NCBI GenBank assembly: GCA_902787375.1
Contig: CADAGD010000007.1
Coordinates: forward strand, 3,878-67,877
DNA length: 64,000 bases
DNA from: an uncultured Eubacteriales bacterium
GTDB lineage: Bacteria > Bacillota > Clostridia > Christensenellales > CAG-138
Direction of reading: 5' to 3'
The notes under the pieces are model-generated. The model saw only the letters and a program-made list of their open reading frames with translations, was not told the origin of the DNA and did not search any database. Both the position numbers and the translations under genes were made by a program. This document shows, piece by piece, positions 1 through 64,000 of this stretch; positions within the stretch are counted from its first letter, which is position 1; the number at the start of each line of letters is the position of its first letter.

Positions 1-1021
1 GGAATATAAGGTTGTTGTCAACATAGAAGCGGCAGTTGTCCCAATCATATGAATCGTTGGAACCTTCGCCCCATGCTTTATAATCGAATTTGACTATGTC
101 ACCTTCGTTTGCACTGACAGTTGCAGTTATTGTTGATGTGGAGTTGCCTACTCCCGCGTTGCCGGACATAGCATACTCACGGTCGCCTTCCGTTTCAACG
201 GTCCAAGGATAATTCGCACTTGTTTCGAAATGAAGCGTGCCGCCCTCAACGTTCAGCGCACTGTCAAAGTCTGCAAGTACGGGTGCCTCAGTGGGAACAA
301 CAGGCTCTTCGGTAGGATCAACAGGCACTTCGGTAGGATCAACAACGTCGTCGTCAGCCTCAAAGCCGCACTCATAAACAACGCCGGAGGAATCGCTGAC
401 CTCAAAGTTGTCAACGTCGAGAACGAACATATCGGTTGTATTATAGTGGCGAACAGCTACATAAACGGTATCACCGCTGAATGCGGACAAATCAGCAGTA
501 TACTGAGTATAATTACCGGTAGCAATAAACTCGTCGGATATCTTCGTCATTTCCGCCGTATCAGCGGAAGCACCCGCGTAAATAGCAAAATGCTCCGCAG
601 CCCAACTTGGATCCTGTCCCGCCGCATAGAACGAAACCGAAGCTTCGCCTTCAGCAAGCTCAATAGCAGGTGAAACAGCCCAATTGTTGGGTGTCAAAGC
701 ACTACCTGTGTCATTATCATATGACTCCGAGGTAATAACACCCTCACCCTCATAGGCGGTATAGTGGGGAGTTTCGCTGTAATCCTGCTGCCACTCCCAG
801 TTGTAGCCATCGCCATCCAGATCGACAAACTGCCAACCGTTTTCAGAACGGACTGATGCGTTTGCTTCGTTTCCTGTCACAACGGATTTTTCAGCGGAAA
901 TATCTTTTTTCGCAAATCCATTGTCACCGGACATGCTTGCTTCTGTCGCAAATACACTCATAGGGATGAGAGCCATCACCATGAGGAATGCAACCAGTAC
1001 GCTAACAAGTCTCTTAGTCAT
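1..1021 (-). CDS. Secreted cleaved-adhesin / choice-of-anchor-J-like domain protein (N-terminal part; C-terminus runs off left edge)
   Basis: Not in ORF track (no stop in window). My translation from ATG 1019-1021: MTKRLVSVLVAFLMVMALIPMSVFA signal peptide, then ENGWQFVDLDGDGYNWEW...PNNWAVSPAIEL...VYVAVRHYNTTDMFVLDVDNFEV; GGAGG RBS 9 nt upstream. Confidence 0.75.
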   Translation of the reverse strand, partial: MTKRLVSVLVAFLMVMALIPMSVFATEASMSGDNGFAKKDISAEKSVVTGNEANASVRSENGWQFVDLDGDGYNWEWQQDYSETPHYTAYEGEGVITSESYDNDTGSALTPNNWAVSPAIELAEGEASVSFYAAGQDPSWAAEHFAIYAGASADTAEMTKISDEFIATGNYTQYTADLSAFSGDTVYVAVRHYNTTDMFVLDVDNFEVSDSSGVVYECGFEADDDVVDPTEVPVDPTEEPVVPTEAPVLADFDSALNVEGGTLHFETSANYPWTVETEGDREYAMSGNAGVGNSTSTITATVSANEGDIVKFDYKAWGEGSNDSYDWDNCRFYVDNNLIF

Positions 1022-1195
1022 AATTTTGTTCCTCCTGTTTAAAAATTTTTTTGCAGATAAAATCCACAAACACATTGTAGCACTTTTTTATTGAATTGTC
1101 CATATCCAATTTACACTATTTACCCAATATTTTATAATATATATGATTGAACGTCGAGATTTGCGCCTCCAAAACAAATATATTTATTTTTGCTA

Positions 1196-1223
1196 TTGAC
1201 ATTTGTTCCAAAATCAGTATAAT
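1196..1223 (+). promoter_or_regulatory. sigma-70-type promoter of tRNA-Glu
   Basis: TTGACA (1196-1201), 16-nt spacer, TATAAT (1218-1223), about 40 nt upstream of the tRNA. Confidence 0.6.
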
Positions 1224-1263
1224 AGCATATGTCACTGATGCGACGCGAAACAACTGAACAGAT

Positions 1264-1339
1264 GCCTGGTTGGTCTAGTGGCCTAGGACGCTGCCCTCTC
1301 ACGGCGGTAACAGGGGTTCGACTCCCCTACCAGGTACCA
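1264..1339 (+). tRNA. tRNA-Glu (anticodon CTC)
   Basis: Cloverleaf folded by eye: acceptor GCCTGGT/ACCAGGT, anticodon stem CTGCC/GGCGG with loop CTCTCAC, T-arm AGGGG-TTCGACT-CCCCT, encoded CCA. Confidence 0.9.
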
Positions 1340-1347
1340 TCAAAAAA

Positions 1348-1383
1348 GCGACTTTTGTCCACCGACAAAGGTCGTTTTTTTTT
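1348..1383 (+). terminator. Rho-independent terminator (CTTTTGTC...GACAAAG hairpin family)
   Basis: gcgacttttgtc-cacc-gacaaaggtcg followed by T9. Confidence 0.75.
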
Positions 1384-1384
1384 G

Positions 1385-1447
1385 AACGATGTGTTCCGCT
1401 TACGCGGAACGTGATGTTTGCTTCGCAAGTTATGCGCGCTTCGCGCG
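1385..1447 (+). repeat. Mini-hairpin repeat module (GATGT/GTGATGT-spaced hairpins, family H)
   Basis: GATGT-gttccgcttacgcggaac-GTGATGT-ttgcttcgcaag-...-gcgcttcgcgcg; same units in inverse orientation at about 20690-20750. Confidence 0.7.
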
Positions 1448-1450
1448 TCA

Positions 1451-1661
1451 GACTACGGACAAAGTCCGCTTTTCTTGGCTTCCCCTTTGAGGGGAAGCTG
1501 TCAGACGAAGTCTGACTGATGAGGTGAAAACAATGACACTATCAAAAAAGCCAAGTGCTTATTGAGTTTTTTGCCACCTCATCCACCACCGCTGAGGCGG
1601 CGGTCCCCCTTCCCCTCGCAGGGGAAGGCAGGTATTTCCGGCGCATTTGGGGTTTGTCAGC
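1451..1661 (+). repeat. Composite GC-hairpin intergenic repeat (family G), copy 1
   Basis: cttcccctttgaggggaag, gatgaggtg...cacctcatc long-range inverted repeat, ccgctgaggcgg, ccttcccctcgcaggggaagg, tttggggtttgtcagc; homologous to 15622-15822 and 16035-16193. Confidence 0.8.
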
Positions 1662-1754
1662 GGTCTGGGCGCGTGAAATCAGAACACATATCCTCATTGT
1701 AAATAAACAATGCCGCCGCGTTTTTTACAGAACCCAAGCGGCATTCTTCAGTTA

Positions 1755-2585
1755 TTATGAATTATGCACAGCCATCTGCGGCAGGGGTATTTCAACACCG
1801 TTTTCAACAAGCGCCTTTTTGCCCTCATCAAGAAGCGCATAATAAAGCTCCCAATAGTCCTCGGTTTTGCACCAAACCCTGAGATGGTATTTGGCGCAGC
1901 CCTCACCGAATGAATCAAATCGCGCCTCCGGTTCCATGTCCTTGAGCCTGTTCTCATGCTTTTTAGCCATATTGGTGAGTATCCCCGTGACTTTGGAGGA
2001 ATCCTCATCCATGCCCGTTTTGAATATCAGATCGACACGGCGTGTTTTATAATGCGTCGCGTTCGCAATCGACGAGTTCGATACTGCCGCATTGGGTATT
2101 ATTATTCTTCGATTGTCTACCGTAACAAGGGATGTGCTGAAAACGCCTATCTCCTCCACCGTCCCCTCGTAACCGTTCGTCACTATATAGTCACCAACAT
2201 GGAAGGGCTTGAATATTATAAGCATCAGTCCTCCCGCAAGGTTCGACAGACTTCCCTGCAAAGCGAGGCCCACCGCAACTCCGCAGCTCGCTATAACGGC
2301 GATTATGGACGCCATAGGCACTCCCATTATTGAAATTACTATCACTATTACAAGCAAATACAGCAAAAGTCTTGTCGCGCTGAAAACGAATCCCTGCACG
2401 TCCTTATCCACCTTTTTGAACCATTTGGAACGGCGCATAAGCCTTATTATGAATTTGACCATCCAAATTCCGATCAGGAGTACCAGTAAAGCCCCTGCAA
2501 GCTTCAACCCATAATTGACGCAAAACTCAATTATCGTATCAAGTACACCGACGCCCGTCTGCGGTGGGGTCGAAAGGATCAACAT
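1755..2585 (-). CDS. Small-conductance mechanosensitive channel (MscS family)
   Basis: TM helices plus GDYIVTNGYEGTVEEIGVFSTSLVTVDNRRIIIPNAAVSNSSIAN beta-domain signature; start moved to ATG 2585 (GGAGGTG 8 nt upstream); ORF is open to 2630. Confidence 0.85.
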   Translation of the reverse strand: MLILSTPPQTGVGVLDTIIEFCVNYGLKLAGALLVLLIGIWMVKFIIRLMRRSKWFKKVDKDVQGFVFSATRLLLYLLVIVIVISIMGVPMASIIAVIASCGVAVGLALQGSLSNLAGGLMLIIFKPFHVGDYIVTNGYEGTVEEIGVFSTSLVTVDNRRIIIPNAAVSNSSIANATHYKTRRVDLIFKTGMDEDSSKVTGILTNMAKKHENRLKDMEPEARFDSFGEGCAKYHLRVWCKTEDYWELYYALLDEGKKALVENGVEIPLPQMAVHNS

Positions 2586-2680
2586 ATTAAACACCTCCGT
2601 CATTTGTTTTGCCGGCACAGATAGAATCATCTCGCCTATGCAGTTAATATAATTATATCATATTTTCGGCATTATTCAAC

Positions 2681-2709
2681 TTGAACCGCTTCATTGCATG
2701 AGATATAAT
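2681..2709 (+). promoter_or_regulatory. Promoter predicting a leaderless lplA transcript
   Basis: TTGAAC (2681-2686), 17 nt, TATAAT (2704-2709); ATG 2716 lies 7 nt after the -10 and has no RBS. Confidence 0.45.
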
Positions 2710-2715
2710 TTAAGC

Positions 2716-3699
2716 ATGAACACCGTATTTGTGAGCCGAAGCGGGGACGGCCATATAAACCTCGCAACAGACGAATACCTGCTCGAACAGTACCGCAGCG
2801 GAAAGATGACAGGCATCACCCTGTACTTTTACGTCAACTCAAACGCCGTTATAATAGGAAGAAATCAAAATGCGTGGCGGGAGTGCAATATAGAACGCAT
2901 GGAAGCAGACGGCGTACAGCTTGTCAGACGTCATACTGGCGGCGGAGCGGTATACCACGACGGGGGAAACCTCAATTTTTCATTCATCTCCAATGAAAAA
3001 CTCTATGACAAGGATCGTCAGAACCTCGTTATAATACGGGCATGCAAAAGGCTTGGAATAAACGCCGAGGTGAACGGACGCAATGACATTACCGTTGATG
3101 GGCGTAAATTCTCCGGCTGCGCATACGGAATCTCAGGAATCGCACGCGCTATGCACGGAACGCTCCTCATATCAAGCGATATGTCAAAGCTCGCCAATTA
3201 CCTCAATCCATCCAAAAAAAAGCTTGCCGCCAAGGGTATTACGAGCGTCCGCTCAAGGGTTATAAACCTTACGGAAAAGGCCCCTGTGACGGTCGAGGCT
3301 ATGCGTGAGCTTGTTATAGAGGAATTTGAGAGGGAATACGGTTCAGCCGAACGGCTGATATTTGATGATGCCGCTCAAGAAGCCATCAGTCGATTGACCG
3401 ACAGGCAGCGTTCTTGGGAATGGAGATTCGGTCAATCGCCTAATTTCGATTATGCCATAGATGATCGCTTCTCATTTGGAGAGATGCAGATACTCATGCA
3501 CCTCAAAAACGGATGTGTTGACAGCGTGAAGGTCTATACAGATGCACTCAGCGCAGACCTCTCGGACGAGATATCGCGGCTCTTGACAGGCGTCAGGTTC
3601 AGCAATGAAAGCCTGTCCGCCGCATTGAGGATCGGCGGTTCGGAAGCATGTGAAATAGCCGAATACATCGACAAAGAGGATAATAAGAGTAATGAGTAG
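2716..3699 (+). CDS. lplA: Lipoate--protein ligase
   Basis: RRHTGGGAVYHDGGNLNFSFI and RNDITVDGRKFSG motifs typical of LplA/LplJ; ORF is open from 2698, ATG 2716 preferred. Confidence 0.85.
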   Translation: MNTVFVSRSGDGHINLATDEYLLEQYRSGKMTGITLYFYVNSNAVIIGRNQNAWRECNIERMEADGVQLVRRHTGGGAVYHDGGNLNFSFISNEKLYDKDRQNLVIIRACKRLGINAEVNGRNDITVDGRKFSGCAYGISGIARAMHGTLLISSDMSKLANYLNPSKKKLAAKGITSVRSRVINLTEKAPVTVEAMRELVIEEFEREYGSAERLIFDDAAQEAISRLTDRQRSWEWRFGQSPNFDYAIDDRFSFGEMQILMHLKNGCVDSVKVYTDALSADLSDEISRLLTGVRFSNESLSAALRIGGSEACEIAEYIDKEDNKSNE

Positions 3700-4792
3700 T
3701 ATCGGAATAAAGGAGCTTGCCCTCCGCGCAAGGAGAACTCTGCACGATATGCCTGAGCTTGCCTTCGATGAAAAGAGGACGCTGAAATTCATTGCCGACT
3801 TTTTAAAGGAACACACCTCGCTCGAAATACATATCGAACGCGGATGGCTGTACGCCGTCCATCGTGAAGATGCAGACACCTCAACAGCGGTTCGCGCGGA
3901 TTTTGACGCCGTGCCTTATGGGGATAGCGCGAAGCATCTTTGCGGGCATGACGGACATACGGCATCGTTGCTTGCGCTTGCTTTGAAGCTTGAGGGAAAG
4001 CGTATTGGAAAGAATGTAATACTGCTCTTTCAGCCTGCCGAAGAAACCGGAGCGGGCGCACCCGTCTGCTGCGAGCTTTTTAAGCGTGAAAAAGTGAACG
4101 CCATAGTTGGCGCACACAACATACCCGGAAAGCCCATGGGACAGGTTTTGCTGAAGCGCGGAACATTTGCCTGTGCATCCTGCGGTATGGAGATAGTCAT
4201 GAATGGCAATCCAACTCACGCGGCATATCCCGAAAACGGCGTCAATCCGACAGCCGCCATAGCCTCTCTTGCGCTCAAAATACCCCATTACGCACAGGAG
4301 CTTTCAAGCATAAACGGGTGTATGACGCTTGCGACCGTGGTCGGAATGCAAACCGGCAAGCGTGCGTTCGGCGTCGCGGCATCCGACGGCAAGCTCTGGG
4401 TGACACTCCGCTCTGAGCATACCGAGCTGCTTGACAGCCTTCGCGCATATGCGTCTTCCGAAGCCGAGAAGCTTGCTTCGGAGCAGGGGCTTTCCTGCAC
4501 CGTTGACTTCTTCGACGTCTTCCCCGCCACCGTGAATGATGATTCACTTCTTGAGAATGCTGTCAGGACATTTTCGCATGACGGTATCGCGTGTTCAATG
4601 CTCGATGAGCCATTCCGCTGGTCGGAGGATTTCGGACATTACGGACATCATGTCCCCTCCCTCTTTATCGGCATCGGCTCAGGCGAGAATACGCCTCCCC
4701 TGCATACCGCCGATTATGAGTATCCCGACGAGCTTGTGGATGTGAGTTCGGACATATTCCTTAGAATTCTTGGTTCGGATTTTAGACTGTAA
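3692..4792 (+). CDS. M20 family amidohydrolase (N-acyl-amino acid amidohydrolase-like)
   Basis: HLCGHDGHTASLLALA and LLFQPAEETGAGA metal-site motifs; ATG overlaps the lplA stop by 8 nt. Confidence 0.8.
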   Translation: MSSIGIKELALRARRTLHDMPELAFDEKRTLKFIADFLKEHTSLEIHIERGWLYAVHREDADTSTAVRADFDAVPYGDSAKHLCGHDGHTASLLALALKLEGKRIGKNVILLFQPAEETGAGAPVCCELFKREKVNAIVGAHNIPGKPMGQVLLKRGTFACASCGMEIVMNGNPTHAAYPENGVNPTAAIASLALKIPHYAQELSSINGCMTLATVVGMQTGKRAFGVAASDGKLWVTLRSEHTELLDSLRAYASSEAEKLASEQGLSCTVDFFDVFPATVNDDSLLENAVRTFSHDGIACSMLDEPFRWSEDFGHYGHHVPSLFIGIGSGENTPPLHTADYEYPDELVDVSSDIFLRILGSDFRL

Positions 4793-4993
4793 AAAAGCCT
4801 GACGACAAGCATATCTGTCTCCCCGTGTAAGGGAAGTGGTGGATCGAATATGGGAAGGAAGCATTTTCCTTAGTAAAACCGATACTTGCCGGGGTACATG
4901 ACCGGCAAAGCTGTTATGAAGCAAAACAAGGTAAAATAGAACGAAGCAAGTTTTATGCCGATTGATAGGTTTTACGCAATCAGGAGGTAATAT

Positions 4994-5293
4994 ATGGCCC
5001 CTCACGATGAAAGAAACGAAGAAAAACTTAATTCACAATATGATGAAGAAACGGGGCTTCCGCTTGACGAAACCTATCTTGAGAAGGGCTTGCCGTCTTA
5101 TCTCTCGAAGTCCATTGAGGAAATGGAAAAGTCTTGGGCAATAGAGGATGCGGGAGGTCGGGATAATCTATGGGACTGCACATGGTGCAACCTGAACGCC
5201 GATATAAACGCCGCAGAGGTTGAACATGAAATATCATCAAGACAGGCTTGGTATCTCAGGCGAAAATACCTCAGAATGGTGGATGAGGATTGA
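4994..5293 (+). CDS. Small acidic hypothetical protein (paralog family, copy 1)
   Basis: AGGAGG RBS 6 nt upstream; highly similar (roughly nine-tenths identical by eye) to 42013-42315; fragment at 12797-12945; no domain recognised. Confidence 0.65.
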   Translation: MAPHDERNEEKLNSQYDEETGLPLDETYLEKGLPSYLSKSIEEMEKSWAIEDAGGRDNLWDCTWCNLNADINAAEVEHEISSRQAWYLRRKYLRMVDED

Positions 5294-5569
5294 CAGGCTT
5301 TACAGAACTGCCAATATGCACCCAACTTCACAGAGGAGAGTGTGTCGTATAAGGCCACTCTCCGAAGCATATCTAATTATAATAAGACACACCTAAAGAT
5401 TCGGCAGATAATAAGCGTTTTTCCGTTATATCAATTCGACGAATTATCGGTTCCCGATGAAGCATAATTAAAACTCTGTAAAGCCAAGATAGCAAGGCAT
5501 TGCCGTTTGAATCAAGGGCATTGGCTCCTCTTGATATTTGACCGAGCAACAGCATTAAAGAGGGCCTGT

Positions 5570-6466
5570 TTAAAACAATCTGCAAAGTCCGAGCAATGCT
5601 GCTGCTATGAAGAACACTGCTGTCTTTAATAGCAGGGGTATAATCTTGGAATCAAGCAATCGTTTTTCGCAATGACAAATGTTCGATTTCGGACAGCCGA
5701 ACATACAGCGTTCACAGCAAATGCACTCGCCATTCATAACGGAATCATTCTCAAGCTTTATATTAACCGGGCAGTTGCGCTTACATATATCACAGCCCTT
5801 GATACAGTTCGCGGAATCCCTTTTGAGTATCCCAAATGGGAATACCGGAAGAAGTGTGAAAAAGGCTCCTATGGGACAAAGGAATCTGCAAAAGCCGCGT
5901 TCACAGAAAGCCATGAGCAGCAGCACCGTCACGAAGGCTATAATTCCTGCCGTATATCCTCCGAGTTTGAAGTTGAATGATGTTATCATTGAAAAAACAT
6001 CCAACGGGCTTGTACCCGTCAGGGCTGAATCGAACGAAAAAGCACAGGCGATGATTATAAAAGCCAGATTCAGAAGCTTAAGCTTTGAGAGCAGCACGGC
6101 GTATCTATCTGATATTGTCAGTTGTTTTTTCCTTTTAAACACCCGCTTTTGGACAATTCCCGAAAGCCAATAGACGAAATCACCAAGGCTTCCGAAAGCG
6201 CAGAAATACCCGCAGAACAGCCTTCCGAATACCATTGTAAAAACGGTAAAAAACAGTAAAACGGCAATAAATCCATCCGGCTGTATGACCGCACCCGCTG
6301 CGATGCTTCTGAATATCTGCTTTATTCCATTAAGGCACGCGGCAAAAGCTCCCGGCATGAGCAGGAAAAATAGCGTTCTTATTGCTGTACGAAGCATAAA
6401 ATGCAGCTTTTTTTGCTTCGCCATTGTTTGAGCCTTTGTAAGCACTTTTTCTTTTTTTCGCTCCAT
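5570..6466 (-). CDS. Membrane 4Fe-4S polyferredoxin (NapH/NosR-like)
   Basis: Multiple TM helices, two Cys-rich ferredoxin-type motifs ending in CP (CIKGCDICKRNCP, CICCERCMFGCP); start moved to ATG 6466 with GGAGG RBS next to the upstream stop. Confidence 0.8.
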   Translation of the reverse strand: MERKKEKVLTKAQTMAKQKKLHFMLRTAIRTLFFLLMPGAFAACLNGIKQIFRSIAAGAVIQPDGFIAVLLFFTVFTMVFGRLFCGYFCAFGSLGDFVYWLSGIVQKRVFKRKKQLTISDRYAVLLSKLKLLNLAFIIIACAFSFDSALTGTSPLDVFSMITSFNFKLGGYTAGIIAFVTVLLLMAFCERGFCRFLCPIGAFFTLLPVFPFGILKRDSANCIKGCDICKRNCPVNIKLENDSVMNGECICCERCMFGCPKSNICHCEKRLLDSKIIPLLLKTAVFFIAAALLGLCRLF

Positions 6467-6467
6467 A

Positions 6468-6944
6468 TCATTCCTCCGCGCCGCGAAGTGCAGCCTTGAC
6501 CGCCTCGATAATGCCCTTTGAACTGAATGTCGCACCCGAAACCGTATCTATATCCGTGCTTTGCGCCGTAATAATGCTTTCCAATACGGCCTCCGCCTGC
6601 GCCAGATACACCGAGTCCTCACCCGGTGCGTTCTCTATCAAGACTGTTGTGATGGTGTCATCCTTAACCGTGACTGTCACATTTATTTCTCCGCCGAAGC
6701 CCTGACCGCTTCCCGAATATGTGCCATCCTTGTACCGATGACCCGGCTCGGCGTCGCTTTCATTCGTATTATGCTCTGTACTCATGCGCTGAATCATCTC
6801 ATTATATGCCCTTATCTCCGCCGCTTTTTCGCTGTTTTCCTTCACAAGCCGCGCACGCGAGCTTGCGGCGAAACCGTAAATCAGGAGTGCTGCGGCAATA
6901 AGGCAAAAGCTTATCAGCTTCACAGTAAAAACAGGATGTTTCAT
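6468..6944 (-). CDS. FMN-binding domain protein (single domain, membrane anchored)
   Basis: MKHPVFTVKLISFCLIAAALLIY anchor; DIDTVSGATFSSKGIIEAVKAAL FMN_bind / flavinylation motif. Confidence 0.85.
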   Translation of the reverse strand: MKHPVFTVKLISFCLIAAALLIYGFAASSRARLVKENSEKAAEIRAYNEMIQRMSTEHNTNESDAEPGHRYKDGTYSGSGQGFGGEINVTVTVKDDTITTVLIENAPGEDSVYLAQAEAVLESIITAQSTDIDTVSGATFSSKGIIEAVKAALRGAEE

Positions 6945-8817
6945 ATTCAACCCTTTCCGGAATTATACTTCCATAAACAATCGGTTTCCCGTCAATATCG
7001 CCCGTCGTGCCGAAACCGGAGGCTGTATCATTATGCTCCGCATCGGCAAGCGCGGCTTCAGCCATTCTAATGAGCGCGTTTGAGCTGTATGTTGCGCTGC
7101 TGACAACGTCAAGCTCATCGGCACTCTGCTTTGTTATGAGCTGCTCCACTATGCCCATATATCTGACACCCTGCCGCACTCTGCCATTTACGGCATAATC
7201 AATATAGCGGTCATTGGCTTCGGGATCATCTGAGTTATCCTGTGTCTTTTCGACCGATACAGCGGTTATGCAATGATCCTCGATCGTGATTACGGTCTTG
7301 AGCATATAGTCGAACATATCATCGTCGCTGCATCGGGCAAATGCCTCATATTCCCCATCGGCGAACATGTGTCCCGGCTCTTGAGTCGGTTCCGCTGTTA
7401 CATCCGGCGTCGGCTGCGGTTCATCCGATGGAGTCGGAGATACATCCGGTATCAGAGTTTGTGTAGGGTTCTGTGTCGGTTCCGCCGTCGGAATCGGATC
7501 GGGTTCGGCTGAAGGTGACGGCGTTAAATCGGGGGTTCCGTTTTCTGCCAACGCATTATTTACCGCATTGACGATCGCCATTGAGCTGTATGTTGCGTGA
7601 CTGACGGCGTCTATCCCGTCAAGCGATTGTCTGGTTATTATTTGATCGGGAATGCCCTCATAGTACGTCTGACCAATGCTTCTGCCATCCACCGCGTTTT
7701 TAAGATAGGTATCATTTGCCTCCGGATCATCCGATCTGTCCTCAAGCTTTGTCACTATTATGCTGACTATTCTTCCATCGGTTATTTCAACCTCTGCCAT
7801 AACGGTATAGTCAAAGAAATTGTTATCGCTGCAAATCGCCGTACCGTCAAAACTGCCGTCACCTGTTATGGGAAGCACGGGATGATCTCCCACCGCTGCT
7901 GTTTCCGATGGTTTGGGGCTGTTGGTTGGATTTGCCGTCTGCGGCTCATCGTTCCCTCCTGCCTGCATCAGCGCACGTTTAACTGCATTTATTATTCCGT
8001 TTGATGAGTATGTTGCGGAAGATACGACATCGACATTGGGTGAATTTGCCTTTATTATCCTGCCTATGACCGCCATCGCTCTTGCAAAATATGAATCTGT
8101 TTCATGCTCGGCCGAAAGCACTCTTATGCTCTCTATCCTTCCGTTTTTGATAGTAACCGCGACGCGGATCTCTCCCTGGAAGCCGAATGCGGAGCCATAA
8201 TACACTCCGTCCTTATAGCCCTTTGGCTCATCGAACTTGATGACCTGCTTGCCGTTATGAGAATTCGGATCGGGTGGTTCCGACGTCTTGTCCGCTCCTT
8301 CATCTTTGGTTCCACTGATCGCATTTTTTATCGCGTTCAAAATACCGCGAGAGCTGAATGTTGCCCCTGAAACAACATCAACATTCGTGCTTTGCGCCTT
8401 CAGCACCCGGTCAATAACACCCAATGCCATTTCAAGGAATCTCGGCGTTTCCTTTTCCGCCGAAAGCAAATCCACCTTTTGCAGCCTTCCTCCCTCGACC
8501 GTTACCTCAACGGTTATTTCTCCTCCGAAGCCCTGTGCCGTACCGCGAAAAATGCCATCCACAAAATTCTCGTTTTTCCCCGCCTCTCCGAAACGCTCAT
8601 CTTCATCGGCAGGAGCCGTACAGAGCGGCGTTGGCTTCGGAGTCTCCAACTGCGGCTGTGCGGTTTGGTATTGCATGACGGCAAGCTTTTCCGGCAGTGC
8701 CTCCGGTTCAGGCAGATTGCAAATTCCCCTTATGGTTATGCCTCCGACAAGAAGCGCAGGCAACATAAGACATGCAATGCCTAACCGACTTTTTCGGTTT
8801 TTGACAATCGTTTCCAT
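6802..8817 (-). CDS. Multi-FMN-binding-domain (multi-flavinylated) extracytosolic protein, four domains
   Basis: N-terminal anchor; motifs VVSGATFSS, VVSSATYSS, AVSHATYSS, VVSSATYSS each followed by an (I/A)xxAxxxAL helix; Pro/Thr-rich linkers; start ATG 8817 or 8823; 3' end overlaps the next gene by about 140 nt. Confidence 0.85.
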   Translation of the reverse strand: METIVKNRKSRLGIACLMLPALLVGGITIRGICNLPEPEALPEKLAVMQYQTAQPQLETPKPTPLCTAPADEDERFGEAGKNENFVDGIFRGTAQGFGGEITVEVTVEGGRLQKVDLLSAEKETPRFLEMALGVIDRVLKAQSTNVDVVSGATFSSRGILNAIKNAISGTKDEGADKTSEPPDPNSHNGKQVIKFDEPKGYKDGVYYGSAFGFQGEIRVAVTIKNGRIESIRVLSAEHETDSYFARAMAVIGRIIKANSPNVDVVSSATYSSNGIINAVKRALMQAGGNDEPQTANPTNSPKPSETAAVGDHPVLPITGDGSFDGTAICSDNNFFDYTVMAEVEITDGRIVSIIVTKLEDRSDDPEANDTYLKNAVDGRSIGQTYYEGIPDQIITRQSLDGIDAVSHATYSSMAIVNAVNNALAENGTPDLTPSPSAEPDPIPTAEPTQNPTQTLIPDVSPTPSDEPQPTPDVTAEPTQEPGHMFADGEYEAFARCSDDDMFDYMLKTVITIEDHCITAVSVEKTQDNSDDPEANDRYIDYAVNGRVRQGVRYMGIVEQLITKQSADELDVVSSATYSSNALIRMAEAALADAEHNDTASGFGTTGDIDGKPIVYGSIIPERVEYETSCFYCEADKLLPYCRSTPDLRFRRKLACAACEGKQRKSGGDKGI

Positions 8818-8819
8818 AT

Positions 8820-9884
8820 TCATTCTCCGATTATGTTCACATGAAATGATGATGTGAAGCTTTGAGCGAGCGGTGCTGTAACGTATATATCGCCATCGTC
8901 CGTCATAAGTATCATGTCGAAGTCCTCACCGTATTCTTTCCAGTATTCAATGGAGCCTTCAAGTCCCATGACATAACATGCCGTTGAAAGCGCATCGGCA
9001 AGCATTCCGCTTTTGCTCACAATGGTCGTTGAGGAAAGCCCGCTTTCAGCAGGATAGCCTGTTTTGGGGTCGATTATATGGTGATAGCGTTTTGAGCTGC
9101 TTTCGTCGATAAAGAATCGCTCGTACGCCCCCGATGTTACAACCGCCCTGTCCTCGACCTCGACGACGCCAAGATAAACGCTCGAATCGGGATACATTGG
9201 ATGAGCTATACCGCAGCGAAACAGATTTCCATCCGTTTTTCTTTTATAGCATTGAACATTTCCGCCAAGCGAAACACAGCCTGAAACCATGCCGTAGCTA
9301 TCGAACACCTCCATCAACCTGTCCGATGTAAAACCCTTTGCTATTCCTCCCAGATCTATGCCATGTGCGTCGCCAAGCTCAAGACTGTCCTGTGTGAATA
9401 TCGGCTTTTCAAAGCCCACATGCTCAAGCTCCGATTCAAGTTCTTCCTTTTGCGGAACCCTGTACTCCGAATCGGTAAACCCCCAAAGCCGCATTATCGG
9501 ATATATGCTGATATCGAAAGCTCCATTCGTGGCACGTGATATTTCAAGCGCCTTTTCGATTATGTGCGCAGTATCCTCGCTTATCTTCGCTTTGCCAAAC
9601 GTGTTCACAGCGTTTATATCGCTTTCCTCTCCCGATACCGAAAGCAGAGCATCAAGCCTCTGTATCTCCGCTATTGCGGCTTCAAGTGCCTCCTCGCTCC
9701 TCTGTCCGCTGCATGTTATTTTCATGTAAGTATCCATTGCGAATACCTCACCGCTTGCAGTGTGTATTTGTTCCGCATTATTTGATGCGGTTCCTGCTGC
9801 GCAAGCCGCTGAAAGCATTGCAAGCAGGCTTATCAATATCGCCGAAATTACTGTTTTCATGCGTATTTTTTGAGTTTCTTGCAT
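8820..9884 (-). CDS. apbE: ApbE-family FAD:protein FMN transferase lipoprotein
   Basis: Lipobox LLAMLSAAC; AFDISIYPIMRLWGF and IDLGGIAKGF motifs; AGGAGG RBS 6 nt upstream of ATG 9884. Confidence 0.85.
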   Translation of the reverse strand: MQETQKIRMKTVISAILISLLAMLSAACAAGTASNNAEQIHTASGEVFAMDTYMKITCSGQRSEEALEAAIAEIQRLDALLSVSGEESDINAVNTFGKAKISEDTAHIIEKALEISRATNGAFDISIYPIMRLWGFTDSEYRVPQKEELESELEHVGFEKPIFTQDSLELGDAHGIDLGGIAKGFTSDRLMEVFDSYGMVSGCVSLGGNVQCYKRKTDGNLFRCGIAHPMYPDSSVYLGVVEVEDRAVVTSGAYERFFIDESSSKRYHHIIDPKTGYPAESGLSSTTIVSKSGMLADALSTACYVMGLEGSIEYWKEYGEDFDMILMTDDGDIYVTAPLAQSFTSSFHVNIIGE

Positions 9885-10363
9885 AGTATTCCTCCTATAA
9901 AACCTATCAGCGCACCGCTTGCCATACCGCTAATCCACAATACTGTCATATACCATGCTATTGCGGAAGTACTCATTATGAGCATGGCTGCAAGTATTTG
10001 CCCCAAATTATGGGCAACTCCTCCTACGGTACTGACAGCGGTTATCGAGAACCTGTTGGTTTTCTTCAAAAGTATCATAACGGCTCCGCTGAGAAGTCCT
10101 CCCGACATGCTGTAAACAAAGCTCAGGCCGTTTCCGAAGAGTATCGAGACTATCAATATTCTTACAATGTTAATAAAAACTGCACTTCTGCTGTCCTTGA
10201 GATACAGCGTTATCAGTACGACCGTATTCGTAAGTCCAAGCTTCATACCCGGCACGGCAAAAAAAGGAGGAAACTGCGCCTCAACATAGCTCAATATGAG
10301 CGCAAGCGCAATCAACATGCTGTAGACGGGTACGCTTTTTATTATTCTGTTTCTGTTATTCAT
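9857..10363 (-). CDS. Gx transporter family membrane protein (heptaprenyl diphosphate synthase component I-like)
   Basis: About five TM helices, PGMKLGLTNTVVLITLY segment; usual partner of NusG-II proteins as I recall the family. Confidence 0.65.
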   Translation of the reverse strand: MNNRNRIIKSVPVYSMLIALALILSYVEAQFPPFFAVPGMKLGLTNTVVLITLYLKDSRSAVFINIVRILIVSILFGNGLSFVYSMSGGLLSGAVMILLKKTNRFSITAVSTVGGVAHNLGQILAAMLIMSTSAIAWYMTVLWISGMASGALIGFIGGILCKKLKKYA

Positions 10364-10744
10364 CTATTGTCCGACTTCAATATCCACGGATGCATCGTCC
10401 GTCGCATCGCCTACTATCTCAATTACCACCTTATTGGGCAGGCATATAACGGAAGCTCCTGTATTGCGTATATGCCCCATATTAACACAAAGACCATCGG
10501 GACATGATGCGCTTTCTATCCATGCCTCTCCGTCCCTTACTATCAAAATGTTTTTTCCATTGTTAATTCCGTTTATCTCATATTCAATATTGTTTGAAAG
10601 GGGAAATGCAGTAATCAGCTCTCCGTCAACCTTTACTTCCACAAAGCCGCCCGGCTTTGCGGTAAACAGATTCCATATGATTACAGCAAAAAAAACCATG
10701 AGCAATGCCCCGAAAAGAATGAGGTCATTTTTATACTTTTTCAT
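10364..10744 (-). CDS. NusG domain II-containing protein
   Basis: TM anchor then VKVDGELI...ASCPDGLCVNMGHIRNTGASVICLPNKVVIEI; start ambiguous (ATG 10744 or 10798). Confidence 0.7.
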   Translation of the reverse strand: MKKYKNDLILFGALLMVFFAVIIWNLFTAKPGGFVEVKVDGELITAFPLSNNIEYEINGINNGKNILIVRDGEAWIESASCPDGLCVNMGHIRNTGASVICLPNKVVIEIVGDATDDASVDIEVGQ

Positions 10745-10820
10745 TGTCCTAAACAAGTTCACCGGTATGCGCGATGAAAGCTGTGCTGCATCACGCATAC
10801 CGATGGTAAAGGTTCAGAGC

Positions 10821-12551
10821 TTATGTGGGGAATGCTTCAAGCGAACCCATCGAGTATCGAAGTATCAGCAATGCATCGGTCGTATTTATGTTTCCGCTGC
10901 CGTTTACATCGCCTGCCGCTATCTGTGTATCGGTAAATTCGTCAAGTCCCATGGCAAACCTCAGCGCAAGTATAGCATCAAGTACGCTGACCTCTCCGTC
11001 GCCGTCAATGTCTCCAAGCATGGGAGGTATATAAACCGCTGTTGTCTTGCGGATTATATAGTTATCGCAAAGGAATTCAACCGTGACAGTCTTCTCCTCG
11101 TCAAGCGTCGAAACAAGCGCAATACTTCCATTTTCAACCGGAACATATATCGGCTGTACCCTTCCGTTTTCGTCAACATAGGTTTCGGTGAGATATGTCC
11201 TCTGTTTGCCAACGGAATAGTAGACTATCGCGGTCACGTTCTCGGCGTCTTCGGGAATGCCTGAGACACCTACACTTGCCGCATTGATGAACTCAGCCTC
11301 CACCTGACCTTTATAAACAACCGGAATGGTTTCGTCTGCTGTGTAATCATAAACGAAGTAATTACCCTGCTTGTCATTGCAGTAATAACGGATGGAGGTG
11401 ATGGTTTTCCCGTCAAGAACATCCACGTTATCGGCATTCCATGCTATGGAGTTATATGCCCAGATATTGTAAAGGTGGATCATACCCGCAGCATTTCCAT
11501 CCTCCGCGGTTATTATCATGGCGTTCACCTGCTTGCCTTGTAACTCGTCTGCGTTGATTATATCAAACTGAACATCACCCCAGTGGGTACTGTAGCTCAC
11601 ACCCATCTCAAGCTTTTCAAGCTCAACATGCTCATTCTCAACGGCGTTGAACTCTATTTCACCGTTGTTCAGAACCGCGCTCATATAATAAGCGGGTTCA
11701 TCATCAAGAATATAATACGAATACGAGGGAGCCTCCATCATCGAATCCCTTCCGACAAGCTCAACCGCGTTTGTGTTTCCATGAGCTGCCGAGGCAACTA
11801 TAACGGTACGATCGTCCGTTATCTCTATACCGCCAAGTGCTTCCGCAGAGTTGAGTACATCTGCGTCCTCTACATACACAGGCCATATAACTCCCTCAAG
11901 GTGAGCTCCATTTTCCTTGCCTACTGCAACTATGTTTCCTTCTTCATCATAATCCGCTGTCTGCGCGGAATGATATGATCCGCCTGCCTTATTGACATTG
12001 CCTACCTTGCTCGTTGCGGAGGACATGGCGTCAATATCGAATACAGATACACCCTCCGCATTATAGAACTTGTCATATGGAATGTTCATAAGAACATAGG
12101 TGCCGGGCTCCTCATTGTCAACTTTTGACAACGCATCGTTAACTGCTTCTATGAGAGCAACTGATGTACGGGTCGCTCCGGAGACGACGTCTATATCCTC
12201 GGTTGACTGTTTTTCAACTATCTGAGAAAGCGGGCTCGGATAGAAAACGCCTCCGCGCGTTCTCCCGTTTACGGCATAATTCCAGTATGGATCGTTATCC
12301 TCGTCATAGCTCTCTGAGTCATGCGCGGCGGTTATGGATTCTATTATGCTGCCATTCATCACCACATCGACAGTAAGACCATAGTCCGCAAAATCGCCCT
12401 CTGTATCGAGAACGGTCGCTTCACCGGTATAAGCCGCATCTCTCATTGTTGCATCAGCGGCAGCCACAGCTCCGGCACCGGAAAATGCACTGAATACCAT
12501 AAGAAAAGCGATTAAACCGGCACAAATCCTTTTAGGGTTACAATTCTTCAT
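10821..12551 (-). CDS. Secreted FMN-binding domain protein with C-terminal type I dockerin
   Basis: Signal peptide MKNCNPKRICAGLIAFLMVFSAFSGAGAVAA; DIDVVSGATRTSVALIEAVNDAL; C-terminal GDIDGDGEVSVLDAILALRFAMG...AGDVNGSGNINTTDALLILRYSMG duplicated Ca-binding dockerin repeats; start at ATG 12551 with AGGAAGG RBS. Confidence 0.85.
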   Translation of the reverse strand: MKNCNPKRICAGLIAFLMVFSAFSGAGAVAAADATMRDAAYTGEATVLDTEGDFADYGLTVDVVMNGSIIESITAAHDSESYDEDNDPYWNYAVNGRTRGGVFYPSPLSQIVEKQSTEDIDVVSGATRTSVALIEAVNDALSKVDNEEPGTYVLMNIPYDKFYNAEGVSVFDIDAMSSATSKVGNVNKAGGSYHSAQTADYDEEGNIVAVGKENGAHLEGVIWPVYVEDADVLNSAEALGGIEITDDRTVIVASAAHGNTNAVELVGRDSMMEAPSYSYYILDDEPAYYMSAVLNNGEIEFNAVENEHVELEKLEMGVSYSTHWGDVQFDIINADELQGKQVNAMIITAEDGNAAGMIHLYNIWAYNSIAWNADNVDVLDGKTITSIRYYCNDKQGNYFVYDYTADETIPVVYKGQVEAEFINAASVGVSGIPEDAENVTAIVYYSVGKQRTYLTETYVDENGRVQPIYVPVENGSIALVSTLDEEKTVTVEFLCDNYIIRKTTAVYIPPMLGDIDGDGEVSVLDAILALRFAMGLDEFTDTQIAAGDVNGSGNINTTDALLILRYSMGSLEAFPT

Positions 12552-12716
12552 TGTGTTCCTTCCTTTCATGATGTATGCTGTTTATACCGCAGGCAGTTAC
12601 CAGCCGCTAACTCCGCTTTTAAAATAAATGCGGTGCATCTGTCAACGACCGCAGTTTGTTTTCAAATGAGAGTAAAACAGGTTTTATTGCCAAAAGCATA
12701 AATCAACACCACGGTT

Positions 12717-12745
12717 AGTATAAGCTAACTTGAGTGAATTGTCAA
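12717..12745 (-). promoter_or_regulatory. Candidate promoter of the FMN/ApbE operon
   Basis: Minus-sense TTGACA (12740-12745), 17 nt, TATACT (12717-12722); about 150-nt leader. Confidence 0.45.
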
Positions 12746-12796
12746 TACAGAAAAACGCCTATTTTAGTATATTAATCTTTTTCATTTATCCGGGGC

Positions 12797-12945
12797 TGTT
12801 AAAGCTCCTGATGTCCGGATCATCTATGGGACTGCATGGTTAACCTGAACGCCGATATAAACGCCGCAGAGGTTGAACATGAAATATCATTCAAACAGGC
12901 TTGGTATCTCAGGCGAAAATACCTCAGAATGGTGGATGAGGATTG
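12797..12945 (+). pseudogene. Fragment of the small acidic protein family (copy 3, frameshifted and 5'-truncated)
   Basis: catctatgggactgcatggttaacctgaacgccgatataaacgccgcagaggttgaacatgaaatatca...ggtggatgaggattga aligns to the 3' half of 4994-5293 with a 2-nt deletion. Confidence 0.8.
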
Positions 12946-12989
12946 AGAACAGCCTTTTTGTATAAAAGAAAAGGGGCTATTGCACTAAG

Positions 12990-13168
12990 CCCCGGCGTTG
13001 AGGCAATATGCCGAAAAGACGGAGTGGTTGTTTTTCTTTATTTTGTTTATGTTTTTTGGCCTTTCACATGAAGTCGGTCGGGCTGCATGCTCCCCGACCT
13101 TCCCTGCGTAAGGGAAGGTGGCTTTGAGGCAGTATGCAGAATGCCGAAAAGACGAAAGGGTCGCTTTC
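12990..13168 (+). repeat. Intergenic repeat family K (two tandem partial units plus ccttccc-N-gggaagg hairpin)
   Basis: 13090-13168 is the reverse complement of 15829-15915 (gccgaaaagacgaaagggtcgctttcc, ccttccctgcgtaagggaagg); partial unit at 12990-13030. Confidence 0.8.
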
Positions 13169-13461
13169 CTATATCTCACTTGAGTTTTTTAGTTGCTTTC
13201 AACCCCTCAGTCATCCTCGCTCTGCTCGGCTGACAGCTCCCCTTGACAATGGGAGCCAAGTTAATTTGCAATTACTAAATTTCAAGAATCGAGAATATGA
13301 GGCACTTACTGAATGGATGCGTTATAAAAGCCCCAAGGGAAGGAAATCTCCTTGGGGCAAAATATTGGGGTTTTACAAAGGACATGCTGTTGGAAACCGC
13401 TTTATGGCGCGGAGGCAAAGCAATCCTTTTCGGTGTGAAGAATCAGCCGATCGGATCAGGT

Positions 13462-14679
13462 TCAATTGCCGCCAAGCAGGAGGTTGTACATAAGTGTTAT
13501 GTCGGATACGCTTATAACGCCGTCGTTGTTGAGATCGCCACTCGCCAAATTCTCAAGCGTCATGCCCGTCATATCGCCGTTTAGCAGATAGTAATAGAGA
13601 ACCGTCACGTCGTTGAACGTCAGCTCGCCATCGCCGTCGACATCGCCGGGGATGATCTCAGGCTCGCCGCCCGTGAATTTGGCGATGAATACCTTTTCGG
13701 TTCTGCCATTTATACTCCATTCGGCATCGGTTGAAAGCAATTCGCCGTCCTCGTTGTACCAGCCGAGGAAGCTCTCACGATCTTGAGGTACTGCATATAG
13801 CCAAGTAAAATTATAATTGAAGTTGCGGTAATAACCAATATATCCTTTTCCTTCTGTGTATATGCGGTCGATTGGAAGCTTCGTGTTGTTGCTCAAATCA
13901 AGCTCGGTCAGGTGGGTGTCTTGGCAATCCAAATTCCCAAGCGCGGTGCAGCCGCTCACGTCAAGCTCGGTCAGGTTGTTGCCGTCGCAATCCAAATCCT
14001 CAAGCGCGGTACAGCCGCTCACGTCAAGCGTGGTCAGGTTGTTGTCGTGGCAAGACAAATATGTAAGCGCAGTACAGTCGCTCGCGTCAAGCGTGGTCAG
14101 GTTGTTGTAGCTACACCACAAAGTCATAAGCGCGGTACAGCCGCTCACGTCAAGCGTGGTCAGGTTATTGGAGCCGCAATACAAATACACAAGCGCGTTA
14201 TTGCTGCTCACGTCAAGCGTGGTCAGATTGTTGAAGTCGCAATACAAAGTCTGAAGCGCAGTATTGTTGCTCACGTCAAGCGTGGTCAGGTTGTTGGAGG
14301 AGCACCACAACTCCTCAAGCGCGGTACAGCCGCTCACGTCAAGGAGTCCGCAAAGTCCGCAACTTTCTCCATATATTATTTGTATCCTGAGTTCGCCATC
14401 CGATTCAATCCATTGAAATCTTTGACCATTCCAATATGTTCCCCAAGTTGCGGGATCATTGGGATCATAATTATCACTCAGCTTTTCTCCGTTTTTCACG
14501 CCCTCATCGTCGGTCTGTTCGAGGAATGCGACGAGCTTCTGGTAGTCATTGTCGTTATAGCCTTCGGGGGTGGGATACCTCATAGTCGATTCGTCGAGCG
14601 CGAAAACGGGCAGAGCCGAAGCGACATTGAGGACTGCGAATACTGCCGCGATTACGGCTGCCAAGACACGTTTTTTCAT
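13462..14679 (-). CDS. Secreted leucine-rich-repeat (BspA-like) protein with C-terminal dockerin
   Basis: Signal peptide; about eight 22-aa repeats NNLTTLDVSGCTALxxLxC; C-terminal GDVDGDGELTFNDVTVLYYYLL...SGDLNNDGVISVSDITLMYNLLLG. Confidence 0.85.
   Translation of the reverse strand: MKKRVLAAVIAAVFAVLNVASALPVFALDESTMRYPTPEGYNDNDYQKLVAFLEQTDDEGVKNGEKLSDNYDPNDPATWGTYWNGQRFQWIESDGELRIQIIYGESCGLCGLLDVSGCTALEELWCSSNNLTTLDVSNNTALQTLYCDFNNLTTLDVSSNNALVYLYCGSNNLTTLDVSGCTALMTLWCSYNNLTTLDASDCTALTYLSCHDNNLTTLDVSGCTALEDLDCDGNNLTELDVSGCTALGNLDCQDTHLTELDLSNNTKLPIDRIYTEGKGYIGYYRNFNYNFTWLYAVPQDRESFLGWYNEDGELLSTDAEWSINGRTEKVFIAKFTGGEPEIIPGDVDGDGELTFNDVTVLYYYLLNGDMTGMTLENLASGDLNNDGVISVSDITLMYNLLLGGN
13885..14345 (-). 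repeat. Tandem 66-nt coding repeats (LRR units)
   Basis: Recurring gtcaagcgtggtcaggttgtt... units on the plus strand with 66-nt period. Confidence 0.8.
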
Positions 14680-15119
14680 GGTTTTTGTTCCTCCTCTTTT
14701 TTGATTTTGATGTTTTTGGCGGGCGTTGAAAAAATATATTTTTCAACAGGGTAACAGAAAAGCCTTCCGAAGCGCACAGCCCGAAAGCGATCCCCTTGGG
14801 GCAGGTTGCCCTGTCCCAATGACTTTCGGAAAACAAAAACGGCTATGTACCTTACATACACAGCCTCGCGCACCTCGGAAAGCTTCCATTGCTCCCAAAG
14901 AGGATGTTGAAAATGATTGAAACTTCCCGTATAATATGAATGCGTGTGCGGGTAATAAACCCGTTGTGTATGCGTGCCTTTCACATATGCAGGTCGGGAG
15001 GGTGCTGGTATCGCCTTCCCGACTGCCGCGTTATTCTGTTTCCGATATTAATTCTAATCCATTTTCTAAATATTGTCAACTGCATTTTAACGCGGATTCA
15101 TAAAAAAACGTCAATATTT

Positions 15120-15479
15120 TCAGACGCGCATCAGTTTTTCCTCCCACTCCGCCTCCCTAAAGCCTGTCAGCACGAGGTTTGCTCCGACAACAAGCGGGCG
15201 TTTTATCAGCATCCCGTCGGTGGAAAGCAGACGAAGCTGCTCGTCCTCTGTCATATCGGGCAGCTTTTTGGAAAGCTCCCGCTCCCGGTATTGGATGCCG
15301 CTTGTATTGAAAAAGCGTTTGAGAGGCAATCCGCTCATGGCATAATACCGACGAAGCGCATCCTCGTCAGGATGCTCCGCCTTTATGTCGATTACTTCAT
15401 GCTCTATCCCATGCTCATCCAACCATTGCAAAGCCCTTTTGCATGTGGTACATCTGCTGTAACAGTATACTTTTATCAT
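15120..15479 (-). CDS. ArsC/Spx/MgsR family protein
   Basis: MIKVYCYSRCTTCKRALQWL (CxxC), ...STDGMLIKRPLVV C-terminal signature. Confidence 0.8.
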   Translation of the reverse strand: MIKVYCYSRCTTCKRALQWLDEHGIEHEVIDIKAEHPDEDALRRYYAMSGLPLKRFFNTSGIQYRERELSKKLPDMTEDEQLRLLSTDGMLIKRPLVVGANLVLTGFREAEWEEKLMRV

Positions 15480-15621
15480 ATTAAAACAACCTCTGTTTTT
15501 TATTTTTTTCAGTAGTTAATGATTAACTGACTCTTTGGCAAGTGTCAGTTTAACCGCTTATAGCTTACAACCAATCTCTACCGCGCTGCCATTTGGTCGC
15601 AGGTTTAACATTTTAAGAGCC

Positions 15622-15822
15622 GGACTGCGGACAAGGCCCGCTTTCCTTGGCTTCCCCATTGAGGGAGACTCAATCTGACTGATGAGGTGGAAGAATCGGC
15701 TCCATCGAAAAAACAAATATTCGTTAAGCTTTTTGCCACCTCATCCACCACCGCTGAGGCGGCGGTTCCCCTTCCCCTCGTAGGGGAAGGCAGGCATCTT
15801 TAGCGCGTTTGGGGTTTGTCAG
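15622..15822 (+). repeat. Composite GC-hairpin repeat (family G), copy 2
   Basis: Colinear with 1451-1661, including tttttgccacctcatccaccaccgctgaggcggcggt and tttggggtttgtcagc. Confidence 0.8.
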
Positions 15823-15828
15823 CCGAGC

Positions 15829-15915
15829 GGGAAAGCGACCCTTTCGTCTTTTCGGCATTCTGCATACTGCATACTGCCTCAAAGCCACCTTCCCTTACGC
15901 AGGTAAGGTCGGGAG
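15829..15915 (+). repeat. Repeat family K, inverted copy
   Basis: Reverse complement of 13090-13168, with an extra catactg duplication. Confidence 0.8.
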
Positions 15916-16034
15916 CGTACAGTTCAAACGACCTTCATAAATCAAAAAAGCAAAGCAAGGGAAACAACCCCTCCGTCGCGGCGGCTTTACCGCGCCGCGC
16001 CACCTCCCCTGACTCAAGGGAGGCAGGTTGCTCG

Positions 16035-16252
16035 CCCGCTTTCCCTTTTGAAGGGAAGCTGTCAGACGCAGTCCGGCTAATGAGGTGGAAGCAACAGCTT
16101 TATCGAAAAAGCCAAGTGCTCATTGAGTTTTTGCCACCTCATCCACCACCGCTGAGGCGGCGGTTCCTCTTCCCCTCACAGGGGAAGGCAGGGTCGGCGA
16201 CAACTTCATCCCGTGTTGTGGCGATTCCCCTTTTCCTCGCAGGAGAAGGCAG
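16035..16252 (+). repeat. Composite GC-hairpin repeat (family G), copy 3 plus extra hairpin
   Basis: Colinear with copies 1 and 2 to 16193; extra ttccccttttcctcgcaggagaagg hairpin. Confidence 0.8.
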
Positions 16253-16349
16253 TTTTTTCATTCACGTTCTTACTCAGTATGGGCATATCAGCCCCAAAGC
16301 AAGCAAAAAGGCTGTCACACGGCAGCCTTTTTCGGTTTGAAAATCTGTA

Positions 16350-16724
16350 TTATTTATTAACTTCCTTGATCCACTCGGCTATCTCCTCGATGTCCTTCTG
16401 CTTGATGTTGCCATTAGCATAGAACGCCTTTATGAGATCAGCAATGGAAGCACCGGGTTCGCCGTTGAAGAGATGTCCTTTTGTCAGAGCAAGATATTCA
16501 GCACGGGTTACGCAAGGAACATATTCAAAGCTGCGAACACGCTTACCGACCATCTCAATGAAGCCCTTCATATGAAGACGATTAACGAATGTCTGAACCG
16601 TCTGGTAAGTCCATTTGTTTTCTCCAACAGCATGCCAAACATCCTTGATTGTGGTCGGCTTTTCCGCCTCCCAAATCTTAACCATAACCTCCAATTCGGC
16701 GGCGGAAACATCCTTAATAATCAT
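16350..16724 (-). CDS. BlaI/MecI/CopY family transcriptional repressor
   Basis: SAAELEVMVKIWEAEKPTTIKDVWHAV...WTYQTVQTFVNRLHMKGFI winged-helix signature. Confidence 0.85.
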   Translation of the reverse strand: MIIKDVSAAELEVMVKIWEAEKPTTIKDVWHAVGENKWTYQTVQTFVNRLHMKGFIEMVGKRVRSFEYVPCVTRAEYLALTKGHLFNGEPGASIADLIKAFYANGNIKQKDIEEIAEWIKEVNK

Positions 16725-16925
16725 ACAAACTCCCCTTTCATAAATATCTGTGTCTATTATATAACATTTTCATTCAATGTCAAGTTGTTTTTGACAAATT
16801 TTATAGATTATTTGAAAAAAAGCTTAATTTCATTATCAGTGCTAACGATTTTTTGCATTAACAGATACAGATTGAAAGTAAGGAATCATAAAGGCATTGC
16901 CGTTTTTTCCAGCAGAAAAGCTCCC

Positions 16926-17837
16926 TCAGCCCCCTATTTCCTGCAAAAGCAGCGCATACCTGAGCGCAGAACGAATCCTCAATTCCTTTAGTGAGGATGC
17001 AAAGGAAACCCTATCCGCGCTGTTTGCGGACGCCTGCTTAATATAGGAATCGAGTTCCGAATAGTATGTCAGAACGAGCTTCAGCATTTCACTCTGCTCC
17101 GCCGAGTCTGCTATTCCCGTCATGGCATTATCCACATTTGTCCTAAGCTCCGAAAGCACTTCAAGCCCGTATTCAACGCTTCTCGACTCCGCGTCAAAGT
17201 CGATGGAAAGCTCATCAAGCTGTGTTATCGCGTCCTCCGCCAACGTGAATGCTGTCCTTATCGGAAGCATCTTTTCAGCGTCTGCGGTTATCAGCAGATC
17301 GACGCCGTTCCTTGCTATGTGGTAAACTATGCAGTCGTGTCCCTCCGCTGAAACCCGCTCCTTAACGCTCTGAGCAGATGCTTCATCCGAGAAGGCTGCG
17401 GCTATAAGTCTTAGATCCCCATTGTCATTATAGACATACCCTGCCGCTCCCATTGCTTTAAGCTCCGCTGCGGCAGGAGCGCATTCTGTCTCCGTCTTAT
17501 AAAACCCCATCTGGATCATATAAACATCTATCGCCGGCATTGATATTTCAACCGTTTCTCCCGTGGGAGCCGCCGTAATGCTCGGAGCCTGCAAAGTTGC
17601 GTTCACAAGCGGATTTGATGTGCCGATAACCTCATTGTTCGCCGACGCGCTGCCTGACCTGCCCATGCAGCTATCAAGCAGCGACATAGCATATCCCTCC
17701 TTCATCCTCTTTCCAAGACCTGTTCCGAGTATCAGATACGCTGTAGCACCGAATATCAGCAGCAGGATAAATGCCCTCAAGCCCCCGCCCGCGCTCTCGT
17801 TTCGTCTTCTTGTACTCTTTCTCCGTCTGTATTCCAT
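16926..17837 (-). CDS. Membrane-anchored SPOR-like domain protein
   Basis: MEYRRRKSTRRRNE, TM helix, then YMIQMGFYKTETECAPAAAELKAMGAAGYVYND...AAAFSDEASAQSV; start at ATG 17837 with GGAGG RBS. Confidence 0.5.
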   Translation of the reverse strand: MEYRRRKSTRRRNESAGGGLRAFILLLIFGATAYLILGTGLGKRMKEGYAMSLLDSCMGRSGSASANNEVIGTSNPLVNATLQAPSITAAPTGETVEISMPAIDVYMIQMGFYKTETECAPAAAELKAMGAAGYVYNDNGDLRLIAAAFSDEASAQSVKERVSAEGHDCIVYHIARNGVDLLITADAEKMLPIRTAFTLAEDAITQLDELSIDFDAESRSVEYGLEVLSELRTNVDNAMTGIADSAEQSEMLKLVLTYYSELDSYIKQASANSADRVSFASSLKELRIRSALRYALLLQEIGG

Positions 17838-18013
17838 ATTGAGCCTCCGTGTGTTTTTTAATACTCTATGTTGGCTCAAGCAGGCATATGACGTAAAAAA
17901 TGTCGCGTACCTATCAGCACGCGACAACAGCTATTTGGCTTTGTTACCGCACGGCTTAATCCGACATTACGCGGCAAACAATTCACTTCAAACGGAAAAA
18001 AGCATTCTTCGCT

Positions 18014-18994
18014 TTATTCAATACTATTAGCATTACCCAAGCCTTCCATGAATAATCGAATATCCACAGCCATCTCATCACTTTTATAATAATGAATATA
18101 ATGTCCGCAGTCAAAGTAAACCAGCTTGGCATGATTCTCTTCCGCAAACCTCTCCTGCGCGGGTATCCAGGAATCTCCGATTTGAGTGCCGTCGGAGCAA
18201 AACATAAGTATCGGACAGGAGATACCTCCTCCGGCTTTTACGATTTGCGCATTGTCATATACGGTATTGCCCTCCGTAATATAGACCTGGTTTACAGCAT
18301 TCCTGTGAATCAAAAGCCGCTGCTGTTTGATCTCGTTTTCATTCAACGGCGACTCATTGACGGGATAAATGCCCGGTATCCTGAGCAGTCCCAATGCCTT
18401 GGATATACGTCCAAGCGTTGACATACGCTTTGTTATGCCGAAGTCAAATTTGTCATAACTATACGGAACAGACATATCTATTCCTATAATTCCCGCAACC
18501 TCATCGGGATAGTTCTGCGCCCAGTAAACAGCCTCCAAGCCCGACATGGAGTGAGGAACCAACACATATTGACCTTTGATATTTGCCAATAACAGCGCGC
18601 TTCGCACTTCTTCAACTATAGTAGCTATATCCCGCTCAACGTCAACTATATCCGAATACCCATATCCGGCTTTTTCCACCACCGCTATTCTGTATTCGTT
18701 CGACAGCGAGCGGTATATGGACTTGAAATCATAGACGGGAGCCACGGTCGCAGAGCCGGACAGGAAAACCAGCGTTGCATCCTTTTCATTATCGCCTTCC
18801 GTATAGACATGGACGGAATAGCCACCTACGTCGATCATCTTCCCATTGGGAACTATCTCATCGGATTCAATGCCTGTCATTATCTTGTCATATACGGCAA
18901 GCACGCCCACAAGAACCAGGCAAACGCCAAAGGCTATCCCGATTATTTTCAATATGTGTCTTGTCTTTTTCACATTTGCTCTCCTTTTCTCCAT
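18014..18994 (-). CDS. Alpha/beta hydrolase (membrane anchored)
   Basis: N-terminal TM; nucleophile elbow VPHSMSGLEA; GHYIHYY near the C-terminus. Confidence 0.75.
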   Translation of the reverse strand: MEKRRANVKKTRHILKIIGIAFGVCLVLVGVLAVYDKIMTGIESDEIVPNGKMIDVGGYSVHVYTEGDNEKDATLVFLSGSATVAPVYDFKSIYRSLSNEYRIAVVEKAGYGYSDIVDVERDIATIVEEVRSALLLANIKGQYVLVPHSMSGLEAVYWAQNYPDEVAGIIGIDMSVPYSYDKFDFGITKRMSTLGRISKALGLLRIPGIYPVNESPLNENEIKQQRLLIHRNAVNQVYITEGNTVYDNAQIVKAGGGISCPILMFCSDGTQIGDSWIPAQERFAEENHAKLVYFDCGHYIHYYKSDEMAVDIRLFMEGLGNANSIE

Positions 18995-19191
18995 GCCGAC
19001 GCTTTGACTGTAAGCTGCTCAAGCCTGTTATGGATAGCCCCTTACAAAGCTTTCAATGCTTCTTGTCGATTATATCACGCCCGCTTCAAAGCTTCAATAA
19101 CAAAATGACGTCAACCGCGTCAAGCTTGTATGGTTCACGCCCTCCGGACACATCACGTTCCGTCGAAACACATCGTTCAAAAGCACATCGT

Positions 19192-19638
19192 TTATGAAAT
19201 CGGCTTCAAATACAGAACCACTTCCTGATTTCGCTGATTCCGATAAACATATCCGTCGCTTTCAAATCCGAGCTTTTCGTGCAAACGAATGCTTGCTGCG
19301 TTATCCTTGCGTACTTGATCGAGTATTATCCGATAGCGCTTTTCCGCCGCGTACTGAATCAACAATGAAACAGCTTCCGAAGCCGCTCCCTTACAACGCT
19401 CTTCCGCAACCACCTCTGCGCCTGCTGAAACAACGGTTTTGCTGTGTTCATACAAGGACACATACCCGACGACCTTCTCATCGGAAATGATGGCGAATAT
19501 TTCAAAAAAACGTCCATTGCAGACGCAGGTACTCCATTCATCTATCATTTTTATAATGACATCCATTGACATATCCGGGTACAATGTCTTCTGCAAGGAC
19601 TCCGCGTCTTCATGGACAAATCTACGAATTGTGATCAT
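19192..19638 (-). CDS. GNAT family N-acetyltransferase
   Basis: RCKGAASEAVSLLIQYAAEKRYRIILDQVRKDNAASIRLHEKLGF acetyl-CoA-binding region; ORF is open to 19659. Confidence 0.8.
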   Translation of the reverse strand: MITIRRFVHEDAESLQKTLYPDMSMDVIIKMIDEWSTCVCNGRFFEIFAIISDEKVVGYVSLYEHSKTVVSAGAEVVAEERCKGAASEAVSLLIQYAAEKRYRIILDQVRKDNAASIRLHEKLGFESDGYVYRNQRNQEVVLYLKPIS

Positions 19639-19873
19639 GTCTGTTCCCCGCCGTTTCATAATCTGCCAATCGGATTATACCAATTTCATCCGGTCATTGC
19701 AAGAAAAATCCTCCCCGTTCTTAGCGGACAAAATAGGTTTATGATGCTTGCTCGGCTGATGCAGGTGATAATAGTCTCACGGTACAGCGATGTTTGCTTT
19801 TCATGTGTCATACGGCACACATCATCGGCGAAGCGACATCATTGCCAAAGGCACCATCATTTATAATTCGGAA

Positions 19874-19969
19874 ACGCCTCCTTTGTCCGGTAGACAAAAG
19901 ACGCTTTTTTCATGTGAAAGACCGCGCAAAAGTGCGCCAAACCATAGAAAGAACGCCGAAAAGTACACC
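19874..19969 (+). repeat. Cassette-junction repeat (hairpin plus CATGTGAAAGACC...CCATAGAAAGA...AAAAGTACACC)
   Basis: Homologous to 20755-20850, 21531-21600, 22187-22280. Confidence 0.75.
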
Positions 19970-19995
19970 ATAGGAACGCAGCCATCGAAATCAGC

Positions 19996-20466
19996 CTATT
20001 TCTTTTCATAAAAGACTAAAGTCATTTTTTCATTGATCACTTCCGTTTTTTCGGTCTTTTTATACCCGATCTTCTCATACAAATGACAATTGCCTGCCTC
20101 TTCCAAAATGGTGTCCAGAAACCACCTTTCAATATCGGGATGCAATCTTTCAATTTCCAACAATGCCTTTTGTGCAATCCCTTTGTTTTGATATTTTGGC
20201 AGGACGCACAGGGCGGAGACGCGTCCGGTTTTATTTGTATCATCTATATTGATCCTGACCACGCCGACAGCTATTCCGTCTACAGCAAAAAGATAACCTG
20301 TCGTACCCTCTCTTGTGTATTTGCGAAAAACAGTTTCTTTGCTCTCCGTATACGGATTTGTACCGTCGTCATGGTACTTTTCATACAAAGATTCATATGC
20401 CGCCCGCTGTATTGCAAATACAGTATCTATATCATTCTCCCCGAAACGTGAGACTTCAATATCCAT
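19996..20466 (-). CDS. GNAT family N-acetyltransferase
   Basis: VLPKYQNKGIAQKALLEIERL...LYEKIGYK; GGAGGTG RBS 7 nt upstream. Confidence 0.85.
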   Translation of the reverse strand: MDIEVSRFGENDIDTVFAIQRAAYESLYEKYHDDGTNPYTESKETVFRKYTREGTTGYLFAVDGIAVGVVRINIDDTNKTGRVSALCVLPKYQNKGIAQKALLEIERLHPDIERWFLDTILEEAGNCHLYEKIGYKKTEKTEVINEKMTLVFYEKK

Positions 20467-20570
20467 AGCAGTTCACCTCCGCAAAAACCGATTTGCAGAG
20501 ATGATTATACTAAACTCTATTCGTTAAATCAATAAAGAAACCTCTCTTGCCTTGGTAGACAAAAGAAGGC
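20467..20570 (+). repeat. Terminator-promoter-5'UTR junction module
   Basis: About 100 bp colinear with 21461-21570 (cctccRcaaa..ccgatttg..gagatgattatac...gaaacctctcttgccYtggYagacaaaag). Confidence 0.75.
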
Positions 20571-20571
20571 T

Positions 20572-20750
20572 GTGATGTTTGCGCCGTTCGCGCAAGTGAT
20601 GTTGCTCGCTTCGCTCGCAGGGATGTTTTGCGGCAAGCCGCAAAGTGATGTAATGTATTCCGCTTTCACTTGGCGAAGCCAAACATCACGCGCGAAGCGC
20701 GCATCACATCCGAAGGAGACATCACGTTCCGCGTCAGCGGAACACATCGT
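20572..20750 (+). repeat. Array of short GC hairpins spaced by GTGATGT (left half) / ACATCAC (right half), family H
   Basis: GTGATGT at 20572, 20596, 20645; GGATGT at about 20610; CATCAC/ACATCAC units at about 20684-20745; hairpins ttgcgccgttcgcgcaa, tttgcggcaagccgcaaa, gcgcgaagcgcgc, gttccgcgtcagcggaac. Confidence 0.75.
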
Positions 20751-20754
20751 TCAA

Positions 20755-20850
20755 AAAGCGCCTTTTGTCGGTTGACAAAAAACGCTTTTTTGATGTGAAA
20801 GACGTGCAATAAGGTACGAAACCATAGGAAGAAAAGCGAAAAAGTACACC
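20755..20850 (+). repeat. Cassette-junction repeat
   Basis: gcgccttttgtcggttgacaaaaaacgc hairpin, then GATGTGAAAGACG...CCATAGGAAGA...AAAAGTACACC. Confidence 0.75.
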
Positions 20851-20944
20851 AGTTTGCAGACGAGCGCACGGAATTAATGTCTTGACCTCCGCGCCGTATT
20901 CCTCGACAAACCGGAATTTGCTGTTATATATGCGCTAACAGCAT

Positions 20945-21460
20945 TTAGCTTGCATCTACATATAACCTGTACTTACCACAGTGAAGACACCGAAAAAGAT
21001 ACCCACACAGGTCCCCATCCTTATATAGATGTTCCTCTACAGCATCTATTGGATATGAAGGAGCCTGAGCGGCGTAGTCCTTAAGGACCTCTTCTTTAAT
21101 ACCGAGTTCCTCCAGTTCCTGTATACCAACCCTGCCAAGATAGGCGCAATAATCGTCGCAGCATGCCAGCCAGTTTTCTCCCTGCCACGAAATGTAACCT
21201 GGCGTGCGCTTAAACAGCTCATCCCGTTTTTCGGGATCAGATACCTCTTCGGCAAACTGCACGAATTCAGCGTCTAACTTTTCTGCGGCGCTTCCGTCAT
21301 GAATGCATGATAAGCAGATACAGTCTATGTCTTTTGCTGAATATGCCATGTCGATATACTCCGACACTTTCTTTCCGCAACAATTGCAGACACCTTCCTC
21401 ATGGATCAGCACTTCATCATTATACAGATTTGGATGATATTTGAATTTAATACGTTCCAT
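20945..21460 (-). CDS. CbrC (UPF0167) family protein
   Basis: FKYHPNLYNDEVLIHEEGVCNCCGKKVSEYI...CLSCIHDGSAAEKLDAEF matches my recollection of the CbrC family. Confidence 0.7.
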   Translation of the reverse strand: MERIKFKYHPNLYNDEVLIHEEGVCNCCGKKVSEYIDMAYSAKDIDCICLSCIHDGSAAEKLDAEFVQFAEEVSDPEKRDELFKRTPGYISWQGENWLACCDDYCAYLGRVGIQELEELGIKEEVLKDYAAQAPSYPIDAVEEHLYKDGDLCGYLFRCLHCGKYRLYVDAS

Positions 21461-21600
21461 TAATTCCTAACCTCCACAAATCCCGATTTGTTGAGATGAT
21501 TATACCATGTTCACTTTTATGATACAACAAGAAAACCTCTCTTGCCCTGGCAGACAAAAGAGGTTTCTTTCATGTGAAAGAGCTCCAAAATGATACGCGA
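21461..21600 (+). repeat. Terminator-promoter junction module plus cassette-junction repeat
   Basis: See 20467-20570; hairpin gaaaacctctcttgccctggcagacaaaagaggtttc, then CATGTGAAAGAGC. Confidence 0.75.
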
Positions 21601-21623
21601 CGATCACCTCGACAAACGAGATT

Positions 21624-22118
21624 TTATAAACCAAAGACAATATCATCGCCATCGCGTTCCGGCAGTTTCTGAAAACCGAGCGAAATGTACAAACACTGTG
21701 CCTTTTCGTTACTCTCCTCTGTTGATAGTTTAATTGTCTTTTGAGAATCTGCTGCTTTCAGGATACGGATCGCCAAGGCGGCGGCATTTTTGCCATATCC
21801 TTTGTTTTGGTGCTTTTTGTCAATATAGTAACTCCACGAGTAGGCATTGCCATTGCCCAGCCATTTACACAAAGAAATGAAACCAATCGGTTCTCTATTC
21901 TCGTCATAAATCAGACACGGAACATTATCTTCGGGGTACAAATATGCTCTTCCAATTGAAAAGCCTGCCGGATTCACAAGTTCTTTTTGTTCTTCATCCA
22001 ACTGACATTCGAAAACTGCATAAGCGAGTTCTTCCTGCGTTTGAATCGGTCTGATACAAACTCCGTCACCAAACCATACTGCATCATCTATGTACTCCAA
22101 TGCTGCTCGCAAACTCAT
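21624..22118 (-). CDS. GNAT family N-acetyltransferase
   Basis: IDKKHQNKGYGKNAAALAIRILKAA...ISLGFQ; start moved to ATG 22118 (GGGGGA RBS) because the 5' extension crosses the terminator hairpin. Confidence 0.8.
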   Translation of the reverse strand: MSLRAALEYIDDAVWFGDGVCIRPIQTQEELAYAVFECQLDEEQKELVNPAGFSIGRAYLYPEDNVPCLIYDENREPIGFISLCKWLGNGNAYSWSYYIDKKHQNKGYGKNAAALAIRILKAADSQKTIKLSTEESNEKAQCLYISLGFQKLPERDGDDIVFGL

Positions 22119-22186
22119 TTCATTATTTTCCCCCAAATCTTGATTTACAAAAATGATCATACCATATTCGACCCCGCTTTGCAACG

Positions 22187-22280
22187 AAAAAACCTCTCTT
22201 GCCCTGGTAGACAAAAGAGGTTTTTGTTGTGTAAGACCGCGTAAAAGGACACCAAGGCATAGAAAGACCACCTAAAAGAC
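22187..22280 (+). repeat. Cassette-junction repeat
   Basis: aaaaacctctcttgccctggtagacaaaagaggttttt, then GTGTAAGACCGCGTAAAAGGACACCAAGGCATAGAAAGACCACC. Confidence 0.75.
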
Positions 22281-22291
22281 ATTCTTTCTGC

Positions 22292-22933
22292 TTATTCAGT
22301 CGAACCCTGGATTGTCTTTCTATGATAGTTCATCAAAAACCTTTCCAAAGCGTGCGCTGCCATGGGAAGGAGAATGCACCCGGCAGTATAGAAAACATAG
22401 CCAACCCCGATGGAAAACACAAAGGATGATATCAGCTCGATTGTCAATTTTTTAACTGCAGATTGTTTTTGAATGACAACTGCTTGAAACAGAATGCCTG
22501 CGCACCAGATCAGCGCGTTAATCAAAATGCAACATATAGGATTCAAGTCCCACTTTTCCAGCAACCATAAGACAAAAGTCTGCATCATGGCTCTCTGCGG
22601 TATTTCCATGCAGGCCGCCTCTACGCACATCTCCATCAATTCAGCAGCTTTATAGGTTTCATTTTTTTGCAGGCCAAGCGTCATGATGACACATGTTGCC
22701 GCAACTGCCGCTGCAGCGATGATCCATACCCTATAATCAAGCAGCGTTTCAAAATGGAAAGGATGATCACCGATCAGCAAATAAACAACGATTGTCGGTA
22801 TGATGGCAGAAAACAAGGGGCGGAACATCAACACCGTCTCTGAACGCTTCAATCGTTGAGATATAAAGATGTTGCATGCAATCCAGATACCGCTCAACAG
22901 AAACCCAATGAGAAAAACAACAAAATAAAGCAT
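22292..22933 (-). CDS. Polytopic membrane protein, degenerate CPBP (CAAX protease / immunity)-like
   Basis: Six or more TM helices; VEAACMEIPQR and AAHALERFLMN resemble CPBP motifs 1 and 3 but are non-canonical. Confidence 0.4.
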   Translation of the reverse strand: MLYFVVFLIGFLLSGIWIACNIFISQRLKRSETVLMFRPLFSAIIPTIVVYLLIGDHPFHFETLLDYRVWIIAAAAVAATCVIMTLGLQKNETYKAAELMEMCVEAACMEIPQRAMMQTFVLWLLEKWDLNPICCILINALIWCAGILFQAVVIQKQSAVKKLTIELISSFVFSIGVGYVFYTAGCILLPMAAHALERFLMNYHRKTIQGSTE

Positions 22934-23014
22934 CTGGGGCCTCCTCGATAAGAAAACTTCGGCTCAAATACTGTATCAGTATAATTATATCATGTCATGT
23001 CAGCTATAACAACA

Positions 23015-23056
23015 AGAAACTTCCTTTGCCTTGGCAGACAAAAGAGGTTTCTTTCA
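23015..23056 (-). terminator. tRNA-Tyr terminator (same hairpin family as the cassette junctions)
   Basis: Minus-sense gaaacctcttttgtctgccaaggcaaaggaagtttc directly after the tRNA 3' end. Confidence 0.65.
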
Positions 23057-23141
23057 TGGTGGACGGGGATGGATTCGAACCATCGTAGTCTGTGACAACG
23101 GATTTACAGTCCGCTCCCTTTGGCCGCTCGGGAACCCGTCC
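23057..23141 (-). tRNA. tRNA-Tyr (anticodon GTA)
   Basis: Minus-sense GGACGGGTTCCCGAGCGGCCAAAGGGAGCGGACTGTAAATCCGTTGTCACAGACTACGATGGTTCGAATCCATCCCCGTCCACCA; long variable arm, CCA encoded. Confidence 0.9.
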
Positions 23142-23161
23142 GTATTAAATTCAGCATAAAC

Positions 23162-23189
23162 ATTATACAACAAAAAAAGCGATTGTCAA
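23162..23189 (-). promoter_or_regulatory. Promoter of tRNA-Tyr
   Basis: Minus-sense TTGACA (23184-23189), 16 nt, TATAAT (23162-23167). Confidence 0.6.
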
Positions 23190-23260
23190 ATATATTATTT
23201 GCCCTGTTCTTGCATATTTGCGGCTTGTAATTATATATTATTCGTATTCCGATTTTTACC

Positions 23261-23289
23261 TTGACTTTTTCAAATGTGTTTGATATAAT
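23261..23289 (+). promoter_or_regulatory. Promoter of the tRNA-Ser pair
   Basis: TTGACT (23261-23266), 17 nt, TATAAT (23284-23289). Confidence 0.6.
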
Positions 23290-23305
23290 AGTTTTGTTGA
23301 CGTTT

Positions 23306-23394
23306 GGAGAGATGGCCGAGTGGTTGAAGGCGCCGGTCTTGAAAACCGGTGATGTCGAAAGGCACCGGGGGTTCAAATCCCTCTCTCTCCGCCA
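23306..23394 (+). tRNA. tRNA-Ser (anticodon TGA)
   Basis: GGAGAGATGGCCGAGTGGTTGAAGGCGCCGGTCTTGAAAACCGG..., long variable arm, GGTTCAAATCC T-loop, CCA encoded. Confidence 0.9.
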
Positions 23395-23404
23395 ATACCG
23401 ATTT

Positions 23405-23496
23405 GGAGAAGTACCCAAGAGGTCGAAGGGGCTCCCCTGCTAAGGGAGTAGGCTCTGCGAAGGGGCGCCAGGGTTCAAATCCCTGCTTCTCCGCCA
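23405..23496 (+). tRNA. tRNA-Ser (anticodon GCT)
   Basis: GGAGAAGTACCCAAGAGGTCGAAGGGGCTCCCCTGCTAAGGGAG..., long variable arm, CCA encoded. Confidence 0.9.
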
Positions 23497-23502
23497 TGTA
23501 AA

Positions 23503-23545
23503 AAACCTCTTTTGTCTACCAAGACAGGAGAGGTTTTATTTCTTG
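23503..23545 (+). terminator. Rho-independent terminator (CTTTTGTC hairpin family)
   Basis: aaacctcttttgtctaccaagacaggagaggtttt, then a T-rich tail. Confidence 0.7.
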
Positions 23546-23604
23546 TTATTATCAACAGGGCATGGTATAATTGTGGCGATAGTCAAGATTCGAGGAGAGG
23601 TAAG

Positions 23605-24072
23605 ATGATAAGCATCGAAGAAATAGCGGTAGAAAATATTGAGGAGTTTTGGAAACTTCATCTCAGATATCTGATAAATGACGGGATCGTTGAGGACGAG
23701 GAAGACATAGCTTATTTTTCCGGTGATGAATATAGAGGCATAATCAAAGCACACATGATCAGAGAAATTGATAAACATCACATGGTTTATTTTGTAGATG
23801 GAAATGTACGGATCGGTGCTGCACAGTATAATACCTATCAAAGCGAAGACGGAAAATGCTTTATCTTAGACTTTTGGGTATTCCCTGAGTTTAGGGGCAA
23901 TGGCACAGGACACAGATGCTTTTATGCGCTGGAAGACCACACGAGATTGGACGGAGCAAAGTACTATGAAATCAACAGTCAAAAAGAAAACTCCATTCGT
24001 TTTTGGAAATCCATCGGATTTGAAGAAAACGGAAAAGATGAATACGATATGCCTTTATTCATAAAACGATAG
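23605..24072 (+). CDS. GNAT family N-acetyltransferase
   Basis: FWVFPEFRGNGTGHRCFYALE...FWKSIGF; AGGAGAGG RBS before ATG 23605. Confidence 0.8.
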   Translation: MISIEEIAVENIEEFWKLHLRYLINDGIVEDEEDIAYFSGDEYRGIIKAHMIREIDKHHMVYFVDGNVRIGAAQYNTYQSEDGKCFILDFWVFPEFRGNGTGHRCFYALEDHTRLDGAKYYEINSQKENSIRFWKSIGFEENGKDEYDMPLFIKR

Positions 24073-24190
24073 ATTCTGATCTGTTGAGACAGCAGACGTT
24101 ACGTTTGTTTTTTCTTAGCGTTACGCTTGCGACGATGATGCAAACATCATAGACTTCTTTTATGCTTTTCTTTACGAGGATAATAAAGCC

Positions 24191-24634
24191 ATGATACATT
24201 TGGAAACCGTTACGCCTGAGAATTGGAGACTTGGACTTCGTGTGCGCGAGGATCAGCGTCGTTTTGTTTCGGACAGCGCGGGTATTCTTGCGAGAGCCTT
24301 TGCCTATCGAAACAGCCGCAGTCGGGCATTCGTCATATACAATGATGATTTGCCCGTCGGCATGGCGATGTATCACGATTTTGACTACGAAGATGAACAT
24401 GCGTATGATTTCAGTCAATTCTTTATCGACCAACGCTATCAGGGAAACGGGTTCGGATATGAAGCCGCGGCATTGATTCTGCAAATGATGAAGGACGACG
24501 GGAAGTATGATGATGTGATCCTCTGCTACGTTGAGGGGGATATTGCAGCTCGAAAGCTCTATGAAAAGCTCGGATTTCGTCATACGGGCGAGGCGGACGG
24601 CGATGAGATCGTAATGAAGCTGAGTCTGAGGTAA
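24191..24634 (+). CDS. GNAT family (diamine/spermidine-type) N-acetyltransferase
   Basis: FFIDQRYQGNGFGYEAAALILQMM...ARKLYEKLGFRHTGE. Confidence 0.8.
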   Translation: MIHLETVTPENWRLGLRVREDQRRFVSDSAGILARAFAYRNSRSRAFVIYNDDLPVGMAMYHDFDYEDEHAYDFSQFFIDQRYQGNGFGYEAAALILQMMKDDGKYDDVILCYVEGDIAARKLYEKLGFRHTGEADGDEIVMKLSLR

Positions 24635-24835
24635 AAGCTTTATTGTCCATGCTTGGGCTTACTTGGGCGCGGCTCACGGTTATTGCCGTTTCAACGTCGC
24701 GCTTTTACAACAATACTTATCATTTATTCATTTTTTATTATCCATAAACAAACTTGATAGTGTAACCCTTGCGTTCCAAAAGGTGCTTATTTGTATGAAG
24801 GGTCTTTCAAATACGCATGAAAGGGGCTGAAAGAG

Positions 24836-25396
24836 TTGGATGACAACCTGATAGTTAACCTGTACCTGCGGCGTGACGAGAATGCCATAGAACAGACTTC
24901 CGAGAAATACGGAGCGCGTCTGCGTTCGCTTGCCCATTCGATAGTCAACGACCGCTTGACCTCCGAGGAATGCGAGAACGACACATACATGGAAGCATGG
25001 AAATCCATTCCTCCGCATGAACCAAGGGATTATCTGTATGCGTTTCTCGCCCGAATAATAAGGCATATCGCGTTGAACTGCTGCCGTTACAACAACCGAT
25101 TGAAGCGCAGCGCGTATATATGCGAGTTGAGCAATGAGCTGGAGCAATGCCTGCCTGCGTCCGGCGGTGCCGAATTCTCCATTGACGACATTGCCCTGCG
25201 GGAAACCATCAACGCTTTTTTAGGTCGTTTGGATGAGGAAAAGCGCAACATATTCATACGCCGTTACTGGTATCTGGATTCAACCGCCGATATCTCAAAA
25301 CGCTTTTCCGTTTCCGAAAGCAAGGTCAAAACCACGCTTTTCCGCTGCCGCAACAGGCTTAGGGAGCATCTTGAAAGAGAGGGTTACAAAATATGA
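24836..25396 (+). CDS. Sigma-70 family (ECF-type) RNA polymerase sigma factor, TTG start
   Basis: Region 2 (ECENDTYMEAWKSI) and region 4 HTH (RRYWYLDSTADISKRFSVSESKVKTTLFRCRNRL). Confidence 0.8.
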   Translation: MDDNLIVNLYLRRDENAIEQTSEKYGARLRSLAHSIVNDRLTSEECENDTYMEAWKSIPPHEPRDYLYAFLARIIRHIALNCCRYNNRLKRSAYICELSNELEQCLPASGGAEFSIDDIALRETINAFLGRLDEEKRNIFIRRYWYLDSTADISKRFSVSESKVKTTLFRCRNRLREHLEREGYKI

Positions 25397-26229
25397 ACGG
25401 AACCGAATTATTGGATAAAATGGAGCTTATTGACGCCGCTTATGTAGAGTCAGCCGACGCAGTTCCGAAAAGGCAAAATCGCATATGGATTGGATGGGGC
25501 GTTGCTGCGGCGTGTTTATGCCTTGTTATAGGAGCGGCTGTCATCATTACCAAAACAATAAGACCTAATGATACAACGGCTTTTTTCGATGCGGTCGAAA
25601 TACCGGACGACGCCGTAATGCCGCCTGTAAGAGAGGGCAGCAGCCAATCCGAAACACAATATCGCAAATTATACAACTATGCGTCAGCATATGATGAAGC
25701 GGACGCCGTGTGCATAGTTACGGTCGGCAACTGGCTCTCCGAGTTCGGTATGTTTACATTATTTGACGCAAAAGTAGAAAAGGTTTACAAGGGCAGCATC
25801 CCCGATAAAATAGTCCTTCTTCAGAATGAAAATTCAAAGTATCATTTTACATCCCCTATATTCTCATATGGCAATAGGCTTCTTGTATTCCTTAACTCAT
25901 GGGATAGATGGGGTGAGAATGCACATTACGATAACGCATATGCCATGATCGGCCCTGATTACACCACCTTGTACTTATCATATGATAACTCAAAAAAAGC
26001 ATATCTCATAGCATTGAATGGATTCGCAGGCTCATTAGGTGAAGAAGCGGGCATTTCTTTGACGAATTCCCGTAACGTCAACCTGCTCAATGAACTCGAT
26101 AATTATATAAAGAAAACCGACAGCTACCTTGCTGAACAGATCGAAAAACGGTTCGATGAAGATGAATTCACACGCGTGAGGATATACGCATTGAGCGATT
26201 TTGAAGAATTCTTCGATTCAAGAAATTGA
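25393..26229 (+). CDS. Single-pass membrane protein, putative anti-sigma partner
   Basis: 4-nt overlap with the sigma gene; short cytoplasmic N-terminus, TM IWIGWGVAAACLCLVIGAAVII, extracytoplasmic domain. Confidence 0.45.
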   Translation: MNGTELLDKMELIDAAYVESADAVPKRQNRIWIGWGVAAACLCLVIGAAVIITKTIRPNDTTAFFDAVEIPDDAVMPPVREGSSQSETQYRKLYNYASAYDEADAVCIVTVGNWLSEFGMFTLFDAKVEKVYKGSIPDKIVLLQNENSKYHFTSPIFSYGNRLLVFLNSWDRWGENAHYDNAYAMIGPDYTTLYLSYDNSKKAYLIALNGFAGSLGEEAGISLTNSRNVNLLNELDNYIKKTDSYLAEQIEKRFDEDEFTRVRIYALSDFEEFFDSRN

Positions 26230-26264
26230 TGGTAAAGCACATTGTACTAAAGGAGATGAAAGAA

Positions 26265-26330
26265 TTGGACGACAACCTGATAGTTGACCTGTACTTGCAG
26301 CGCGACGAGAATGCCATAGAACAGACTTGA
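26265..26330 (+). pseudogene. Truncated duplicate of the sigma factor 5' end
   Basis: TTGGACGACAACCTGATAGTTGACCTGTACTTGCAGCGCGACGAGAATGCCATAGAACAGACTTGA matches 24836-24898 including the RBS region; 21 codons, then a stop. Confidence 0.8.
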
Positions 26331-26379
26331 GGATTCGGGAATCATTTCGCAGATTGAAGTCGGAATGGAGGGTATATTT

Positions 26380-26601
26380 ATGCCCCGACTTTATGATAAC
26401 GAATCATTTTTTGAAATGAACGGAGCAGTTCTGATGCTTCGTGATATTGCGGATTGCGGCTTGGGTGACGGAATGCGTTGGGTATTCCTGTCAAGCGACA
26501 AAGGGCTTATTTACTTTGATGAAGCATATCCCGGAGCAAGAGGCTCGATCAATCTTGACGACATAGAAAAATATGTTCTAAAGATGCTGAACAATACTTG
26601 A
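26380..26601 (+). CDS. Hypothetical small protein
   Basis: GGAGGG RBS 7 nt upstream of ATG 26380; no domain recognised. Confidence 0.4.
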   Translation: MPRLYDNESFFEMNGAVLMLRDIADCGLGDGMRWVFLSSDKGLIYFDEAYPGARGSINLDDIEKYVLKMLNNT

Positions 26602-26657
26602 ACCGCCCGATAAGCTGTTGTATAATAAATTCACCCGATAATGATTGGAGGCAGACT

Positions 26658-27206
26658 ATGGTTCAGCACAACAAGGATACCACTCCGGCAGAGCCGGAAT
26701 TGCGGCTTTACATTCCGCGTCCCGAAGACGGCGGGTTCTATGTGAAGATGCTGTCCGATCCCGATACAATGGCTTATAACGCGCCGTGGTTTCCTCCGGA
26801 TGGCTGCATACCCGACGCGGAATCCGATTGGGAGAATTTGCAGGTCTGTTTTATCGGGAACGAGCCAAAGAGATTCTATGCCTATTTGCAGCGTGTGTCG
26901 GACGGAGCGTTTGTGGGCGACGTGAACTATCACTACAATCCCGATGAAGATTGGTACGATATGGGCATCGTTATCTATGCGCCGGAGCGAGGCAAGGGCT
27001 ATGGGAAGCAGGGGCTTCGTCTGCTCCTTGACAGGGCATTCAACGTCAATGGAATCTCCCGCCTGCACAACGAGTTTGAAACCACACGCGATGCGGCGTA
27101 TAAAGTCCATAAGGCGGTTGGATTCAGGGACGTCGGCAGGAAGAATGATATTCTCTATCTGGAGCTGACACGGGAGCAGTATCTTGCCGATGCCGCGGAG
27201 CAGTAA
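26658..27206 (+). CDS. GNAT family N-acetyltransferase
   Basis: IYAPERGKGYGKQGLRLLLDRAF...HKAVGF; GGAGG RBS. Confidence 0.8.
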   Translation: MVQHNKDTTPAEPELRLYIPRPEDGGFYVKMLSDPDTMAYNAPWFPPDGCIPDAESDWENLQVCFIGNEPKRFYAYLQRVSDGAFVGDVNYHYNPDEDWYDMGIVIYAPERGKGYGKQGLRLLLDRAFNVNGISRLHNEFETTRDAAYKVHKAVGFRDVGRKNDILYLELTREQYLADAAEQ

Positions 27207-27323
27207 AGCATAGCGCTCCACCCTGAAGCATATTTGCATTTTGTATATTCATAACGGCAGGACTGTTGCGCAGGCTTGCCGTTTGTGCTATAATCAATGC
27301 GCATCATAATCGGAGGGTCGGAT

Positions 27324-28046
27324 ATGTATTTTGAAGAATACGGAAGCAAGAAGAATCCCGCATTGGTAATGCTTCACGGTGCATTCTTTACGGATACATT
27401 TATAAAGCAGTATCCGCTCAAGGAGCATTATCATCTCATAATCCCCCATATAAAGGGCTTTGGGAAAGCGGCGAACGAGCTGTTTGAAACCGAATCCGCC
27501 GTTGATGAGATAAGGACGCTTATGAAGGACTATGCTCCCGCATATCTTGTCGGCTTCTCGCTTGGGGCGCAGCTCGCGTTCAAGCTTGTTTCCGAAAGCC
27601 CCGAACTTATTTCCAAGGCAATATTGATAAGTCCGTGGCTTGTCGGCAAGGATGTTATATCCGATGATATGATTAACGGCAATCTCAAGATGCTCTCGCA
27701 ACTAAAGAGTCGCTTTTTCTGCAATATGATGGGGCTGTCCATGGGGCTTTCCCGCGAAAAACGTATTGAGCTTGTCAACTCGATTCAGTCAATATCGGAG
27801 CAGACGGTCAAAGCTTGCGTGGACAACGGTATCTCACTCGAATCCCTCCCCCGCTTTTCATTTGTCAGCACGCCCGTTCTTGCCATAGCGGGAAAAAAGG
27901 AGCCTGAGGACATCATACTAAGCGTCAAAAAGCTGTCCGAGATGAACTCAAGCTTCGCCTATGAGCTATGGGAAGGGGCGCGTCACAACATACCGACAAT
28001 GCGCGCAAAGCGTCTTAAACGTGAGCTTGTCGAGTTTTTCAAATGA
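27324..28046 (+). CDS. Alpha/beta hydrolase
   Basis: VMLHGAFF, nucleophile elbow GFSLGAQLA, ...GARHNIP; GGAGGG RBS. Confidence 0.75.
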   Translation: MYFEEYGSKKNPALVMLHGAFFTDTFIKQYPLKEHYHLIIPHIKGFGKAANELFETESAVDEIRTLMKDYAPAYLVGFSLGAQLAFKLVSESPELISKAILISPWLVGKDVISDDMINGNLKMLSQLKSRFFCNMMGLSMGLSREKRIELVNSIQSISEQTVKACVDNGISLESLPRFSFVSTPVLAIAGKKEPEDIILSVKKLSEMNSSFAYELWEGARHNIPTMRAKRLKRELVEFFK

Positions 28047-28094
28047 CATGAACGGCACAGAATGTTAAATCAGCAAAGGCAGTAAAGGTTTTTT

Positions 28095-28919
28095 ATGGGT
28101 ATAATTATCGGAATAGACGTCGGAGGATCAACCACCAAAATAGTCGGCATACGTCCAGACAGGACGCTCATATCAACAATGATGGTCAAGGCATACGACC
28201 AGTTGACGTCCTTCTACGGTGCGCTCGGCAATTATCTGGATACGAACGGCATACAGCTCTCCGACGTTGACTGCATCTATACAACCGGCGTCGGAAGCTC
28301 TTTTCTGAGCGGCAGCATTTACGGGCTTAAAACAATAAATATTGAGGAGTTCCCCGCCATAGGCATGGGCGGGCTTTGGCTTTCCGGATTGAGCAACGCG
28401 GTAGTTGTCAGCATGGGTACGGGAACAGCCTTCGTCCACGCCAGCGGGAACAGCTTCAGACACATAGGCGGAAGCGGCGTCGGCGGCGGCACGCTCGTCG
28501 GGCTTGGGTATAAGCTCACAAGTGCGGACAGCTTCAGCTCATTATGCAGGCTCGCGGCAAAGGGGAGCCTGAAAAATGTTGATCTGACAATAGGCGACAT
28601 ATCAAAAAAGAGCATTTCCACCCTGCACTCCGAAATAACGGCGGCAAATTTCGCAAACATAAACAGCCTCACAAGCGAGGAGGATATAGCCCTCGGTCTT
28701 ATCAATCTCGTTCTGCAAACCGTTTTCACGCTCGGCATTTTTGCCGCAAGAGGCACGGATACGCCCGATTGCCCCATCGTGCTGACAGGCTCCCTCACCG
28801 AGCTTAAACAGATAGGCTCGGTCGTTGAAAGCTTTTCCACGCTGTATCCGAACAAATTTATCACTCCGCCTCACGCCATATTCGCAACCGCCATAGGCGC
28901 GGCTCTGCATGGCTGCTGA
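28095..28919 (+). CDS. coaW: Type II pantothenate kinase
   Basis: GIDVGGSTTKIV, SMGTGTAF, GGSGVGGGTLVGLGYKLT, EITAANFA, ATAIGAAL; colinear with staphylococcal type II PanK motifs. Confidence 0.8.
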   Translation: MGIIIGIDVGGSTTKIVGIRPDRTLISTMMVKAYDQLTSFYGALGNYLDTNGIQLSDVDCIYTTGVGSSFLSGSIYGLKTINIEEFPAIGMGGLWLSGLSNAVVVSMGTGTAFVHASGNSFRHIGGSGVGGGTLVGLGYKLTSADSFSSLCRLAAKGSLKNVDLTIGDISKKSISTLHSEITAANFANINSLTSEEDIALGLINLVLQTVFTLGIFAARGTDTPDCPIVLTGSLTELKQIGSVVESFSTLYPNKFITPPHAIFATAIGAALHGC

Positions 28920-28991
28920 GATCATGATAATCAATCCATCGGCGGTTTGGATTCGCTCGACAAAATATATTAACAAAATCACAAAAAGGGC

Positions 28992-29020
28992 TTGCTTTTT
29001 TCGTGCCAATAGTTTATAAT
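28992..29020 (+). promoter_or_regulatory. Promoter of tRNA-Thr
   Basis: TTGCTT (28992-28997), 17 nt, TATAAT (29015-29020). Confidence 0.5.
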
Positions 29021-29041
29021 ATCAAAGTCGCTTGACGGCAC

Positions 29042-29117
29042 GCTGGTGTAGCTCAGTAGGTAGAGCACTTCATTGGTAATGAAGAGGTAGGCAGTCCGAA
29101 TCTGCTCACCAGCTCCA
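29042..29117 (+). tRNA. tRNA-Thr (anticodon GGT)
   Basis: GCTGGTGTAGCTCAGTAGGTAGAGCACTTCATTGGTAATGAAGAGGTAGGCAGTCCGAATCTGCTCACCAGCTCCA. Confidence 0.9.
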
Positions 29118-29118
29118 A
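29073..29118 (+). repeat. Direct repeat 1 (att-like; 3' half of tRNA-Thr)
   Basis: 46 nt identical to 35175-35220 except one mismatch (29085 G vs 35187 T). Confidence 0.9.
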
Positions 29119-29243
29119 GAAAAAGCCTTGATTTCACTAAGAAAATCAGGGCTTTTCTTTTATCAGCAGGGGGTGGAACATAATCCAAAACCAATACACG
29201 GTATAAAAAAAGCCGTCCGGCGGGATACCGGGCGGCGTTTGCG

Positions 29244-29528
29244 TTATTCGTTTATCGCGTTCCATACGATAGCCGCAGCGCGTTTCTTTGATTCTTCATC
29301 CGCATGGGTGTACATTCTCAGCGTTACGGCTTTATCGGAATGTCCGAGTGTTTCGGAGACGCTCGCTGCGTCAGCTCCATTTGTAATAGCTATGCTCGCG
29401 AAAGTGTGCCGCAGCTTATGCGGATGAAGATTATGTATTCCACAGCGATCAGATAAGATCTCAAGGAAACCGTCTTTATCTGCTTTTCTGCCCGTTTTCT
29501 TTAGCCGGAGTTTTCCCGGGACATGCAA
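29244..29528 (-). pseudogene. Tyrosine recombinase (phage integrase family), C-terminal catalytic fragment only
   Basis: HPHKLRHTFASIAITNGADAASVSETLGHSDKAVTLRMYTH (HxxR...H...Y box II); no N-terminal / core-binding part upstream. Confidence 0.8.
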
Positions 29529-29757
29529 AAAAGTACAATAAATGTTCTCATCCTCTGCCCGAAGCGTACGCTTCGGGCTTTTTCCATGCCCGGATCTCGC
29601 CGCGTCGGCGGTCAGTCCGAAGCGTTTTACATCATATTGCGCATATCGGCAACGGCGCCTGAATCTTTATATTGTCTTAATGCCCGGGCTTGTGCTTTAA
29701 CACTGTCTTAAAACGAAACGCAGTACAATTAAGGTGCAAAAGGGAAAGGAGAGCGTC

Positions 29758-31095
29758 ATGGACGAAGTGTTCGAAAAAAAACGCAGAGTATCGCCGTGGA
29801 TCATTATTATCCTCGGCTTTGCTGCCGTTATACTTGTCGGCACTGTTCTGCTGATGCTGCCCATATCCTCCGGAGACGGTCGTTCCGCATCGTTCGGAGA
29901 TTCGTTGTTTACCGCCGTTTCGGCAGTATGCGTGACCGGGCTTACAGTTAAGGACACCGCGTCGTGCTGGTCCGGATTCGGCCAGGGCGTGTTACTGATC
30001 CTTATTCAGATCGGGGGACTCGGCGTTGTAACGGTTGCCGCAGCGGTAACTATGCTCTCGGGGAGGAAGTTCTCGCTCTTTACACGAAGCACTATGCAGA
30101 ACGCGATGTCCGCGCCTAAACTGGGCGGTATAGTTCGATTGACGAAATTCGTTCTTAAAGGTACTTTTACAGTCGAGCTTATCGGTACGGCGGTTCTTAT
30201 TCCCGCATTCGTTTCAAGGTTCGGAGCAAAGGGCGTATGGTTTGCAGTGTTCCATTCGGTTTCCGCATTCTGCAACGCCGGCTTTGATATTATGGGATCC
30301 GAAACGGGAAGATTCTCGTCCCTTACGGCGTTTTCGGCAAACGCCGCCGTTACTTTGCCCGTGATGCTCCTCATCATGATCGGCGGCATTGGGTTCCTTA
30401 CGTGGGATGACATTCGAAAAAATAGGCTTAAGGTATCCAAATACAGCATGCAGACCAAAGTCGTGCTGACTGCTGCGGGCATTTTGATACTCATCCCCGC
30501 ATTGTGGCTTTTCTTTACGGATATGAGGAGCCTGCCGTTGGGTGAAAGGATGCTCGCTTCACTGTTTCAAGCTGTCACCCCGAGGACGGCCGGGTTCAAC
30601 ACTTTCGATCTGACGGAGCTTTCGGGCCCTTCAAAATGCATCACGACCGCATTGATGCTGATCGGAGGCTCGCCGGGCTCTACGGCGGGCGGAATGAAAA
30701 CGACGACGTTTGTACTGCTTGCCGCCAACGTTGTATCGGTATTTAAAAAGAAGGAGGATGCGGAGCTTTTCGGAAGGCGAATCAAGCCGGCGGCAGTCAG
30801 GACCGCAGGCGCGCTCTTCATAATGTATCTGGCTTTGTTCCTCGTGGGCGCGGCGGCGATCAGCAGCATAGAGGGGCTGCCAATGGAGGCCTGCCTGTTC
30901 GAGACCGCTTCCGCACTCGGTACGGTCGGGCTTTCGCTCGGCATAACGACGAGCCTCGGAACCGCGTCAAGATGCATTTTGATGCTGCTTATGTTCATGG
31001 GCAGGGTGGGCGGACTGACATTTGTTTACGCCTTCCTCTCCTCAAGCAACAGAACGAATTCAAAGCTCCCGATCGAGAGCATCATGGTGGGATAA
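29758..31095 (+). CDS. trkH: TrkH/KtrB family potassium uptake membrane subunit
   Basis: Repeated pore-loop segments (TAVSAVCVTGLTV, FHSVSAFCNAGF, FQAVTPRTAGFNT, ASALGTVGLSLG); AGGAGA RBS before ATG 29758. Confidence 0.85.
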   Translation: MDEVFEKKRRVSPWIIIILGFAAVILVGTVLLMLPISSGDGRSASFGDSLFTAVSAVCVTGLTVKDTASCWSGFGQGVLLILIQIGGLGVVTVAAAVTMLSGRKFSLFTRSTMQNAMSAPKLGGIVRLTKFVLKGTFTVELIGTAVLIPAFVSRFGAKGVWFAVFHSVSAFCNAGFDIMGSETGRFSSLTAFSANAAVTLPVMLLIMIGGIGFLTWDDIRKNRLKVSKYSMQTKVVLTAAGILILIPALWLFFTDMRSLPLGERMLASLFQAVTPRTAGFNTFDLTELSGPSKCITTALMLIGGSPGSTAGGMKTTTFVLLAANVVSVFKKKEDAELFGRRIKPAAVRTAGALFIMYLALFLVGAAAISSIEGLPMEACLFETASALGTVGLSLGITTSLGTASRCILMLLMFMGRVGGLTFVYAFLSSSNRTNSKLPIESIMVG

Positions 31096-31177
31096 TAATT
31101 CAAGCGCATGAAGGCTGCTTTGCGGCAAAACCAACATCATCGGAAAGGACGCTCCTGCACGGCAGGGGCAGGGGACA

Positions 31178-31831
31178 ATGAATATGAAAACGGTATTATT
31201 GATAGGCGTGGGCAGGTTCGGCAGACATGCGGCTGTGCAGCTTTCAAAGCTCGGGCACCAGGTAATGGCTGTGGATATCGACGAGGCGCGTGTTAACGAT
31301 ATAGTTCCCTTCGTTACCGGGGCTCAGATAGGCGACAGCACCAACGAGGCCTTTCTGCGGTCTCTCGGAGTGAAGAACTTCGATCTTTGCATAGTGGCTA
31401 TCAGCGGAGATTTTCAAAGCTCGCTGGAGACCACGTCTTTGCTGAAGGATCTTGGCGCCTCGTGCGTGATCGCAAGAGCGGAGCGCGATGTTCAGGCCAA
31501 GTTCCTGCTTAAAAACGGCGCGGATCACATCGTTTATCCCGAAAAGGAGATGGCCAGGTGGACGGCGGTGCGATATACGGGGGATCATATCATGGATTAT
31601 ATCGAGCTTGACGAGCGGCACGCCATATTCGAAGTAAAGGTGCCCGAAGCATGGCTCGGTAAAACCGTTGGAGCCCTGGACGTAAGAAAAAGATACGGCA
31701 TCAACATACTTGCCCTGAAACGGGGAGGGATAAGCAACTTCACCGTAACGCCGGATACCATGCTCTCGGGAGATACCACTCTGCTTGCGCTTGGCGAGCT
31801 TGGCGCTCTTCGAAAATGCTTCAAGATCTGA
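31178..31831 (+). CDS. trkA: TrkA/KtrA potassium uptake regulatory subunit
   Basis: LLIGVGRFGRHAA Rossmann GxGxxG (RCK_N) plus an RCK_C-like C-terminus. Confidence 0.85.
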   Translation: MNMKTVLLIGVGRFGRHAAVQLSKLGHQVMAVDIDEARVNDIVPFVTGAQIGDSTNEAFLRSLGVKNFDLCIVAISGDFQSSLETTSLLKDLGASCVIARAERDVQAKFLLKNGADHIVYPEKEMARWTAVRYTGDHIMDYIELDERHAIFEVKVPEAWLGKTVGALDVRKRYGINILALKRGGISNFTVTPDTMLSGDTTLLALGELGALRKCFKI

Positions 31832-31847
31832 CCTGGAGGTGTTATGC

Positions 31848-32099
31848 ATGGAGGACGTTGTGCTTATTGTGTCAATGGCAGCTCTGTTTGCCTTCGGATT
31901 GATCCCGGTGATAAAGCTCGACCGATTCATAAGGGGCCGTCAGATCCATTCGACAGAGCCGATACGCCGTTCGGGAAAGGGCCGCCGCGGCTTGGAAAAC
32001 GATCCCGTTAAGGAATTTGAGACCAGCGGTATCCTGTATTTCGATCTGCCCTGCGATCCCGGACAGATCGACAGAGCGGATATCGATCGGATGGAATAG
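31848..32099 (+). CDS. Hypothetical small membrane protein
   Basis: GGAGG RBS 8 nt upstream; one TM (VVLIVSMAALFAFGLIPVI). Confidence 0.35.
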   Translation: MEDVVLIVSMAALFAFGLIPVIKLDRFIRGRQIHSTEPIRRSGKGRRGLENDPVKEFETSGILYFDLPCDPGQIDRADIDRME

Positions 32100-32210
32100 C
32101 GCGGCATTTTGTGTTATAATGTTGATCGACAAATGCGAAAGGAGCGTCGATCGGCAGCTGTGGAAGGAGTAATCTCGTTGAAATCAGCCGGCAAACAGAA
32201 AAGAAGCACA

Positions 32211-34166
32211 ATGAACGAGCATATCCTCGTTTGTCTTTCCTCTTCTCCGTCAAATGAAAGAGTTGTCAGGACCGCTGTCAGGATGGCCTCGGTTTTTGGC
32301 TCCCAGCTTACGGCCCTGTACGTCCGCACTCCGGATTATGAAACGATGGATCCGGAGGACAGAAAGCGTCTTGAGGCCAACATCCGCATAGCGGAAGCCG
32401 CCGGCGCCGAAACAGTGACCACACACGGCGACGACGTTCCGGAACAGATCGCAGAATACGCGCGTCTGTCCGGCGTTACCAAGATCGTCATAGGGATCAG
32501 CACCGTGCGGCGCAGGCGTCTGTTATTCAGACCGTCGCTTACAGAAAGGCTGTTCGAACTCGTGCCGGGCATAGATATCCACGTTATTCCCTATACGGGC
32601 ACGCTGGACGGATACTACGGTAAAAAGGGTACTTTCAAGCAGTCGGTGCTGCCTTCGTGGAAGGATATGGGAATCACCGCAGCTCTGCTTGCGGCGGCTA
32701 CGGGGATAGGTCTGCTGTTTCTGAAGCTCGGATTCACCGATGCGAATATTATTACCGTCTACCTGCTCTGCGTATTCCTTATATCTATTCTGACAAAGGG
32801 CTATACCTGCGGGGCGATAGGATCATTTGCCGGCGTGATACTGTTCAACTACTTTCTTACAGAACCCAGACTTACCCTTCGCGCGTTCGGAACGGGATAT
32901 CCGGTCACATTCGCCATCATGCTCGCAGCATCCATAACGACGAGTACGCTTGCGGCCAAGCTGAAAGCGCAGGCGAAGCTCTCTGCGGGCGACGCTTTCA
33001 GGACCAAGCTCCTTTTTGATACGAACCGCATACTTCAGGGAGCAAAGGACGAGAAGGAGATACTTACCATCACCGCATCCCGCATTTCAAAGCTGCTCAA
33101 CGTCGATACCTCCGTCTATTTTGCGGATGAAAGCGGTCTTTCCTCGGGCATGCTTTTCTTTGCCGGGAGGGAGGAATCGGAGAATGCGCCTGCCGAAGGC
33201 TCCGATTTCGAAGCCGCGCAATGGGCATATTCCAACAAAACGCAGTCCGGCACGGGAATAAAGGCGCACAGATCGGTAAAATTCGTTTATACTCCGATCA
33301 GGGCAGGCGACAGCGTCTGCGGCGTGCTCGGCATTGGCGCTGCCCGCCGGGGGACGGACACTTCGGAGAAAGGCATCGTGCAGTCGATACTCGGCGAATG
33401 CGGACTTGCTCTGGAGAATCTGCGCAACGCGAAGGGGCGTGAGGAAGCGGCCGTGCTTGCAAAAAACGAACAGCTGCGCGCCAATCTTCTCAGAACGATC
33501 TCTCACGATCTGAGGACCCCGCTGACTTCTATTTCCGGCAATGCCGACACGCTGCTGACCAATCGCGCCATGTTCGACGACGAGACGACCGACAGGCTCC
33601 TTTCCGACATCCGCGATGACGCGGAATGGCTGACGGGGCTTGTGGAGAATCTGCTCTCCATCTCCAAAATAGGAGACGGAAGCATTCAGCTCGACGTATC
33701 GGATCAGATCGTGGAGGATGTGCTTGAGGAAGCGCTGCGCCATATCGACCGAGGATCCGCAGAGCATGTCATAAAGCTTGAAACGGGCGATAAACCCATG
33801 CTTGCAAGAATGGATGCAAGGCTTATAATTCAGGTGATAGTAAACCTTGTGAATAACGCCGTTAAGCATACGCCGGACGGCTCCGCAATAACCGTCAGGG
33901 CCGTGTCGGATGAAAAGCACGCGGTGATCAGCGTAAGCGACACGGGGAAGGGAATACCCGATGAATGGAAGGGAAAGGTGTTTGAGATGTTCTTCACGGG
34001 GGATAACGACGTGGGAGACAGTCGGAGAAGCATGGGATTGGGGCTCCCGCTGTGCCGCTCCATACTTGAAGCTCACGGAAGCGGGCTCATACTTGATGAC
34101 AACGTTCCTTCGGGCTGTGTATTCAGCTTTAAACTGCCGCTCAGCGAGGTGGATCTGAATGAATAA
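32211..34166 (+). CDS. kdpD: KdpD-type sensor histidine kinase (Usp-DUF4118-GAF-HisKA-HATPase; lacks the N-terminal KdpD domain)
   Basis: HILVCLSSSPSNERVVR Usp-like, four TM helices, LRTISHDLRTPLTSISG H-box, GLGLPLCRSILEAHG G2 box. Confidence 0.8.
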   Translation: MNEHILVCLSSSPSNERVVRTAVRMASVFGSQLTALYVRTPDYETMDPEDRKRLEANIRIAEAAGAETVTTHGDDVPEQIAEYARLSGVTKIVIGISTVRRRRLLFRPSLTERLFELVPGIDIHVIPYTGTLDGYYGKKGTFKQSVLPSWKDMGITAALLAAATGIGLLFLKLGFTDANIITVYLLCVFLISILTKGYTCGAIGSFAGVILFNYFLTEPRLTLRAFGTGYPVTFAIMLAASITTSTLAAKLKAQAKLSAGDAFRTKLLFDTNRILQGAKDEKEILTITASRISKLLNVDTSVYFADESGLSSGMLFFAGREESENAPAEGSDFEAAQWAYSNKTQSGTGIKAHRSVKFVYTPIRAGDSVCGVLGIGAARRGTDTSEKGIVQSILGECGLALENLRNAKGREEAAVLAKNEQLRANLLRTISHDLRTPLTSISGNADTLLTNRAMFDDETTDRLLSDIRDDAEWLTGLVENLLSISKIGDGSIQLDVSDQIVEDVLEEALRHIDRGSAEHVIKLETGDKPMLARMDARLIIQVIVNLVNNAVKHTPDGSAITVRAVSDEKHAVISVSDTGKGIPDEWKGKVFEMFFTGDNDVGDSRRSMGLGLPLCRSILEAHGSGLILDDNVPSGCVFSFKLPLSEVDLNE

Positions 34167-34875
34167 ACCTTTGATTCTTGTTGTTGAGGACGACAAACCC
34201 ATAAGGAACCTCATTTCCGCTACATTGAAGATGCATGACTACAAATTCATTGCGGCCGAAAACGGTTCGGGCGCCGTGCTGGAGGCGTCCTCTCATAACC
34301 CCGATATAATGCTGCTCGATCTCGGCCTTCCGGATATGGACGGAGTAGAGGTGATAAAGCGGATAAGGTCATGGTCGGGTATGCCGATCATAGTTATCAG
34401 CGCCCGCAGCGAAGACCGCGACAAAATAGACGCGCTGGACAGCGGTGCCGACGATTATCTCACAAAGCCGTTTTCGGTCGAAGAATTGCTTGCGCGCATA
34501 CGCGTTGCACAAAGGCGGCTCTCGGTCATTCAAACGGATAAAAATGCAGCGACCTCGCTGTTTATAAACGGCGAGCTGAAGATCGATATGGCAGCAGGAA
34601 TGGTTTTTCTCGGAGACGAGCCCATTCATCTGACTCCGATAGAGTATAAGCTGATATGTTTGCTTGCCGCCAACGTCGGCAAGGTGCTTACGCATACCTT
34701 TATAACGCAGAAGGTATGGGGAAGCAGTTGGGAGAACGATATCGCTTCACTTCGGGTCTTTATGGCAACTCTGAGAAAAAAGCTCGAATCGAACCCCGAT
34801 TGCAAAAACTGCATTCAAACTCACATCGGCGTCGGCTACCGCATGATACGCATAGATCCGCCGGATAAAGAGTAA
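34159..34875 (+). CDS. kdpE: OmpR-family response regulator (KdpE-like)
   Basis: ILVVEDDKPIR...MLLDLGLPDMDG receiver; winged-helix LTPIEYKLICLL...IQTHIGVGYR; 8-nt overlap with kdpD. Confidence 0.85.
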   Translation: MNKPLILVVEDDKPIRNLISATLKMHDYKFIAAENGSGAVLEASSHNPDIMLLDLGLPDMDGVEVIKRIRSWSGMPIIVISARSEDRDKIDALDSGADDYLTKPFSVEELLARIRVAQRRLSVIQTDKNAATSLFINGELKIDMAAGMVFLGDEPIHLTPIEYKLICLLAANVGKVLTHTFITQKVWGSSWENDIASLRVFMATLRKKLESNPDCKNCIQTHIGVGYRMIRIDPPDKE

Positions 34876-35174
34876 AACGATCGGGCTCTTTGCCCGCATA
34901 GTGAAGGAAAAAAGGCTCGTGACCGCAGGCAAGGCAGGCGCATGGGCGATATAATGAGAGCGATCCGCATATTTTGATCAATATGATTTTGCATTTTTCA
35001 CTTCCAACCCAAAACCCAAACCAAAACCCGAACGGGCACGAAAAAACAGGCGAAAACAGGCCGCAGCAAGCTGCGTAAGGCTTCGGCAAGAGGTTTTGAA
35101 AAAGCAAATAAAACACTGATAAAATTGCAAAAGAACACGATAGATCACGTCAAGAAAAAAGTTCTCGGGGTGCG

Positions 35175-35220
35175 TTGGTAATGAAGATGTAGGCAGTCCG
35201 AATCTGCTCACCAGCTCCAA
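35175..35220 (+). repeat. Direct repeat 2 (displaced 3' half of tRNA-Thr)
   Basis: ttggtaatgaagatgtaggcagtccgaatctgctcaccagctccaa; no 5' half of a tRNA upstream. Confidence 0.9.
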
Positions 35221-35255
35221 AAACCCCGTAAAACCAAGGTTTTCGGGGTTTTTCC
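35220..35255 (+). terminator. Rho-independent terminator (probably the original tRNA-Thr terminator)
   Basis: aaaaccccgtaaaaccaaggttttcggggttttt. Confidence 0.7.
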
Positions 35256-35326
35256 TTTGTTATACGATAAAGAAAAAACCGCACCAATGGACAAGCCAAT
35301 GGTGCGGTTATGCCTTTTCGGTTATG

Positions 35327-36349
35327 CTATCTGTTGATATAATTGTTTGTTTCGATCCAACTCAAATACCTTAGCTCCTTTGCTGCCTCCTGAGCAGCAT
35401 ATGCTCCAATCGCGGTATTTGCGGCGGTTTGTTCCGTCGCTGATGCTATACGGCTCACATCAATCACTATGCGCTTTGTTTTCTCCAACAGCTTTTCGGA
35501 TATTGAATTGCCTTCCTTTATAGCTGAGTAGATTGACCATTGATTGCTTTTTATCTCCTCCAAGCTTTTAAGGACTTCACTAATTGATGCCCTTATCAGT
35601 TGGCAACGAACGTCTTTCGCATATTCATTATATGCGCCATCACCGCCATTCTTCTCGCCGAGTGTAGAACATCTACCGCTCTTGAAATAGTCGAGGAATG
35701 AAGCTATTGCAGTAAAATCATAACGGTAGTTTTCATATATTATGCCTTTAGCATAGTATTTAGCAAGCGTCACTTTCGTTTGCTCATATTGCTTATATAG
35801 AATTTGCTTTTCACTTGCCATTACAGCTTTCTGCTCAAGCTCGTTCTCAACTCGCTTTTTATCCTGCTCTAAGTTCCGAAAATATGCATTCATTTGTCTT
35901 TGATGCTCAGTATCAATGTTTTTTTCCTCGGAAGAATAGTGATTTCGCGCCACTATTGCACCTAAACCCAAACCTATAAGAGTTCCAATTGAAATGCCAA
36001 CAGGCAAAAAACCAATGGCAATCCCCAATATAAATCCAACAACACAACCGGCAACAGCACCTCCAACCAAATTATTTCCATAATCCATATTGTTTGTTCT
36101 TCTAACAGGTGCTGAAAATCGTCCTCTTACGCCAAGGCTTTTTATACGTTCATCCAAGCACTCCAACGTCCTCTCCTGCAAATACTTCTGTTTCTCAAGG
36201 TCAACGCCTATCTCAAGATACTTTATTATCTGCTGCTTGTCCATGGCTGCGTCCTTCACGGTGTCATGCGCATCGGCAATGCTTTCTCCGCATTGACCGC
36301 AGAACACATCGCCATCATCAATTTTCGCACCGCAGTTTTTACATATCAT
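35327..36349 (-). CDS. Zinc-ribbon domain membrane protein, hypothetical
   Basis: MICKNCGAKIDDGDVFCGQCGESI; Gly-zipper TM segment; coiled-coil-like C-terminal half. Confidence 0.55.
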   Translation of the reverse strand: MICKNCGAKIDDGDVFCGQCGESIADAHDTVKDAAMDKQQIIKYLEIGVDLEKQKYLQERTLECLDERIKSLGVRGRFSAPVRRTNNMDYGNNLVGGAVAGCVVGFILGIAIGFLPVGISIGTLIGLGLGAIVARNHYSSEEKNIDTEHQRQMNAYFRNLEQDKKRVENELEQKAVMASEKQILYKQYEQTKVTLAKYYAKGIIYENYRYDFTAIASFLDYFKSGRCSTLGEKNGGDGAYNEYAKDVRCQLIRASISEVLKSLEEIKSNQWSIYSAIKEGNSISEKLLEKTKRIVIDVSRIASATEQTAANTAIGAYAAQEAAKELRYLSWIETNNYINR

Positions 36350-36440
36350 CTTTCGTTCCTCCTCACCTGTGTTATTGCTGTTTCAGACAACGCAATCGTA
36401 ATGCTCTCAATGCTCCGTCTTTGCCATATCGCATTCGATA

Positions 36441-36536
36441 CTAAAGATATTTGCATGTCCGAAATAGTATTTATAGTATATTACATCCGCATAATAATAT
36501 CAATAGTCTGTTCATTTACCTTTAAAATATCTTTAG
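36441..36536. promoter_or_regulatory. Paired 12-bp inverted repeats in a divergent promoter region (candidate operator)
   Basis: CTAAAGATATTT (36441-36452) and AAATATCTTTAG (36525-36536) are perfect reverse complements. Confidence 0.35.
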
Positions 36537-36560
36537 ACTATACGATGAAAGGTGGATCAT

Positions 36561-36899
36561 ATGAGCGAGCTTACAAGAATAATAGGGACAAGGATACGCA
36601 ACTACAGGCTGCAAGCCGGATTAACTCAGGAGGGGCTTGCGGACAAAGCCGAATGCCATCCGACATACATAGGTCAGGTCGAGCGCGGCGAGAAGAATTT
36701 GACCGTCGAAAGTCTTTTCAAAATTGCCAACGCTCTCGGCATTCCTATGGAATGTCTTTTGGAGAAGCTCGGTCGTGACGCTTCTTTTTCCAGCAGTCTT
36801 CCGCTCGAAGCATATGAGCTTATCGCCTCAAAGCCGCTTTCCGAACAGGAACAGCTTCTCGTACTGCTTAAAGAAATAGACAAATACCGCAGCTTATAA
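36561..36899 (+). CDS. XRE family helix-turn-helix transcriptional regulator
   Basis: IRNYRLQAGLTQEGLADKAECHPTYIGQVERGEKNLTVESLFKIANALGI. Confidence 0.85.
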   Translation: MSELTRIIGTRIRNYRLQAGLTQEGLADKAECHPTYIGQVERGEKNLTVESLFKIANALGIPMECLLEKLGRDASFSSSLPLEAYELIASKPLSEQEQLLVLLKEIDKYRSL

Positions 36900-37180
36900 A
36901 TAAGAGCCGCGACGCGGCATACAGCATTTGCGGCACTTTTTTCAAAAAAACAAAACCACCGCATCATATTTAAAAAGCATATAAAAAACAAGAACCGAGC
37001 TTTCACTCGGTCTTGTTCAGCAATTGTTGGAGGGTTTATTGCTATTGAAGGCATATTCATTTGGGGGGAGTAAATAACCTTCATCTATATAACGCACGAC
37101 ATATGCCGGGGGTTCCATAAAAAAGCCGCCTGCAACAAATATATTTTCGCGCGTCCGAAAATCCCGCCTGCACCGCCTTC

Positions 37181-37873
37181 TCAGCCAATGCTTTTCATTA
37201 TTTTTTTAAGCTGTGCGCACCTTTCCTCCGATATTCTGTGGCTCTCCTTGCATTTTTTGAATGTCATCGAAAGCAGCTCCCTATCCCCCATTCCCCTTTC
37301 AAAATAGGCAACCGCACTCTCATACCGCTTGGCAAGCGCTGTGGCAAAGAACCATGCCTGCATCATGCGAACATAGTATTCGTCACTTTTAACATCATAA
37401 ACAAGACCGAGAGCCTCCTCCTTAAAGTCCTCGTCAAGGAAATGCGCCATAAGCATACCTATACCGAAGCGCACGGCATATGTATTCTCCATATCAAGGT
37501 ATCCGGGTATCCTCTCCCATATCTGCGCATGCAGCTTCTTGAACAGCTTGGGTTTAATCGTATCGCATACCGCCCAGTTATCAACGTAGGGCAGAAATTC
37601 GTCAAGCTTCGCAAAGAGCTTATTCGGCTCCCTCAGCTCATTGAGTATCAATGCGTGAAGCATGTTTTCGTCATGGTATTTATGGGGAAGGCTTTCCAAA
37701 AACTCACCCTCCGAATGCTCCTTTACAATATCGGCCGCAAGCTTGCGAAGTATCGGAACTCTGACGCCTATTATCGTCTTCTCCTCTATGTCCGGAATAA
37801 GATTCGCTTGAAAGCTTCTGTATTCTTCATCACTCAGCTCAAAGAGCTTTTTTTCTATATCGCAAACAGTCAT
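37181..37873 (-). CDS. DNA alkylation repair protein (AlkD-like HEAT repeat)
   Basis: YRSFQANLIPDIEEKTIIGVRVPILRKLA...VDNWAVCDT...; ATGA overlap with the upstream gene. Confidence 0.75.
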   Translation of the reverse strand: MTVCDIEKKLFELSDEEYRSFQANLIPDIEEKTIIGVRVPILRKLAADIVKEHSEGEFLESLPHKYHDENMLHALILNELREPNKLFAKLDEFLPYVDNWAVCDTIKPKLFKKLHAQIWERIPGYLDMENTYAVRFGIGMLMAHFLDEDFKEEALGLVYDVKSDEYYVRMMQAWFFATALAKRYESAVAYFERGMGDRELLSMTFKKCKESHRISEERCAQLKKIMKSIG

Positions 37874-39537
37874 TTTTCTTCTCCTCTTATAAATGAAAAT
37901 TCATTTTTTATGTGCATCAGCACCTCGGTATCGGCAGGACAGAAATCATATGCCTCCATCTCATCCGGGGTTATCCATGCAATTTGGGTATGCTCCAAAA
38001 GCTTAGGCTCGCCCTCGGCAATTCGGGCGCGCATTACAGTGAGATGAATCGTTATATCGGAGTACCTGTGTATCACATCGGTAAAAACATCTCCGACGCT
38101 TATCTCAATATCAAGCTCCTCACGGCACTCCCTTATAAGGGCTTCCGCTGCGCTCTCGCCTTCTTCAAGCTTTCCGCCGACAAATTCCCACAAGCCGCCC
38201 CTTGCCTTATTCTGAGGACGCCTGCAAACCATGAATTTGCCTTCCCTGCTTATGAGTGCAGCCGCGACCTCGACTATTTCAGGCATATAAAGCTGCTTAT
38301 CTCTCTCCTCATTCGGAACAAGCCTTCCTCCGGTCGCCCACGCGATATGCGTCGTACTCTTGCTGTCGGGTATGCCGTTTCCAATGTATTTCATGAATCC
38401 GAGGCTTGCCGCGCTTGAGGGCTCTATGAATATTCCTTCCCTATTATACAACAGATTTTGATAATACGGAAGCCTTGAGTCATCCACCGTGTACTCGCCG
38501 TCAAGCAGTTCATTCATAGCATCCGCAACAAGCTTTGAAGCCGTTCCGACCGCAAGCCCATCCGCCTGTGTCAATCCGGTAAGCCCCAGCTCCGTCACGG
38601 AAACTATATTCCCCGTGGCAAGCGCGGCAAGCATACACGGAGCCTGCACCGGCTCGGCAAAAAAGCATCGCGCCGCATCCCCGAACACGGTCTTTACGCC
38701 GAAGCATATTCCTCCCGGCGCACCTCCGACGCCGCACGGAAGATACAGATTTATGGGATGCTCCCTATCAACGCAGATGCCCATTTCATCAAGCTGCTTC
38801 TTGAGCCTGAGCGCGGCTGTGGCATATCCCAAAAAGAGCGTTTCCGAGTTCTCGTCATCGACAAAGTAGCTCATTTTATCCGCATCGGACAGTCTGCGCC
38901 CGTTTGCAACGGCAAGGGAGTAATCTCCTTCATACTCCATAACCCTTACGCCCTTCTCACGCAGCAGAGCTTTTTTCCACGCCTTGGCATCCGCCGACAT
39001 ATGAACCGTCGCCTCATAGCCCAACGCCGCGCTCATAATGCCTATGCTCATCCCCAGATTGCCCGTTGAGCCTACCTGCATCCTGCGCCCTTTGAGGGCT
39101 TCTTTTATTTCGGTTATACGCCCGTCCCGGTCTTTGACATTTTCAAAATCGAGCAGCTCGCCTTTTCCGCATTCCCCAAGCACATCCTCGGTATGCTTCA
39201 ACACCTCATATATGCCGCCCCTTGCCTTGACCGAACCTGCTATCGGCAGATCGCTGTCACGCTTGATAAACAGTCTTCCCTCGATGCCGGGTGTGGACTT
39301 CAGGCCGGCTATCTCCGTCAGCGGCGATTCTATTATACCGCTGCTCTCACAGGTTTCCGGAAACAGCGCGATTATTAGAGGCGAAAATCTCAACAGTCTT
39401 TTCTCAGCATCCTCTATGTCCGCGATCGTGAACCTTATCCCCGCCAAGGCCTTTTCGCTCGGCTTTGCAAGCGGGTTCAGCCATAGCTGCTCCCTTGATT
39501 TTTTTAATAGAGAAACCGTTTCCATAACTGCCCCCAT
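37870..39537 (-). CDS. dsdA: D-serine ammonia-lyase fused to a C-terminal NUDIX (MutT-like) hydrolase domain
   Basis: DsdA PLP signature AGSVKARGGIYEVL...WATGGRLVP; then MPEIVEVAAALI...GGKLEEGESAAEALIRECREELDI Nudix box (about 37870-38286). Confidence 0.8.
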   Translation of the reverse strand: MGAVMETVSLLKKSREQLWLNPLAKPSEKALAGIRFTIADIEDAEKRLLRFSPLIIALFPETCESSGIIESPLTEIAGLKSTPGIEGRLFIKRDSDLPIAGSVKARGGIYEVLKHTEDVLGECGKGELLDFENVKDRDGRITEIKEALKGRRMQVGSTGNLGMSIGIMSAALGYEATVHMSADAKAWKKALLREKGVRVMEYEGDYSLAVANGRRLSDADKMSYFVDDENSETLFLGYATAALRLKKQLDEMGICVDREHPINLYLPCGVGGAPGGICFGVKTVFGDAARCFFAEPVQAPCMLAALATGNIVSVTELGLTGLTQADGLAVGTASKLVADAMNELLDGEYTVDDSRLPYYQNLLYNREGIFIEPSSAASLGFMKYIGNGIPDSKSTTHIAWATGGRLVPNEERDKQLYMPEIVEVAAALISREGKFMVCRRPQNKARGGLWEFVGGKLEEGESAAEALIRECREELDIEISVGDVFTDVIHRYSDITIHLTVMRARIAEGEPKLLEHTQIAWITPDEMEAYDFCPADTEVLMHIKNEFSFIRGEEK

Positions 39538-39619
39538 ATGTGTTTTTTCAGTATTATAATGTTGTTACCGTCCTTTTTCAACGGAAAATAATATATATAA
39601 TTATTTTTTCAAAAAAAGG

Positions 39620-39648
39620 TTGACAAATGCCTCAAACAATGATAGAAT
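39620..39648 (+). promoter_or_regulatory. Promoter of the six-tRNA operon
   Basis: TTGACA (39620-39625), 17 nt, TAGAAT (39643-39648). Confidence 0.6.
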
Positions 39649-39678
39649 TACCTACCGTCGGCAGGGTATGGACGGCGT

Positions 39679-39755
39679 GCGCCTGTAGCTCAGGTGGATA
39701 GAGCAACGGTCTTCTAAACCGTGGGTCCGGGGTTCGAGTCCCTGCAGGCGCGCCA
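39679..39755 (+). tRNA. tRNA-Arg (anticodon TCT)
   Basis: GCGCCTGTAGCTCAGGTGGATAGAGCAACGGTCTTCTAAACCGT...CAGGCGCGCCA. Confidence 0.9.
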
Positions 39756-39783
39756 TTTTCAAAGCCGTCTGCAAAAGTGTTAT

Positions 39784-39861
39784 GGTGGGTGTAGTTCAGT
39801 TGGCTAGAATGCCAGATTGTGGCTCTGGAGGTCGTGGGTTCGAGCCCCACCACTCACCCCA
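39784..39861 (+). tRNA. tRNA-His (anticodon GTG, with G-1)
   Basis: G-GTGGGTGTAGTTCAGTTGGCTAGAATGCCAGATTGTGGCTCTGG...CACTCACCCCA. Confidence 0.9.
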
Positions 39862-39923
39862 TTTACTGAGAGCTTTTGACGCAGGGCAAGGGCTTTATTT
39901 ATGAAGTGGGACTTGTGAACCGT

Positions 39924-39998
39924 TGGGGTGTCGCCAAGTGGTCAAGGCATGGGACTTTGACTCCCACATCGTAGGTTCAAATCCTGCCACCCCAGCCA
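39924..39998 (+). tRNA. tRNA-Gln (anticodon TTG)
   Basis: TGGGGTGTCGCCAAGTGGTCAAGGCATGGGACTTTGACTCCCA...CACCCCAGCCA. Confidence 0.9.
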
Positions 39999-40005
39999 GC
40001 CTTTT

Positions 40006-40081
40006 GACCCGTTAGCTCAGTCGGTAGAGCACTTGACTTTTAATCAAGGTGTCCCGGGTTCGAATCCCGGACGGGTCACCA
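40006..40081 (+). tRNA. tRNA-Lys (anticodon TTT)
   Basis: GACCCGTTAGCTCAGTCGGTAGAGCACTTGACTTTTAATCAAG...ACGGGTCACCA. Confidence 0.9.
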
Positions 40082-40091
40082 AAATTATCGT

Positions 40092-40177
<86 letters not shown>

Positions 40178-40198
40178 CTACCCTGACAACAGAATAAC

Positions 40199-40272
40199 GC
40201 GGGTATAGTGTAATGGTAACACATTAGCCTTCCAAGCTGAGATAGAGGGTTCGAGTCCCTTTACCCGCTCCA
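40199..40272 (+). tRNA. tRNA-Gly (anticodon TCC)
   Basis: GCGGGTATAGTGTAATGGTAACACATTAGCCTTCCAAGCTGA...TACCCGCTCCA. Confidence 0.9.
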
Positions 40273-40274
40273 AA

Positions 40275-40315
40275 AAGAGCATTGACCGAATCGGAGTTAA
40301 TGCTCTTTTCTTTTA
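40275..40315 (+). terminator. Rho-independent terminator of the tRNA operon
   Basis: aagagcatt-gaccgaatcggagtt-aatgctctt, then a T-rich tail. Confidence 0.7.
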
Positions 40316-40429
40316 TTCATTTCTGTGAATAAGCCATTTTTCTCCTTAAAAAAGTTATTCAAAAATTTGCAAAAGCATTTGATTCATGGTATATTGGCAT
40401 TACCCAACAGAAGCGAGAAAGGATACACG

Positions 40430-40684
40430 ATGAGCAATTATGATTGGATAGTGAATATGTTTCCGGGGCAGGAGTACATCACAGCAGAAAAAGCCCGGAT
40501 TGCTATTAAGTGCGCCAAAAGTACCATACGATACTATATTAAGTCAGGTCTGCTTCCCTGTCAGACCGGAACAAACTCAAGGTCATGGAAGTATTTCATA
40601 CGTCCGGTAGACCTAAAGGAAATGATGGATGATCGGGATATGCATCCCGAAAAATACAAGTTACCCAAAGACCCAAGAAAATAA
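40430..40684 (+). CDS. Helix-turn-helix (excisionase/MerR-like) DNA-binding protein
   Basis: ITAEKARIAIKCAKSTIRYYIKSGLLPCQ...KYFIRPVDLKEMM; AAAGGA RBS; TTGCAA-17-TATATT promoter upstream. Confidence 0.55.
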   Translation: MSNYDWIVNMFPGQEYITAEKARIAIKCAKSTIRYYIKSGLLPCQTGTNSRSWKYFIRPVDLKEMMDDRDMHPEKYKLPKDPRK

Positions 40685-40695
40685 AAACAGAATAG

Positions 40696-40854
40696 CTTGC
40701 CTCTGTTCTCTCAGAGAAGAAAAAAGCATATTCGGAGTATTCCGAAGCGAAGTCGGAATACCGTACTTTGCTCACGGCGAAGGCTAACCTCGATGCGCTT
40801 CTCGGCAAAAAAACCGATGAAGTAAAACGAGGTATTTCAGAGGAACACAAGTGA
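40696..40854 (+). pseudogene. Possible C-terminal remnant of a mobilisation/relaxase-type protein
   Basis: Startless open frame EKKKAYSEYSEAKSEYRTLLTAKANLDALLGKKTDEVKRGISEEHK*; resembles C-terminal tails of Firmicutes Mob relaxases (from memory). Confidence 0.3.
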
Positions 40855-41234
40855 TACTGAGCCGAGCAATTTAAGCTTCCTGCGGAAGCGCCGCCGCACA
40901 CAAAAGTGTGCGTTTTATGGGGTTTGGGGCAACGCCCTAACAAGCAGAAAAAGCAAGTTGTGTACACGCTTGCCCTGCTTGCCACTTCTGTAATGCCCAA
41001 AAAACGGGTTTTTACTGAAACAAAAAAAGCTTTGTTTTGTGAAAAGGCGGATTTGCCGAATCGAGCAAATTTGGGCATGAGGAATTTGATTAAAAAATTC
41101 CCGATAGAGGAATTTTTCATGTTCAAAAAAATAAAGAATAAGTGCGAGCAACAACAAGCAACAACATGGTATTGCGTTTGATTTGACAATGCCCGCTTAA
41201 TCCAATATAATTAAAAAGTCAGGAGGTGTTCAAT

Positions 41235-41984
41235 ATGAAAGCTTATGAATCAGCAGTATCATTTTGGATAAAACGCGGCGTAAGGACCGGAGCGGAATTA
41301 GCAGAGGTTCTCAACGGTCACAGCATCGCGTTTGCTTATCACTCCGGAAAGATTGAAAACACCAACATAACGTTCAACGATACAAGAGAGATATTTGAGC
41401 ATGACGGCGTAACATCCTACACAGGCGATCTCAGAACTCTCTTTGAAATACGCAACTCAAAGGACGCAAACGAGCTGCTGTTGGTTTCGTTTGAAGAAAG
41501 ACGTGAACCGAATGAAAACTTGCTTAAAGAGTTTCATAAGCAGCTCACCAAGAATACATATGATGCCCGTCGTTGGCAGCTTGGCGAGCGTCCCGGAGAA
41601 TACAAGCTTCATGATTATGTCACCGGCAAAAGCGAGATAGGTGCTTTGCCGGAAGATGTCGCTGACGAGATAAAAGAGTTGTTTGAAGAAATAGCCGATG
41701 TCGATGACTCCAATGCTCTTACAGCCGCGGCATATTTTCATGCAAAGCTGGAGAACATACATCCGTTTGCCGATGGCAACGGCAGAGTCGGCAGATTGTT
41801 CATGAATTATCTCCTCCTGCTGCACAATCATCCACCGATAATCATACATGAGGAGGATAGAAAACAATACTATTCCGCTCTTGAAGCTTGGGATGAAAAA
41901 CAAAAGCTTGAACCGCTTATAGAGTTCCTTAAAGAGCAGACATTCAAAACTTGGGAAAAACAAATCCTGAGAAAAAAAGCTTGA
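41235..41984 (+). CDS. Fic family protein
   Basis: Fic motif HPFADGNGRVGR; AGGAGG RBS 8 nt upstream of ATG 41235. Confidence 0.85.
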   Translation: MKAYESAVSFWIKRGVRTGAELAEVLNGHSIAFAYHSGKIENTNITFNDTREIFEHDGVTSYTGDLRTLFEIRNSKDANELLLVSFEERREPNENLLKEFHKQLTKNTYDARRWQLGERPGEYKLHDYVTGKSEIGALPEDVADEIKELFEEIADVDDSNALTAAAYFHAKLENIHPFADGNGRVGRLFMNYLLLLHNHPPIIIHEEDRKQYYSALEAWDEKQKLEPLIEFLKEQTFKTWEKQILRKKA

Positions 41985-42012
41985 ATGCTTTTATACAACA
42001 GGGAGGCAATAC

Positions 42013-42315
42013 ATGGACACTCACGATGAAAGAAACGAAGAAAAACTTAATTCACAGTATGATGAAGAAACGGGACTTCCGCTTGACGAAACATACCTAG
42101 AGAAGGGTTTGCCGCCTTATCTCTCGAAGTCCATTGAGGAAATGGAAAAGTCTTGGGCAATAGAGGATGCGGGAGGCTGGGATCATCTATGGGACTGCAC
42201 ATGGTGCAACCTGAACGCCGATATAAACGCCGCAGAGGTTGAACATGAAATATCACCAAGACAGGCTTGGTATCTCAGACGAAAATATCTCAGAATGGAG
42301 GATGAAAACGATTGA
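42013..42315 (+). CDS. Small acidic hypothetical protein (paralog family, copy 2)
   Basis: Highly similar to 4994-5293; GGGAGG RBS. Confidence 0.65.
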   Translation: MDTHDERNEEKLNSQYDEETGLPLDETYLEKGLPPYLSKSIEEMEKSWAIEDAGGWDHLWDCTWCNLNADINAAEVEHEISPRQAWYLRRKYLRMEDEND

Positions 42316-42473
42316 TAGACTTTACAGAACTGCCAAGGCGAAACAAAACATATGCGGGAGCAAGCGGAAGCAAGCTCTCTGTGATTTGCAACGGTGAGTG
42401 GTATATGCTGAAGTTCCCCGAACCCGGAAACAAAAACATGTTTTATGCAAGGTACTATGCGCATTATTCGTGA
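42312..42473 (+). pseudogene. Truncated 5' stub of a HipA-like kinase gene (TTG start overlapping the upstream stop)
   Basis: (M)IDFTELPRRNKTYAGASGSKLSVICNGEWYMLKFPEPGNKN..., then a double stop; resembles the N-terminus of clostridial HipA-like proteins (GG.AG.K...W.LKFP) as I recall it. Confidence 0.4.
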
Positions 42474-42867
42474 TGATTTTATATTCGATGTTGATATACA
42501 GAAAACAGTCGATTATTACCGCACGCATTCCGTGTGTGAATGCCCTGCGTGCAAAAGCCTTTATTCGCAAGCTAAGAAAAAGCTCCCGGCTCTATCGTCC
42601 TTTTTAAAGGATTTTGGCGTGGATATAAGCAGACCCGACGAAACAGGATGGTCTGACGAAGGCGAAGAAACAGATTACCATTTTGTTGCGTATACGGTTG
42701 TGGGTAAAATTGTAAAAATGGGAGAATACGAAATTGATCTCAACGACGGAGGTCTGTTTCTAAATATCGTAATTGACAATTCATATACCACAAGCGAACA
42801 GACCGACGAGAGCTTTACAATCACGGTTTACGGAATCCGATTGTCGAAGCGTTTTCAAGCTATTTAG
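42445..42867 (+). CDS. Hypothetical protein
   Basis: 140-aa ORF, Cys pair CECPAC; no domain recognised, no clear RBS. Confidence 0.4.
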   Translation: MQGTMRIIRDDFIFDVDIQKTVDYYRTHSVCECPACKSLYSQAKKKLPALSSFLKDFGVDISRPDETGWSDEGEETDYHFVAYTVVGKIVKMGEYEIDLNDGGLFLNIVIDNSYTTSEQTDESFTITVYGIRLSKRFQAI

Positions 42868-42983
42868 CCAACCGCTGATTAACGGCAGGTTTATCCGAAT
42901 AGGTTTCGAGTATCCGTTCCACTTACGGTTCAAATAGTATCAGGAGAACATTTGCCCGTATTTAAGCAAAAACGGATATGGCT

Positions 42984-43430
42984 TTAAAGCTCGAATCTGT
43001 AAATACATTCCTCCAAAGCTCCGTCGTTAATCCTCATATCGTTATCCTCAGGCAGCTCCGCAATCTCAAGCAGATTTCCATTGAGGTACTCACACGTTTT
43101 TATGGATGGCAGATTATTCGGGCTGCAAGTGATATAGAGATAGTCCATGCCGTGCTTTTTCGCCAATGAAAACAAGAGTTTGCACGCCTTTGCCGCATAA
43201 TGGGAGCCTCTGTACTGCTCATAGACTGTATACCCTATATGACCGCCATAGTACAGACCTTCATTATAGCCTATTCTCAAATCGCAGAAACCCATCCTAA
43301 CGCCCTGCTTGCTGCATATGTGGAAATAATATGCCGGAACCCAGTTTCTCTCCGGGTTTGCGTCGGCAGTTCTTGCCAGGACAAGTTTTATTTCATCGCT
43401 TTCCAAAAAGGATGTATCAAAAAAATCCAT
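42984..43430 (-). CDS. GNAT family N-acetyltransferase
   Basis: GYTVYEQYRGSHYAAKACKLLFSLAKKHGMDYLYITCSPNNLPSIKTCEYLNG; GGGAGG RBS before ATG 43430. Confidence 0.8.
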   Translation of the reverse strand: MDFFDTSFLESDEIKLVLARTADANPERNWVPAYYFHICSKQGVRMGFCDLRIGYNEGLYYGGHIGYTVYEQYRGSHYAAKACKLLFSLAKKHGMDYLYITCSPNNLPSIKTCEYLNGNLLEIAELPEDNDMRINDGALEECIYRFEL

Positions 43431-43703
43431 GTATCCTCCCACTGCTTCAATCATGCAAAATTGAAGTCCGCTTCGCTGTCAGGCACAATTATACCATTAT
43501 TCAACCTTAATTTCAATATTTCACTTGTCTTGTGTCGTGAAAGCTGTTATAATCTATCAGCGGTGTTTAAAGTGCAAAAGGCACGAAAACCTTTGTTTCA
43601 TCAAATATACCGAAAAAAGATGGAACCTGATGCTTCACTCACACGTTATATAAATGAGGTTCGGCAAATGGGGGTTTTGCCGGTTGGAGGATTTGTTTGT
43701 AAT

Positions 43704-44225
43704 ATGCCCGAACGTGATTTCGACAGCATATATAATGATTACTCGCGTCTTGTCTATTGGGCGGCATATCGGGTACTTAACAACAGGGAATTGACGGAGG
43801 ACGTTACTCAAAACGTCTTTATATCCGTGCTTAAAAACATGGAAAACATCGTCGTACTGCCGGATGCTCAGATCAAGGGATGGCTTTACAGGGTTGCCGT
43901 AAACGCCGCTCTTGACGCGAAGCGGCGTCTTGGCAGGGAGGTGCTGTCGGACGAGCCTGTTGGTGCCGATGTGGTCGATTCGGGGTCTTCTCCTGAGGAA
44001 CAGACCATGGACAACATTGTTCACGCGGCTGTAAGGGAAGTCCTTTCGGCAATGGACGATATCTACCGTGAGCCGTTGATGATGTTCTACTATTCCGAGA
44101 TGAGCATTCTTGATATAGCTGCGGCTCTCAATATAACGGAGGGAACTGTCAAGTCGCGCATGAGCAGGGGGAGAAAGATTTTAGCAAGGCATTTGAGCGC
44201 AAAGGGGATCAATTATGAACGATGA
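43704..44225 (+). CDS. Sigma-70 family (ECF-type) RNA polymerase sigma factor
   Basis: LVYWAAYRVLNNRELTEDVTQNVFISV (region 2), MFYYSEMSILDIAAALNITEGTVKSRMSRGRKIL (region 4); start uncertain (43620, 43668 or 43704); the track's 5' extension is antisense to the GNAT gene. Confidence 0.8.
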   Translation: MPERDFDSIYNDYSRLVYWAAYRVLNNRELTEDVTQNVFISVLKNMENIVVLPDAQIKGWLYRVAVNAALDAKRRLGREVLSDEPVGADVVDSGSSPEEQTMDNIVHAAVREVLSAMDDIYREPLMMFYYSEMSILDIAAALNITEGTVKSRMSRGRKILARHLSAKGINYER

Positions 44226-45144
44226 AACTTTAAAAAACAATCCTGATACGGAGCTTTCTCCCGAAGTCGATGCGGCAATGCACCGCTTATTATCCGATGT
44301 TTCGGAGCGCGACAACAGCGGAGTTGATTATGAGCGCATTTTAGGCGACATAAAGCGCAAAGCCGCCTCCGAGAACATTGTTGTGTTCCCGTCCGCGAAG
44401 CCCGCAAAAAAGCGCAGAAACCTTGCCCGATTTGCTGCGGTTGCCGCTGCCGCATTTCTTATGATAGGAGCCGCCTCGCTCGTAGCGTCGCATATGCTGA
44501 ATAAAGAAAACAACTACTCGGCAAGCATGGACGCCGCTGTAAGCAATCCTCCCGAAAGCGCGAAGACTGACGACAAGCAGGCTTCCGCGTTCACTCCGAT
44601 ACCGACGAGCGTCATAACAAACGCTCCCGAAGAACATAATTATGAAATCAACACGGAAGCGGCATTCGCTGTTGCAACAGAGCCTGTGATAATATCGGAA
44701 ATGCCCACCGACGAGCCTATCGAATTCTCACCCTTCCCCACCGAGTTTCCCACAAGGGACGGTGTAGCCGGGTATGTTGAGATAGAGGCTCCCGAATCGG
44801 AGCCGCTTGAGCCGTCAGAGCTCATTCCCTCCGAGCTTCCCGAATTTATGGACGTCAAGGAATCAACCGATCCGTTTGAAGCTTTTGCTTACGGAAACAG
44901 CGACGATGAGGAGTATTGCTATACATGCCAAATGCTGCATGATATTGACGCCGAGCTTGATATAGGCGTAGCTCAATACAACATCAATGATTTTTCCGGA
45001 ACCATAAGCTATCTGTGGCGCATTTCCGAGGATACATTCCTTTATGTGGAGTTCACGGGCTTTGACAGGGAGCGTACCGAAGGCATCTTGGCCAGCCTGT
45101 TTGAATCCGACGAGAGTCCCGAAAGTACCCAGATAAATGAGTGA
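44215..45144 (+). CDS. Single-pass membrane protein, putative anti-sigma factor
   Basis: Overlaps the sigma stop; TM FAAVAAAAFLMIGAASLVASHML; acidic extracytoplasmic region. Confidence 0.45.
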   Translation: MNDETLKNNPDTELSPEVDAAMHRLLSDVSERDNSGVDYERILGDIKRKAASENIVVFPSAKPAKKRRNLARFAAVAAAAFLMIGAASLVASHMLNKENNYSASMDAAVSNPPESAKTDDKQASAFTPIPTSVITNAPEEHNYEINTEAAFAVATEPVIISEMPTDEPIEFSPFPTEFPTRDGVAGYVEIEAPESEPLEPSELIPSELPEFMDVKESTDPFEAFAYGNSDDEEYCYTCQMLHDIDAELDIGVAQYNINDFSGTISYLWRISEDTFLYVEFTGFDRERTEGILASLFESDESPESTQINE

Positions 45145-45160
45145 CATCAATATAAAAACG

Positions 45161-45195
45161 AGGACGCATACACCACTTGGCGATGCGTCCTTATT
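45161..45195. terminator. Bidirectional hairpin terminator
   Basis: aggacgcat-N13-atgcgtcct between convergent genes. Confidence 0.55.
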
Positions 45196-45271
45196 ATATC
45201 CGGCTTTTATACTCGCATTGCAGAGGAGCCATCAATTATCCGAGCTTGCCCAAGCCTTGCAGCCTGCGGCG

Positions 45272-45700
45272 TCAAGCATGTGATATGTCGCTGCCTATCT
45301 GCTCCGTATCGAGCTTTTGCAGAAGCTCCTCAAAGGTACATACTACTCTTTCAATGCAGGGATGGAAATAGAAAACACATGTATGCTCATTGAAATCAAA
45401 ATCCTCCCAACGCTCGCTCCACAGAATTATGCGCTTATTGCCCCTTGTGGCTATCGCAAGTCCCAGTTCTGTATGAGTGCTGCTTCCTCCCGGCAAGAGT
45501 ACCACAACAAGCTCGGCATCCCTTACTGAGCGCAACCCATTGAAAGCCGCTTCGCTCATGCCCGAAATGCCTTCCTTGCTCACATCGTCAAAGAACACCC
45601 TGTTATCATAGGTCTGCTCATGACCTCTGCTTTTAAGCACCTCCGCAAGCGCGGCTGCCTTTCTTCCGTTTGCAATGCTTGAAGCGATATAAAACCTCAT
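45272..45700 (-). CDS. Nucleoside 2-deoxyribosyltransferase-like protein
   Basis: MRFYIASS..., ...LLPGGSSTHTELGLAIATRGNKRIIL pattern of the NDT-like fold. Confidence 0.5.
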   Translation of the reverse strand: MRFYIASSIANGRKAAALAEVLKSRGHEQTYDNRVFFDDVSKEGISGMSEAAFNGLRSVRDAELVVVLLPGGSSTHTELGLAIATRGNKRIILWSERWEDFDFNEHTCVFYFHPCIERVVCTFEELLQKLDTEQIGSDISHA

Positions 45701-46023
45701 TTGCCTTTCACTTCCTCTCCTGTGAGCCACTTATGCCCGTGCCAACACGCTTCCAAGCTACTGCGGGTTTTATGAAGCGCGTATTGATATATCCTTCAGA
45801 CAGGCACAATTCAATCACAAAGTTTCCCATCCGTGGGAAATTATACCACACCCTTCCCTAAAATGCAAGAAAAGCAATGCCATCCGACTAAAAACAGACA
45901 ATAAACACCCATTTTGAGCTGTATTTACATAGATTTTACAACTGACCTGTTGAAAAAGCGGCCATACTTGTTTATAATAAGGAAAGGTTATGCAGGAGCT
46001 TTCCTGCTGAAAGGTGCTTTATT

Positions 46024-46890
46024 ATGTTCGGTTATATCACTCCGCTTATACCTGAGTTGAAGGTCAGGGATAAGGAGCTTTATCAAAGCTATTATTGCGG
46101 CCTGTGCCGCGCTCTCGGCAAGTATGGTCTTGGCTCCAAGCTGTCGCTCACCTATGACGCGACATTCGCCGCCATACTGCTTTCGGCGGTTACGGACAGC
46201 GAGCCTGAGTTTACACCTCACGCCTGTGTTATCCATCCGGGACGCGGCAAAACTCCAATGGTCAAGCATGACGGCATAATGGATTTCTGTGCCGCGGTAT
46301 GCGTACTGCTTGCAAGGTACAAGCTCCTTGACGACGCTCAGGATGGCAGACCCGTAAGAAAAGCCGCCCTGCCCATTATCGCCCGCGGGATCAAACGCGC
46401 CGAGAGCAAGTATCCCGAAGTCGCAAAGGTACTCAGAGAAGGACTTGATATGTTCAACGGTCTTGAAACATCCAAGGACTGTGATCCCGACGACGCTCCC
46501 CTGCTGTTCGGAGGAATACTTGGGAATCTGCTCGCAGCATACCCCGGTCTTGACAGCTCGTCAAAGCCTCTTATAAAGGAGCTTGGAAGCAAGCTCGGCG
46601 GTTATGTCTATATAATCGATGACTGGGACGACGTTGTAGAGGACAAAAAGCGCGGTTCATACAACATTTTTACGCTCTCGCATTTTGATAATCCCCGTGA
46701 AACATGCGCGGCTTTGCTTGATATGTACATCAATTCTGCGGTGCTTGCCTATGATTTAATGGACATAAAGGTCAACAAGCCCCTGCTTGACAACATAATG
46801 TACATGGGATTGGGCTATCGCGCCGCAGAGGTCATAAACAAGGGCAGAAAACAGGATAAGGAAAGCTCAACGGAGGAAGTAATAAAGTGA
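46024..46890 (+). CDS. DUF5685-like protein
   Basis: [34 protein letters not shown]-terminus typical of the family found next to J-domain genes in Clostridia (from memory); TTGAAA-17-TATAAT promoter at about 45950-45980. Confidence 0.6.
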
Positions 46891-47615
46891 ACCCATATCA
46901 GGTATTGGGCGTTTCGCCCTCGGCTTCTCAGGAGGAGATTCGAGAAGCCTATATGAAGCTCGTAAAAAAATACCATCCCGACCGCTATCAGGATTCCAAC
47001 CTGAAAAAACAGGCCGAGGATAAGATGAAACAGATAAACGCCGCTTATGATATGCTGACAAAGAAGTCTTCCGGCTCATCCGGCTCATCTTACGGCCCCG
47101 GTTCAAGTCAGTCCTCCGGCAGTTACGGTAATTACGGTTCATCCGGCGGCTATGGCGGTTACGGCGGTTACGGTCAATATGGCAATTACGGCAATTACGG
47201 CGGCTATGGGGGATACGGTCAATACGGGTCGGGCGGCAGAACCGGTTCAAGCTCATATTCCGGGCAGTATGCCTCTGAGTTCTCCCGTGTCCGCACATTC
47301 ATCAACAACGGGAATATAGCCGCCGCAATGTCGCTTCTTGGGAGCATACCCCTGCACAATGCCGAGTGGAATTTCCTTTACGGAATGTGCTGCTACAGGA
47401 ACGGTCAGTACACCCGCGCATATGAGTACATATCCCGCGCCTGCCAAATGGATCCGTCAAACACCGAATACATATCCGCCCTTTCATCCATGAGAGGCGC
47501 GTCCTCAACCTCTCGCACATGGACATCTCGCGGAAGCGACTATGACTGCTGTACGGTCTGCGGAACCATGCTCTGCGCCAACATGATGTGCAATATGTGC
47601 TGCCGCGCACGCTGA
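46887..47615 (+). CDS. J-domain protein with Gly/Tyr-rich low-complexity region and Cys-rich tail
   Basis: [33 protein letters not shown] (HPD motif); [37 protein letters not shown]; C-terminal [19 protein letters not shown]; GTG start overlaps the upstream stop. Confidence 0.8.
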
Positions 47616-47660
47616 GAAGCGGCATTATAAACCAAATCAACCTATGAGGTGAATCCACAA

Positions 47661-48203
47661 ATGAAACGTCTACCTACGAGTCTTATGGCAGCGGCGCTCG
47701 GTATGAGCATTGCCGTATCGGTGCTGTGCCTGTTCGCGGCAAGCGTTACGGAAATAATCCCGCTTTCCGCAGTATGTCTGTTCTTCGCTTCTCTAATGAC
47801 ATGGATACCCGTGCGCGAGGAACACGGCTACATATTCGCGGCAATAAAGTTTACAGCCGTGACGGCAATATCGCTTATGATCTGCCCCGGTATCTACACA
47901 TATCTTTACATACTGATTTTCGGCAATTACGCTCCTCTGCGCCTGTTCCTTCGCACAAGGCTCGACGACCGCTTTCTCACGGTGCTTCTTAGGATGCTCT
48001 ATTTCAACCTCCTGGTCTGTATAGGACTTGCCGTCACACAGTTCATACTCCACTATGACGTTATGATGTTCATTCCCGGCATCCCCGTATACATACCCGT
48101 TGCGGCTCTGGAGGTTGGCTTCATCGTTTATATGCTTATCTATAAGTTCTTTTCATATCTGTTCGATTCGGCTTTGAGGAATAAGCTGATGCCGAGACGT
48201 TGA
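47661..48203 (+). CDS. Polytopic membrane protein, hypothetical
   Basis: Five or six TM helices; GAGGTG RBS 9 nt before ATG 47661. Confidence 0.5.
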   Translation: MKRLPTSLMAAALGMSIAVSVLCLFAASVTEIIPLSAVCLFFASLMTWIPVREEHGYIFAAIKFTAVTAISLMICPGIYTYLYILIFGNYAPLRLFLRTRLDDRFLTVLLRMLYFNLLVCIGLAVTQFILHYDVMMFIPGIPVYIPVAALEVGFIVYMLIYKFFSYLFDSALRNKLMPRR

Positions 48204-48221
48204 TAAAGCATACTTTAAACA

Positions 48222-48249
48222 CCCCGTGCGGGAAGCTTCCTGCACGGGG
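48222..48249. terminator. Bidirectional hairpin terminator
   Basis: ccccgtgcgggaagcttcctgcacgggg between convergent genes. Confidence 0.65.
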
Positions 48250-48255
48250 CTGTTA

Positions 48256-49461
48256 TTATTCATCATCGGTTTTATTTTTATAATACTCATGCACGAGGCT
48301 TTTAAGTCCAAGCGATCTCATATAATCATAGCGCACATTGAACCGCGCCTTTGTGCTTTTGCCGCTGACAAGGCGGCGCACGCAATCCTGCGCATAGCGG
48401 TCAATGGCATTCAAGCTCTTTGTCGTATTTATGACGGGAAAGAACCAGTAAGTCCACGTCAGTTCATTGTCCGACACGCTCTCGAAAAGCTTGCGGTTGA
48501 ATATCCTTATGAACGCCTTTGCCGCCCTCTCCCCCTCTATGCCGTTCCTGTCCCGCCATCTTGCAAGGGCGCGCATCTTGCGGCGCATCTTATGCTTGAG
48601 CTTATCCAGCGACGCCGGAGCAATATCTATAACTCCGTGTCTGTATGAGAATCCCAAAAATACAAAGCCCTCATCAGGGGAGGAAAAACGCTCCTTATCG
48701 GGATTCAGCTCAAGTCCGTTCTCCTTCAAAAAGCTTCGCACCGTTTCAGCGTGTCCCTGCGCCCCCTCACGGGTTTTCGCAAAGAGTATTATATCATCCG
48801 AATAGCGGCAATAAGGCACTCCAAGCTTCTCAAAATGCCTGTCAAGCTCCGTCAGGAACAGATTCGCGTAGAACGATGCGAGGGGCGTTCCCGCCATAAT
48901 ACCCTTTCTTTCCTTGATGCGCTCACCGTTTTCAAGCACATACGGCTCCTCAAGAAGCCTTTTCAAAAAGGCATAAAGCTCCTCATCATCCCCCATCGCG
49001 TTCTTTAAAAGCGGCAGAAGCCTTTCAATATCTATCGAGTTGAAATAATTGCTTATATCCGCCTTATAGGAGTACATCTCCCCCACCCCTCTGACGCGCA
49101 GGAGCGACATTATGGCGTCCTTTGCCGTTCTTCCCGGACGGAACGAAAACAGGTTATCGGCAAACAACCCGTCATTTCTTCTCAGCATAATGTATGTAAG
49201 CAGCTTCAGGACCCGGTTATGGGCATCCGGGTATGTGTACACAACACGCTTTTTCTGCGTGGATTGCTTGCTTATAATCGACTTTTGCGGCAGAGGGAAA
49301 TCGCAGCCTAACGCAATGCTCTCGCATACGGGAATGTATCCCCTGCTGTCTATGAACCGACGCAGCTCCCTTTTCAGTCTGTCGGGACAGACAAGCCCCG
49401 ACTTATACTCATAAAACCGTTCCCACACGCTTACATCCGACAGCTCGTCCAAAATGCTCAT
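48256..49461 (-). CDS. Stand-alone reverse transcriptase (RNA-directed DNA polymerase), 401 aa
   Basis: RT motifs KKRVVYTYPDAHNRVLK, FSFRPGRTAKDA, YKADISNYFNSID, GIMAGTPLASFYANLFL, RYSDDIILF (YSDD at 48793-48804), FVFLGFSY; start at ATG 49461 (MSILDEL). Confidence 0.85.
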   Translation of the reverse strand: MSILDELSDVSVWERFYEYKSGLVCPDRLKRELRRFIDSRGYIPVCESIALGCDFPLPQKSIISKQSTQKKRVVYTYPDAHNRVLKLLTYIMLRRNDGLFADNLFSFRPGRTAKDAIMSLLRVRGVGEMYSYKADISNYFNSIDIERLLPLLKNAMGDDEELYAFLKRLLEEPYVLENGERIKERKGIMAGTPLASFYANLFLTELDRHFEKLGVPYCRYSDDIILFAKTREGAQGHAETVRSFLKENGLELNPDKERFSSPDEGFVFLGFSYRHGVIDIAPASLDKLKHKMRRKMRALARWRDRNGIEGERAAKAFIRIFNRKLFESVSDNELTWTYWFFPVINTTKSLNAIDRYAQDCVRRLVSGKSTKARFNVRYDYMRSLGLKSLVHEYYKNKTDDE

Positions 49462-49499
49462 AAAACGCCTTTCAATCGGGATATTATAATAAAAACCGA

Positions 49500-49691
49500 C
49501 CCATATCCGAAAGCTGTGCCTTCGGACACGGATCGTCAACAAACAGGGGCGAAAGAAATTAAATTCAGGAAGTTCCTGAATGTACCGGGCCGTACACGGA
49601 CACGCTGCCTGCAAAGCCGCCGCTTTAAAGCGTCAAAAGTCCGTGCCTTGCCCCCCGCAGGCGCATGGCGTTCCGCCCCCGTCGTTTGCCC
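49500..49691 (-). ncRNA. Candidate structured RNA upstream of the RT (hypothetical)
   Basis: GC-rich intergenic segment with several stems (ggcg-gaa-cgcc, ccgt-gt-acgg, attcaggaa/ttcctgaat, tccgaa-N8-ttcgga); no homology evidence. Confidence 0.25.
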
Positions 49692-50210
49692 TTACATGGA
49701 GCTGATGCCAAGCGCGCCGCGAACACGTTCCCTGACATATGTCCTTGTGTTCCACCAACCGAAATGATCGAAATAGAAGCGCAGATACGGAGTACCCGTT
49801 TCCTTGCAATCATTGCGGAGCTTATTCGCCTCGCTCTTTTCGGTCATAAGCTCGACAACAAGCTCTATCCTTCCGTTTCGCTCAAGCGTGAAATACGATC
49901 TGCGTCCTATGTCAAGCTCGGAATACTTGGCCTCATACCCCGCAAAATCCTCACGGAATATCATCCTAAAATAATCGACATAGTTCCCGTTGTAATTGTA
50001 CTGGCATTCCTCGGCAGGTATCCTGTCATAGTATCCGCAGCCCTCATCAGGCTCCGACGGTGCGGACGTGTGTTCGACACTCGGAGCGTTCGCTGTGCTC
50101 TGGCTGCCCGTCTGCGGCTTATCGCCAAGTATCTCGCCGACAACGGCTTCGGCAACCTTGCCCGCGACCTCATTCTTGACCTTATTGATTATACTTGAAA
50201 GCAAACTCAT
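49692..50210 (-). CDS. Hypothetical protein, possibly a PD-(D/E)xK / DUF2726-like nuclease fold
   Basis: AGGAGG RBS 8 nt before ATG 50210; C-terminal ...YFTLERNGRIELVVELMTEKSEANKLRNDCKETGTPYLRFY pattern; the assignment is tentative. Confidence 0.45.
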   Translation of the reverse strand: MSLLSSIINKVKNEVAGKVAEAVVGEILGDKPQTGSQSTANAPSVEHTSAPSEPDEGCGYYDRIPAEECQYNYNGNYVDYFRMIFREDFAGYEAKYSELDIGRRSYFTLERNGRIELVVELMTEKSEANKLRNDCKETGTPYLRFYFDHFGWWNTRTYVRERVRGALGISSM

Positions 50211-50379
50211 ATGGCTTACCTCCTTTTTTATTTGATTATACCAGAGTATATCCCGTTTGGCAATAGCCGTTGTGACGGCATATATAAACTTTTTGTGCAA
50301 ACATACATTTGGGGATTGTTTGCGGGCTTGCCATAATGTATAATCTAATTAACACAATATTCTCTTTTGAGGTGATAAA

Positions 50380-50871
50380 ATGAGCATCAGGACACTCTAT
50401 CTCGCAGGCGGCTGTTTTTGGGGTACGCAGCGTTTCTTCGACCAGTTTGACGGCATAATAAATACCGAGGTCGGATATGCCAACGGGCCAACCGAAAACC
50501 CCACATACAAGGATGTATGCGCATCCTCCGGTCATGCGGAAACCGTTAAGGTCGTATTCGACGACGCCTTGATTTCAGCCCGGAAACTTCTTGAATACTA
50601 TTTCATGGTGATAGACCCCATATCCATCAACAGGCAGGGCGGCGACACGGGCATACAGTATCGCACGGGCGTCTACTACGATGACGATTCCCTCCTTCCC
50701 GCAATAAGAGCGGTCTTTGACGAGGAACAGAAAAAGTATTCTCAGCCTCTTGCCGTCGAGCTGCTCCCGCTTGAGAACTTCTTCAGCGCGGAGGAATACC
50801 ATCAGAAGTACCTTGAGAAGAATCCGACGGGCTACTGTCACATACCATCAAGCATGTTCGAGCTTGATTAA
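50380..50871 (+). CDS. msrA: Peptide-methionine (S)-S-oxide reductase
   Basis: LAGGCFWGTQRFF active-site motif, ...GYCHI. Confidence 0.9.
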   Translation: MSIRTLYLAGGCFWGTQRFFDQFDGIINTEVGYANGPTENPTYKDVCASSGHAETVKVVFDDALISARKLLEYYFMVIDPISINRQGGDTGIQYRTGVYYDDDSLLPAIRAVFDEEQKKYSQPLAVELLPLENFFSAEEYHQKYLEKNPTGYCHIPSSMFELD

Positions 50872-51015
50872 ATGCAATAAAGCAACAGCTTTGGGCGCGG
50901 AATTAAACTTCGCGCTTTTTATTAATGCTGTTTATGCAGAGTTTAACGCAAGCTGTGCCCGAACTGTTGCATACCGCTTTTTTTATGCTATCATATAGCG
51001 CAAGGAGGTGATCGG

Positions 51016-51465
51016 ATGAAGATAAAGCTTGTCCTGAGCGATGAGAACCACGATATTGTCGCCGACTTTCTCACAAAGCACGGCATAGAGATAGACGATT
51101 CGTCCGAATTTGTGCTTATAGAACAGAACAGGTATCCTCAGCACTTGACCGTGAAGGACGGGCGCGGCGAACGTGCACTCATAAGTGTGGACGACATAGT
51201 CCTCATAGAAACATTCGGACACACGGTTTCCGTCGTCACAGCCGACGGCGAATACACATCGCAGTTAAGGCTTTATCAGCTTGAGCTGACTCTCGACCCG
51301 GCGCGTTTCCTTCGCATCAGCAACTCCGTTATCATTCAGAGGAACAAGATAAAGAGGATACTGCCGTCATTGTCAATGAGATTCGTTCTTGAGATGTGTA
51401 ATTCCCGGAGGGTGGACGTCACCCGAAGCTACTATTTGAAATTCAAAGAATATTTTAAAATCTGA
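51016..51465 (+). CDS. LytTR family DNA-binding protein
   Basis: ISVDDIVLIETFGHTVSVVTADGEYTSQLRLYQLE...FLRISNSVIIQRNKIKRI. Confidence 0.8.
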   Translation: MKIKLVLSDENHDIVADFLTKHGIEIDDSSEFVLIEQNRYPQHLTVKDGRGERALISVDDIVLIETFGHTVSVVTADGEYTSQLRLYQLELTLDPARFLRISNSVIIQRNKIKRILPSLSMRFVLEMCNSRRVDVTRSYYLKFKEYFKI

Positions 51466-51477
51466 CAGGAGGTTATT

Positions 51478-52503
51478 ATGTCATCTACAGTTATATCAAC
51501 ATGGGGTATTATAATCGTACTGATCGCCATAATCACCGTAGCCGTTGTGTACATTGCATCCTATAAATCACGGCTTAAACGGGCGGTCAATAACGAGAAT
51601 ATGGGCAATTCCATGCCTTCTCCGGCAGGCTTCTTCGCTGTGTTCGGAGTCTTCGTTATAGCCGGACTGATAATCTGGCTGATAATTAAAATGGGCAGCA
51701 TTACCGACAGCATAGCAGCATTGCAAAACAATCTCAATTACAACCTTGCAGGCATCAGCAATCAGCTTGACAATCTCAATTCCGAACCCGAATATAAGAA
51801 TTTTTCGTCAATAGTCTATGATTCCGATTTAGATTTGAAAAGCGGTTCAGGCAATCTCAGGATAGAAGCCATACCCACGTCGGTCTCGTTGGATGCCAAA
51901 ATCGCCGTGAATTTAGAAGGCTCAATATATGAGCTTAAAAACCATGGCGGCATATACTCCTGCGACATTGAGCTTTCACTTGAAAAACCTGAGCTTGTTG
52001 AATGTCTTAATGAAGGTTGTGATGCCTTAATAACAGTCACTCAAAACGGTGTAATGAGTACGGATACCTTTACTGTTTGGCTTGTAAAACAACTGCCTGT
52101 TTTAAGCTTTAAGGACTTCCGTGAACCAACGATCAATTTTAATGATTCGGAAAAGGAGCTTGAAAAAAGCACGTTTACATTCTCTGAGTATCCAACCTTA
52201 GAGATTTCCACAGAAGGTGTTGAACTGCCTGATTTCTCAGCAGAGATAAATGTCTTTAGAATGGTCAATGAGGAATCTTCCATAATCGAGACAATTCCCG
52301 TTGAGCTGACCTATGAAGGAGATGACATCTATACTCTTACTCCACACTTTGACAGCACATATCCCGCGCTTGATAATGTGAGTTTCTTCCTCTATCTAAG
52401 GCTTGAAAATGGACTGAGCTTATGCTTTGGAGATTTCTTAAACGTTTCATTGAACAACGTACAGTTCAACAATTACCTCGAAGCCGATCTCCTATTTGAA
52501 TAA
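51478..52503 (+). CDS. Membrane-anchored hypothetical protein
   Basis: Two N-terminal TM helices, large extracytoplasmic domain; GGAGG RBS. Confidence 0.5.
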   Translation: MSSTVISTWGIIIVLIAIITVAVVYIASYKSRLKRAVNNENMGNSMPSPAGFFAVFGVFVIAGLIIWLIIKMGSITDSIAALQNNLNYNLAGISNQLDNLNSEPEYKNFSSIVYDSDLDLKSGSGNLRIEAIPTSVSLDAKIAVNLEGSIYELKNHGGIYSCDIELSLEKPELVECLNEGCDALITVTQNGVMSTDTFTVWLVKQLPVLSFKDFREPTINFNDSEKELEKSTFTFSEYPTLEISTEGVELPDFSAEINVFRMVNEESSIIETIPVELTYEGDDIYTLTPHFDSTYPALDNVSFFLYLRLENGLSLCFGDFLNVSLNNVQFNNYLEADLLFE

Positions 52504-52569
52504 TGTAAACGTAACAACACAGAACAAGCGTGGAGCGAGCCGCCCCACGCTTGTTTGCTTACAAGGACA

Positions 52570-54819
52570 TTAGTCCTTCATATGCGCCTTATAGTAATTC
52601 ATCAGGTTGCCCTCAAGGAGTATCTCCTTCTCATCGGGTGTCAGACCCTTGATATTGAGGGTGATGTCCTTAACGCCGTCCTTGGTAATGACCTTGGCGG
52701 GAATCGTTTCAACGCCGTTCTCAACAGCCTTGCGGATACCCTCGACGAATACGAAATCTCCGCACTCATAGGGGAACTCGGCGCCTTCGGGAAGTGTGAA
52801 GGGCAGTATACCCCAGTTGATGCAGTTGGAGCGATAACGCTTTGTAGCGTACTCATAGCAGATATTGGCAAAGCCGCCAAGCACACGCTGGCAGGATGCC
52901 GCCTGCTCACGAGCGGAGCCGTCGCCGGGCTTGTTGGCGAATACGCAGGAGCCGAAGCCTGTATTCTTGATAAGCTCCTCGGCATTGCCGACCTTCTCAA
53001 GGGCGTTCATTATGCGTTCGGGCTTCTTGCCGTCACGACGCTCGAAGTCCATAGCCATGACCTGCTTGCTGCGTCCGACGTATTCGGGAACGCGGCGTGA
53101 AAGCGCGAACTCGGCAAGACGCAGGGGGTTGGAACGATAGGAGCTGGTTTCACCGGAGGGAATCAGCTCGTCGGTTGTGGTGACGGGATCGCGGATGACC
53201 GCATCCAGCTCCAACAGAACGTTGTCGGTCAGCTCATACATTGCGGGCCAATCGGTGATGTTGGGGCCGAGCTTGAGCTCAACGGAGGGATCAGCCTTGC
53301 CGAAGCCGTTATAAACACGCCTGTCATAGACGGTCTTATCGAAATGATACTCGTAGTGGGTATCGTCGAAATCAATATCGGTAGCGGCGGTTATCGCGCC
53401 GTGGTTCCTTGCGGTAGCCGCTATGGAACGGGAGTCCATAAGAGCGACTGTCGAAATCTGACCTTCACCGGGCTTGGAGCCTTCACGGTTGGGGAAGTTC
53501 CTTGTGGTGTGACGGAGGGACAGACCGTTGTTCGCGGGTACGTCGCCTGCGCCGAAGCACGGGCCGCAGAAGCTCTGCTTGATTATGGTTCCGCTCTCCA
53601 GGAGCTTTTCGGTCATGCCGATGCGTGTAAGCTCAAGGGATGTGGGTACGCTTGTGGGATATACGGAGAATCCGAAGTAACCGTCGCCAACATCGTGACC
53701 ATCCATTATCTGAGCGGCGGCAACGCAGTTATCGAATGTTCCGCCGGAGCATCCCGCTATAACACCCTGATCCGCATAGACCTTGCCGTCAACGACCTTA
53801 TCGGTGAGCTTGAGATGTACCTTGGAGCCGAACTTCTTCTCAGCCTCAGCCTCAACGCTCTTGAGTATCTCAACGGGATTTGCAAGGAACTCATGTATGG
53901 TGTAGGCATTCGAGGGATGGAAGGGCAGCGCGATCATGCTCTCGATTTTGGAGAGATCAAGCTCTATCATGCTGTCATAGTAAGCAACATCCTTCGGATA
54001 GAGCCTCTTGTATCCTTCGGGACGACCGTGGATGCGATAATACTTCTCGATCTCGGCGTCGGTTTCCCAGATGGAGGAAAGACATGTTGTTTCGGTGGTC
54101 ATAACGTCGATGCCGTTACGGAAATCGTAGGGCAGGCTCTCGATGCCGGGGCCGACGAACTCCATGACCTTGTTCTTGACAAAGCCGTTTGCGAATGTCG
54201 CCTTAACAAGAGCAAGAGCGACGTCATGCGGGCCGATGCCCTTCTTGGGCTTGCCTGTGACATATACCAGAACAACTTCGGGAGAGTTGATGTCCCATGT
54301 GTTCTTGAGAAGCTGCTTAACAAGCTCAGGGCCGCCTTCGCCAACGCCCATTGTGCCAAGCGCACCGTAACGTGTATGTGAGTCGGAGCCGAGTATCATG
54401 TTGCCGCAGTTTGCCATAGCTTCACGCGCATAGCTGTGAATTACGCTCTGGTTGACGGGAACATAGATTCCGCCGTACTTCTTTGCCGCGGAAAGACCGA
54501 AAACATGGTCATCCTCATTGATGGTTCCGCCAACAGCGCAAAGGCTGTTGTGGCAGTTTGTCATGGCGTAGGGAATCGGGAACTCCTTCAATCCGGATGC
54601 CCTTGCTGTCTGTATGATACCGACATATGTTATGTCATGCGACATAAGGCAGTCGAAATGTATCTTCATTTTCTTAGCATCATCGGATGCGTTGTGCGCT
54701 CTCAAAATCTGATAAGCAATCGTGTTTTCGCGTCCCTGCTCAGGTGTGATACCGGATACCGGCTCCTTCTGGGGCTTGCCGTTTACAAGATATACACCGT
54801 TTTCATAAAGTTCCATCAT
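52570..54819 (-). CDS. Aconitase-family hydratase (aconitate hydratase-like)
   Basis: GSDSHTRYGALGTMGVGEGG, CGPCFGAGDVP Fe-S ligand motifs; swivel domain at the C-terminus. Confidence 0.8.
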   Translation of the reverse strand: MMELYENGVYLVNGKPQKEPVSGITPEQGRENTIAYQILRAHNASDDAKKMKIHFDCLMSHDITYVGIIQTARASGLKEFPIPYAMTNCHNSLCAVGGTINEDDHVFGLSAAKKYGGIYVPVNQSVIHSYAREAMANCGNMILGSDSHTRYGALGTMGVGEGGPELVKQLLKNTWDINSPEVVLVYVTGKPKKGIGPHDVALALVKATFANGFVKNKVMEFVGPGIESLPYDFRNGIDVMTTETTCLSSIWETDAEIEKYYRIHGRPEGYKRLYPKDVAYYDSMIELDLSKIESMIALPFHPSNAYTIHEFLANPVEILKSVEAEAEKKFGSKVHLKLTDKVVDGKVYADQGVIAGCSGGTFDNCVAAAQIMDGHDVGDGYFGFSVYPTSVPTSLELTRIGMTEKLLESGTIIKQSFCGPCFGAGDVPANNGLSLRHTTRNFPNREGSKPGEGQISTVALMDSRSIAATARNHGAITAATDIDFDDTHYEYHFDKTVYDRRVYNGFGKADPSVELKLGPNITDWPAMYELTDNVLLELDAVIRDPVTTTDELIPSGETSSYRSNPLRLAEFALSRRVPEYVGRSKQVMAMDFERRDGKKPERIMNALEKVGNAEELIKNTGFGSCVFANKPGDGSAREQAASCQRVLGGFANICYEYATKRYRSNCINWGILPFTLPEGAEFPYECGDFVFVEGIRKAVENGVETIPAKVITKDGVKDITLNIKGLTPDEKEILLEGNLMNYYKAHMKD

Positions 54820-54971
54820 GTCTTTTTTGCCTTCTCCTTATCTGCTTTTGATAGATGTGATTACGTCCACATCACACCTGTATAGCATACTATATTTTTC
54901 CATATATTTCAATAGCTTGCGCGCGCTTTGCTAAACTATATTAGATGACGCTCCATCTTTTTTCGACATAA

Positions 54972-55005
54972 ACAAAAAACGCAGGCACTAAAACCTGCGT
55001 TTTTA
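54972..55005 (-). terminator. Rho-independent terminator of the tRNA-fMet / tRNA-Met pair
   Basis: Minus-sense aaaaacgcaggttttagtgcctgcgtttttt. Confidence 0.7.
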
Positions 55006-55006
55006 T

Positions 55007-55083
55007 TGGTAGCGGCAATCTGATTCGAACAGATGACACTCCGGGTATGAACCGAATGCTCTAGCCAGCTGAGCTATGCCGCC
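55007..55083 (-). tRNA. tRNA-Met, elongator type (anticodon CAT)
   Basis: Minus-sense GGCGGCATAGCTCAGCTGGCTAGAGCATTCGGTTCATACCCGGAG...TGCCGCTACCA; resembles Bacillus elongator tRNA-Met; tRNA-Ile2 not formally excluded. Confidence 0.8.
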
Positions 55084-55086
55084 AAA

Positions 55087-55162
55087 TGGTTGCGGGGGAA
55101 GGATTCGAACCAACGACCTTCGGATTATGAGCCCGACGAGCTACCTGCTGCTCCACCCCGCG
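55087..55162 (-). tRNA. Initiator tRNA-fMet (anticodon CAT)
   Basis: Minus-sense CGCGGGGTGGAGCAGCAGGTAGCTCGTCGGGCTCATAATCCGAAG...CCCCGCAACCA; C1-A72 mismatch, G-rich anticodon stem. Confidence 0.85.
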
Positions 55163-55189
55163 ATGTTACTGTGTCAAACAGCGTTACTT

Positions 55190-55218
55190 ATTCTAATACA
55201 GTTTACTCCATTTGTCAA
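55190..55218 (-). promoter_or_regulatory. Promoter of the tRNA-fMet / tRNA-Met pair
   Basis: Minus-sense TTGACA (55213-55218), 17 nt, TAGAAT (55190-55195). Confidence 0.6.
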
Positions 55219-55355
55219 CAGTTATTCGGGCGATTTTACTTATATATTTTTAACTTTACAAAGAATTTACAATTAAGGTTTGAACAATGGCTTGATTTAT
55301 GGTAATATAATAGGGTATCATAATATAGTGGACTGCTGTTTGAAAGCAGTCATAA

Positions 55356-57410
55356 ATGTCGAAGGGTACAGGAAGGATAAAAAGCTTGAAAAAATACAGT
55401 ACACTAATAATTTACGCTGTAATGTTCATACTGCTGGCCGTTCTGATAATCAGCAATCAGAACACTCAGCGTGTAAAGCCCACCGAATACAGCTATGGTG
55501 AGTTCTATGAAACATTAAAGGGCGGCATGGATGTATCAAACAACAGTGTTTCAGCCAACAAGCGCATTGAAGCTGTCATGATAAGCGGCACCGAGCTTTA
55601 CGGGCTTTATACCCCTGCATATTATAAGGAGGTATTTAAGACGGAGCTTACCCCACGCGAGCTTCAGACAAGGCTTGAAAGCTTTAAAAACGGCAGGCTG
55701 TATGATTGCCATGTCACGGTATCCAGCGCGGACAGTTTCCAGACCGAGATGACGCATCTGATATCATTCGTGACAGGTCTGGACAGCGACAAGATCACAA
55801 CGAATGATTACGGCTTCTTCTACACCATTTCGGTGGAGCGCACATCATGGTTCTGGCTCATATTCCCCTACCTTATTATGGGCTTGATACTCATTGGCAG
55901 TATGCTGATAATTGTCAAGGCATCCGGCAGGGATAACAGACAGGCGATGAACTTCGGCAAGAGCCGTGCCAAGCTCTCCGACGGCAAAAACAAAAAGACA
56001 TTCGCGGATGTTCAGGGCTGCGAAGAGGAAAAGGAGCAGATGCTTGAGCTGGTTGATTTTCTCAAGGATCCCTCGGCCTTCTCGAAAATGGGTGCGCGGA
56101 TACCCAAGGGAGTTCTGCTCGTAGGCCCTCCCGGCACGGGTAAGACGCTGCTTGCCAAGGCTGTCGCCGGAGAAGCCAACGTCCCCTTCCTCTCTATAAG
56201 CGGCTCCGATTTCGTTGAGATGTTCGTTGGCGTCGGCGCGAGCCGCGTCCGTGATCTGTTCAATACCGCCAAGCGCATGGCTCCGGCTCTCGTATTCATC
56301 GACGAGATCGACGCTGTTGGTCGTCAGCGCGGCGCGGGACTTGGCGGCGGACACGATGAGAAGGAACAGACGCTCAATCAGCTCCTCGTTGAAATGGACG
56401 GCTTTGAAGGCAATCAGGGCGTTATAGTCATTGCGGCTACCAACAGACCCGATGTCCTCGATCCCGCGCTGTTAAGGCCCGGCAGATTTGACAGGCAGAT
56501 AACCGTCGATTATCCTGACGTTAAGGGGCGCGAGGCAATACTCAAGCTCTATGCCTCCTCCAAGCCCATTGCCAAAGACGTCGATCTGAACAAGATAGCC
56601 AAGCTCACCCCCGGTTTTACGGGCGCCGACCTTGAAAATGTTCTTAACGAGGCTGCCATACTTGCAACAAGGCGCAAGCTTAAAACAATAGATACAAATC
56701 TTGTTATCGAAGCTATGAAGCGCGTTACATGGGGCCCCGAAAAGAAGAGCCGTTTGGTCAGCGAAAAGGATCGCTTTGTGACTGCAACCCACGAGGTTGG
56801 CCATGCAATAGTCGGTCGTATGCTGCCCAACAGCGATCCCATAGACGAGCTTTCGATAATTCAGCGCGGCAGAGCGGCTGGTTATACCAATTTCATTCCC
56901 GATGAGGAGAACACCGGCGTTACACGCGGCAAACTGCTTGACATGATCGCAATGGCAATGGGCGGCCGCATGGCTGAGGCTGTAAGGCTTGACGATATAA
57001 GTGTCGGAGCGCAGAACGACCTCAAGCGCGCAACTGAGATAGCAAAGCGCATGGTGACAGAATTCGGCATGAGCGAGAATGTCGGCCCGGTATTCCTTGC
57101 AGGCGATACCGAGGTATTCATAGGCCGCGAATGGGGACATCAGCCCAACTATTCCGAGGCGGTCGCCGCCGACATTGACCGTGAGGTTCGCCGTATAATG
57201 GACGAGGCGTGTGAGCGTGCCAAAGCCATAATCGAAAAGAACGCCGACGCCATGACGGTAATAATCAACGCTCTTATAGAGAACGAGCATTTATCCGGCA
57301 GCGAGTTCGAAAGGCTGCTGAATGGAGAAGCCGACTGGAAGGATAAAAAGAACACCGACGACAAAACCGAGCAGGCTGAAGAAGCCGCCCCTGAGAATCA
57401 AAATGTTTGA
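55356..57410 (+). CDS. ftsH: ATP-dependent zinc metalloprotease FtsH
   Basis: Two TM helices, Walker [19 protein letters not shown], Walker [18 protein letters not shown] zinc site. Confidence 0.95.
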
Positions 57411-58668
57411 TCTGCATACACATTCCAATTTATCGGACGGCACTTTGCCGCCCGATAAATTAGTTGAAACGGCAAAAGCCCTTGGTATTAGACTGCTTGC
57501 GCTGACCGATCATGACACCGTGGCGGGCATTCCCGCCGCCAGTACTCATGCGGAAAAGCTCGGACTTCCGTTTTTGTGCGGCATCGAGCTTGCCGCCGAG
57601 CATGATGAAAGGCTTCATATCCTCGGTCTCGGCATTGATACCGATGCTCATAATCTGCGCGATATGGTGGCGATTCAGGCTGCCAGACGCGCCGAAAGGA
57701 ATGAAAAGACTTTAAAGCTCCTGTCAGACAGCGGCATGGATGTCACTCCGTTCTTAAAGCCCACAGCAGGGGTTGTTACCCGCGCTAATATAGCTGCGGC
57801 AATGCTCGAAGCAGGCTTCTGTGACAGCGTCGCCGACGCCTTCAAGCGTTTCATAGGAAGGGGCTGCCCGTTTTTTGTCGGATATGAGTATCCGTCAAGG
57901 CGCGACGTTATCGAAACGATCCTTTCGGCAGGCGGCTTGCCAGTAATAGCGCATCCCATGAAGATGAAATGCGATCACCGCGCTCTAATAGCCGAGCTGA
58001 AGCAATACGGGCTTTGGGGCGTCGAGGCATATTACGGCGGCACAGACAGAGCAAGCATTGAATACTTCAGCTCGCTTGCGCGCGAATATGGGCTTCACAT
58101 CACCTGCGGAAGCGACTTTCACGGTGCAAACCGTCCCGGTATAAAGCTCGGATGCGCCTTCAGGGAGTGCGATGAGCTTGAGGAAACGGTTGGGATACTC
58201 CTCTCAAAATACGTCAAGTCCCCTCGCCGCCGCGGATTATCGCTCAACGAGTATCAAGCGATAGTCGAAGGGATAGTCTCCACGATTCCCGAAGACTTTT
58301 TCAAAGGACTTAACGGCGGCATTGTCATAACGGAGAGGGAAAAGCTCCACTCAAAGAGCCGTCCCGAAAGACCTCTGTTCATACTCGGCGAGTACAGCCA
58401 TGGGAGCCAGACGGGGAAATACATAACCCTCTATTACGGCTCATTCGTGCGCGTTCACGGCAGACTGCGCGGAAAGGCCGCAGAGGACGTCATACGGCGC
58501 GTTATCATGCACGAGTTCCGTCATCATCTTGAGATAAATGCCGGTCAGCATGACCTTGAGTACGAGGATGATGCGAGCGTCGCAGGATACCTTGAAAGTC
58601 TTAATGACGCTTCCGAGCCATCCTCACCTCCGGTCTTTACCACCTACGGCGACGAATACAAGCTATGA
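57403..58668 (+). CDS. PHP-domain phosphoesterase fused to a zincin-like (DUF1025-type) metallopeptidase domain
   Basis: [13 protein letters not shown]...LALTDHDT...GSDFHG PHP motifs; C-terminal part from about 58218 with VIMHEFRHHLE; ATG overlaps the ftsH stop by 8 nt. Confidence 0.75.
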   Translation: MFDLHTHSNLSDGTLPPDKLVETAKALGIRLLALTDHDTVAGIPAASTHAEKLGLPFLCGIELAAEHDERLHILGLGIDTDAHNLRDMVAIQAARRAERNEKTLKLLSDSGMDVTPFLKPTAGVVTRANIAAAMLEAGFCDSVADAFKRFIGRGCPFFVGYEYPSRRDVIETILSAGGLPVIAHPMKMKCDHRALIAELKQYGLWGVEAYYGGTDRASIEYFSSLAREYGLHITCGSDFHGANRPGIKLGCAFRECDELEETVGILLSKYVKSPRRRGLSLNEYQAIVEGIVSTIPEDFFKGLNGGIVITEREKLHSKSRPERPLFILGEYSHGSQTGKYITLYYGSFVRVHGRLRGKAAEDVIRRVIMHEFRHHLEINAGQHDLEYEDDASVAGYLESLNDASEPSSPPVFTTYGDEYKL

Positions 58669-59585
58669 ACCCGCTTACATACACTATTCCCGAAAGCCTC
58701 TCAGGATGCCCTGTCAGGCAGGTATTGCTTGAGCAGTTCGCCATGTCGCACTCGCACATATCGCGGCTGAAACGGCGTGACGACGGCATATGTCTCAACG
58801 GACATAAGTGCTACACGACAACGCGCTGCGCTCCCGGAGATACCGTTTCGGCATTGATATCCGACCCTCCTTCAACCAAGCGGCTTGAGCCGATCGAATA
58901 TCCGCTTGACATAGTTTTTGAGGATGAGTGGCTGATAGTCGTCAACAAGCCTGCGGGCATGACGGTGCATCCCGAAAGGGCGGGGATTGGCGGCTCAGTA
59001 GAGAACGCCTTAACGCACTATCTGTCGGACGATGAATTTGTGCATACCGTGAGCCGCCTTGACAGGGGAACGAGCGGGCTTATGACGGTAGCCAAATGCG
59101 GCTACATGCACGAGCGCATGATAAGGATACTCCATACGGATGATTTTCAAAAGGAGTACCTCGCCATAGTTTGGGAGACCCCGACGGACGGGCATGGCTT
59201 CATAACCTTACCGCTCGCGCATCCCATAGGTGAGAATTACCGCATGGAGGTTCGCAATGACGGACTTGCCTGCAAGACCGAGTATGAGGTTGTTGCTGAG
59301 CTTGGCGATATGTCCGTCGTAAGGCTCATACCTCATACCGGCAGAATGCACCAGTTAAGGGTTCACATGGCGTCAACAGGGCATCCCATAGTCGGAGACT
59401 GGCTCTATGGGCAGGAGGTTCCATTCATAGATCATCCCGCGCTCCACTCGGCAAAACTGAGTTTCAAGCACCCGTTGACAGGAGCATATATCAAGCTTAC
59501 GGCTCCCGTTCCCGACGATTTTGAGGAAATTGTTTCAAATCAAAAAAATATATGGAACCTCAGCGTGTCGTTAAACGTCTTATAA
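58665..59585 (+). CDS. RluA-family pseudouridine synthase
   Basis: S4-like N-terminus; VSRLDRGTSGLM catalytic Asp motif; HQLRVH. Confidence 0.85.
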   Translation: MNPLTYTIPESLSGCPVRQVLLEQFAMSHSHISRLKRRDDGICLNGHKCYTTTRCAPGDTVSALISDPPSTKRLEPIEYPLDIVFEDEWLIVVNKPAGMTVHPERAGIGGSVENALTHYLSDDEFVHTVSRLDRGTSGLMTVAKCGYMHERMIRILHTDDFQKEYLAIVWETPTDGHGFITLPLAHPIGENYRMEVRNDGLACKTEYEVVAELGDMSVVRLIPHTGRMHQLRVHMASTGHPIVGDWLYGQEVPFIDHPALHSAKLSFKHPLTGAYIKLTAPVPDDFEEIVSNQKNIWNLSVSLNVL

Positions 59586-59694
59586 GTGCAGTTAATGAAG
59601 AAGCAGTGTTTTCTTCCTTCTGCGAGTATGTTATAATATGCTTGACCAAACTAAAAGGAAAGGAAGCCCTTCAAACGAGGGGCATGGTAGTATC

Positions 59695-60579
59695 ATGAAA
59701 AGGATTACAGCGATTGTTTTGACATTGATCTTCGCACTCATGGCGGCGGTTCCCGCATTTGCCATGGAGGAGGGCGAACGCCGTCTGGTTCTCGGAGCCG
59801 ATCTGACCGACGAGCAGAAGGCTGAGGCGATACAGTTCTTCGGCATATCCGAGGAAACTCCCCTCATAACCGTCACGAACAGGGACGAGCGTCAGTACTT
59901 CGAGGGCAAGCTTCCCGATGAAAAGCTCGGTCATGTCGCGCTTTCCAGCATCTACATTGTAGCCAAGGCAAAGGGTACGGGGCTTTCCATCAAGACCCAC
60001 AATATCAACTATGTAACATCCGACATGTATGAGAATGCCCTCATATCCGCCGGCATAACCGACGCCGATATAAGCATCTGGGCACCCCGCAACATCAGCG
60101 GAACCGCCGCTCTTACCGGCATTTACAAGGCATATGAGGACATGACGGGACGCGCTCTCGACTCCTATGCCAAAGACCTCGGTATCGAGGAGCTTATCGC
60201 AACAGGCAAGCTTGCCGAGTATGTCGGCTCCAAGGACGCCCTTGCGATAATAAACGACGTCAAGAAGATTCTCGATGAAACTCGCACCATGAACGACGCC
60301 GACGTCATGGCGAAGATTCACAGCATCGCCGCTGAGTACGGCGTGACCCTCACCGACGATCAGGCAAACCAGATATTCACCCTTGCCCGTATGTTTGAGG
60401 GACTCTCCGCCGAGGAGATACAGCAGCGTCTTGTCAATATGGCAAACGCCGCTCAGAAAGCGCAGTCCTTCGGTGAGGTCGTGCAGGGCATTATACAGTC
60501 CATAGGCGACTTCATTCAGATAGTCGGCGACTTCTTCGCCAACGTCTGGAACAACTGGTTCGGCGGCGGAAATAATTAA
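59695..60579 (+). CDS. DUF1002-like secreted protein
   Basis: Signal peptide MKRITAIVLTLIFALMAAVPAFA; LGADLTDEQKAEAIQFFGI...; family call from memory. Confidence 0.6.
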   Translation: MKRITAIVLTLIFALMAAVPAFAMEEGERRLVLGADLTDEQKAEAIQFFGISEETPLITVTNRDERQYFEGKLPDEKLGHVALSSIYIVAKAKGTGLSIKTHNINYVTSDMYENALISAGITDADISIWAPRNISGTAALTGIYKAYEDMTGRALDSYAKDLGIEELIATGKLAEYVGSKDALAIINDVKKILDETRTMNDADVMAKIHSIAAEYGVTLTDDQANQIFTLARMFEGLSAEEIQQRLVNMANAAQKAQSFGEVVQGIIQSIGDFIQIVGDFFANVWNNWFGGGNN

Positions 60580-62165
60580 TTTGCTAACCTTTTAAGTATG
60601 CGGCTCGTCCAAAGGAAAACCCAAGGGACGAGCCGCGTTTTTATTGAATTTTGCTCGTTATGCGATTTTTTGCGCAGCTCTGCCCTCCATCCGAGCTTGG
60701 GCTTTTTCAAAAGCGCTCTGATTATTGAAAGCTTCTGCTTTTCACCCCCTGAAAGGTTGGTTGAGCCCTCATTTATAACGGTATCAATACCATCGGGGAG
60801 AAAGCTTAAAAAATCGTCCAAATCAAGCATATGAGCAAGGCGTCTGAACTCCTTTTCATCCGGCTCCCTGCTCTCGTCAAGGGTGAGATTGAATCTCAAT
60901 GTTTCCTCTATCAGCATGGGCTCCTGTTCGGATATGCCGACCAATTCCCTTCTAAGCCGCCGCATGTCAATACTCTCCATAGGTATGCCGTTATACAATA
61001 CCTTGCCGCTGTACTCGTCGATGAACATTCCGAGAAGAAGGTTTATATACGTGCTTTTGCCCGCGCCGTTTTCACCGACAAAGGCATACAGTTTTCCCTT
61101 TTCAAGCGTAACGCTGCGGTTCTCAAATATGGGTTCATCATCATACCCGAACGAAACGCCATTGCATTCAATGCTCTCAATATCGGAGAGTGTGATGCTG
61201 CCGTTGGTCTGCTCAGGTATCTCAAATATTTTTTCGAGTCGATCGCAGGATACCTTGTTGCTCTGGATGCTCTTTCCGAGTGAGAAAAAGTACTGCGTGG
61301 CTCCGAGTGACATTCCGAAATAGCTCATAACCATTGTCAACTCGCCTATGGTCATCTTGTCGGCTATAACAGCCATGCCGCCAAGCACAAACACGACAAC
61401 ATTTGCCGCCGTTCTTATAACAACATCCGAGCCGCTGAAACCGTATTCCGCCTTTTGACTTTTGAGACACTTGCTCAAAAGCGTCTTAACGCTCCTGTCA
61501 AGCCTCTTGATATATCCGTCGGAAATGCCCTGCGCCTTGATGAAATTTACATTGTTAAGCTGAGCGTCAAGCTTTGAAAAATACTCCGCCTGCTCCTCCA
61601 TGAACTCATAATCCGCCTTGTATACGGGTTCCTTAAACACGTTATAAAGCCCGAAATAGGCGAGGTCTATAACGATCATCGCCACCGCGAGCCAAGGCTC
61701 GAACATGTAGAGAAGCACAAGGGGCAATACCAATGTTATGACATTGGAGATTATGTTTTGAAGCACGGTTATGCAGAATATAATCAGCATGTTGGAGTCG
61801 TTGTTTATCTGCTGATTCAGAAAAGCCGTGTTCTTGCCCTGCATGAATCTGAATGTGATATTCTGCACATGGTGTATGGCGTCGGCATTCAGCTCATAGC
61901 CGCCGCCCACCTGTACCCTTATATAAAGCCTTTCGCAGACATAGCCCAATACGAACTCGAATGCCGCTATGAGTACCAAAGCCAATACATATATCTTTAT
62001 GAATCCGGCATCCTTTGTCTGCGTCAGCTCGTCGATGAAGCTGCCCGAAATGTAGGGAGCTATCACCGTTGTGACATTCGCAAGTATGTACAGCCCTATC
62101 AGAATGGCTATTCGCCCGCTGTGTCTTCGCAAATAGGGCGCGCATAGTTTAAAAATACTTTTCAT
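60576..62165 (-). CDS. ABC transporter permease/ATPase fusion, apparently 3'-truncated (Walker B, D-loop, H-loop missing)
   Basis: Six-TM domain, Walker A GENGAGKST, signature LSGGEKQK; after ...IIRALLKKPKL the frame reads unrelated residues into the terminator; start at ATG 62165 (MKSIFKL). Confidence 0.75.
   Translation of the reverse strand: MKSIFKLCAPYLRRHSGRIAILIGLYILANVTTVIAPYISGSFIDELTQTKDAGFIKIYVLALVLIAAFEFVLGYVCERLYIRVQVGGGYELNADAIHHVQNITFRFMQGKNTAFLNQQINNDSNMLIIFCITVLQNIISNVITLVLPLVLLYMFEPWLAVAMIVIDLAYFGLYNVFKEPVYKADYEFMEEQAEYFSKLDAQLNNVNFIKAQGISDGYIKRLDRSVKTLLSKCLKSQKAEYGFSGSDVVIRTAANVVVFVLGGMAVIADKMTIGELTMVMSYFGMSLGATQYFFSLGKSIQSNKVSCDRLEKIFEIPEQTNGSITLSDIESIECNGVSFGYDDEPIFENRSVTLEKGKLYAFVGENGAGKSTYINLLLGMFIDEYSGKVLYNGIPMESIDMRRLRRELVGISEQEPMLIEETLRFNLTLDESREPDEKEFRRLAHMLDLDDFLSFLPDGIDTVINEGSTNLSGGEKQKLSIIRALLKKPKLGWRAELRKKSHNEQNSIKTRLVPWVFLWTSRILKRLAN
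60600..60643. terminator. Hairpin terminator between convergent genes
   Basis: gcggctcgtcc-N16-gacgagccgc, then TTTTT. Confidence 0.7.
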
Positions 62166-62189
62166 TCTTACCCTTCGATTATAATTAAA

Positions 62190-62219
62190 GCCGTGCCTGA
62201 GCCATAGCTCAGGCACAGC
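62190..62219 (-). terminator. Stem-loop between precursor genes and the ABC gene (terminator/attenuator candidate)
   Basis: Minus-sense ggctgtgcctgagc-tatg-gctcaggcacggc, then tttaattataat. Confidence 0.5.
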
Positions 62220-62317
62220 CTTAGTTAAACATTAGTCTTAGCTGCTAACAGCACGGTTCAGCTCAGTAGAACAGCATATCTGTTTTCATTTGCTTATAAA
62301 GTTCATTCTTAAATTGA

Positions 62318-62455
62318 TTAACAAGCTTGTATAGGATGAATTTTTTCATACCTATCCAAAGCACATGGTCTAAAGCCTCTACCTTTCATCTTTGCGGTAC
62401 ATGAGGTTGAAGCCTTGTTAACATCTTTCTTTGTTTTTAAAATCAAAAATTTCAT
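62318..62455 (-). CDS. Candidate RiPP precursor peptide 2 (45 aa)
   Basis: Not in ORF track. GGAAGGAAAATATT-ATG; MKFLILKTKKDVNKASTSCTAKMKGRGFRPCALDRYEKIHPIQAC*. Confidence 0.65.
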   Translation of the reverse strand: MKFLILKTKKDVNKASTSCTAKMKGRGFRPCALDRYEKIHPIQAC

Positions 62456-62534
62456 AATATTTTCCTTCCTGAAAAGCTATAAAAAGCGTTTGTTTTGTAA
62501 ATATGTTTTATAATTAATACTTGCTATTTTCAGA

Positions 62535-62666
62535 TTAACACGGACGTGCAAAACGAGGATATCTATCTATCCTACACGGCCTATCTTCCCCTCCTTTCAT
62601 TTTCGCAGCACATATAGATACAGGTTTATTAGTACCATTTTTTCTTTTTAAAATCAGAAATTTCAT
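62535..62666 (-). CDS. Candidate RiPP precursor peptide 1 (43 aa)
   Basis: Not in ORF track. AAAGGAGGATAAT-ATG; MKFLILKRKNGTNKPVSICAAKMKGGEDRPCRIDRYPRFARPC*. Confidence 0.65.
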   Translation of the reverse strand: MKFLILKRKNGTNKPVSICAAKMKGGEDRPCRIDRYPRFARPC

Positions 62667-62783
62667 ATTATCCTCCTTTCGAATAAAATATGCCGTTATA
62701 TAAAGCAGAACCACATGCTTTCACATCGTAATGAAAACTCATTCGTTAAATCTTGCAAATGAATGCAAAACGCCATCTATGTC

Positions 62784-64000
62784 CTAATAGCTTAATGTAC
62801 TCTTCTTTTCATCAACTTGTTTTTCCAATATAGCAGGTATGATGTCCATAAATGCTGCCAAGCCATGTTTCATCGCAGTACAACGTATATCAGGATTTTG
62901 TTGTCTGAGATATGGACATCCACCCATGCAGACGGGAAGAAATTTGCAATCCCTGCATTGCTCATCCTCGGTTGGATCATACAGCATATAATCAAATGTA
63001 CGTTTATCCAATCGTAAATCGTCTGTTATTTGTCCAATACTTCTACCCTTTATTCCTATTTCATTCCAGCATCTGTAAATCAATCCATCCGCCCCTATTA
63101 CAAAACAATTTTCGGTATCAGCACCACAATAGCTTCCTATCTGATTTGGAATCCAGCATGTTATATCAAAACCGTTTCTTGTTATAAAATCAAATTCGTG
63201 TTTTGAAAACTCATTGGTATGTAAACACGAGTTGTCGTTATAGGTTCCGTTCGCATTCTCGACCATGGCAAGATACGGAGCCGTAACATCTTCAAGTCCT
63301 TTTTCCTTCAAAATACTTATAACATTATCAACACGATCAATGTTATGTCTGTCGGCATTTATTCTAATCTGAACAGGATACTGTATTTTATCCTTTACTG
63401 CAACGAGGTTATCAATTATCCTATCAAAAGTTGGAAGACCGCCTTTCAAGCAACGGCGCTTATCGTGATCCTCTGCAGCACCGTCCAAAGTGATCTGTAT
63501 ACTAAGAATCCTGAGTTCATTGAGCTTATCCATTATTTTAGGAGTGAGCAAAAAGCCGTTCGTCACAATGCTTGCAATGTATTCAACATTATTCTCCTCA
63601 CATAACTCCATAAGTTTACGACTGAGCTCCTCAACAATGTCCATAGCAAGCAACGGCTCTCCGCCATACCATGTTACGTCTAAGCTTCTTTTAAACTGAA
63701 TCCTGTTCTTAGCAAAATCAACTATTGCGTCCTTAACCTCATCGTTCATAACAACAGGCTTTATACTGTCTTTCTCATAGCAATAGACGCAACGAAAATT
63801 ACAGTCGGATGTTGGAGCAATGGTCAAAACCAAATCAGCATCGGAAAAACGAGATGACAACATACAATAGCGCAATGAGGCAAGCTCATCAAAGTCGCTG
63901 TCCACAACATATCCGCCCAAGCGCAGATTGGAAAGAAGCTCCTCATCCTCTATGGGTTTCCCATCGGATTCAAAATCGCAATACATTTTATACTTGGCGT
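62784..64000 (-). CDS. Radical SAM / SPASM-domain peptide maturase-like enzyme (5' end may lie beyond the window)
   Basis: CNFRCVYCY radical SAM cluster motif, GGEPLL, C-terminal CRDCKFLPVCMGGCPY SPASM/twitch Cys cluster; the frame stays open upstream of ATG 63986 to the edge. Confidence 0.85.
   Translation of the reverse strand, partial: AKYKMYCDFESDGKPIEDEELLSNLRLGGYVVDSDFDELASLRYCMLSSRFSDADLVLTIAPTSDCNFRCVYCYEKDSIKPVVMNDEVKDAIVDFAKNRIQFKRSLDVTWYGGEPLLAMDIVEELSRKLMELCEENNVEYIASIVTNGFLLTPKIMDKLNELRILSIQITLDGAAEDHDKRRCLKGGLPTFDRIIDNLVAVKDKIQYPVQIRINADRHNIDRVDNVISILKEKGLEDVTAPYLAMVENANGTYNDNSCLHTNEFSKHEFDFITRNGFDITCWIPNQIGSYCGADTENCFVIGADGLIYRCWNEIGIKGRSIGQITDDLRLDKRTFDYMLYDPTEDEQCRDCKFLPVCMGGCPYLRQQNPDIRCTAMKHGLAAFMDIIPAILEKQVDEKKSTLSY

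Follow-up and report, generated by a model that had tools for sequence, protein, structure and literature searches.

The window analysed here, 64 kb of genome from an uncultured rumen Clostridia bacterium, contains an operon of seven minus-strand genes (g1 to g7, Table 1) that span positions 5570-12569 and either overlap or are separated by intergenic gaps of at most 22 nt. A preliminary description, made from the sequence alone, had placed seven genes here, and all seven open reading frames were recovered, each with Pfam matches above the gathering cut-offs. The families it had named (FMN_bind, ApbE, Dockerin_1, NusG_II, Hpre_diP_synt_I and Fer4, the last as Fer4_5) were likewise matched above cut-offs. 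The order it gave also held: an FMN_bind protein with a dockerin, NusG_II, PF07456, an ApbE lipoprotein, a protein with four FMN_bind domains, one with a single FMN_bind domain, and a NapH-like Fe-S membrane protein. Gene callers place two starts further in, probably correctly, at 12551 for g1 (M7, 576 aa) and at 6466 for g7 (298 aa). The right edge of the region delimited in the preliminary description, 12745, coincides with the -35 hexamer of a promoter-like site, which is a consensus match only, such sites showing no enrichment over shuffles in the operon region. A direct repeat brackets the operon.

Table 1. Positions of the operon genes, the modules of g1 and the flanking elements within the window
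Feature	Position	Strand	Basis or remarks
g1, predicted secreted three-module surface flavoprotein, 582 aa	10821-12569	-	signal peptide, FMN_bind, Tp47-like domain, type I dockerin
g1 FMN_bind (residues 67-148)	12126-12371	-	39.5 bits; motif DVVSGAT, T133 codon 12171-12173
g1 Tp47-like domain (residues ~153-515)	11025-12113	-	AF2, Foldseek, hhalign, motif conservation
g1 type I dockerin (residues 518-572)	10854-11018	-	Dockerin_1 38.1 bits vs cut-off 22.9
g2, NusG_II membrane-anchored protein	10364-10798	-	NusG_II 96 bits; one TM segment
g3, PF07456 (Hpre_diP_synt_I / 'Gx') polytopic membrane protein	9857-10363	-	127 bits
g4, ApbE FAD:protein FMN transferase	8820-9884	-	ApbE (PF02424) 269 bits
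g5, 4xFMN_bind protein	6802-8823	-	FMN_bind in 4 stretches, 170 bits
g6, single-FMN_bind membrane-anchored protein	6468-6950	-	FMN_bind 53 bits; T141
g7, NapH-like polytopic Fe-S protein	5570-6535	-	Fer4_5 (PF12801) x2, 47.8 bits; Cys motifs, TM segments
Promoter-like site	12717-12745	-	TTGACA-17-TATACT, 11/12 matches, ~150 nt upstream of g1
Direct repeat bracketing the operon, left copy	5154-5295	+	3' end and stop codon of small ORF 4994-5293
Direct repeat bracketing the operon, right partial copy	12810-12948	+	97% over 105 nt; immediately upstream of the operon promoter

Judged from its domain content, the cluster is an ApbE-centred extracytosolic flavinylation and electron-transfer operon of the multi-flavinylated, NapH-like class. 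The preliminary description had assigned it to this class, and the ApbE match, the FMN_bind domains of g1, g5 and g6 and the two Fer4_5 matches of g7 agree with the published definition (PMC8238504). Canonical FMN_bind flavinylation motifs number six, at T133 in g1, at T155, T271, T411 and T578 in g5 and at T141 in g6, and each of these proteins begins with a hydrophobic segment. The gene for g5 runs ~145 nt into that for g6, giving a C-terminal tail of ~80 aa that overlaps g6. The transferase g4 has an N-terminal hydrophobic segment and a lipobox-like LSAA-C (signal sequence ...LLAMLSAA-C), and is predicted to be a lipoprotein. For g3, the label 'Gx transporter' used earlier is supported by the PF07456 match but overlooked what its sequence indicates it is, a member of the EetB family of ECF-S-like FAD export subunits. 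PF07456 comprises eetB homologues; FAD export supplying ApbE requires EetB, which binds FAD, and eetB colocalises with apbE in 2,169 genomes (PMC9973259). Its neighbour g2 is probably an EetA-like partner, and the pairing of NusG_II with PF07456 recurs in 10 related loci. The membrane protein g7 carries the Cys motifs CGYFCA and CRFLCP as well as the ferredoxin-type CIKGCDICKRNCP and CICCERCMFGCP. It matched NapH/NosR models only below their cut-offs, and an identity as NapH proper was rejected (napH TIGR02163, 65.5 bits vs cut-off 213; PRK09477, 59.9 vs 234; nap genes absent).

The type I dockerin that the preliminary description had seen at the C terminus of g1 passes the Dockerin_1 model and is made up of two 22-residue Ca-binding segments, DIDGDGEVSVLD... 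and DVNGSGNINTTD..., in which the Ca-binding D/N/S at positions 1, 3, 5 and 12 can be read directly (D-I-D-G-D-G-E-V-S-V-L-D and D-V-N-G-S-G-N-I-N-T-T-D). The accompanying claim that a dockerin on a flavinylated module is undescribed fits the literature, as none of the papers searched joined 'dockerin' with 'flavinylation', 'FMN-binding' or 'flavinylated'. An adjoining LRR-dockerin protein at 13462-14679 was also found, with both domains. Counting g1 itself and a 1041-aa Cleaved_Adhesin/Big_2 protein, this brings the dockerin proteins within a 15-kb stretch to at least three. The lineage also has thioredoxin-like, LRR, adhesin and subtilase proteins that bear dockerins. Orthologues of g1 in related rumen MAGs, at 52-54% identity, retain the dockerin, which is kept in at least five related rumen species clusters. 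No cohesin was found among the 38 window ORFs scanned or in the neighbourhoods of g1 orthologues and relatives. In other Clostridia, homologues of g1 bear SLH, choline-binding, FIVAR, LPXTG or Big_2 modules where g1 has its dockerin, and generic cell-surface attachment is therefore favoured. By these sequence comparisons the dockerin is a new anchor confined to this lineage, and they point to cell-surface tethering as its role.

Between its FMN_bind and dockerin modules, g1 contains ~360 residues that the preliminary description had left undescribed and that form a large conserved domain outside Pfam. Residues 151-516 had no match even at E<=1 to any Pfam model, including the Tp47 models PBP-Tp47_a (PF14889) and PBP-Tp47_c (PF14888), on which true Tp47 members score 180-227 bits. 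Conserved motifs are YVLMNIPYxxFYxAE, D180-A-M-S-S-A-T186 (T186 codon 12012-12014), GGSYH and H365..NIW. The AF2 model of this domain (pLDDT 84-88), composed mostly of Ig-like beta-sandwiches, retrieved Treponema pallidum Tp47 (TP0574, PDB 1o75) as the top Foldseek match, with probability 1.00, E values of 4e-9 and 5.5e-8, TM 0.44-0.47 and rmsd 9-11 A. This was the sole PDB match to the whole architecture, the next being generic Ig/Fn3 strings with TM <=0.33. Profile-profile comparison by hhalign (E 1.1e-4, probability 57%) was collinear from end to end of the domain and kept the motifs aligned, whereas the g1-domain profile against the single Tp47 sequence was not significant (E 0.27). Motifs shared in the alignment are Y..a.L.Y..YW.gE, D-A-V-S-x-A-T and YG..H..D/N.W, and in both cases the gene adjoins FMN_bind/ApbE machinery. 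The two nevertheless differ in that sequence identity is only ~12-16%, g1 is recognised by neither Pfam Tp47 model and lacks an insertion present in Tp47 (~residues 80-160), and Tp47 is a lipoprotein without the FMN_bind and dockerin modules that g1 possesses. Taking structural model and profiles together, we tentatively assign g1 residues ~153-515 as a Tp47-like domain, a probable relative of the syphilis antigen.

The motif ending at T186, DAMSSAT, would be the seventh of the operon. Its near-invariant family form, D-x-V-[ST]-x-A-T, resembles the ApbE flavinylation motif. Of the 257 N-intact domain copies found in 134 representatives (50% identity), 249 contain it, as do true Tp47 genes, that of T. 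pallidum included. Across 31 true Tp47 proteins, D70, V72, R74, T76 and G80 are invariant, while the published SVTK, TEN and KTG motifs are not conserved. The Tp47 family-invariant D-x-V-[ST]-R-A-T..HG aligns with D180-T186 of g1, the invariant R being S in g1. Where the canonical D-x-x-[ST]-G-A-[ST] has its glycine, the g1 motif has a different residue; g5 FMN_bind domains likewise have S or H there, and replacing that glycine by alanine leaves ~50% flavinylation. It sits in a flexible loop (AF2 pLDDT <50), and motifs placed in surface loops can be flavinylated by ApbE. The Tp47-like domain of g1 apparently has a flavin-attachment site of its own, at T186.

Around g1 homologues the gene set of the operon recurs in shuffled order. 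Among 34 species-representative loci with the g1 middle domain, ApbE lay within 10 kb in 18 and a NapH-like gene was found in 13, the usual order being ApbE, multi-FMN_bind protein (MFP), small FMN_bind, NapH-like, (NusG_II, PF07456) and large surface protein; at 14 of the 34, flavinylation genes were not found within the fetched flanks. Members of the family that lack FMN_bind altogether also adjoin ApbE and MFP genes (three examples). True Tp47 loci have a comparable setting: FMN_bind genes adjoin in all five examined and ApbE, EetB or NapH-like genes in three of the five. In T. pallidum the adjoining gene is Ferric_reduct+FMN_bind, at a Clostridium-type locus ApbE, NusG_II and PF07456 come next, and two other loci have NapH-like genes. 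Two proteins join Tp47_a/_c domains to FMN_bind, and in two further cases Tp47_a/_c domains co-occur with a g1-type domain. As a side observation, the neighbour of the T. pallidum Tp47 gene encodes an FMN-binding membrane protein.

Our combined findings suggest, with fair probability, that the seven gene products form a self-contained conduit in which flavins carry electrons from the membrane of this Gram-positive bacterium to its surface, with g1 as the terminal, dockerin-held component. FAD would be exported by g3, probably together with g2 and with an ECF-T and ATPase encoded elsewhere, the operon itself having no genes for these two. The lipoprotein ApbE g4 would attach FMN from the exported FAD to D-x-x-[ST]-x-A-T threonines, at one canonical site in g1, four in g5 and one in g6. 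Electrons moved across the membrane by the Fe-S clusters of g7 would pass to membrane-anchored g6, then along g5, a protein with four flavins and with Pro/Thr-rich linkers that could bridge the wall, and finally to g1. There they would enter the FMN_bind module and then the Tp47-like domain, with flavinylated T186 as the output site towards soluble or solid extracellular oxidants. The dockerin may bind a cohesin-bearing anchor protein encoded elsewhere and so keep g1 at the cell surface, performing the job of the SLH, choline-binding, FIVAR or LPXTG modules of its homologues. For the wider proposal the balance seems to us even: Tp47-like domains, T. pallidum Tp47 included, would be an unrecognised class of ApbE substrates, surface or periplasmic flavoproteins flavinylated on the invariant D-x-V-[ST]-x-A-T threonine and serving as terminal output modules of NapH-like or MsrQ-like flavin chains, with dockerin-cohesin display in one rumen lineage.

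The preliminary description had instead read the dockerin as docking to a cohesin scaffold of cellulosome or amylosome type. On this reading the flavoprotein would sit in a polysaccharide-degrading scaffoldin complex, with redox chemistry on a substrate-bound enzyme complex and not just at the cell surface. Although the type I dockerin scores above the Pfam cut-off, the origin is the rumen and dockerin proteins cluster at the locus, such an assembly is quite improbable. Neither the window nor the surroundings of g1 orthologues yielded a cohesin, scaffoldin, glycoside hydrolase or CBM, wall-binding modules stand in for the dockerin in homologues, and the dockerin proteins found in the lineage are adhesin-like, LRR, thioredoxin-like or proteases, not carbohydrate-active enzymes. 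In addition, dockerins outside cellulosomes are widespread (PMC9012536).

The Tp47-like domain could also have no redox role, being a binding, adhesin or peptidoglycan-active module in which D-x-V-S-x-A-T is structural or otherwise catalytic, so that g1 would be flavinylated only at its N-terminal FMN_bind. Tp47 has been described as a penicillin-binding carboxypeptidase, not as a flavoprotein (PDB 1o75 title; PMC8525777), and the Ig-like composition, the non-canonical glycine position and the loci without nearby flavinylation genes fit this account. It is nonetheless unlikely, given that the threonine is invariant while SVTK/TEN/KTG are not conserved even inside the Tp47 family, that synteny or fusion with ApbE/FMN_bind machinery extends from spirochaetes to Clostridia and includes the members without FMN_bind, and that the loop position is one that ApbE can accept. 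We are similarly doubtful of an assimilatory or protective surface reductase, acting in reductive iron or haem acquisition or in oxygen or oxidant scavenging and not in energy-linked extracellular electron transfer. Many flavinylation clusters are linked to iron reduction and assimilation (Meheust 2021, PMC8238504), 7 of 37 family members have Shr-like haemoglobin-interacting domains (HID), FeoB lies ~3.6 kb downstream of the cluster at one related locus, and dockerin-thioredoxin/peroxiredoxin-like proteins occur in the lineage. However, neither the operon nor its surroundings in the window contain genes for iron transport or haem uptake, and g1 lacks a Shr-like HID domain. The acceptor is the sole difference from the conduit.

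Flavin-based extracellular electron transfer may be how many Firmicutes of the gut and rumen shed electrons without cytochromes. The electron conduit proposed here most resembles the Gram-positive clusters of Meheust et al. 2021 (eLife, PMC8238504) and Huang et al. 2024 (PMC11334425), sharing ApbE, secreted FMN_bind proteins including a four-domain MFP, the PF12801 NapH-like Fe-S protein, a large surface protein with a wall-attachment module and the proposed role of a flavin counterpart to multihaem extracellular electron transfer. It differs in its anchor, a type I dockerin vs the SLH, Rib, FIVAR and LysM of the Meheust 2021 main text, and in that the part of the surface protein those authors called 'unannotated' is recognised here as Tp47-like and has a flavinylation-type motif of its own. 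This large terminal protein thereby gains a structural identity and, in T186, a candidate cofactor site. With the Listeria monocytogenes EET locus (PplA, FmnB/ApbE, EetA/EetB, FmnA, Ndh2, DmkA/B; Rivera-Lugo et al. 2023, PMC9973259) the operon shares an ApbE-type transferase, an EetB homologue after a small membrane protein, and FMN_bind surface flavoproteins as electron carriers. Unlike that locus, it has no Ndh2, demethylmenaquinone or FmnA (ECF-T) genes, Ndh2 and Dmk being absent from all scanned window ORFs; membrane transfer would go through the NapH-like protein, and the terminal protein is dockerin-tethered and Tp47-like, not a lipoprotein. A Listeria-type system was rejected on these grounds, only ApbE and the PF07456 homologue being present and the PplA model reaching 51 bits vs a cut-off of 325.

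Tp47 is the main serodiagnostic antigen of syphilis. If the flavinylation prediction is true, its function would be reassigned from penicillin-binding protein to redox protein.

The anchor of the terminal flavoprotein emerges as an interchangeable module, and its dockerin version would permit plug-and-play display of redox proteins on cohesin scaffolds, for use in bioelectrochemical engineering. ANME archaea with extracellular electron-transfer capacity also carry dockerins on proteins unconnected with polysaccharide degradation, for which a role in arranging extracellular complexes has been proposed (Chadwick et al. 2022, PMC9012536), but these are archaea, and flavinylated dockerin proteins were not reported there. 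In one population variant (L049), a 108-bp in-frame deletion removes the second dockerin repeat and fuses g1 to g2; the dockerin may be dispensable in some strains, or the L049 assembly may be wrong. Some of the related rumen species that keep the g1 dockerin also possess a second, small FMN_bind-dockerin protein.

The seven minus-strand genes of the operon (g1 to g7, with g1 encoding the outermost product) were found where the preliminary description had placed them, and in a Pfam HMM scan each of the seven matched the families named for it above the gathering score. The operon belongs to the known NapH-like/multi-flavinylated class. The absence of Ndh2, Dmk and PplA sets it apart from a Listeria-type extracellular electron transfer locus. 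The description of g7 as NapH/NosR-like stands as far as NapH-like, but does not extend to NapH proper, since the NapH and NosR model scores were well below their cut-offs. What is new in this operon is the dockerin anchor on g1, a secreted FMN_bind protein, and here the proposed type I dockerin passed the Dockerin_1 model. The neighboring leucine-rich repeat (LRR) protein with a dockerin was likewise found to be real by Pfam scan.

Features of the operon and of the surrounding window
Feature	Position	Strand	Evidence or remark
g1	10821-12569	-	FMN_bind + Dockerin_1 (Pfam, 38.1 bits vs cut-off 22.9)
g2	10364-10798	-	NusG_II (Pfam)
g3	9857-10363	-	Hpre_diP_synt_I, PF07456 (Pfam)
g4	8820-9884	-	ApbE (Pfam)
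g5	6802-8823	-	FMN_bind, 4 stretches (Pfam)
g6	6468-6950	-	FMN_bind (Pfam)
g7	5570-6535	-	Fer4_5, 2 stretches (Pfam); NapH/NosR models below cut-off
Promoter-like site TTGACA-17-TATACT	12745-12717	-	Consensus match; right edge of the reported feature
Direct repeats bracketing operon and promoter	5154-5295 and 12810-12948		~140 nt; 97% over 105 nt
Cleaved_Adhesin/Big_2/Dockerin_1 protein, 1041 aa, N-terminal part	1-1021	-	Continues outside window (L048, a comparison locus, 2241-5366)
RT-5 RNA motif, RF03026 (with ORF)	48256-49666	-	Rfam 77.6 bits; directly upstream of 452-aa RVT_1 reverse-transcriptase ORF
Three tRNA gene clusters	23060-23493, 39679-40269, 55010-55162		12/13 window tRNA genes

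The genes are tightly packed: neighbors overlap, adjoin directly or are separated by 22 nt, and no riboswitch or leader RNA was detected upstream of g1 (12570-13461, Rfam at gathering thresholds). Six canonical flavinylation motifs are present, at T133 in g1, T155, T271, T411 and T578 in g5, and T141 in g6. All of the extracytosolic products begin with a hydrophobic segment, and the g4 ApbE (FAD:protein FMN transferase) carries a lipobox-like LSAA-C. The g5 gene overruns the start of g6 by ~145 nt (6802-6950), and no similarity to FMN_bind is seen in its last ~80 residues; gene callers give g6 a shortened form of 125 aa that lacks the membrane anchor. Since g5 and g6 simply adjoin each other in relatives, the overrun looks like the loss of a stop codon in this population.

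The family of g3, PF07456, is the EetB family; EetB itself binds FAD, is similar to ECF-S subunits and is required in Listeria for the FAD export that feeds extracytosolic flavinylation (PMC9973259). The same study counted 2,169 genomes in which eetB colocalizes with apbE and 3,328 in which it colocalizes with eetA, and it noted colocalization with some NapH-like systems too. The NusG_II gene g2 abuts g3, as it does in ten related loci. We infer that g2 is a putative EetA-type partner of g3; the Pfam family of EetA is not given in PMC9973259. Genes for the ECF-T and ATPase subunits must lie outside the operon. The components of the operon are shown by sequence. In the pathway that we propose for them, FAD would be exported by g3 and g2, and the lipoprotein ApbE would move FMN onto the six canonical sites and onto a further proposed site, T186 of g1. 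The Fe-S protein g7 would then carry electrons across the membrane, and these could be relayed via g6 and then along g5, a protein with four predicted flavins and with Pro/Thr-rich linkers that could span the wall, to surface-docked g1, with a Tp47-like domain as the putative output site.

That domain, at g1 residues ~153-515, was missed in the preliminary description. No Pfam or NCBIfam model matches it, yet conservation within g1 is highest here. When 1.84 billion representative proteins were scanned in full, 449 relatives emerged, 360 of them at E<=1e-10; they are often large surface proteins in which the domain is repeated in 2-8 tandem copies. AlphaFold2 models had a pLDDT of 84 for full g1 and 88 for the domain alone. 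The best Foldseek match in the PDB for both was 1o75, the 47-kDa lipoprotein Tp47 of Treponema pallidum (E 4e-9 and 5.5e-8, probability 1.00, TM 0.44-0.47), which was also the sole match spanning the whole architecture of the domain; the others were generic Ig/Fn3 strings (TM <=0.38 for the full protein, <=0.33 for the domain). The g1-family profile aligned collinearly and end-to-end with one built from 31 true Tp47 proteins (hhalign, E 1.1e-4), whereas local alignment to a single Tp47 sequence was not significant, so that the hhalign support comes from the profile-profile comparison only. Searching solved structures with the family by sequence alone gave matches confined to the FMN_bind domains. 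Predicted structure and sequence profiles thus point to a likely remote homology between the g1 middle domain and Tp47, with g1, judged by sequence, outside the Pfam Tp47 families (PF14889, Tp47_a; PF14888, Tp47_c). We also considered DUF2271, to which four family members had faint matches, and rejected it when these were not reproduced in 10 rescanned members.

The domain opens with YVLMNIPYxxFYxAE, followed past a loop by D-x-[VFI]-[ST]-[ST]-A-T, which in g1 reads D180-A-M-S-S-A-T186; GGSYH and H365..NIW are conserved as well. Of 257 N-intact domain copies, drawn from 134 diverse representatives, 249 carry the D-x-[VFI]-[ST]-[ST]-A-T motif, and degenerate copies in multi-copy proteins are among the eight that do not. 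The motif threonine is invariant in the family alignment. Except at the glycine position, the motif agrees with the ApbE recognition motif D-x-x-[S/T]-G-A-[S/T], in which a change from G to A retained ~50% of flavinylation (PMC12052999). Three of the FMN_bind domains in g5 have S or H at this position. In the AlphaFold2 model the T186 motif falls in a low-confidence loop. The Tp47 sequence aligned to the g1 motif is FDAVSRATHGHG, with the motif D-A-V-S-R-A-T; in the family form of this motif, D-x-V-[ST]-R-A-T..HG, the D, V, R, T and G are invariant across 31 Tp47-family proteins. The SVTK, TEN and KTG motifs behind the assignment of Tp47 as a penicillin-binding protein are not conserved across the same 31.

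Genomic context links both domain types with flavinylation genes. Within the fetched flanks of 34 species-representative loci with a g1-type domain, ApbE was found in 18 and a NapH-like gene in 13, most commonly in the order ApbE, multi-flavinylated protein, small FMN_bind, NapH-like, (NusG_II, PF07456), large surface protein. The cultured Coprococcus catus is among the loci with this cluster, and g1-domain proteins that have no FMN_bind domain of their own still occur in such clusters. True Tp47 genes (PF14889/PF14888) behave alike: in each of the five loci examined (L041-L045), the gene immediately downstream encodes an FMN_bind membrane protein or a multi-flavinylated protein. In T. pallidum (L041), the product of the gene after tp47 is a Ferric_reduct+FMN_bind membrane protein, probably TP0572, which Deka et al. 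2015 listed as motif-bearing; Tp47 is absent from their list. The order in a Clostridium-type genome (L042) is Tp47, Ferric_reduct/FMN_bind, ApbE, NusG_II, PF07456; in L043 an FMN_bind gene directly follows Tp47, and L044 and L045 have Tp47, FMN_bind, (ApbE), FMN_bind, Fer4_5, with ApbE in L044 and Fer4_5 in both. Tp47_a/_c domains are fused to FMN_bind in two proteins (P0182, P0186) and share a polypeptide with a g1-type domain in two further cases (L030, P0047). In the literature that we searched, no publication connects Tp47, or the Pfam families it belongs to, with ApbE or with the chemistry of flavins. A lead of greater consequence than the dockerin variant is that proteins of the Tp47 superfamily may form a new class of ApbE substrates. 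The case for it is indirect, but its lines of evidence are independent: the invariance of the motif, a synteny that reaches from spirochaetes to Clostridia, and fusions between the domains.

Near-identical copies of the operon were found in cow-rumen metagenome assemblies, and the closest g1 among GTDB species representatives is at 54%. The g1 orthologues at 52-54%, from sheep and cattle rumen MAGs, lie among the same eight gene families in shuffled order and retain the dockerin; in several of these MAGs a second FMN_bind-dockerin protein (215 aa) adjoins the orthologue. We conclude that the association of dockerin and flavoprotein is genuine and is maintained by selection. The association is confined to a narrow lineage, amounting at 90% identity to six g1-type and seven small FMN_bind-dockerin clusters. 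Direct reading of the g1 dockerin sequence shows the Ca-binding positions kept in both 22-residue segments. One population variant (L049, ENA ERZ1063458 scaffold_11716) has a 108-bp in-frame deletion, equivalent to ~10799-10906 in the window. Lost with it are the second dockerin repeat, the stop codon of g1 and the spacer, so that g1 and g2 become a single 691-aa product; it could be a genuine dockerin-loss allele or an assembly artefact.

Two roles for the dockerin were weighed, assembly into a glycoside-hydrolase cellulosome and surface display. A Pfam scan of the 38 ORFs in the 64-kb window found no cohesin, with three ORFs having no Pfam match at all (25393-26229, 44215-45144, 51478-52503), nor was one present among the genes neighboring g1 orthologues. 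A conserved 284-aa protein upstream in the related rumen loci L001-L003 was rejected as the anchor, as it is a signal-less PG_binding_1 protein with no homologue in the window. The C-terminal module of the g1 family is interchangeable, being a dockerin, SLH, choline-binding repeats, FIVAR, LPXTG or Big_2. Similar dockerins in this lineage are also carried by thioredoxin/peroxiredoxin-like, LRR, adhesin-like and subtilase proteins, and so look like a general surface-display system rather than a glycoside-hydrolase cellulosome. On the simplest reading, this lineage uses the dockerin to tether the terminal flavoprotein to the cell surface. Dockerin is not among the wall-attachment modules listed by Meheust et al. 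(PMC8238504), which are SLH, Rib, FIVAR and LysM, and neither dockerin nor Tp47 is mentioned in the available portions of the supplementary tables of that study and of Huang 2024. No publication combining dockerin with flavinylation or FMN-binding terms was found in a literature search.

In three Thioredoxin/AhpC-TSA/Redoxin-domain proteins from related rumen Clostridia (P0195, P0203, P0204), the dockerin shares 55-63% identity with the one on the small FMN_bind-dockerin protein of L001, which served as query, indicating that the lineage displays several kinds of redox protein via dockerins. The 1041-aa adhesin-like protein is a third dockerin protein <15 kb from the operon. Within the LRR-dockerin gene, a 63-nt (21-aa) unit is repeated six times in register, at 66-82% identity (13828-14343). 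Certain dockerin positions are usually tied to cohesin specificity, and these read FN/YY and VS/YN in the LRR dockerin versus VL/LR and TT/LR in g1, a sequence difference that suggests different partners.

The direct repeats bracketing the operon correspond to the 3' end and stop codon of a 99-aa ORF (4994-5293), a third, full-length copy of which follows a Fic-family gene (42013-42315, 92% nucleotide identity). They look like an insertion or recombination scar. A junction-pattern search of metagenome contigs for an empty site without the operon gave 0 matches, and each of the nine public contigs with the 99-aa gene has the operon too. Short repeated elements (e.g., 13003-13057 and 13136-13190) occur in the 890 bp that separate g1 from the LRR-dockerin gene, including 12950-13460, and similar intergenic repeats of ~150-200 nt occur elsewhere in the window (1451-1661, 15623-15823, 16041-16192).

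What the first reader, a model, noticed from the sequence alone, without database searches (positions are those of the whole stretch)
48256..50210. Orphan reverse transcriptase with an upstream small protein: candidate defence-type RT module of unclear class
The 401-aa ORF has all RT palm/finger motifs and YSDD. It is not embedded in recognisable group II intron RNA: it lacks the intron-encoded-protein-type N-terminus and I see no domain V-like sequence. It lacks the retron VTG motif and NAxxH region, having FLGFSY instead. It lacks the DGR (I/L)GxxxSQ motif, and I find no TR/VR repeat pair when comparing the intergenic region with the 3' end of the upstream gene. It has about 65 aa N-terminal and about 130 aa C-terminal extensions and no fused effector domain. 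It sits between a bidirectional terminator and a 230-nt GC-rich spacer. Upstream of that spacer lies a 172-aa protein with a strong RBS, whose C-terminus loosely resembles a PD-(D/E)xK/DUF2726-like fold. Single-gene RTs with an upstream ncRNA are the architecture of some published DRT/UG systems, but I cannot assign this one.
Basis: partly seen in the sequence, partly recalled or inferred. Interest (0 to 1): 0.72.

Follow-up and report, generated by a model that had tools for sequence, protein, structure and literature searches.

The report
UG26 reverse transcriptase, RNA and partner
This is a typical copy of a catalogued but never tested bacterial reverse-transcriptase module (UG26), made of a small nuclease-like protein, a structured non-coding RNA (Rfam RT-5) and the enzyme, and it probably copies part of that RNA into DNA as an anti-phage defence.

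Summary

The class can be assigned.
- The RT matches PADLOC RT_UG26 end to end (E 4.7e-171). UG26 is a Class 2 UG/Abi group.
- The small protein matches PADLOC RTasCOG2852 end to end (E 4.7e-46).
- The spacer holds Rfam RT-5 RNA (RF03026, 77.6 bits against a threshold of 45.7).

Group II intron, retron and DGR membership each fail tested features.

In 80 related loci from rumen and gut Clostridia, 77 of the 78 with intact upstream sequence carry all three parts in the same order. No other gene recurs nearby.

The RNA is larger than the Rfam model, about 150 nt. A covarying 17-bp closing helix and a covarying pseudoknot bring the total to 53 pairs, 93% paired against 35-50% for slid controls.

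The partner's predicted fold resembles restriction endonucleases only weakly, and the canonical catalytic motif is not conserved.

I found no experimental paper on UG26. Its function is inferred from characterised Class 2 relatives (DRT2, DRT9, DRT10): RNA-templated, probably repetitive, cDNA synthesis. There is no defence-island signal.

Verdict: a new member of a known but uncharacterised kind, of moderate interest.

The parts
50235..50263 (-). Sigma-70-like promoter of the module: TTGCCA, 17-nt spacer, TATAAT, with an extended -10 TG
   Evidence: 11 of 12 consensus matches, TG present. It lies 25 nt upstream of the small gene's ATG. Consensus match only; it has not been shown to be functional.
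49692..50210 (-). Partner gene (172 aa; AGGAGG RBS at 50224-50219). The protein has an N-terminal amphipathic helix, a disordered variable linker, and a conserved C-terminal domain of about 110 aa with a restriction-endonuclease-like topology.
   Evidence: Full-length match to PADLOC RTasCOG2852 (E 4.7e-46). No Pfam or NCBIfam hit. Present directly upstream of the RT in 77 of 80 loci. AF2 model: C-terminal domain pLDDT above 90, helix 77-88, strands 93-100, 104-111 and 114-122, helix 130-138, strand 142-146, helix 156-167. Foldseek: EcoT38I E 0.013 and EndoMS E 0.13. In the 52-sequence alignment A5 the invariant residues are P65, E67, Q70, Y80, F81, E120, R132, Y142, R144, Y146, H149, G151-W-W-N-T-R156, Y158 and R162. 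A subset of these is also invariant in the 64-sequence locus alignment A4, where E67, Q70, Y80 and R156 fall to 90% or more and H149 and T155 are not listed. N-terminal hydrophobic moment 0.57 against 0.36 for shuffled sequence.
49538..49687 (-). Structured ncRNA of about 150 nt, measured from one strand of the closing helix P1 to the other. It contains the Rfam RT-5 match (49551-49666).
- P1: 49687-49671 with 49554-49538
- Small hairpin CGC/GCG: 49670-49663
- Pseudoknot: 49662-49656 with 49613-49607
- P2: 49655-49649 with 49591-49584
- P3: 49646-49639 with 49601-49594
- Variable loop with an extra hairpin: 49638-49619
- P4: 49618-49615 with 49606-49603
- P5 hairpin: 49580-49564
- Conserved single strand UUUAA-UUUC: 49563-49555
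   Evidence: Rfam RF03026: 77.6 bits against a gathering score of 45.7, E 1.6e-13, model positions 1-104 of 104. A 70-sequence alignment (A3) and pair counts support the structure: 53 pairs, 93.4% paired against 35-50% for slid controls, 37 pairs with changes on both sides, 0 of 500 shuffles as good. RNAalifold independently finds P1, P2, P3 and P5. The single-sequence fold has z = -5.3. The nhmmer profile is found in 77 of 80 loci, always between partner and RT.
49487..49535 (-). Terminator-like hairpin plus U-run between the ncRNA and the RT gene. It is a likely attenuator that would make the partner mRNA and ncRNA more abundant than the RT mRNA.
   Evidence: 18 pairs (9 GC), loop of 3, tail GTTTTTATTA. 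The hairpin also appears in the MFE fold. The closest relatives (L002, L005, L008, L015) have equivalent hairpins. In most other loci the U-run that follows P1 takes its place: at least 8 T in 12 nt in 48 of 70 loci. The function is inferred.
48256..49461 (-). Reverse transcriptase gene (401 aa), UG26 group, Class 2 UG/Abi. Catalytic YSDD is at residues 220-223. A conserved C-terminal LVH(E/A)YY (391-394) is followed by a variable charged tail.
   Evidence: PADLOC RT_UG26: E 4.7e-171, 567 bits, residues 1-398 against profile positions 1-397 of 398. The next best named UG group, RT_UG17, has E 7.6e-32; a generic PADLOC 'RT' model ranks between them at E 3.1e-35. Pfam RVT_1 E 1.4e-25. AF2 pLDDT 88. 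Foldseek TM-scores: GsI-IIC RT 0.73, G2L4 0.70, DRT9 0.66, DRT2 0.59. C-terminal motif.
48222..48249 (.). GC-rich palindromic hairpin between the convergent RT gene and the 184-aa membrane-protein gene; a shared terminator.
   Evidence: palindrome, 95% complementary. The scan flags it as a terminator on the + strand only; the U-tract on the RT strand is weak.

Best explanation
The locus is a self-contained three-part retroelement of the UG26 group (Class 2 UG/Abi reverse transcriptases).

**Transcription (inferred).** One promoter drives a small partner protein and, in its 3' UTR, a structured RNA of about 150 nt (Rfam RT-5, extended here by a long closing helix and a pseudoknot). A terminator or U-run after the RNA lets only some transcripts continue into the RT gene.

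**Shown.**
- The identity of the three parts.
- Their near-obligate co-occurrence among close relatives.
- The RNA secondary structure.

**Inferred from characterised Class 2 relatives (DRT2, DRT9, DRT10).** The RT binds the RNA in cis and repeatedly copies a short internal template into single-stranded DNA. The best candidate template is the conserved single strand UUUAA-N4. It is framed by hairpin P5 and by closing helix P1, whose first three pairs (GAA/UUC) never vary. The predicted product is either a tandem repeat of 9-10 nt, (GAAATTAAA)n in this window, or an A-rich homopolymer-like DNA. Synthesis may be primed from one of the conserved C-terminal tyrosines.

**Partner (inferred).** It is a nuclease-fold domain that has lost the canonical catalytic motif, on a flexible linker behind an amphipathic N-terminal helix. 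It probably binds or senses that DNA and acts as effector or regulator.

**Biological role.** Most likely anti-phage defence, by family analogy only.
For: **Identity.**
- The RT matches RT_UG26 over its full length (E 4.7e-171).
- The partner matches RTasCOG2852 over its full length (E 4.7e-46).
- The spacer matches RT-5 RNA above the Rfam threshold.

**Literature on UG26.** Mestre 2022 places UG26 in Class 2 and notes the COG2852-like neighbour (PMC9226505).

**Module conservation.**
- The partner is present in 77 of 80 loci. Two exceptions are cut by contig ends and one (L009) is a solo RT.
- The RNA is present in the same 77 loci.
- No third gene recurs in the flanks, and the flanks differ between loci.

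**RNA structure.** 53 pairs, 93.4% paired against 35-50% for slid controls, and 37 pairs with changes on both sides. This includes 13 of 17 pairs in P1 and 3 of 6 in the pseudoknot. RNAalifold agrees on P1, P2, P3 and P5.

**Class 2 logic from the literature.**
- The ncRNA is encoded in cis.
- A short template is framed by two stem-loops.
- In DRT10 the helix formed by the 5' and 3' ends marks the 3' template boundary.
- Priming is from a C-terminal Ser or Tyr after a conserved helix (bioRxiv 10.1101/2025.10.16.682844; 10.64898/2026.06.29.735271).

**Matching features here.**
- The closing helix P1.
- The invariant UUUAA, and invariant GAA/UUC in an otherwise covarying helix.
- The conserved C-terminal HEYY with a predicted terminal helix.

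**Expression layout.** Promoter, RBS and internal terminator are.
Against: **No experiment.** I found no experimental data on UG26 or RT-5. Mestre 2022 rated the defence prediction for UG26 'inconclusive'.

**No defence context.**
- Here the module sits among housekeeping genes: sigma factor, DUF5685-DnaJ, MsrA, LytTR, aconitase.
- None of the 9 neighbouring proteins scanned against PADLOC hits a defence model.
- Only a handful of 133 neighbours from 40 other loci hit any PADLOC model at E 1e-10.

**Template and primer are guesses.**
- The template assignment rests on analogy. The A/A' microhomology is only UUU and UU.
- The conserved tyrosines are 3-30 residues from the C-terminus, not at it as in DRT10.

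**Partner fold is weakly supported.**
- The best Foldseek hit has E 0.013 and TM 0.32.
- There is no Pfam DUF559 or Vsr hit.
- The canonical D...(D/E)xK is absent.

**Sampling bias.** The 80 loci are the closest of at least 411 relatives. The 77 of 78 figure may therefore overstate linkage across all of UG26; Mestre reported 9 of 35.
Confidence: 0.6

Rival explanations
1. Retron-like element. The closing helix P1 plays the role of the a1/a2 repeats. A conserved G in the CGC just 3' of the P1 5' strand primes through its 2'-OH. The RT copies the 3' part of the RNA (UUUAA-N4, then P5 and beyond) into a branched msDNA. The partner protein is the retron effector.
For: The layout effector-ncRNA-RT, with an ncRNA closed by long inverted repeats, resembles retron anatomy. 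Weinberg et al. 2017 speculated that many RT-associated RNA motifs belong to retrons (PMC5737381). A nearly invariant CGC follows the P1 5' strand directly.
Against: The RT scores far below the retron model cut-offs: retron_St85_RT 46.9 bits against 235, and Ec67 11.6 bits against 450. It lacks VTG and NAxxH. It matches UG26 at 567 bits, against 48 bits for the best retron RT model in PADLOC. P5 has only 7 pairs, shorter than I recall msd stems usually being. Characterised Class 2 UG RTs prime from protein or from the RNA 3' end, not from a branch.
Confidence: 0.1
2. The module is not a defence system. It would be a domesticated or selfish RT-RNA element with another role, for example DNA repair like the group II intron-like G2L4 RTs, gene regulation, or maintenance of some replicon. 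The partner would be a DNA-binding accessory.
For: There is no defence-island signal here or in 40 related loci. Mestre 2022 could not predict defence for UG26. The predicted RT fold is closest to group II intron RT and G2L4 (TM 0.73 and 0.70). The module is very common in one ecological guild: at least 411 species representatives, and the best 80 are all rumen or gut Clostridia.
Against: Every UG/Abi group tested so far has turned out to be anti-phage (DRT1-11). The genomic contexts vary with no conserved neighbour, as expected for a horizontally shuffled accessory module. As I recall, G2L4-type RTs have no dedicated ncRNA, whereas this RNA is nearly obligate. No close homologue occurs in phage or viral collections.
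Confidence: 0.2
3. Remnant or unusual group II intron, or DGR, whose RNA parts were missed.
For: Many database names for homologues read 'group II intron reverse transcriptase domain-containing protein'. TIGR04416 gives E 7e-35.
Against: - TIGR04416 scores 120.7 bits against a cut-off of 300.
- No group II intron RNA family turned up, even in a permissive Rfam scan of 48000-50600.
- There is no maturase or endonuclease Pfam domain.
- There is no TR/VR repeat and no [IL]GxxxSQ motif.
- The conserved RNA lies wholly upstream of the RT and is only about 150 nt.
Confidence: 0.02

Closest known systems
UG26 group of Class 2 UG/Abi reverse transcriptases (Mestre et al. 2022, NAR, PMC9226505; PADLOC models RT_UG26 and RTasCOG2852)
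   Same: The RT matches the UG26 profile end to end. It has no fused domain, as is typical of Class 2. The upstream partner matches the profile built from the cluster that Mestre found beside 9 of 35 UG26 RTs.
   Different: Nothing differs at the protein level; this is a typical member. Three points are added here.
- The partner is nearly always present among close relatives (77 of 78).
- A dedicated ncRNA lies between the two genes. The 2022 paper describes ncRNAs only for UG2, UG3+UG8, UG28 and UG27.
- The 'COG2852/Vsr-like' label of the partner is not reproduced by Pfam or by structure search.
RT-5 RNA motif (Rfam RF03026; one of RT-1 to RT-19 in Weinberg et al. 2017, PMC5737381)
   Same: A full-length match above the gathering score, next to an RT gene.
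   Different: The conserved element is larger than the 104-position Rfam model. It has a covarying 17-bp closing helix, a 3-bp CGC/GCG hairpin, and a 6-7-bp pseudoknot between the 5' GCCUGCG and the P4 loop. The pseudoknot is not visible in the model's structure line. The 2017 paper offered only a general guess (retron or DGR) for the RT motifs. I found no paper that links RT-5 to UG26.
DRT10 (UG17): RT + ncRNA + SLATT, with telomerase-like, protein-primed tandem-repeat synthesis (bioRxiv 10.1101/2025.10.16.682844; 10.64898/2026.04.29.721553; 10.64898/2026.06.29.735271)
   Same: UG17 is the next best named UG group after UG26 in PADLOC (E 7.6e-32). Both are tripartite with an effector, a cis ncRNA and an RT. 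In both, the ncRNA is closed by pairing of its 5' and 3' ends. Both have a short single strand framed by two helices and a conserved C-terminal helix with nearby Tyr.
   Different: - The effector here is a soluble nuclease-fold protein, not a SLATT membrane protein.
- The gene order is effector-RNA-RT rather than RNA-SLATT-RT.
- The RNA has a different fold, with a pseudoknot.
- The conserved tyrosines are not at the extreme C-terminus.
- Product, priming and defence are all untested here.
DRT9 (UG28): RT + ncRNA, with poly-dA synthesis from a conserved poly-U template
   Same: DRT9 is the best UG-family structural match in the PDB (TM 0.66). PADLOC Drt9 gives E 1.4e-27. Both RNAs have an invariant U-run in a single-stranded region.
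   Different: The U-run here is only UUU within UUUAA. A dedicated partner protein is present here. No oligomer information is available.
Retrons
   Same: The order effector-ncRNA-RT, and an ncRNA closed by inverted repeats.
   Different: The RT lies outside the retron clade by profile scores and lacks VTG and NAxxH.

Membership tests
UG26 (Class 2 UG/Abi RT) | RT sequence falls in the UG26 group (profile match clearly better than to any other UG, Abi, retron or group II model) | tested here: met
   RT_UG26 E 4.7e-171, 567 bits, residues 1-398 of the protein against positions 1-397 of 398. The next model is a generic PADLOC 'RT' at E 3.1e-35 (120 bits); the next named UG group is UG17 at E 7.6e-32 (109 bits). 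No tree was built.
UG26 (Class 2 UG/Abi RT) | Class 2 trait: the RT is not fused to any other known domain | tested here: met
   only RVT_1 (63-271), plus a sub-threshold RdRP_1 overlap. The AF2 model aligns over its whole length to compact RTs.
UG26 (Class 2 UG/Abi RT) | Co-location with the cluster-1531 'COG2852' protein (reported for 9 of 35 members, so optional) | tested here: met
   RTasCOG2852 E 4.7e-46, residues 1-167 against positions 1-166 of 167. The gene lies directly upstream on the same strand.
UG26 (Class 2 UG/Abi RT) | Anti-phage activity (needed for a DRT name) | not testable with these tools
   I found no experimental paper. Context gives no defence-island signal.
RT-5 RNA (Rfam RF03026) | Covariance-model score at or above the gathering score | tested here: met
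   77.6 bits against 45.7; model positions 1-104 of 104; not truncated.
RT-5 RNA (Rfam RF03026) | Location next to a reverse transcriptase gene | tested here: met
   The P1 3' strand ends 76 nt upstream of the RT start. The arrangement is the same in 77 loci.
Retron | RT of the retron clade, with VTG in motif 7 and NAxxH | tested here: not met
   both motifs are absent; the retron models score 46.9 against 235 and 11.6 against 450 bits.
Retron | msr/msd RNA closed by a1/a2 repeats with a branching G | tested here: inconclusive
   A closing helix exists and a conserved CGC follows it. Branching cannot be assessed from sequence.
Group II intron | Intron RNA domains flanking the ORF (Rfam group II families, domain V) | tested here: not met
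   (the second a permissive scan at E up to 1 over 48000-50600) return only RT-5.
Group II intron | Intron-encoded protein of the RT/maturase type (TIGR04416 above its cut-off; maturase domain) | tested here: not met
   120.7 bits against a cut-off of 300; no maturase domain.
Diversity-generating retroelement | TR/VR repeat pair, and RT with [IL]GxxxSQ | tested here: not met
   no such repeat within 46000-52500; the motif is absent.
DRT10 (UG17) | UG17-clade RT with a SLATT effector | tested here: not met
   the UG17 profile scores 109 bits against 567 for UG26. No SLATT or transmembrane protein is in the module. The partner has no Pfam hit.
PD-(D/E)xK nuclease / COG2852 (DUF559, Vsr-like), for the partner protein | Restriction-endonuclease-like alpha-beta-beta-beta-alpha-beta core | tested here: inconclusive
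   The AF2 topology fits. Foldseek gives only weak hits: EcoT38I E 0.013 with TMq 0.32, and EndoMS E 0.13.
PD-(D/E)xK nuclease / COG2852 (DUF559, Vsr-like), for the partner protein | Conserved catalytic D...(D/E)xK, or the E-x-D-G-x-x-H of DUF559 | tested here: not met
   only E120 on the third strand is invariant. No conserved D lies before strand 2, and there is no K at +2. No member hits Pfam DUF559 or Vsr even at E up to 10.

The most novel reading that the evidence does not exclude
UG26 with RT-5 is a new type of Class 2 defence reverse transcriptase. The RT would make protein-primed, short tandem-repeat or A-rich DNA from the UUUAA-N4 strand of a pseudoknotted RNA closed by a long helix, an architecture that recalls the telomerase RNA core. 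The DNA would be read by a so far unseen kind of effector: a catalytically degenerate nuclease-fold domain, dimeric, tethered by an amphipathic N-terminal helix. That would extend the 'DNA synthesis as immune signal' theme to Gram-positive rumen and gut anaerobes with a non-SLATT effector.
Probability: 0.3. Interest if true: 0.7.

Novelty: new member of a known kind. Interest (0 to 1): 0.45.

Why it matters
Each Class 2 UG reverse transcriptase studied in the papers read here has shown an unexpected way of using DNA synthesis:
- a gene written de novo (DRT2);
- poly-dA (DRT9);
- telomerase-like repeats (DRT10).

UG26 is one of the groups still without any experiment.

This analysis gives whoever takes it up a defined unit of about 2 kb, with promoter, partner, a 150-nt RNA with a tested secondary structure, and the RT. 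It also gives at least 77 natural variants for comparison, and concrete predictions for template, product and priming residue.

It links two catalogue entries that I could not find connected in the literature: Rfam RT-5 and UG26. It also corrects the partner's annotation: the fold is perhaps nuclease-like, but the catalytic motif is lost.

The module is common in rumen and gut Clostridia, at least 411 species representatives.

Tried and rejected
1. **DRT2/Neo-type rolling-circle gene.** The length of the element inside P1 is spread evenly over the three classes modulo 3 (28, 22 and 20 of 70). Stop-free concatemer frames occur in only 28 of 70 sequences, so there is no ORF constraint.
2. **GUAC-N6-GUAC as an A-B-A' template.** The two invariant GUA, 10 nt apart, turned out to sit at helix ends. 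Each has G paired, U in a G·U wobble, and AC unpaired, once the better P2 register was found. I downgraded this to a repeated structural module.
3. **Phage origin.** There is no close homologue in IMG/VR (best 27-29% identity) or in INPHARED phages (best place covers no more than 66% of the query, at about 25% identity).
4. **Defence island.** Neighbours in the window and in 40 other loci give almost no PADLOC hits.
5. **Island borders.** No flanking direct or inverted repeats were found. Same-species contigs all carry the module, so no empty site was found.
6. **Partner annotation by sequence.** Nothing usable came from Pfam, from NCBIfam (window protein only), or from a PDB sequence search with a profile. 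A structure search against viral models was not informative.
7. **Structure prediction with locus-derived sequences.** I repeated it with database proteins.
8. **Alternative pairing of CGC (columns 28-30) with GCG (columns 56-58).** RNAalifold proposed this. It competes with the pseudoknot. In L040, L045 and L054 column 57 changes to G together with column 112 changing to U. That keeps the pseudoknot pair and breaks the alternative, so I prefer the pseudoknot.
Full report
**1. Observation.** On the minus strand the window holds the following, in transcription order.
- A sigma-70-like promoter: TTGCCA, 17 nt, TGnTATAAT, at 50263-50235.
- An AGGAGG ribosome-binding site.
- A 172-aa ORF (50210-49692).
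- A 230-nt spacer (49691-49462).
- A 401-aa ORF (49461-48256).
- A GC-rich palindromic hairpin (48249-48222) shared with a convergent gene.

The 401-aa protein has RVT_1 over residues 63-271, YSDD at 220-223 and FLGF at 268. It has no VTG, NAxxH or [IL]GxxxSQ. The spacer is 53.9% GC against 47.7% for the window. The one qualification is 'bidirectional terminator': the hairpin has a convincing U-tract on only one strand.

**2. Identity of the proteins.** Against PADLOC-DB the RT matches RT_UG26 from end to end (E 4.7e-171, 567 bits). A generic 'RT' model follows at E 3.1e-35, and the next named groups (UG17, UG27, UG4) have E near 1e-31. The 172-aa protein matches RTasCOG2852 from end to end (E 4.7e-46). 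NCBIfam models all score far below their cut-offs:

| Model | Score (bits) | Cut-off (bits) |
|---|---|---|
| Group II intron RT/maturase | 120.7 | 300 |
| Drt3a | 66.8 | 200 |
| Drt2 | 64.0 | 390 |
| Retron St85 | 46.9 | 235 |

Mestre et al. 2022 (PMC9226505) define UG26 as a Class 2 UG/Abi group. They note that 9 of 35 members lie beside 'cluster 1531', annotated COG2852 (YcjD, Vsr-like). They list UG26 among the groups whose defence prediction was inconclusive. They describe ncRNAs for UG2, UG3+UG8, UG28 and UG27, but not for UG26.

**3. Identity of the spacer.** Rfam finds RT-5 RNA (RF03026) at 49666-49551 on the gene strand. The score is 77.6 bits against a gathering score of 45.7, and the whole model is matched. 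It is the only non-tRNA family in the 64-kb window. RT-5 is one of nineteen 'RT motifs' found near RT genes by Weinberg et al. 2017. They could only suggest that such motifs might belong to retrons or DGRs (PMC5737381). Downstream of the RNA, a hairpin with 18 pairs followed by GTTTTTATTA (49535-49497) looks like an internal terminator.

**4. Conservation of the unit.** The RT family is large.
- 3035 database clusters score E at or below 1e-10, though that count also includes other RT families.
- At least 411 species-representative genomes encode a relative.
- The 80 best are all rumen or gut Clostridia: Ruminococcus, Lachnospiraceae, Oscillospiraceae.

In 77 of these 80 loci a homologue of the 172-aa protein lies directly upstream on the same strand. 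A spacer of mostly 160-330 nt separates the two genes. A profile of the RNA is found in the same 77 loci, always between the two genes. Two exceptions are cut by contig ends. One (L009) is an RT with its own promoter and neither partner nor RNA.

Clustering all flanking ORFs shows no third recurrent gene, and the contexts vary. The unit is therefore partner plus RNA plus RT. The caveat is that these are the closest relatives of the query, so the linkage may be looser across all of UG26.

**5. RNA structure.** Aligning 70 spacers (A3) shows that conservation extends beyond the Rfam model. A purine-rich 5' run (consensus AAAAAACAGAAAGAGAA) pairs with a 3' pyrimidine run (UUCUCUUUCUGUUUUUU). Together they form a 17-bp closing helix, P1. 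Other features:
- A 3-bp hairpin, CGC-N3-GCG.
- A pseudoknot between GCCUGCG and the loop of P4.
- P2 of 7 bp with one bulge.
- P3 of 8-9 bp.
- A variable loop that tolerates insertions: an extra hairpin in this window, and 70 nt in L016.
- P4 of 4 bp.
- P5 of 7 bp.

Counted on the alignment, 53 pairs are 93.4% paired, against 35-50% when partners are slid by 1-3 columns. Changes on both sides occur in 37 pairs: 13 of 17 in P1, 3 of 6 in the pseudoknot, 10 of 16 in P2 and P3, 4 of 4 in P4, and 6 of 7 in P5. None of 500 shuffles reaches the observed values. RNAalifold recovers P1, P2, P3 and P5 without guidance. The window's own spacer folds with z = -5.3.

In window coordinates the RNA spans 49687-49538. 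It starts 5 nt after the partner's stop codon, and no promoter-like site lies in between. It is therefore probably made as the 3' UTR of the partner mRNA; this is an inference. In 48 of 70 loci the P1 3' strand runs into a U-rich tract with at least 8 T in 12 nt. This window and its nearest relatives instead have a separate terminator hairpin.

**6. What is left single-stranded and conserved.** Once the helices are assigned, the invariant unpaired nucleotides are few.
- AC after each of two GU-ending helix termini. These form two look-alike modules, 'GC / GUAC', at the bases of P2 and P3, 10 nt apart.
- The stretch (A/C)UUUAA-N4 between P5 and P1.

The three P1 pairs next to that stretch (G-C, A-U, A-U) are invariant or nearly so: the two A-U pairs in 70 of 70 sequences and the G-C pair in 69 of 70. 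The rest of P1 covaries freely.

**7. The proteins in three dimensions.**
- **RT.** The model (pLDDT 88) is a compact fingers-palm-thumb enzyme. It is closest to GsI-IIC group II intron RT (TM 0.73), then G2L4 (0.70), DRT9 (0.66) and DRT2 (0.59). Its C-terminus carries a conserved LVH(E/A)YY, followed by a variable charged tail of 3-30 residues.
- **Partner.** The model is confident only in the C-terminal domain, where residues from about 60 onward have pLDDT above 90. The topology there is helix, three strands, helix, strand, helix, which is the restriction-endonuclease core.
- **Partner, structure search.** Foldseek gives only weak hits: EcoT38I E 0.013 and EndoMS E 0.13.
- **Partner, sequence searches.** Neither Pfam nor a PDB profile search finds anything usable.
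- **Partner, catalytic residues.** Only E120 on the third strand is invariant. The canonical aspartate and lysine are not conserved.
- **Partner, N-terminus.** It forms an amphipathic helix (hydrophobic moment 0.57 against 0.36 for shuffled sequence), followed by a disordered, variable linker.
- **Partner family.** It is narrow: 223 representatives among 1.84 billion proteins. Some members are tandem duplications and a few are zinc-ribbon fusions. The duplications suggest that the domain works as a dimer.

**8. How it most likely works.** Direct evidence stops at anatomy; the rest is analogy with Class 2 relatives. According to the recent papers I read, DRT2, DRT3, DRT9 and DRT10 all use a cis-encoded ncRNA. 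Two stem-loops frame a short template that is copied again and again. In DRT10 the helix formed by the RNA's 5' and 3' ends marks the 3' boundary, and synthesis starts from a C-terminal Ser or Tyr placed by a conserved terminal helix.

Mapped onto this RNA, the candidate template is UUUAA-N4, between P5 and P1. UUU at its 5' end and the invariant UU at the P1 base are possible realignment sites. For this window the predicted product is (GAAATTAAA)n, or A-rich DNA if only the U-run is used. Y393 and Y394 are candidate primers. The partner would bind or sense the product.

I rate the identity of the module at about 0.95, a defence role at about 0.6, and this specific template and primer assignment at about 0.25.

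**9. Alternatives.**
- **Retron-like branch priming.** The geometry allows it, but the RT's family and motifs speak against it.
- **A non-defence role.** This stays open. Neither this window nor 133 neighbours from 40 other loci show defence-island context, and Mestre 2022 found the same. No experiment on UG26 turned up; DRT numbering has reached DRT11, which is UG5.
- **Group II intron and DGR.** Both are excluded as far as sequence can tell.
- **A Neo-like concatemer ORF.** There is no length or reading-frame constraint, so this is excluded.
- **Phage origin.** Not supported.

**10. Verdict.** It is a typical member of UG26, a catalogued but experimentally untouched Class 2 UG/Abi group.

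Three things are new here, and they concern the family rather than this locus.
- Rfam RT-5 is the UG26 RNA.
- That RNA has a long covarying closing helix and a pseudoknot.
- Partner, RNA and RT form a nearly obligate unit among close relatives.

Interest is moderate. It would not surprise a specialist, but it is a well-defined entry point into an unexplored reverse-transcriptase system.

Noticed in passing
L009:5935-7209 (Ruminococcus sp. RGIG6843): A close UG26 RT (63% identity) stands alone. No partner gene and no RT-5 RNA occur anywhere in the 13-kb locus. It has its own promoter-like region, and a 159-aa ORF is divergently transcribed upstream (not scanned against any family). It is the only evaluable exception among 78 loci.
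   Followed up: partly
L016:5768-5999; window 49638-49619; L011:5654-5826: The RNA tolerates insertions at two places. The variable loop between P3 and P4 carries a 70-nt insertion in L016 and an extra small hairpin in this window. The loop of the CGC/GCG hairpin carries a GGGC...GCCC hairpin in L011.
   Followed up: partly
window 49594-49591 and 49585-49582 (alignment A3 columns 129-132 and 139-142): There are two invariant GUA(C), exactly 10 nt apart. Each closes a helix with a C-G pair and a G·U wobble followed by unpaired AC. They look like a duplicated structural module. This is intriguing because DRT10 binds two RT copies per RNA in a pseudo-symmetric way.
   Followed up: partly
alignment A3 columns 28-30 against 50-52 or 56-58 (window 49670-49656): The conserved CGC after P1 can pair with either of two GCG triplets. 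The second pairing competes with the pseudoknot. This could be a conformational switch or mere coincidence.
   Followed up: partly
proteins P0241-P0245, P0247 (379-433 aa); P0359 (854 aa), P0343 (294 aa): Some partner homologues are tandem duplications of the whole domain. Others carry an N-terminal zinc ribbon and very long proline/glutamine-rich repeats before the conserved domain.
   Followed up: partly
window 47115-47236 (within ORF 46887-47615, +): A run of 9-nt repeats encodes a Gly/Tyr-rich low-complexity segment inside a DnaJ-domain and TPR protein. That protein is translationally coupled to a DUF5685 protein (46024-46890).
   Followed up: no
window 45272-45730 (-): A 152-aa ORF has no Pfam or PADLOC hit. 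The gene callers on same-species contigs annotate it at 142 aa.
   Followed up: no
window 39679-40269 (+); 23060-23493; 55010-55162 (-): tRNA gene clusters: seven tRNAs within 600 nt at 39.7-40.3 kb, three at 23.1-23.5 kb, and two at 55.0-55.2 kb.
   Followed up: no
L055:2076-2653 and L078:5364-6000: In two loci about 600 nt of extra sequence separates the RT-5 RNA from the RT start. I did not examine what it is.
   Followed up: no

Follow-up and report, generated by a model that had tools for sequence, protein, structure and literature searches.

A gene for a radical SAM enzyme with a SPASM extension, followed by two very small open reading frames and an ABC transporter gene, raises the question of whether the small frames encode peptide substrates of the enzyme and, if so, what the enzyme would do to them. 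We addressed this question for a locus at the end of a 64,000-nucleotide stretch of DNA from an uncultured Eubacteriales bacterium, the whole of which is referred to here as the window. A first-pass annotation, made from the letters alone, had proposed the two frames as duplicated precursors of a new family of RiPPs.

Organization of the locus

The gene cluster lies on the minus strand and follows the order maturase (RRE-like, rSAM and SPASM domains), pepA, pepB and an ABC exporter without a peptidase domain. Read directly from the sequence, pepA and pepB run head to tail, with the maturase stop codon 117 nt before them and the ABC start codon (62165) 152 nt after them. Each has its own Shine-Dalgarno site, exactly as first quoted. 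The features are the following:

62784 to >64000, minus strand: gene of the peptide maturase with RRE-like, rSAM and SPASM domains; the C-terminal 404 of its 444 codons lie in the window and the start codon falls about 120 nt past the window end
62672 to 62676, minus strand: Shine-Dalgarno site GGAGG of pepA, 5 nt ahead of the ATG, by direct sequence reading
62535 to 62666, minus strand: pepA, predicted 43-aa precursor, MKFLILKRKNGTNKPVSICAAKMKGGEDRPCRIDRYPRFARPC; identical ORF in the independent assemblies L001, L002, L098, L104 and L107
62464 to 62469, minus strand: Shine-Dalgarno site GGAAGG of pepB, by direct sequence reading
62318 to 62455, minus strand: pepB, predicted 45-aa precursor, MKFLILKTKKDVNKASTSCTAKMKGRGFRPCALDRYEKIHPIQAC; 53% identical to pepA, with synonymous codon differences at 10 of the 23 conserved residues
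62186 to 62223, minus strand: perfect 17-bp stem-loop in the gap between pepB and the ABC gene, fold energy -30.8 kcal/mol
60576 to 62165, minus strand: ABC exporter gene (transmembrane domain plus ATPase; Pfam ABC_membrane and ABC_tran), with a 145-bp frameshifting deletion in the window
60692 to 60693, minus strand: junction of the 145-bp deletion in the ABC gene, placed by comparison with L001 and L002

The stem-loop, identical in allele L003 and absent from allele L005, is possibly an attenuator or a transcript-stabilising element. It escaped the consensus terminator scan because it has no clear U-run, and the consensus promoter and terminator scans returned nothing beyond shuffled expectation. 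The cluster is flanked on one side by genes for FtsH, PHP, an RluA-type pseudouridine synthase and DUF1002, and on the other by a His phosphatase, NAD synthase and L31; the locus itself contains no leader peptidase, immunity gene or receptor. A 66-aa ORF over the maturase start (L001:8151-8351) was weighed as a possible third precursor or free-standing RRE and rejected, as it has no MKFL leader and sits in the promoter region.

The peptide genes and their relatives

The two peptides share MKFLILK, N13-K14, C19, AKMKG, RPC, DRY and a C-terminal Cys, as the first reading had stated. The three Cys had also been described as evenly spaced, which holds for pepA (19/31/43) and not exactly for pepB (19/31/45). 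A C-x-x-D arrangement (C31/D34) is conserved in both. The six-frame scan of the whole 64 kb revealed no further ORF with an MKFL-type N-terminus. The description of the two frames as unannotated had to be given up: both are already called as genes elsewhere, and their exact sequences exist, nameless, in a public protein collection (NCBI and ENA sources).

Profile searches with pepA and pepB returned only self-matches, both in a word-indexed collection of 5.8 billion proteins and in an exhaustive HMMER scan of 1.84 billion representatives, because hypervariable cores are joined to a conserved leader of only 6-7 residues. With cores too variable and a leader too short for whole-peptide searching, members of the family were therefore sought via the maturase. 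Ten MKFL peptides scanned against NCBIfam and Pfam gave no real match (the only listing, pepB against Pfam LAS2, scored 17.8 bits, below the cut-off of 27, and was treated as noise), in line with the initial impression that the peptide pattern lies outside the known families.

At all 10 loci examined whose maturase is 58-84% identical to that of the window, between one and four ORFs of the MKFL[VILA][LI] type lie beside the enzyme. Nearly all of these ORFs (23/24) carry at least two Cys, the remaining one being broken by an ambiguous base; all have Shine-Dalgarno sites, and none occurs on the opposite strand. The pattern extends to 91 loci of the wider clade, where leader-type Cys ORFs within 1.5 kb reach 0.31/kb on the maturase strand vs 0.004/kb on the opposite one, a strand-specific enrichment of about 80-fold. 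An M-K-[FY]-[LI]-[IV] N-terminus is common to the window peptides, the Clo7bot peptides and other relatives. Within the MKFL family, Cys is the only residue class found in every core and makes up 11% of residues after position 7. The homologous loci thus bear out the proposed coupling of small ORFs to a SPASM maturase and an ABC exporter, and comparative evidence confirms pepA and pepB as real genes of precursor type.

Architecture of the maturase

The full-length enzyme (444 aa) was read from L001:8338-9672, an assembly 100% identical to the window across 3308 bp; L107 also contains it, at 7780-9114 on the minus strand. It carries the radical-SAM CX3CX2C motif as CNFRCVYC and scores 73.7 bits against Pfam Radical_SAM. 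Further along, C331-x13-G345-x4-C350 and C388-x2-C391-x5-C397-x3-C401, followed by C413, form a SPASM motif. The radical-SAM cysteines (C106, C110 and C113) and those of the SPASM region (C298, C331, C350, C388, C391, C397, C401 and C413) are conserved without exception among the 24 and 46 homologues compared. On the strength of the motif and of the fold match, rather than of a reported Pfam SPASM match, the enzyme is predicted to hold two auxiliary Fe-S clusters.

The AF2 model of an allele 84% identical to the window maturase (pLDDT 91.6) displays an N-terminal beta-sheet plus helices, with strands at residues 4-6, 10-14, 24-29 and 34-39, then helices at 40-52, 59-68 and 78-90. Foldseek placed CteB (5WHY/5WGG) as the top match of the model, full length and with the CteB N-terminal domain included (E = 2.5e-21, 448 columns); CteB is also the best PDB sequence match (E = 3e-16). 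Other fold neighbours include TigE, SuiB and EpeE. The nearest NCBIfam models are all 'Cys-rich peptide' maturases, namely Clo7bot TIGR04334 (319.8 bits), TIGR04463 (272.1) and CefB NF038107 (235.9), and the enzyme reaches the trusted cut-off of no named family (600, 525 and 600 for these three).

We also mapped by hand, via the CteB alignment, the six 'catalytic site proximity' positions of PMC10288494, which correspond to Y114, Y151, V185, T210, W351 and N352 here and to F, F, T, S, H and Q in CteB. Their use as a discriminator between sactipeptide and ranthipeptide formation was set aside, since the six mapped positions alone do not separate the two chemistries.

Proposed mechanism

We read the locus as a whole, with a probability of roughly 0.7, as a compact RiPP operon in which a leader would dock on an RRE, the rSAM/SPASM enzyme would introduce thioether bridges at Cys and the ABC transporter would export the product. 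Mechanistically, the 43-45-aa products of pepA and pepB would be the precursor peptides, and their invariant N-terminus, MKFLILK plus some 10 residues ahead of the first Cys, would serve as a short leader. This MKFLILK-containing peptide (MKFLILKRKNGTNKPVS), the candidate ligand of the maturase N-terminal domain, would bind the RRE-like fold as a beta-strand. The radical-SAM core would then take a hydrogen atom from a core residue and, with the help of the two SPASM auxiliary clusters, a Cys sulfur would be joined to that carbon; each peptide could in this way acquire as many as three thioether rings. The pair C31-x-x-D34 is one plausible Cys-to-Asp connection; PapB accepts Cys-Xn-Asp rings with n = 0-6 (PMC9413430). 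The product would leave through the peptidase-less transporter with its leader kept, or trimmed by an unlinked protease, and might act in antagonism or signalling.

Thioether chemistry of the sacti- or ranthipeptide kind is suggested by the presence of Cys in every core and by CteB as the best fold match, CteB being taken in PMC10288494 as the structural prototype of ranthisynthases that form thioethers. Within the family, pepA and pepB have the sparsest Cys spacing (12 residues, where 3-7 is typical) and the highest positive net charge (+8/+9), and the window allele may therefore be processed differently.

The competing explanation that survives best retains the same architecture and has the enzyme carry out another reaction than Cys thioether formation, for example C-C or C-O cross-linking, epimerisation, cyclopropanation or Cys oxidation; the Cys would then act as Fe-S ligands, disulfides or metal binders. 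It draws on the position of the maturase under every family cut-off and on the activities of its fold neighbours, since TigE synthesises cyclopropylglycine (PMC10878394), SuiB cross-links Lys to Trp and EpeE is an epimerase; in the window allele, moreover, the AKMKG and DRY blocks are as conserved as the Cys. However, Cys alone among residue classes occurs in all cores of the family, Cys-rich substrates define each of the three nearest HMM families, and a thioether synthase gives the best fold match. We consider a different chemistry unlikely, and retain thioether formation as the preferred reading of the enzyme.

Allelic variation at a single chromosomal slot

The locus occupies one chromosomal slot in one species, which holds diverged maturase/peptide alleles between nearly identical flanks, or an unrelated FtsX-ABC cassette, or nothing at all. 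Between alleles, the maturase pS amounts to 0.66-0.78 vs a flank dS of 0.02-0.09, so the maturase/peptide alleles diverged anciently and are far older than the genomic background. This divergence is unevenly distributed along the enzyme. Three same-site alleles share residues 1-60 without a single difference (100% identity), in the case of L005 despite a pS of 0.29 there, and beyond residue 60 the same-site alleles range from 30 to 95% identity per 20-residue window. In the peptides, the leaders stay MKFL[ILV]L and the cores are unalignable. Constancy of the leader and of the enzyme's N-terminus together fits the proposed docking of one on the other. The number of peptide ORFs per allele also varies, from two in the window to three or four in L003, L005 and L106. 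Strains with an empty slot exist, and the whole cluster is therefore dispensable. A group of maturases of 60-67% identity (P0007-P0021), considered as further same-site alleles, was rejected: their N-termini differ, as do their neighbours where contexts were checked, and they are therefore taken as orthologues or paralogues in other taxa.

Judged from these comparisons, strain-level allelic swapping combined with presence/absence appears to be the most unusual aspect of the locus. The locus is an accessory, low-GC island in a fixed chromosomal slot, and homologous recombination, at one end in the conserved 5' part of the maturase gene and at the other within the ABC gene or just before it, would exchange maturase-plus-peptide alleles between strains.

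A more far-reaching proposal, which we offer as tentative and somewhat doubtful, is that of a 'specificity-group' RiPP system made of ancient, mutually exclusive cassettes in one rumen/gut Clostridia species. In each, the Cys peptides and the catalytic/SPASM portion of their maturase would have diverged together, with the exporter and the handshake between leader and RRE kept frozen; strains would then differ in their cross-linked peptide 'dialect', be it a pheromone or a narrow-spectrum toxin, and the window allele might have a ring topology unseen in characterised sacti- and ranthipeptides.

The traits of the window allele invoked for a new ring topology are its three Cys 12 apart, its charge of +8/+9, the conserved AKMKG and C-x-x-DRY.

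Integrity of the exporter and of the locus

Against the peptidase-containing exporter model TIGR03796, the ABC protein covers positions 149-635 of 710, and against TIGR01193 positions 148-630 of 708. It starts with the transmembrane domain and, by the NCBIfam alignment and by Pfam (ABC_membrane and ABC_tran only), has no C39 peptidase domain, as the first-pass annotation had stated. In the window, the 145-bp frameshifting deletion takes out the sequence coding for Walker B, the D-loop and the H-loop.

This raises the possibility that the locus in this genome is a decaying remnant, with two low-Cys peptides, a broken exporter and no product released. Such a reading would account for the loss of the stretch from Walker B to the H-loop, for two peptides where L003, L005 and L106 have three or four, and for a cluster that empty-slot strains do without. 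Against it, the maturase ORF is intact to the window end with all its Fe-S cysteines (and complete at 444 aa in L001), and five other assemblies carry both peptide ORFs and their Shine-Dalgarno sites, intact and unchanged. L003, L005, L104 and L107 have a complete 550-aa ABC gene, which in the last two accompanies pepA and pepB identical to those of the window. L001 and L002 match the window up to the deletion junction and then run on with the intact LLVLDEPTSALD; both contigs stop inside the deleted sequence, about 100 nt beyond the junction, and at that point scaffold L098 shows a run of N. Because assemblies with the same peptides keep the ABC gene intact and assemblies break at this very point, the deletion is likely an artefact at an assembly-fragile site. 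Decay of the locus seems to us quite improbable.

The last alternative takes the small reading frames for chance ORFs or non-coding spacer and gives the rSAM enzyme a different substrate, such as a sulfatase or a cofactor. It could appeal to the absence of homologues in the whole-sequence searches of 5.8 billion and 1.84 billion proteins and of any family model match, but it is strongly disfavoured by the synonymous-substitution pattern, the Shine-Dalgarno sites, the leader kept at all close loci, the strand-specific enrichment and an enzyme that has an N-terminal RRE-like domain, scores 84 bits vs a cut-off of 349 with the anaerobic sulfatase maturase model and has no sulfatase among the neighbours examined on both sides.

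Significance

The compact RiPP operon that we favour adds to the rSAM/SPASM RiPPs a coherent, unnamed precursor family with an MKFLxL leader ahead of a hypervariable Cys core. This MKFL branch has no HMM, and the literature searched contained no experimental work on it. Rule-based mining that relies on SCIFF or other named models probably overlooks such clusters; in the Hungate1000 survey, for instance, ranthipeptides were identified via TIGR03973 (PMC13289728). The same-species alleles amount to a natural experiment, with leader and RRE-like domain frozen, catalytic domain and cores divergent, and empty or alternative slots available. They permit a direct test of co-specialisation between maturase and substrate, and of the role of the peptides in strain competition or signalling in the ruminant gut.

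Comparison with known systems

By its HMM scores, the maturase falls in the catalogued Clo7bot / TIGR04463 / CefB group of 'Cys-rich peptide' rSAM-SPASM maturases. The claim of a new RiPP family therefore stands in part: the MKFL peptides match no model and, together with their maturase, appear to form an unnamed branch outside the named families, new at the subfamily level only. The main text of RiPP reviews and of the Mitchell-lab rSAM compendium makes no mention of an MKFL-peptide family.

Among the closest systems is Clo7bot (TIGR04333 plus TIGR04334), as found in Clostridium botulinum ATCC 25763 (L073), which likewise has tandem short Cys-rich ORFs beside an RRE-like/rSAM/SPASM enzyme of about 445 aa, and peptides that start with a very short M-K/R-[YF]-[IL]-[IVK] leader. 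However, the two maturases are only about 36% identical, and the window enzyme lies well under the TIGR04334 cut-off of 600, whereas the C. botulinum L073 and L066 controls score 852.6 and 654.9 bits. The peptides are also distinct. Neither pepA nor pepB matches TIGR04333 at E <= 1, nor do nine sister MKFL peptides at E <= 10, whereas control peptides reach 40.8-61.6 bits (cut-off 31). The leader reads MKFL[IV]L[NK] here and MKYI(K/I)xP in Clo7bot, and Clo7bot cores have CxxC/Cx3C spacing while the window Cys are 12 residues apart. No paper in the literature searched names Clo7bot, TIGR04334, TIGR04463 or OhkG, and Clo7bot is known there as a bioinformatic definition only; where FlmE and CefB do occur in it, they are acronyms for other things.

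TIGR04463 and CefB ('Cys-every-fifth'), the second- and third-best HMMs, share length, architecture and Cys-rich peptide partners with our system. Yet the window maturase falls short of both cut-offs (272.1 bits vs 525, and 235.9 vs 600), the window peptides fit none of the partner-peptide models, and the window Cys spacing is 12, not the 5 of CefB.

CteB/CteA (thermocellin, a SCIFF-type ranthipeptide; 5WHY/5WGG) has the RRE, rSAM, SPASM domain order that is predicted here and gives the best structural and PDB sequence matches, and it is by analogy with this pair that the mechanism above is proposed, although CteB and the window maturase are only 19% identical. SCIFF precursors are single-copy and strongly conserved, with six C-terminal Cys, whereas the precursors here are multi-copy and hypervariable. 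The window peptides match no model (TIGR03973 included), and the maturase scores 89.8 bits vs a TIGR03974 cut-off of 425.

The PapB/freyrasin-type ranthipeptides (NF047865) are likewise made by an rSAM/SPASM system, and the Cys-Xn-Asp thioethers of PapB recall the conserved C-x-x-D (C31/D34) of the window peptides. The latter have no repeated CX3D array as in the freyrasin type, however, and the maturase reaches 136 bits vs a cut-off of 340 over a profile that covers residues 58-363 only, leaving its N-terminal domain without a counterpart. The anaerobic sulfatase-maturating enzyme model (TIGR03942) gives 84.1 bits vs a cut-off of 349, with no sulfatase among the neighbours examined, and the ABC protein differs from C39-type bacteriocin exporters in having no N-terminal C39 peptidase domain.

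In terms of population structure, the staphylococcal agr and pneumococcal blp/com loci are allelic 'specificity-group' peptide systems that offer an evolutionary analogy, not homology. The window locus has no receptor kinase or regulator and its enzyme class differs, but by this analogy it resembles them in what varies: a hypervariable segment of processing enzyme and peptide, bracketed by near-identical sequence within one species.

Organization of the probable RiPP locus

The two candidate precursor genes, pepA and pepB, lie between a gene for an rSAM/SPASM enzyme with an RRE-like N-terminal domain (the maturase), whose start codon is beyond the window end, and an ABC transporter gene. The elements are as follows:

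62784..>64000, minus: rSAM/SPASM maturase ORF, followed by a 117-nt spacer before pepA
62672..62676, minus: Shine-Dalgarno sequence of pepA, GGAGG
62535..62666, minus: pepA, 43 aa, with a 79-nt spacer to pepB
62464..62469, minus: Shine-Dalgarno sequence of pepB, GGAAGG
62318..62455, minus: pepB, 45 aa, with a 152-nt spacer to the ABC gene
62186..62223: perfect 17-bp hairpin within the pepB-ABC spacer
60576..62165, minus: ABC transporter gene, 3' of pepB and starting at 62165, with a 145-bp frameshifting deletion in the window

The first-pass annotation had described two tandem small ORFs, each with its own Shine-Dalgarno site; both peptides read exactly as given there, and the GGAGG and GGAAGG sites are present. 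In a pairwise comparison the products are 53% identical, and 10 of their 23 identical residues use differing synonymous codons, indicating selection on the protein and not on the DNA. A six-frame scan revealed no further ORF with an MKFL-type N-terminus (the short leader exemplified by MKFLILK) elsewhere in the 64-kb window. The hairpin has a predicted energy of -30.8 kcal/mol and is identical in L003 but absent in L005, two other alleles of this chromosomal site.

Just beyond the window end, a gene caller annotates a 66-aa ORF (8151-8351 of L001, a metagenome contig carrying the window allele) that overlaps the maturase start codon. We consider it probably spurious: an MKFL leader is missing, and the ORF sits where the promoter is likely to be.

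Pairing of the peptides with the maturase

Direct searches with pepA and pepB in collections of 5.8 billion and 1.84 billion proteins returned nothing but self-matches; neither peptide matched a family model. The maturase, unlike the peptides, has hundreds of homologues, and we compared the neighbourhoods of ten loci with maturases 58-84% identical to it (L003-L008, L088-L097). If the small ORFs were true partners they were expected to be conserved at such loci, and indeed all ten carry one to four small ORFs adjoining the maturase on the same strand, starting M-K-F-L-[V/I/L/A/S]-[L/I] and continuing past the leader into a hypervariable Cys-rich core. When scanned without a Cys filter, 23 of 24 MKFL-type ORFs contain at least two cysteines, the exception being interrupted by an ambiguous base; all 24 have a Shine-Dalgarno site, the opposite strand gave none, and cysteine makes up 11% of residues past position 7.

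The wider clade (80 GTDB-representative loci, maturases 32-61% identical) has partner ORFs with the related N-termini MEYLVL, MEFLVLG, MKFIVEP and MKFIVKP, while the Clo7bot peptides of C. botulinum start MKYI(K/I)xP. Leader-type Cys ORFs within 1.5 kb of the maturase occur at 0.31/kb on the same strand versus 0.004/kb on the opposite one. This conservation beside homologous maturases supports the peptide-enzyme pairing well, and we put the probability that pepA and pepB encode precursor substrates of the adjoining maturase at about 0.9. The window allele is an outlier of the family, with only three cysteines, a 12-residue spacing and a net charge of +8/+9.

At two of these loci, L088 (2787-4127, 6185-7534) and L090 (6001-7396, 7885-9228), two maturase paralogues occur, each accompanied by an MKFL peptide of its own, with one ABC exporter in common; maturase-peptide pairs have been duplicated here as modules. 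Just 3' of the same two clusters, in two related taxa, lie TraB/PrgY-family genes (PF01963; L088 8372-9499, L090 11399-12436), which might have a protease or pheromone-shutdown function tied to the MKFL peptides. There is no such gene at the window locus.

Sequence and fold of the maturase

The window holds 404 of the 444 maturase codons; the complete gene is found on the metagenome contigs L001 and L002, which match the window at 100% over 3308 bp. The enzyme carries the radical-SAM motif CX3CX2C as CNFRCVYC and a full SPASM cysteine set (C331-x13-G-x4-C350, C388-x2-C-x5-C-x3-C401, C413, plus C298), and none of these cysteines varies in alignments of 24 and 46 homologues. A confident AlphaFold2 model of an 84%-identical allele (pLDDT 91.6, pTM 0.87) displays an N-terminal domain of a beta-sheet plus helices ahead of the rSAM barrel. 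Its top Foldseek match in the PDB is CteB (5WHY/5WGG, E = 2.5e-21, full-length alignment), followed by anSME, TigE and SuiB. CteB is also the closest PDB match by sequence (E = 3e-16).

Allelic cassettes at one chromosomal site

Three alleles of the site (window/L001, L003 and L005) share the gene order L31, NAD synthase, His phosphatase, [maturase, peptides, ABC], convergent DUF1002, pseudouridine synthase and PHP-domain gene. Flanks and ABC gene show 96-100% identity in almost all 200-nt windows. At the nucleotide level the maturase is 90-99% identical over its first ~150 nt and 63-84% beyond; its protein shows 100% identity over residues 1-60 and 30-95% in the 20-residue windows that follow. 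Of the peptide arrays, only the leaders can be aligned. Leader and maturase N-terminus are frozen, while cores and catalytic domain vary.

By Nei-Gojobori estimates, synonymous sites of the maturase past codon 64 are saturated (pS 0.66-0.78) with dN/dS of ~0.08, against a dS of 0.02-0.09 in the flanking genes. The alleles are therefore old lineages kept under purifying selection, and recent rapid evolution is rejected as their source. They have been traded by recombination, with one breakpoint region in the 5' end of the maturase gene and the other within the ABC gene or a short way upstream of it. Each allele occurs in at least two independent assemblies. Maturase and peptides have a GC content of 36-41% in surroundings of about 53%, making the cluster compositionally foreign.

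Ten more contigs of this species were retrieved through the window's exact DUF1002 protein, and they show four states of the slot that DUF1002 and the His phosphatase gene bound: (a) the window allele, with identical pepA and pepB (L098, L104, L107); (b) an L003-like variant with three peptides, one of them new (L106); (c) empty, the DUF1002 terminator abutting the end of the His phosphatase gene (L099, 6942-7044; L100); and (d) an unrelated cassette (L101-L103, L105; about 7038-11147), which encodes:

fused ABC-ATPase/FtsX protein, 844 aa
putative lipoprotein, 189 aa
protein of 252-284 aa with no family match

In its ABC-ATPase part, the fused protein is similar to lactococcin-972-type exporters, with a score of 178 bits that stays under the cut-off of 255. 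Given these four states, the RiPP cluster is an accessory, replaceable island.

Elsewhere in the window we observed two further elements:

48256..49666, minus: reverse-transcriptase region, with a 452-aa ORF (RVT_1 domain, 90 bits) and, directly 5' of it, a match to the Rfam RT-5 RNA motif at 49551..49666 (77.6 bits, gathering score 45.7)
51016..52503, plus: LytTR DNA-binding protein (149 aa), then a 341-aa ORF without Pfam match that enters a low-GC patch (39% at 52000-52499)

The first is a stand-alone reverse transcriptase with an associated structured RNA and may be retron-like or defence-related. The second could be another accessory module; no link between it and the RiPP locus was found.

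The apparent ABC gene deletion

Compared with L003 and L005, the window ABC gene lacks 145 bp at the junction 60693|60692. The loss shifts the frame after '...LLKKPKL' and takes out the coding sequence for Walker B, D-loop and H-loop. Up to the junction, L001 and L002 do not differ from the window; they then run on through 99 nt of intact ABC sequence and stop. L098 has an N-run where these two contigs end, and in L104 and L107 the two window peptides are accompanied by a complete 550-aa ABC gene. We regard an assembly artefact at a fragile position as likelier than a genuine loss-of-function variant. The junction itself, 60692..60693, probably marks either a site prone to misassembly or a rare variant.

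Proposed mechanism

Mechanistically, the peptide leader would dock on the RRE-like domain of the maturase, which would then form Cys thioethers, with the conserved C31-x-x-D34 as one candidate pair; for PapB, Cys-Xn-Asp linkage extends over n = 0-6 (PMC9413430). We lean towards thioether chemistry specifically, with less confidence than for the pairing. The ABC transporter, which has no peptidase domain, would export the product, and the hairpin past pepB may lift the peptide : transporter transcript ratio. The product may serve in antagonism or in signalling. The window RiPP locus includes no immunity gene, receptor or protease.

Comparison with known systems

Without exception, the best NCBIfam matches of the maturase represent enzymes that modify Cys-rich peptides, and each scores far under its curated cut-off.

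NCBIfam models against the maturase (score; cut-off, bits)
Clo7bot TIGR04334: 319.8; 600
TIGR04463: 272; 525
CefB: 236; 600
PapB: 136; 340
SCIFF maturase: 90; 425
anSME: 84; 349

The Clo7bot models are functional in the library used: the positive control, C. botulinum ATCC 25763, gave 853 bits for its maturase and 49-62 bits for its peptides (cut-off 31). The membership tests place the window system outside Clo7bot, TIGR04463, CefB, PapB, SCIFF and anSME, and we found no study of the MKFL branch or of Clo7bot in the literature searched. It is an unnamed branch of rSAM/SPASM Cys-peptide systems that would work like those of the CteB or Clo7bot type. The cluster type as such is ordinary for Clostridia; of more interest are the allelic cassettes with their frozen pair of leader and RRE-like domain.
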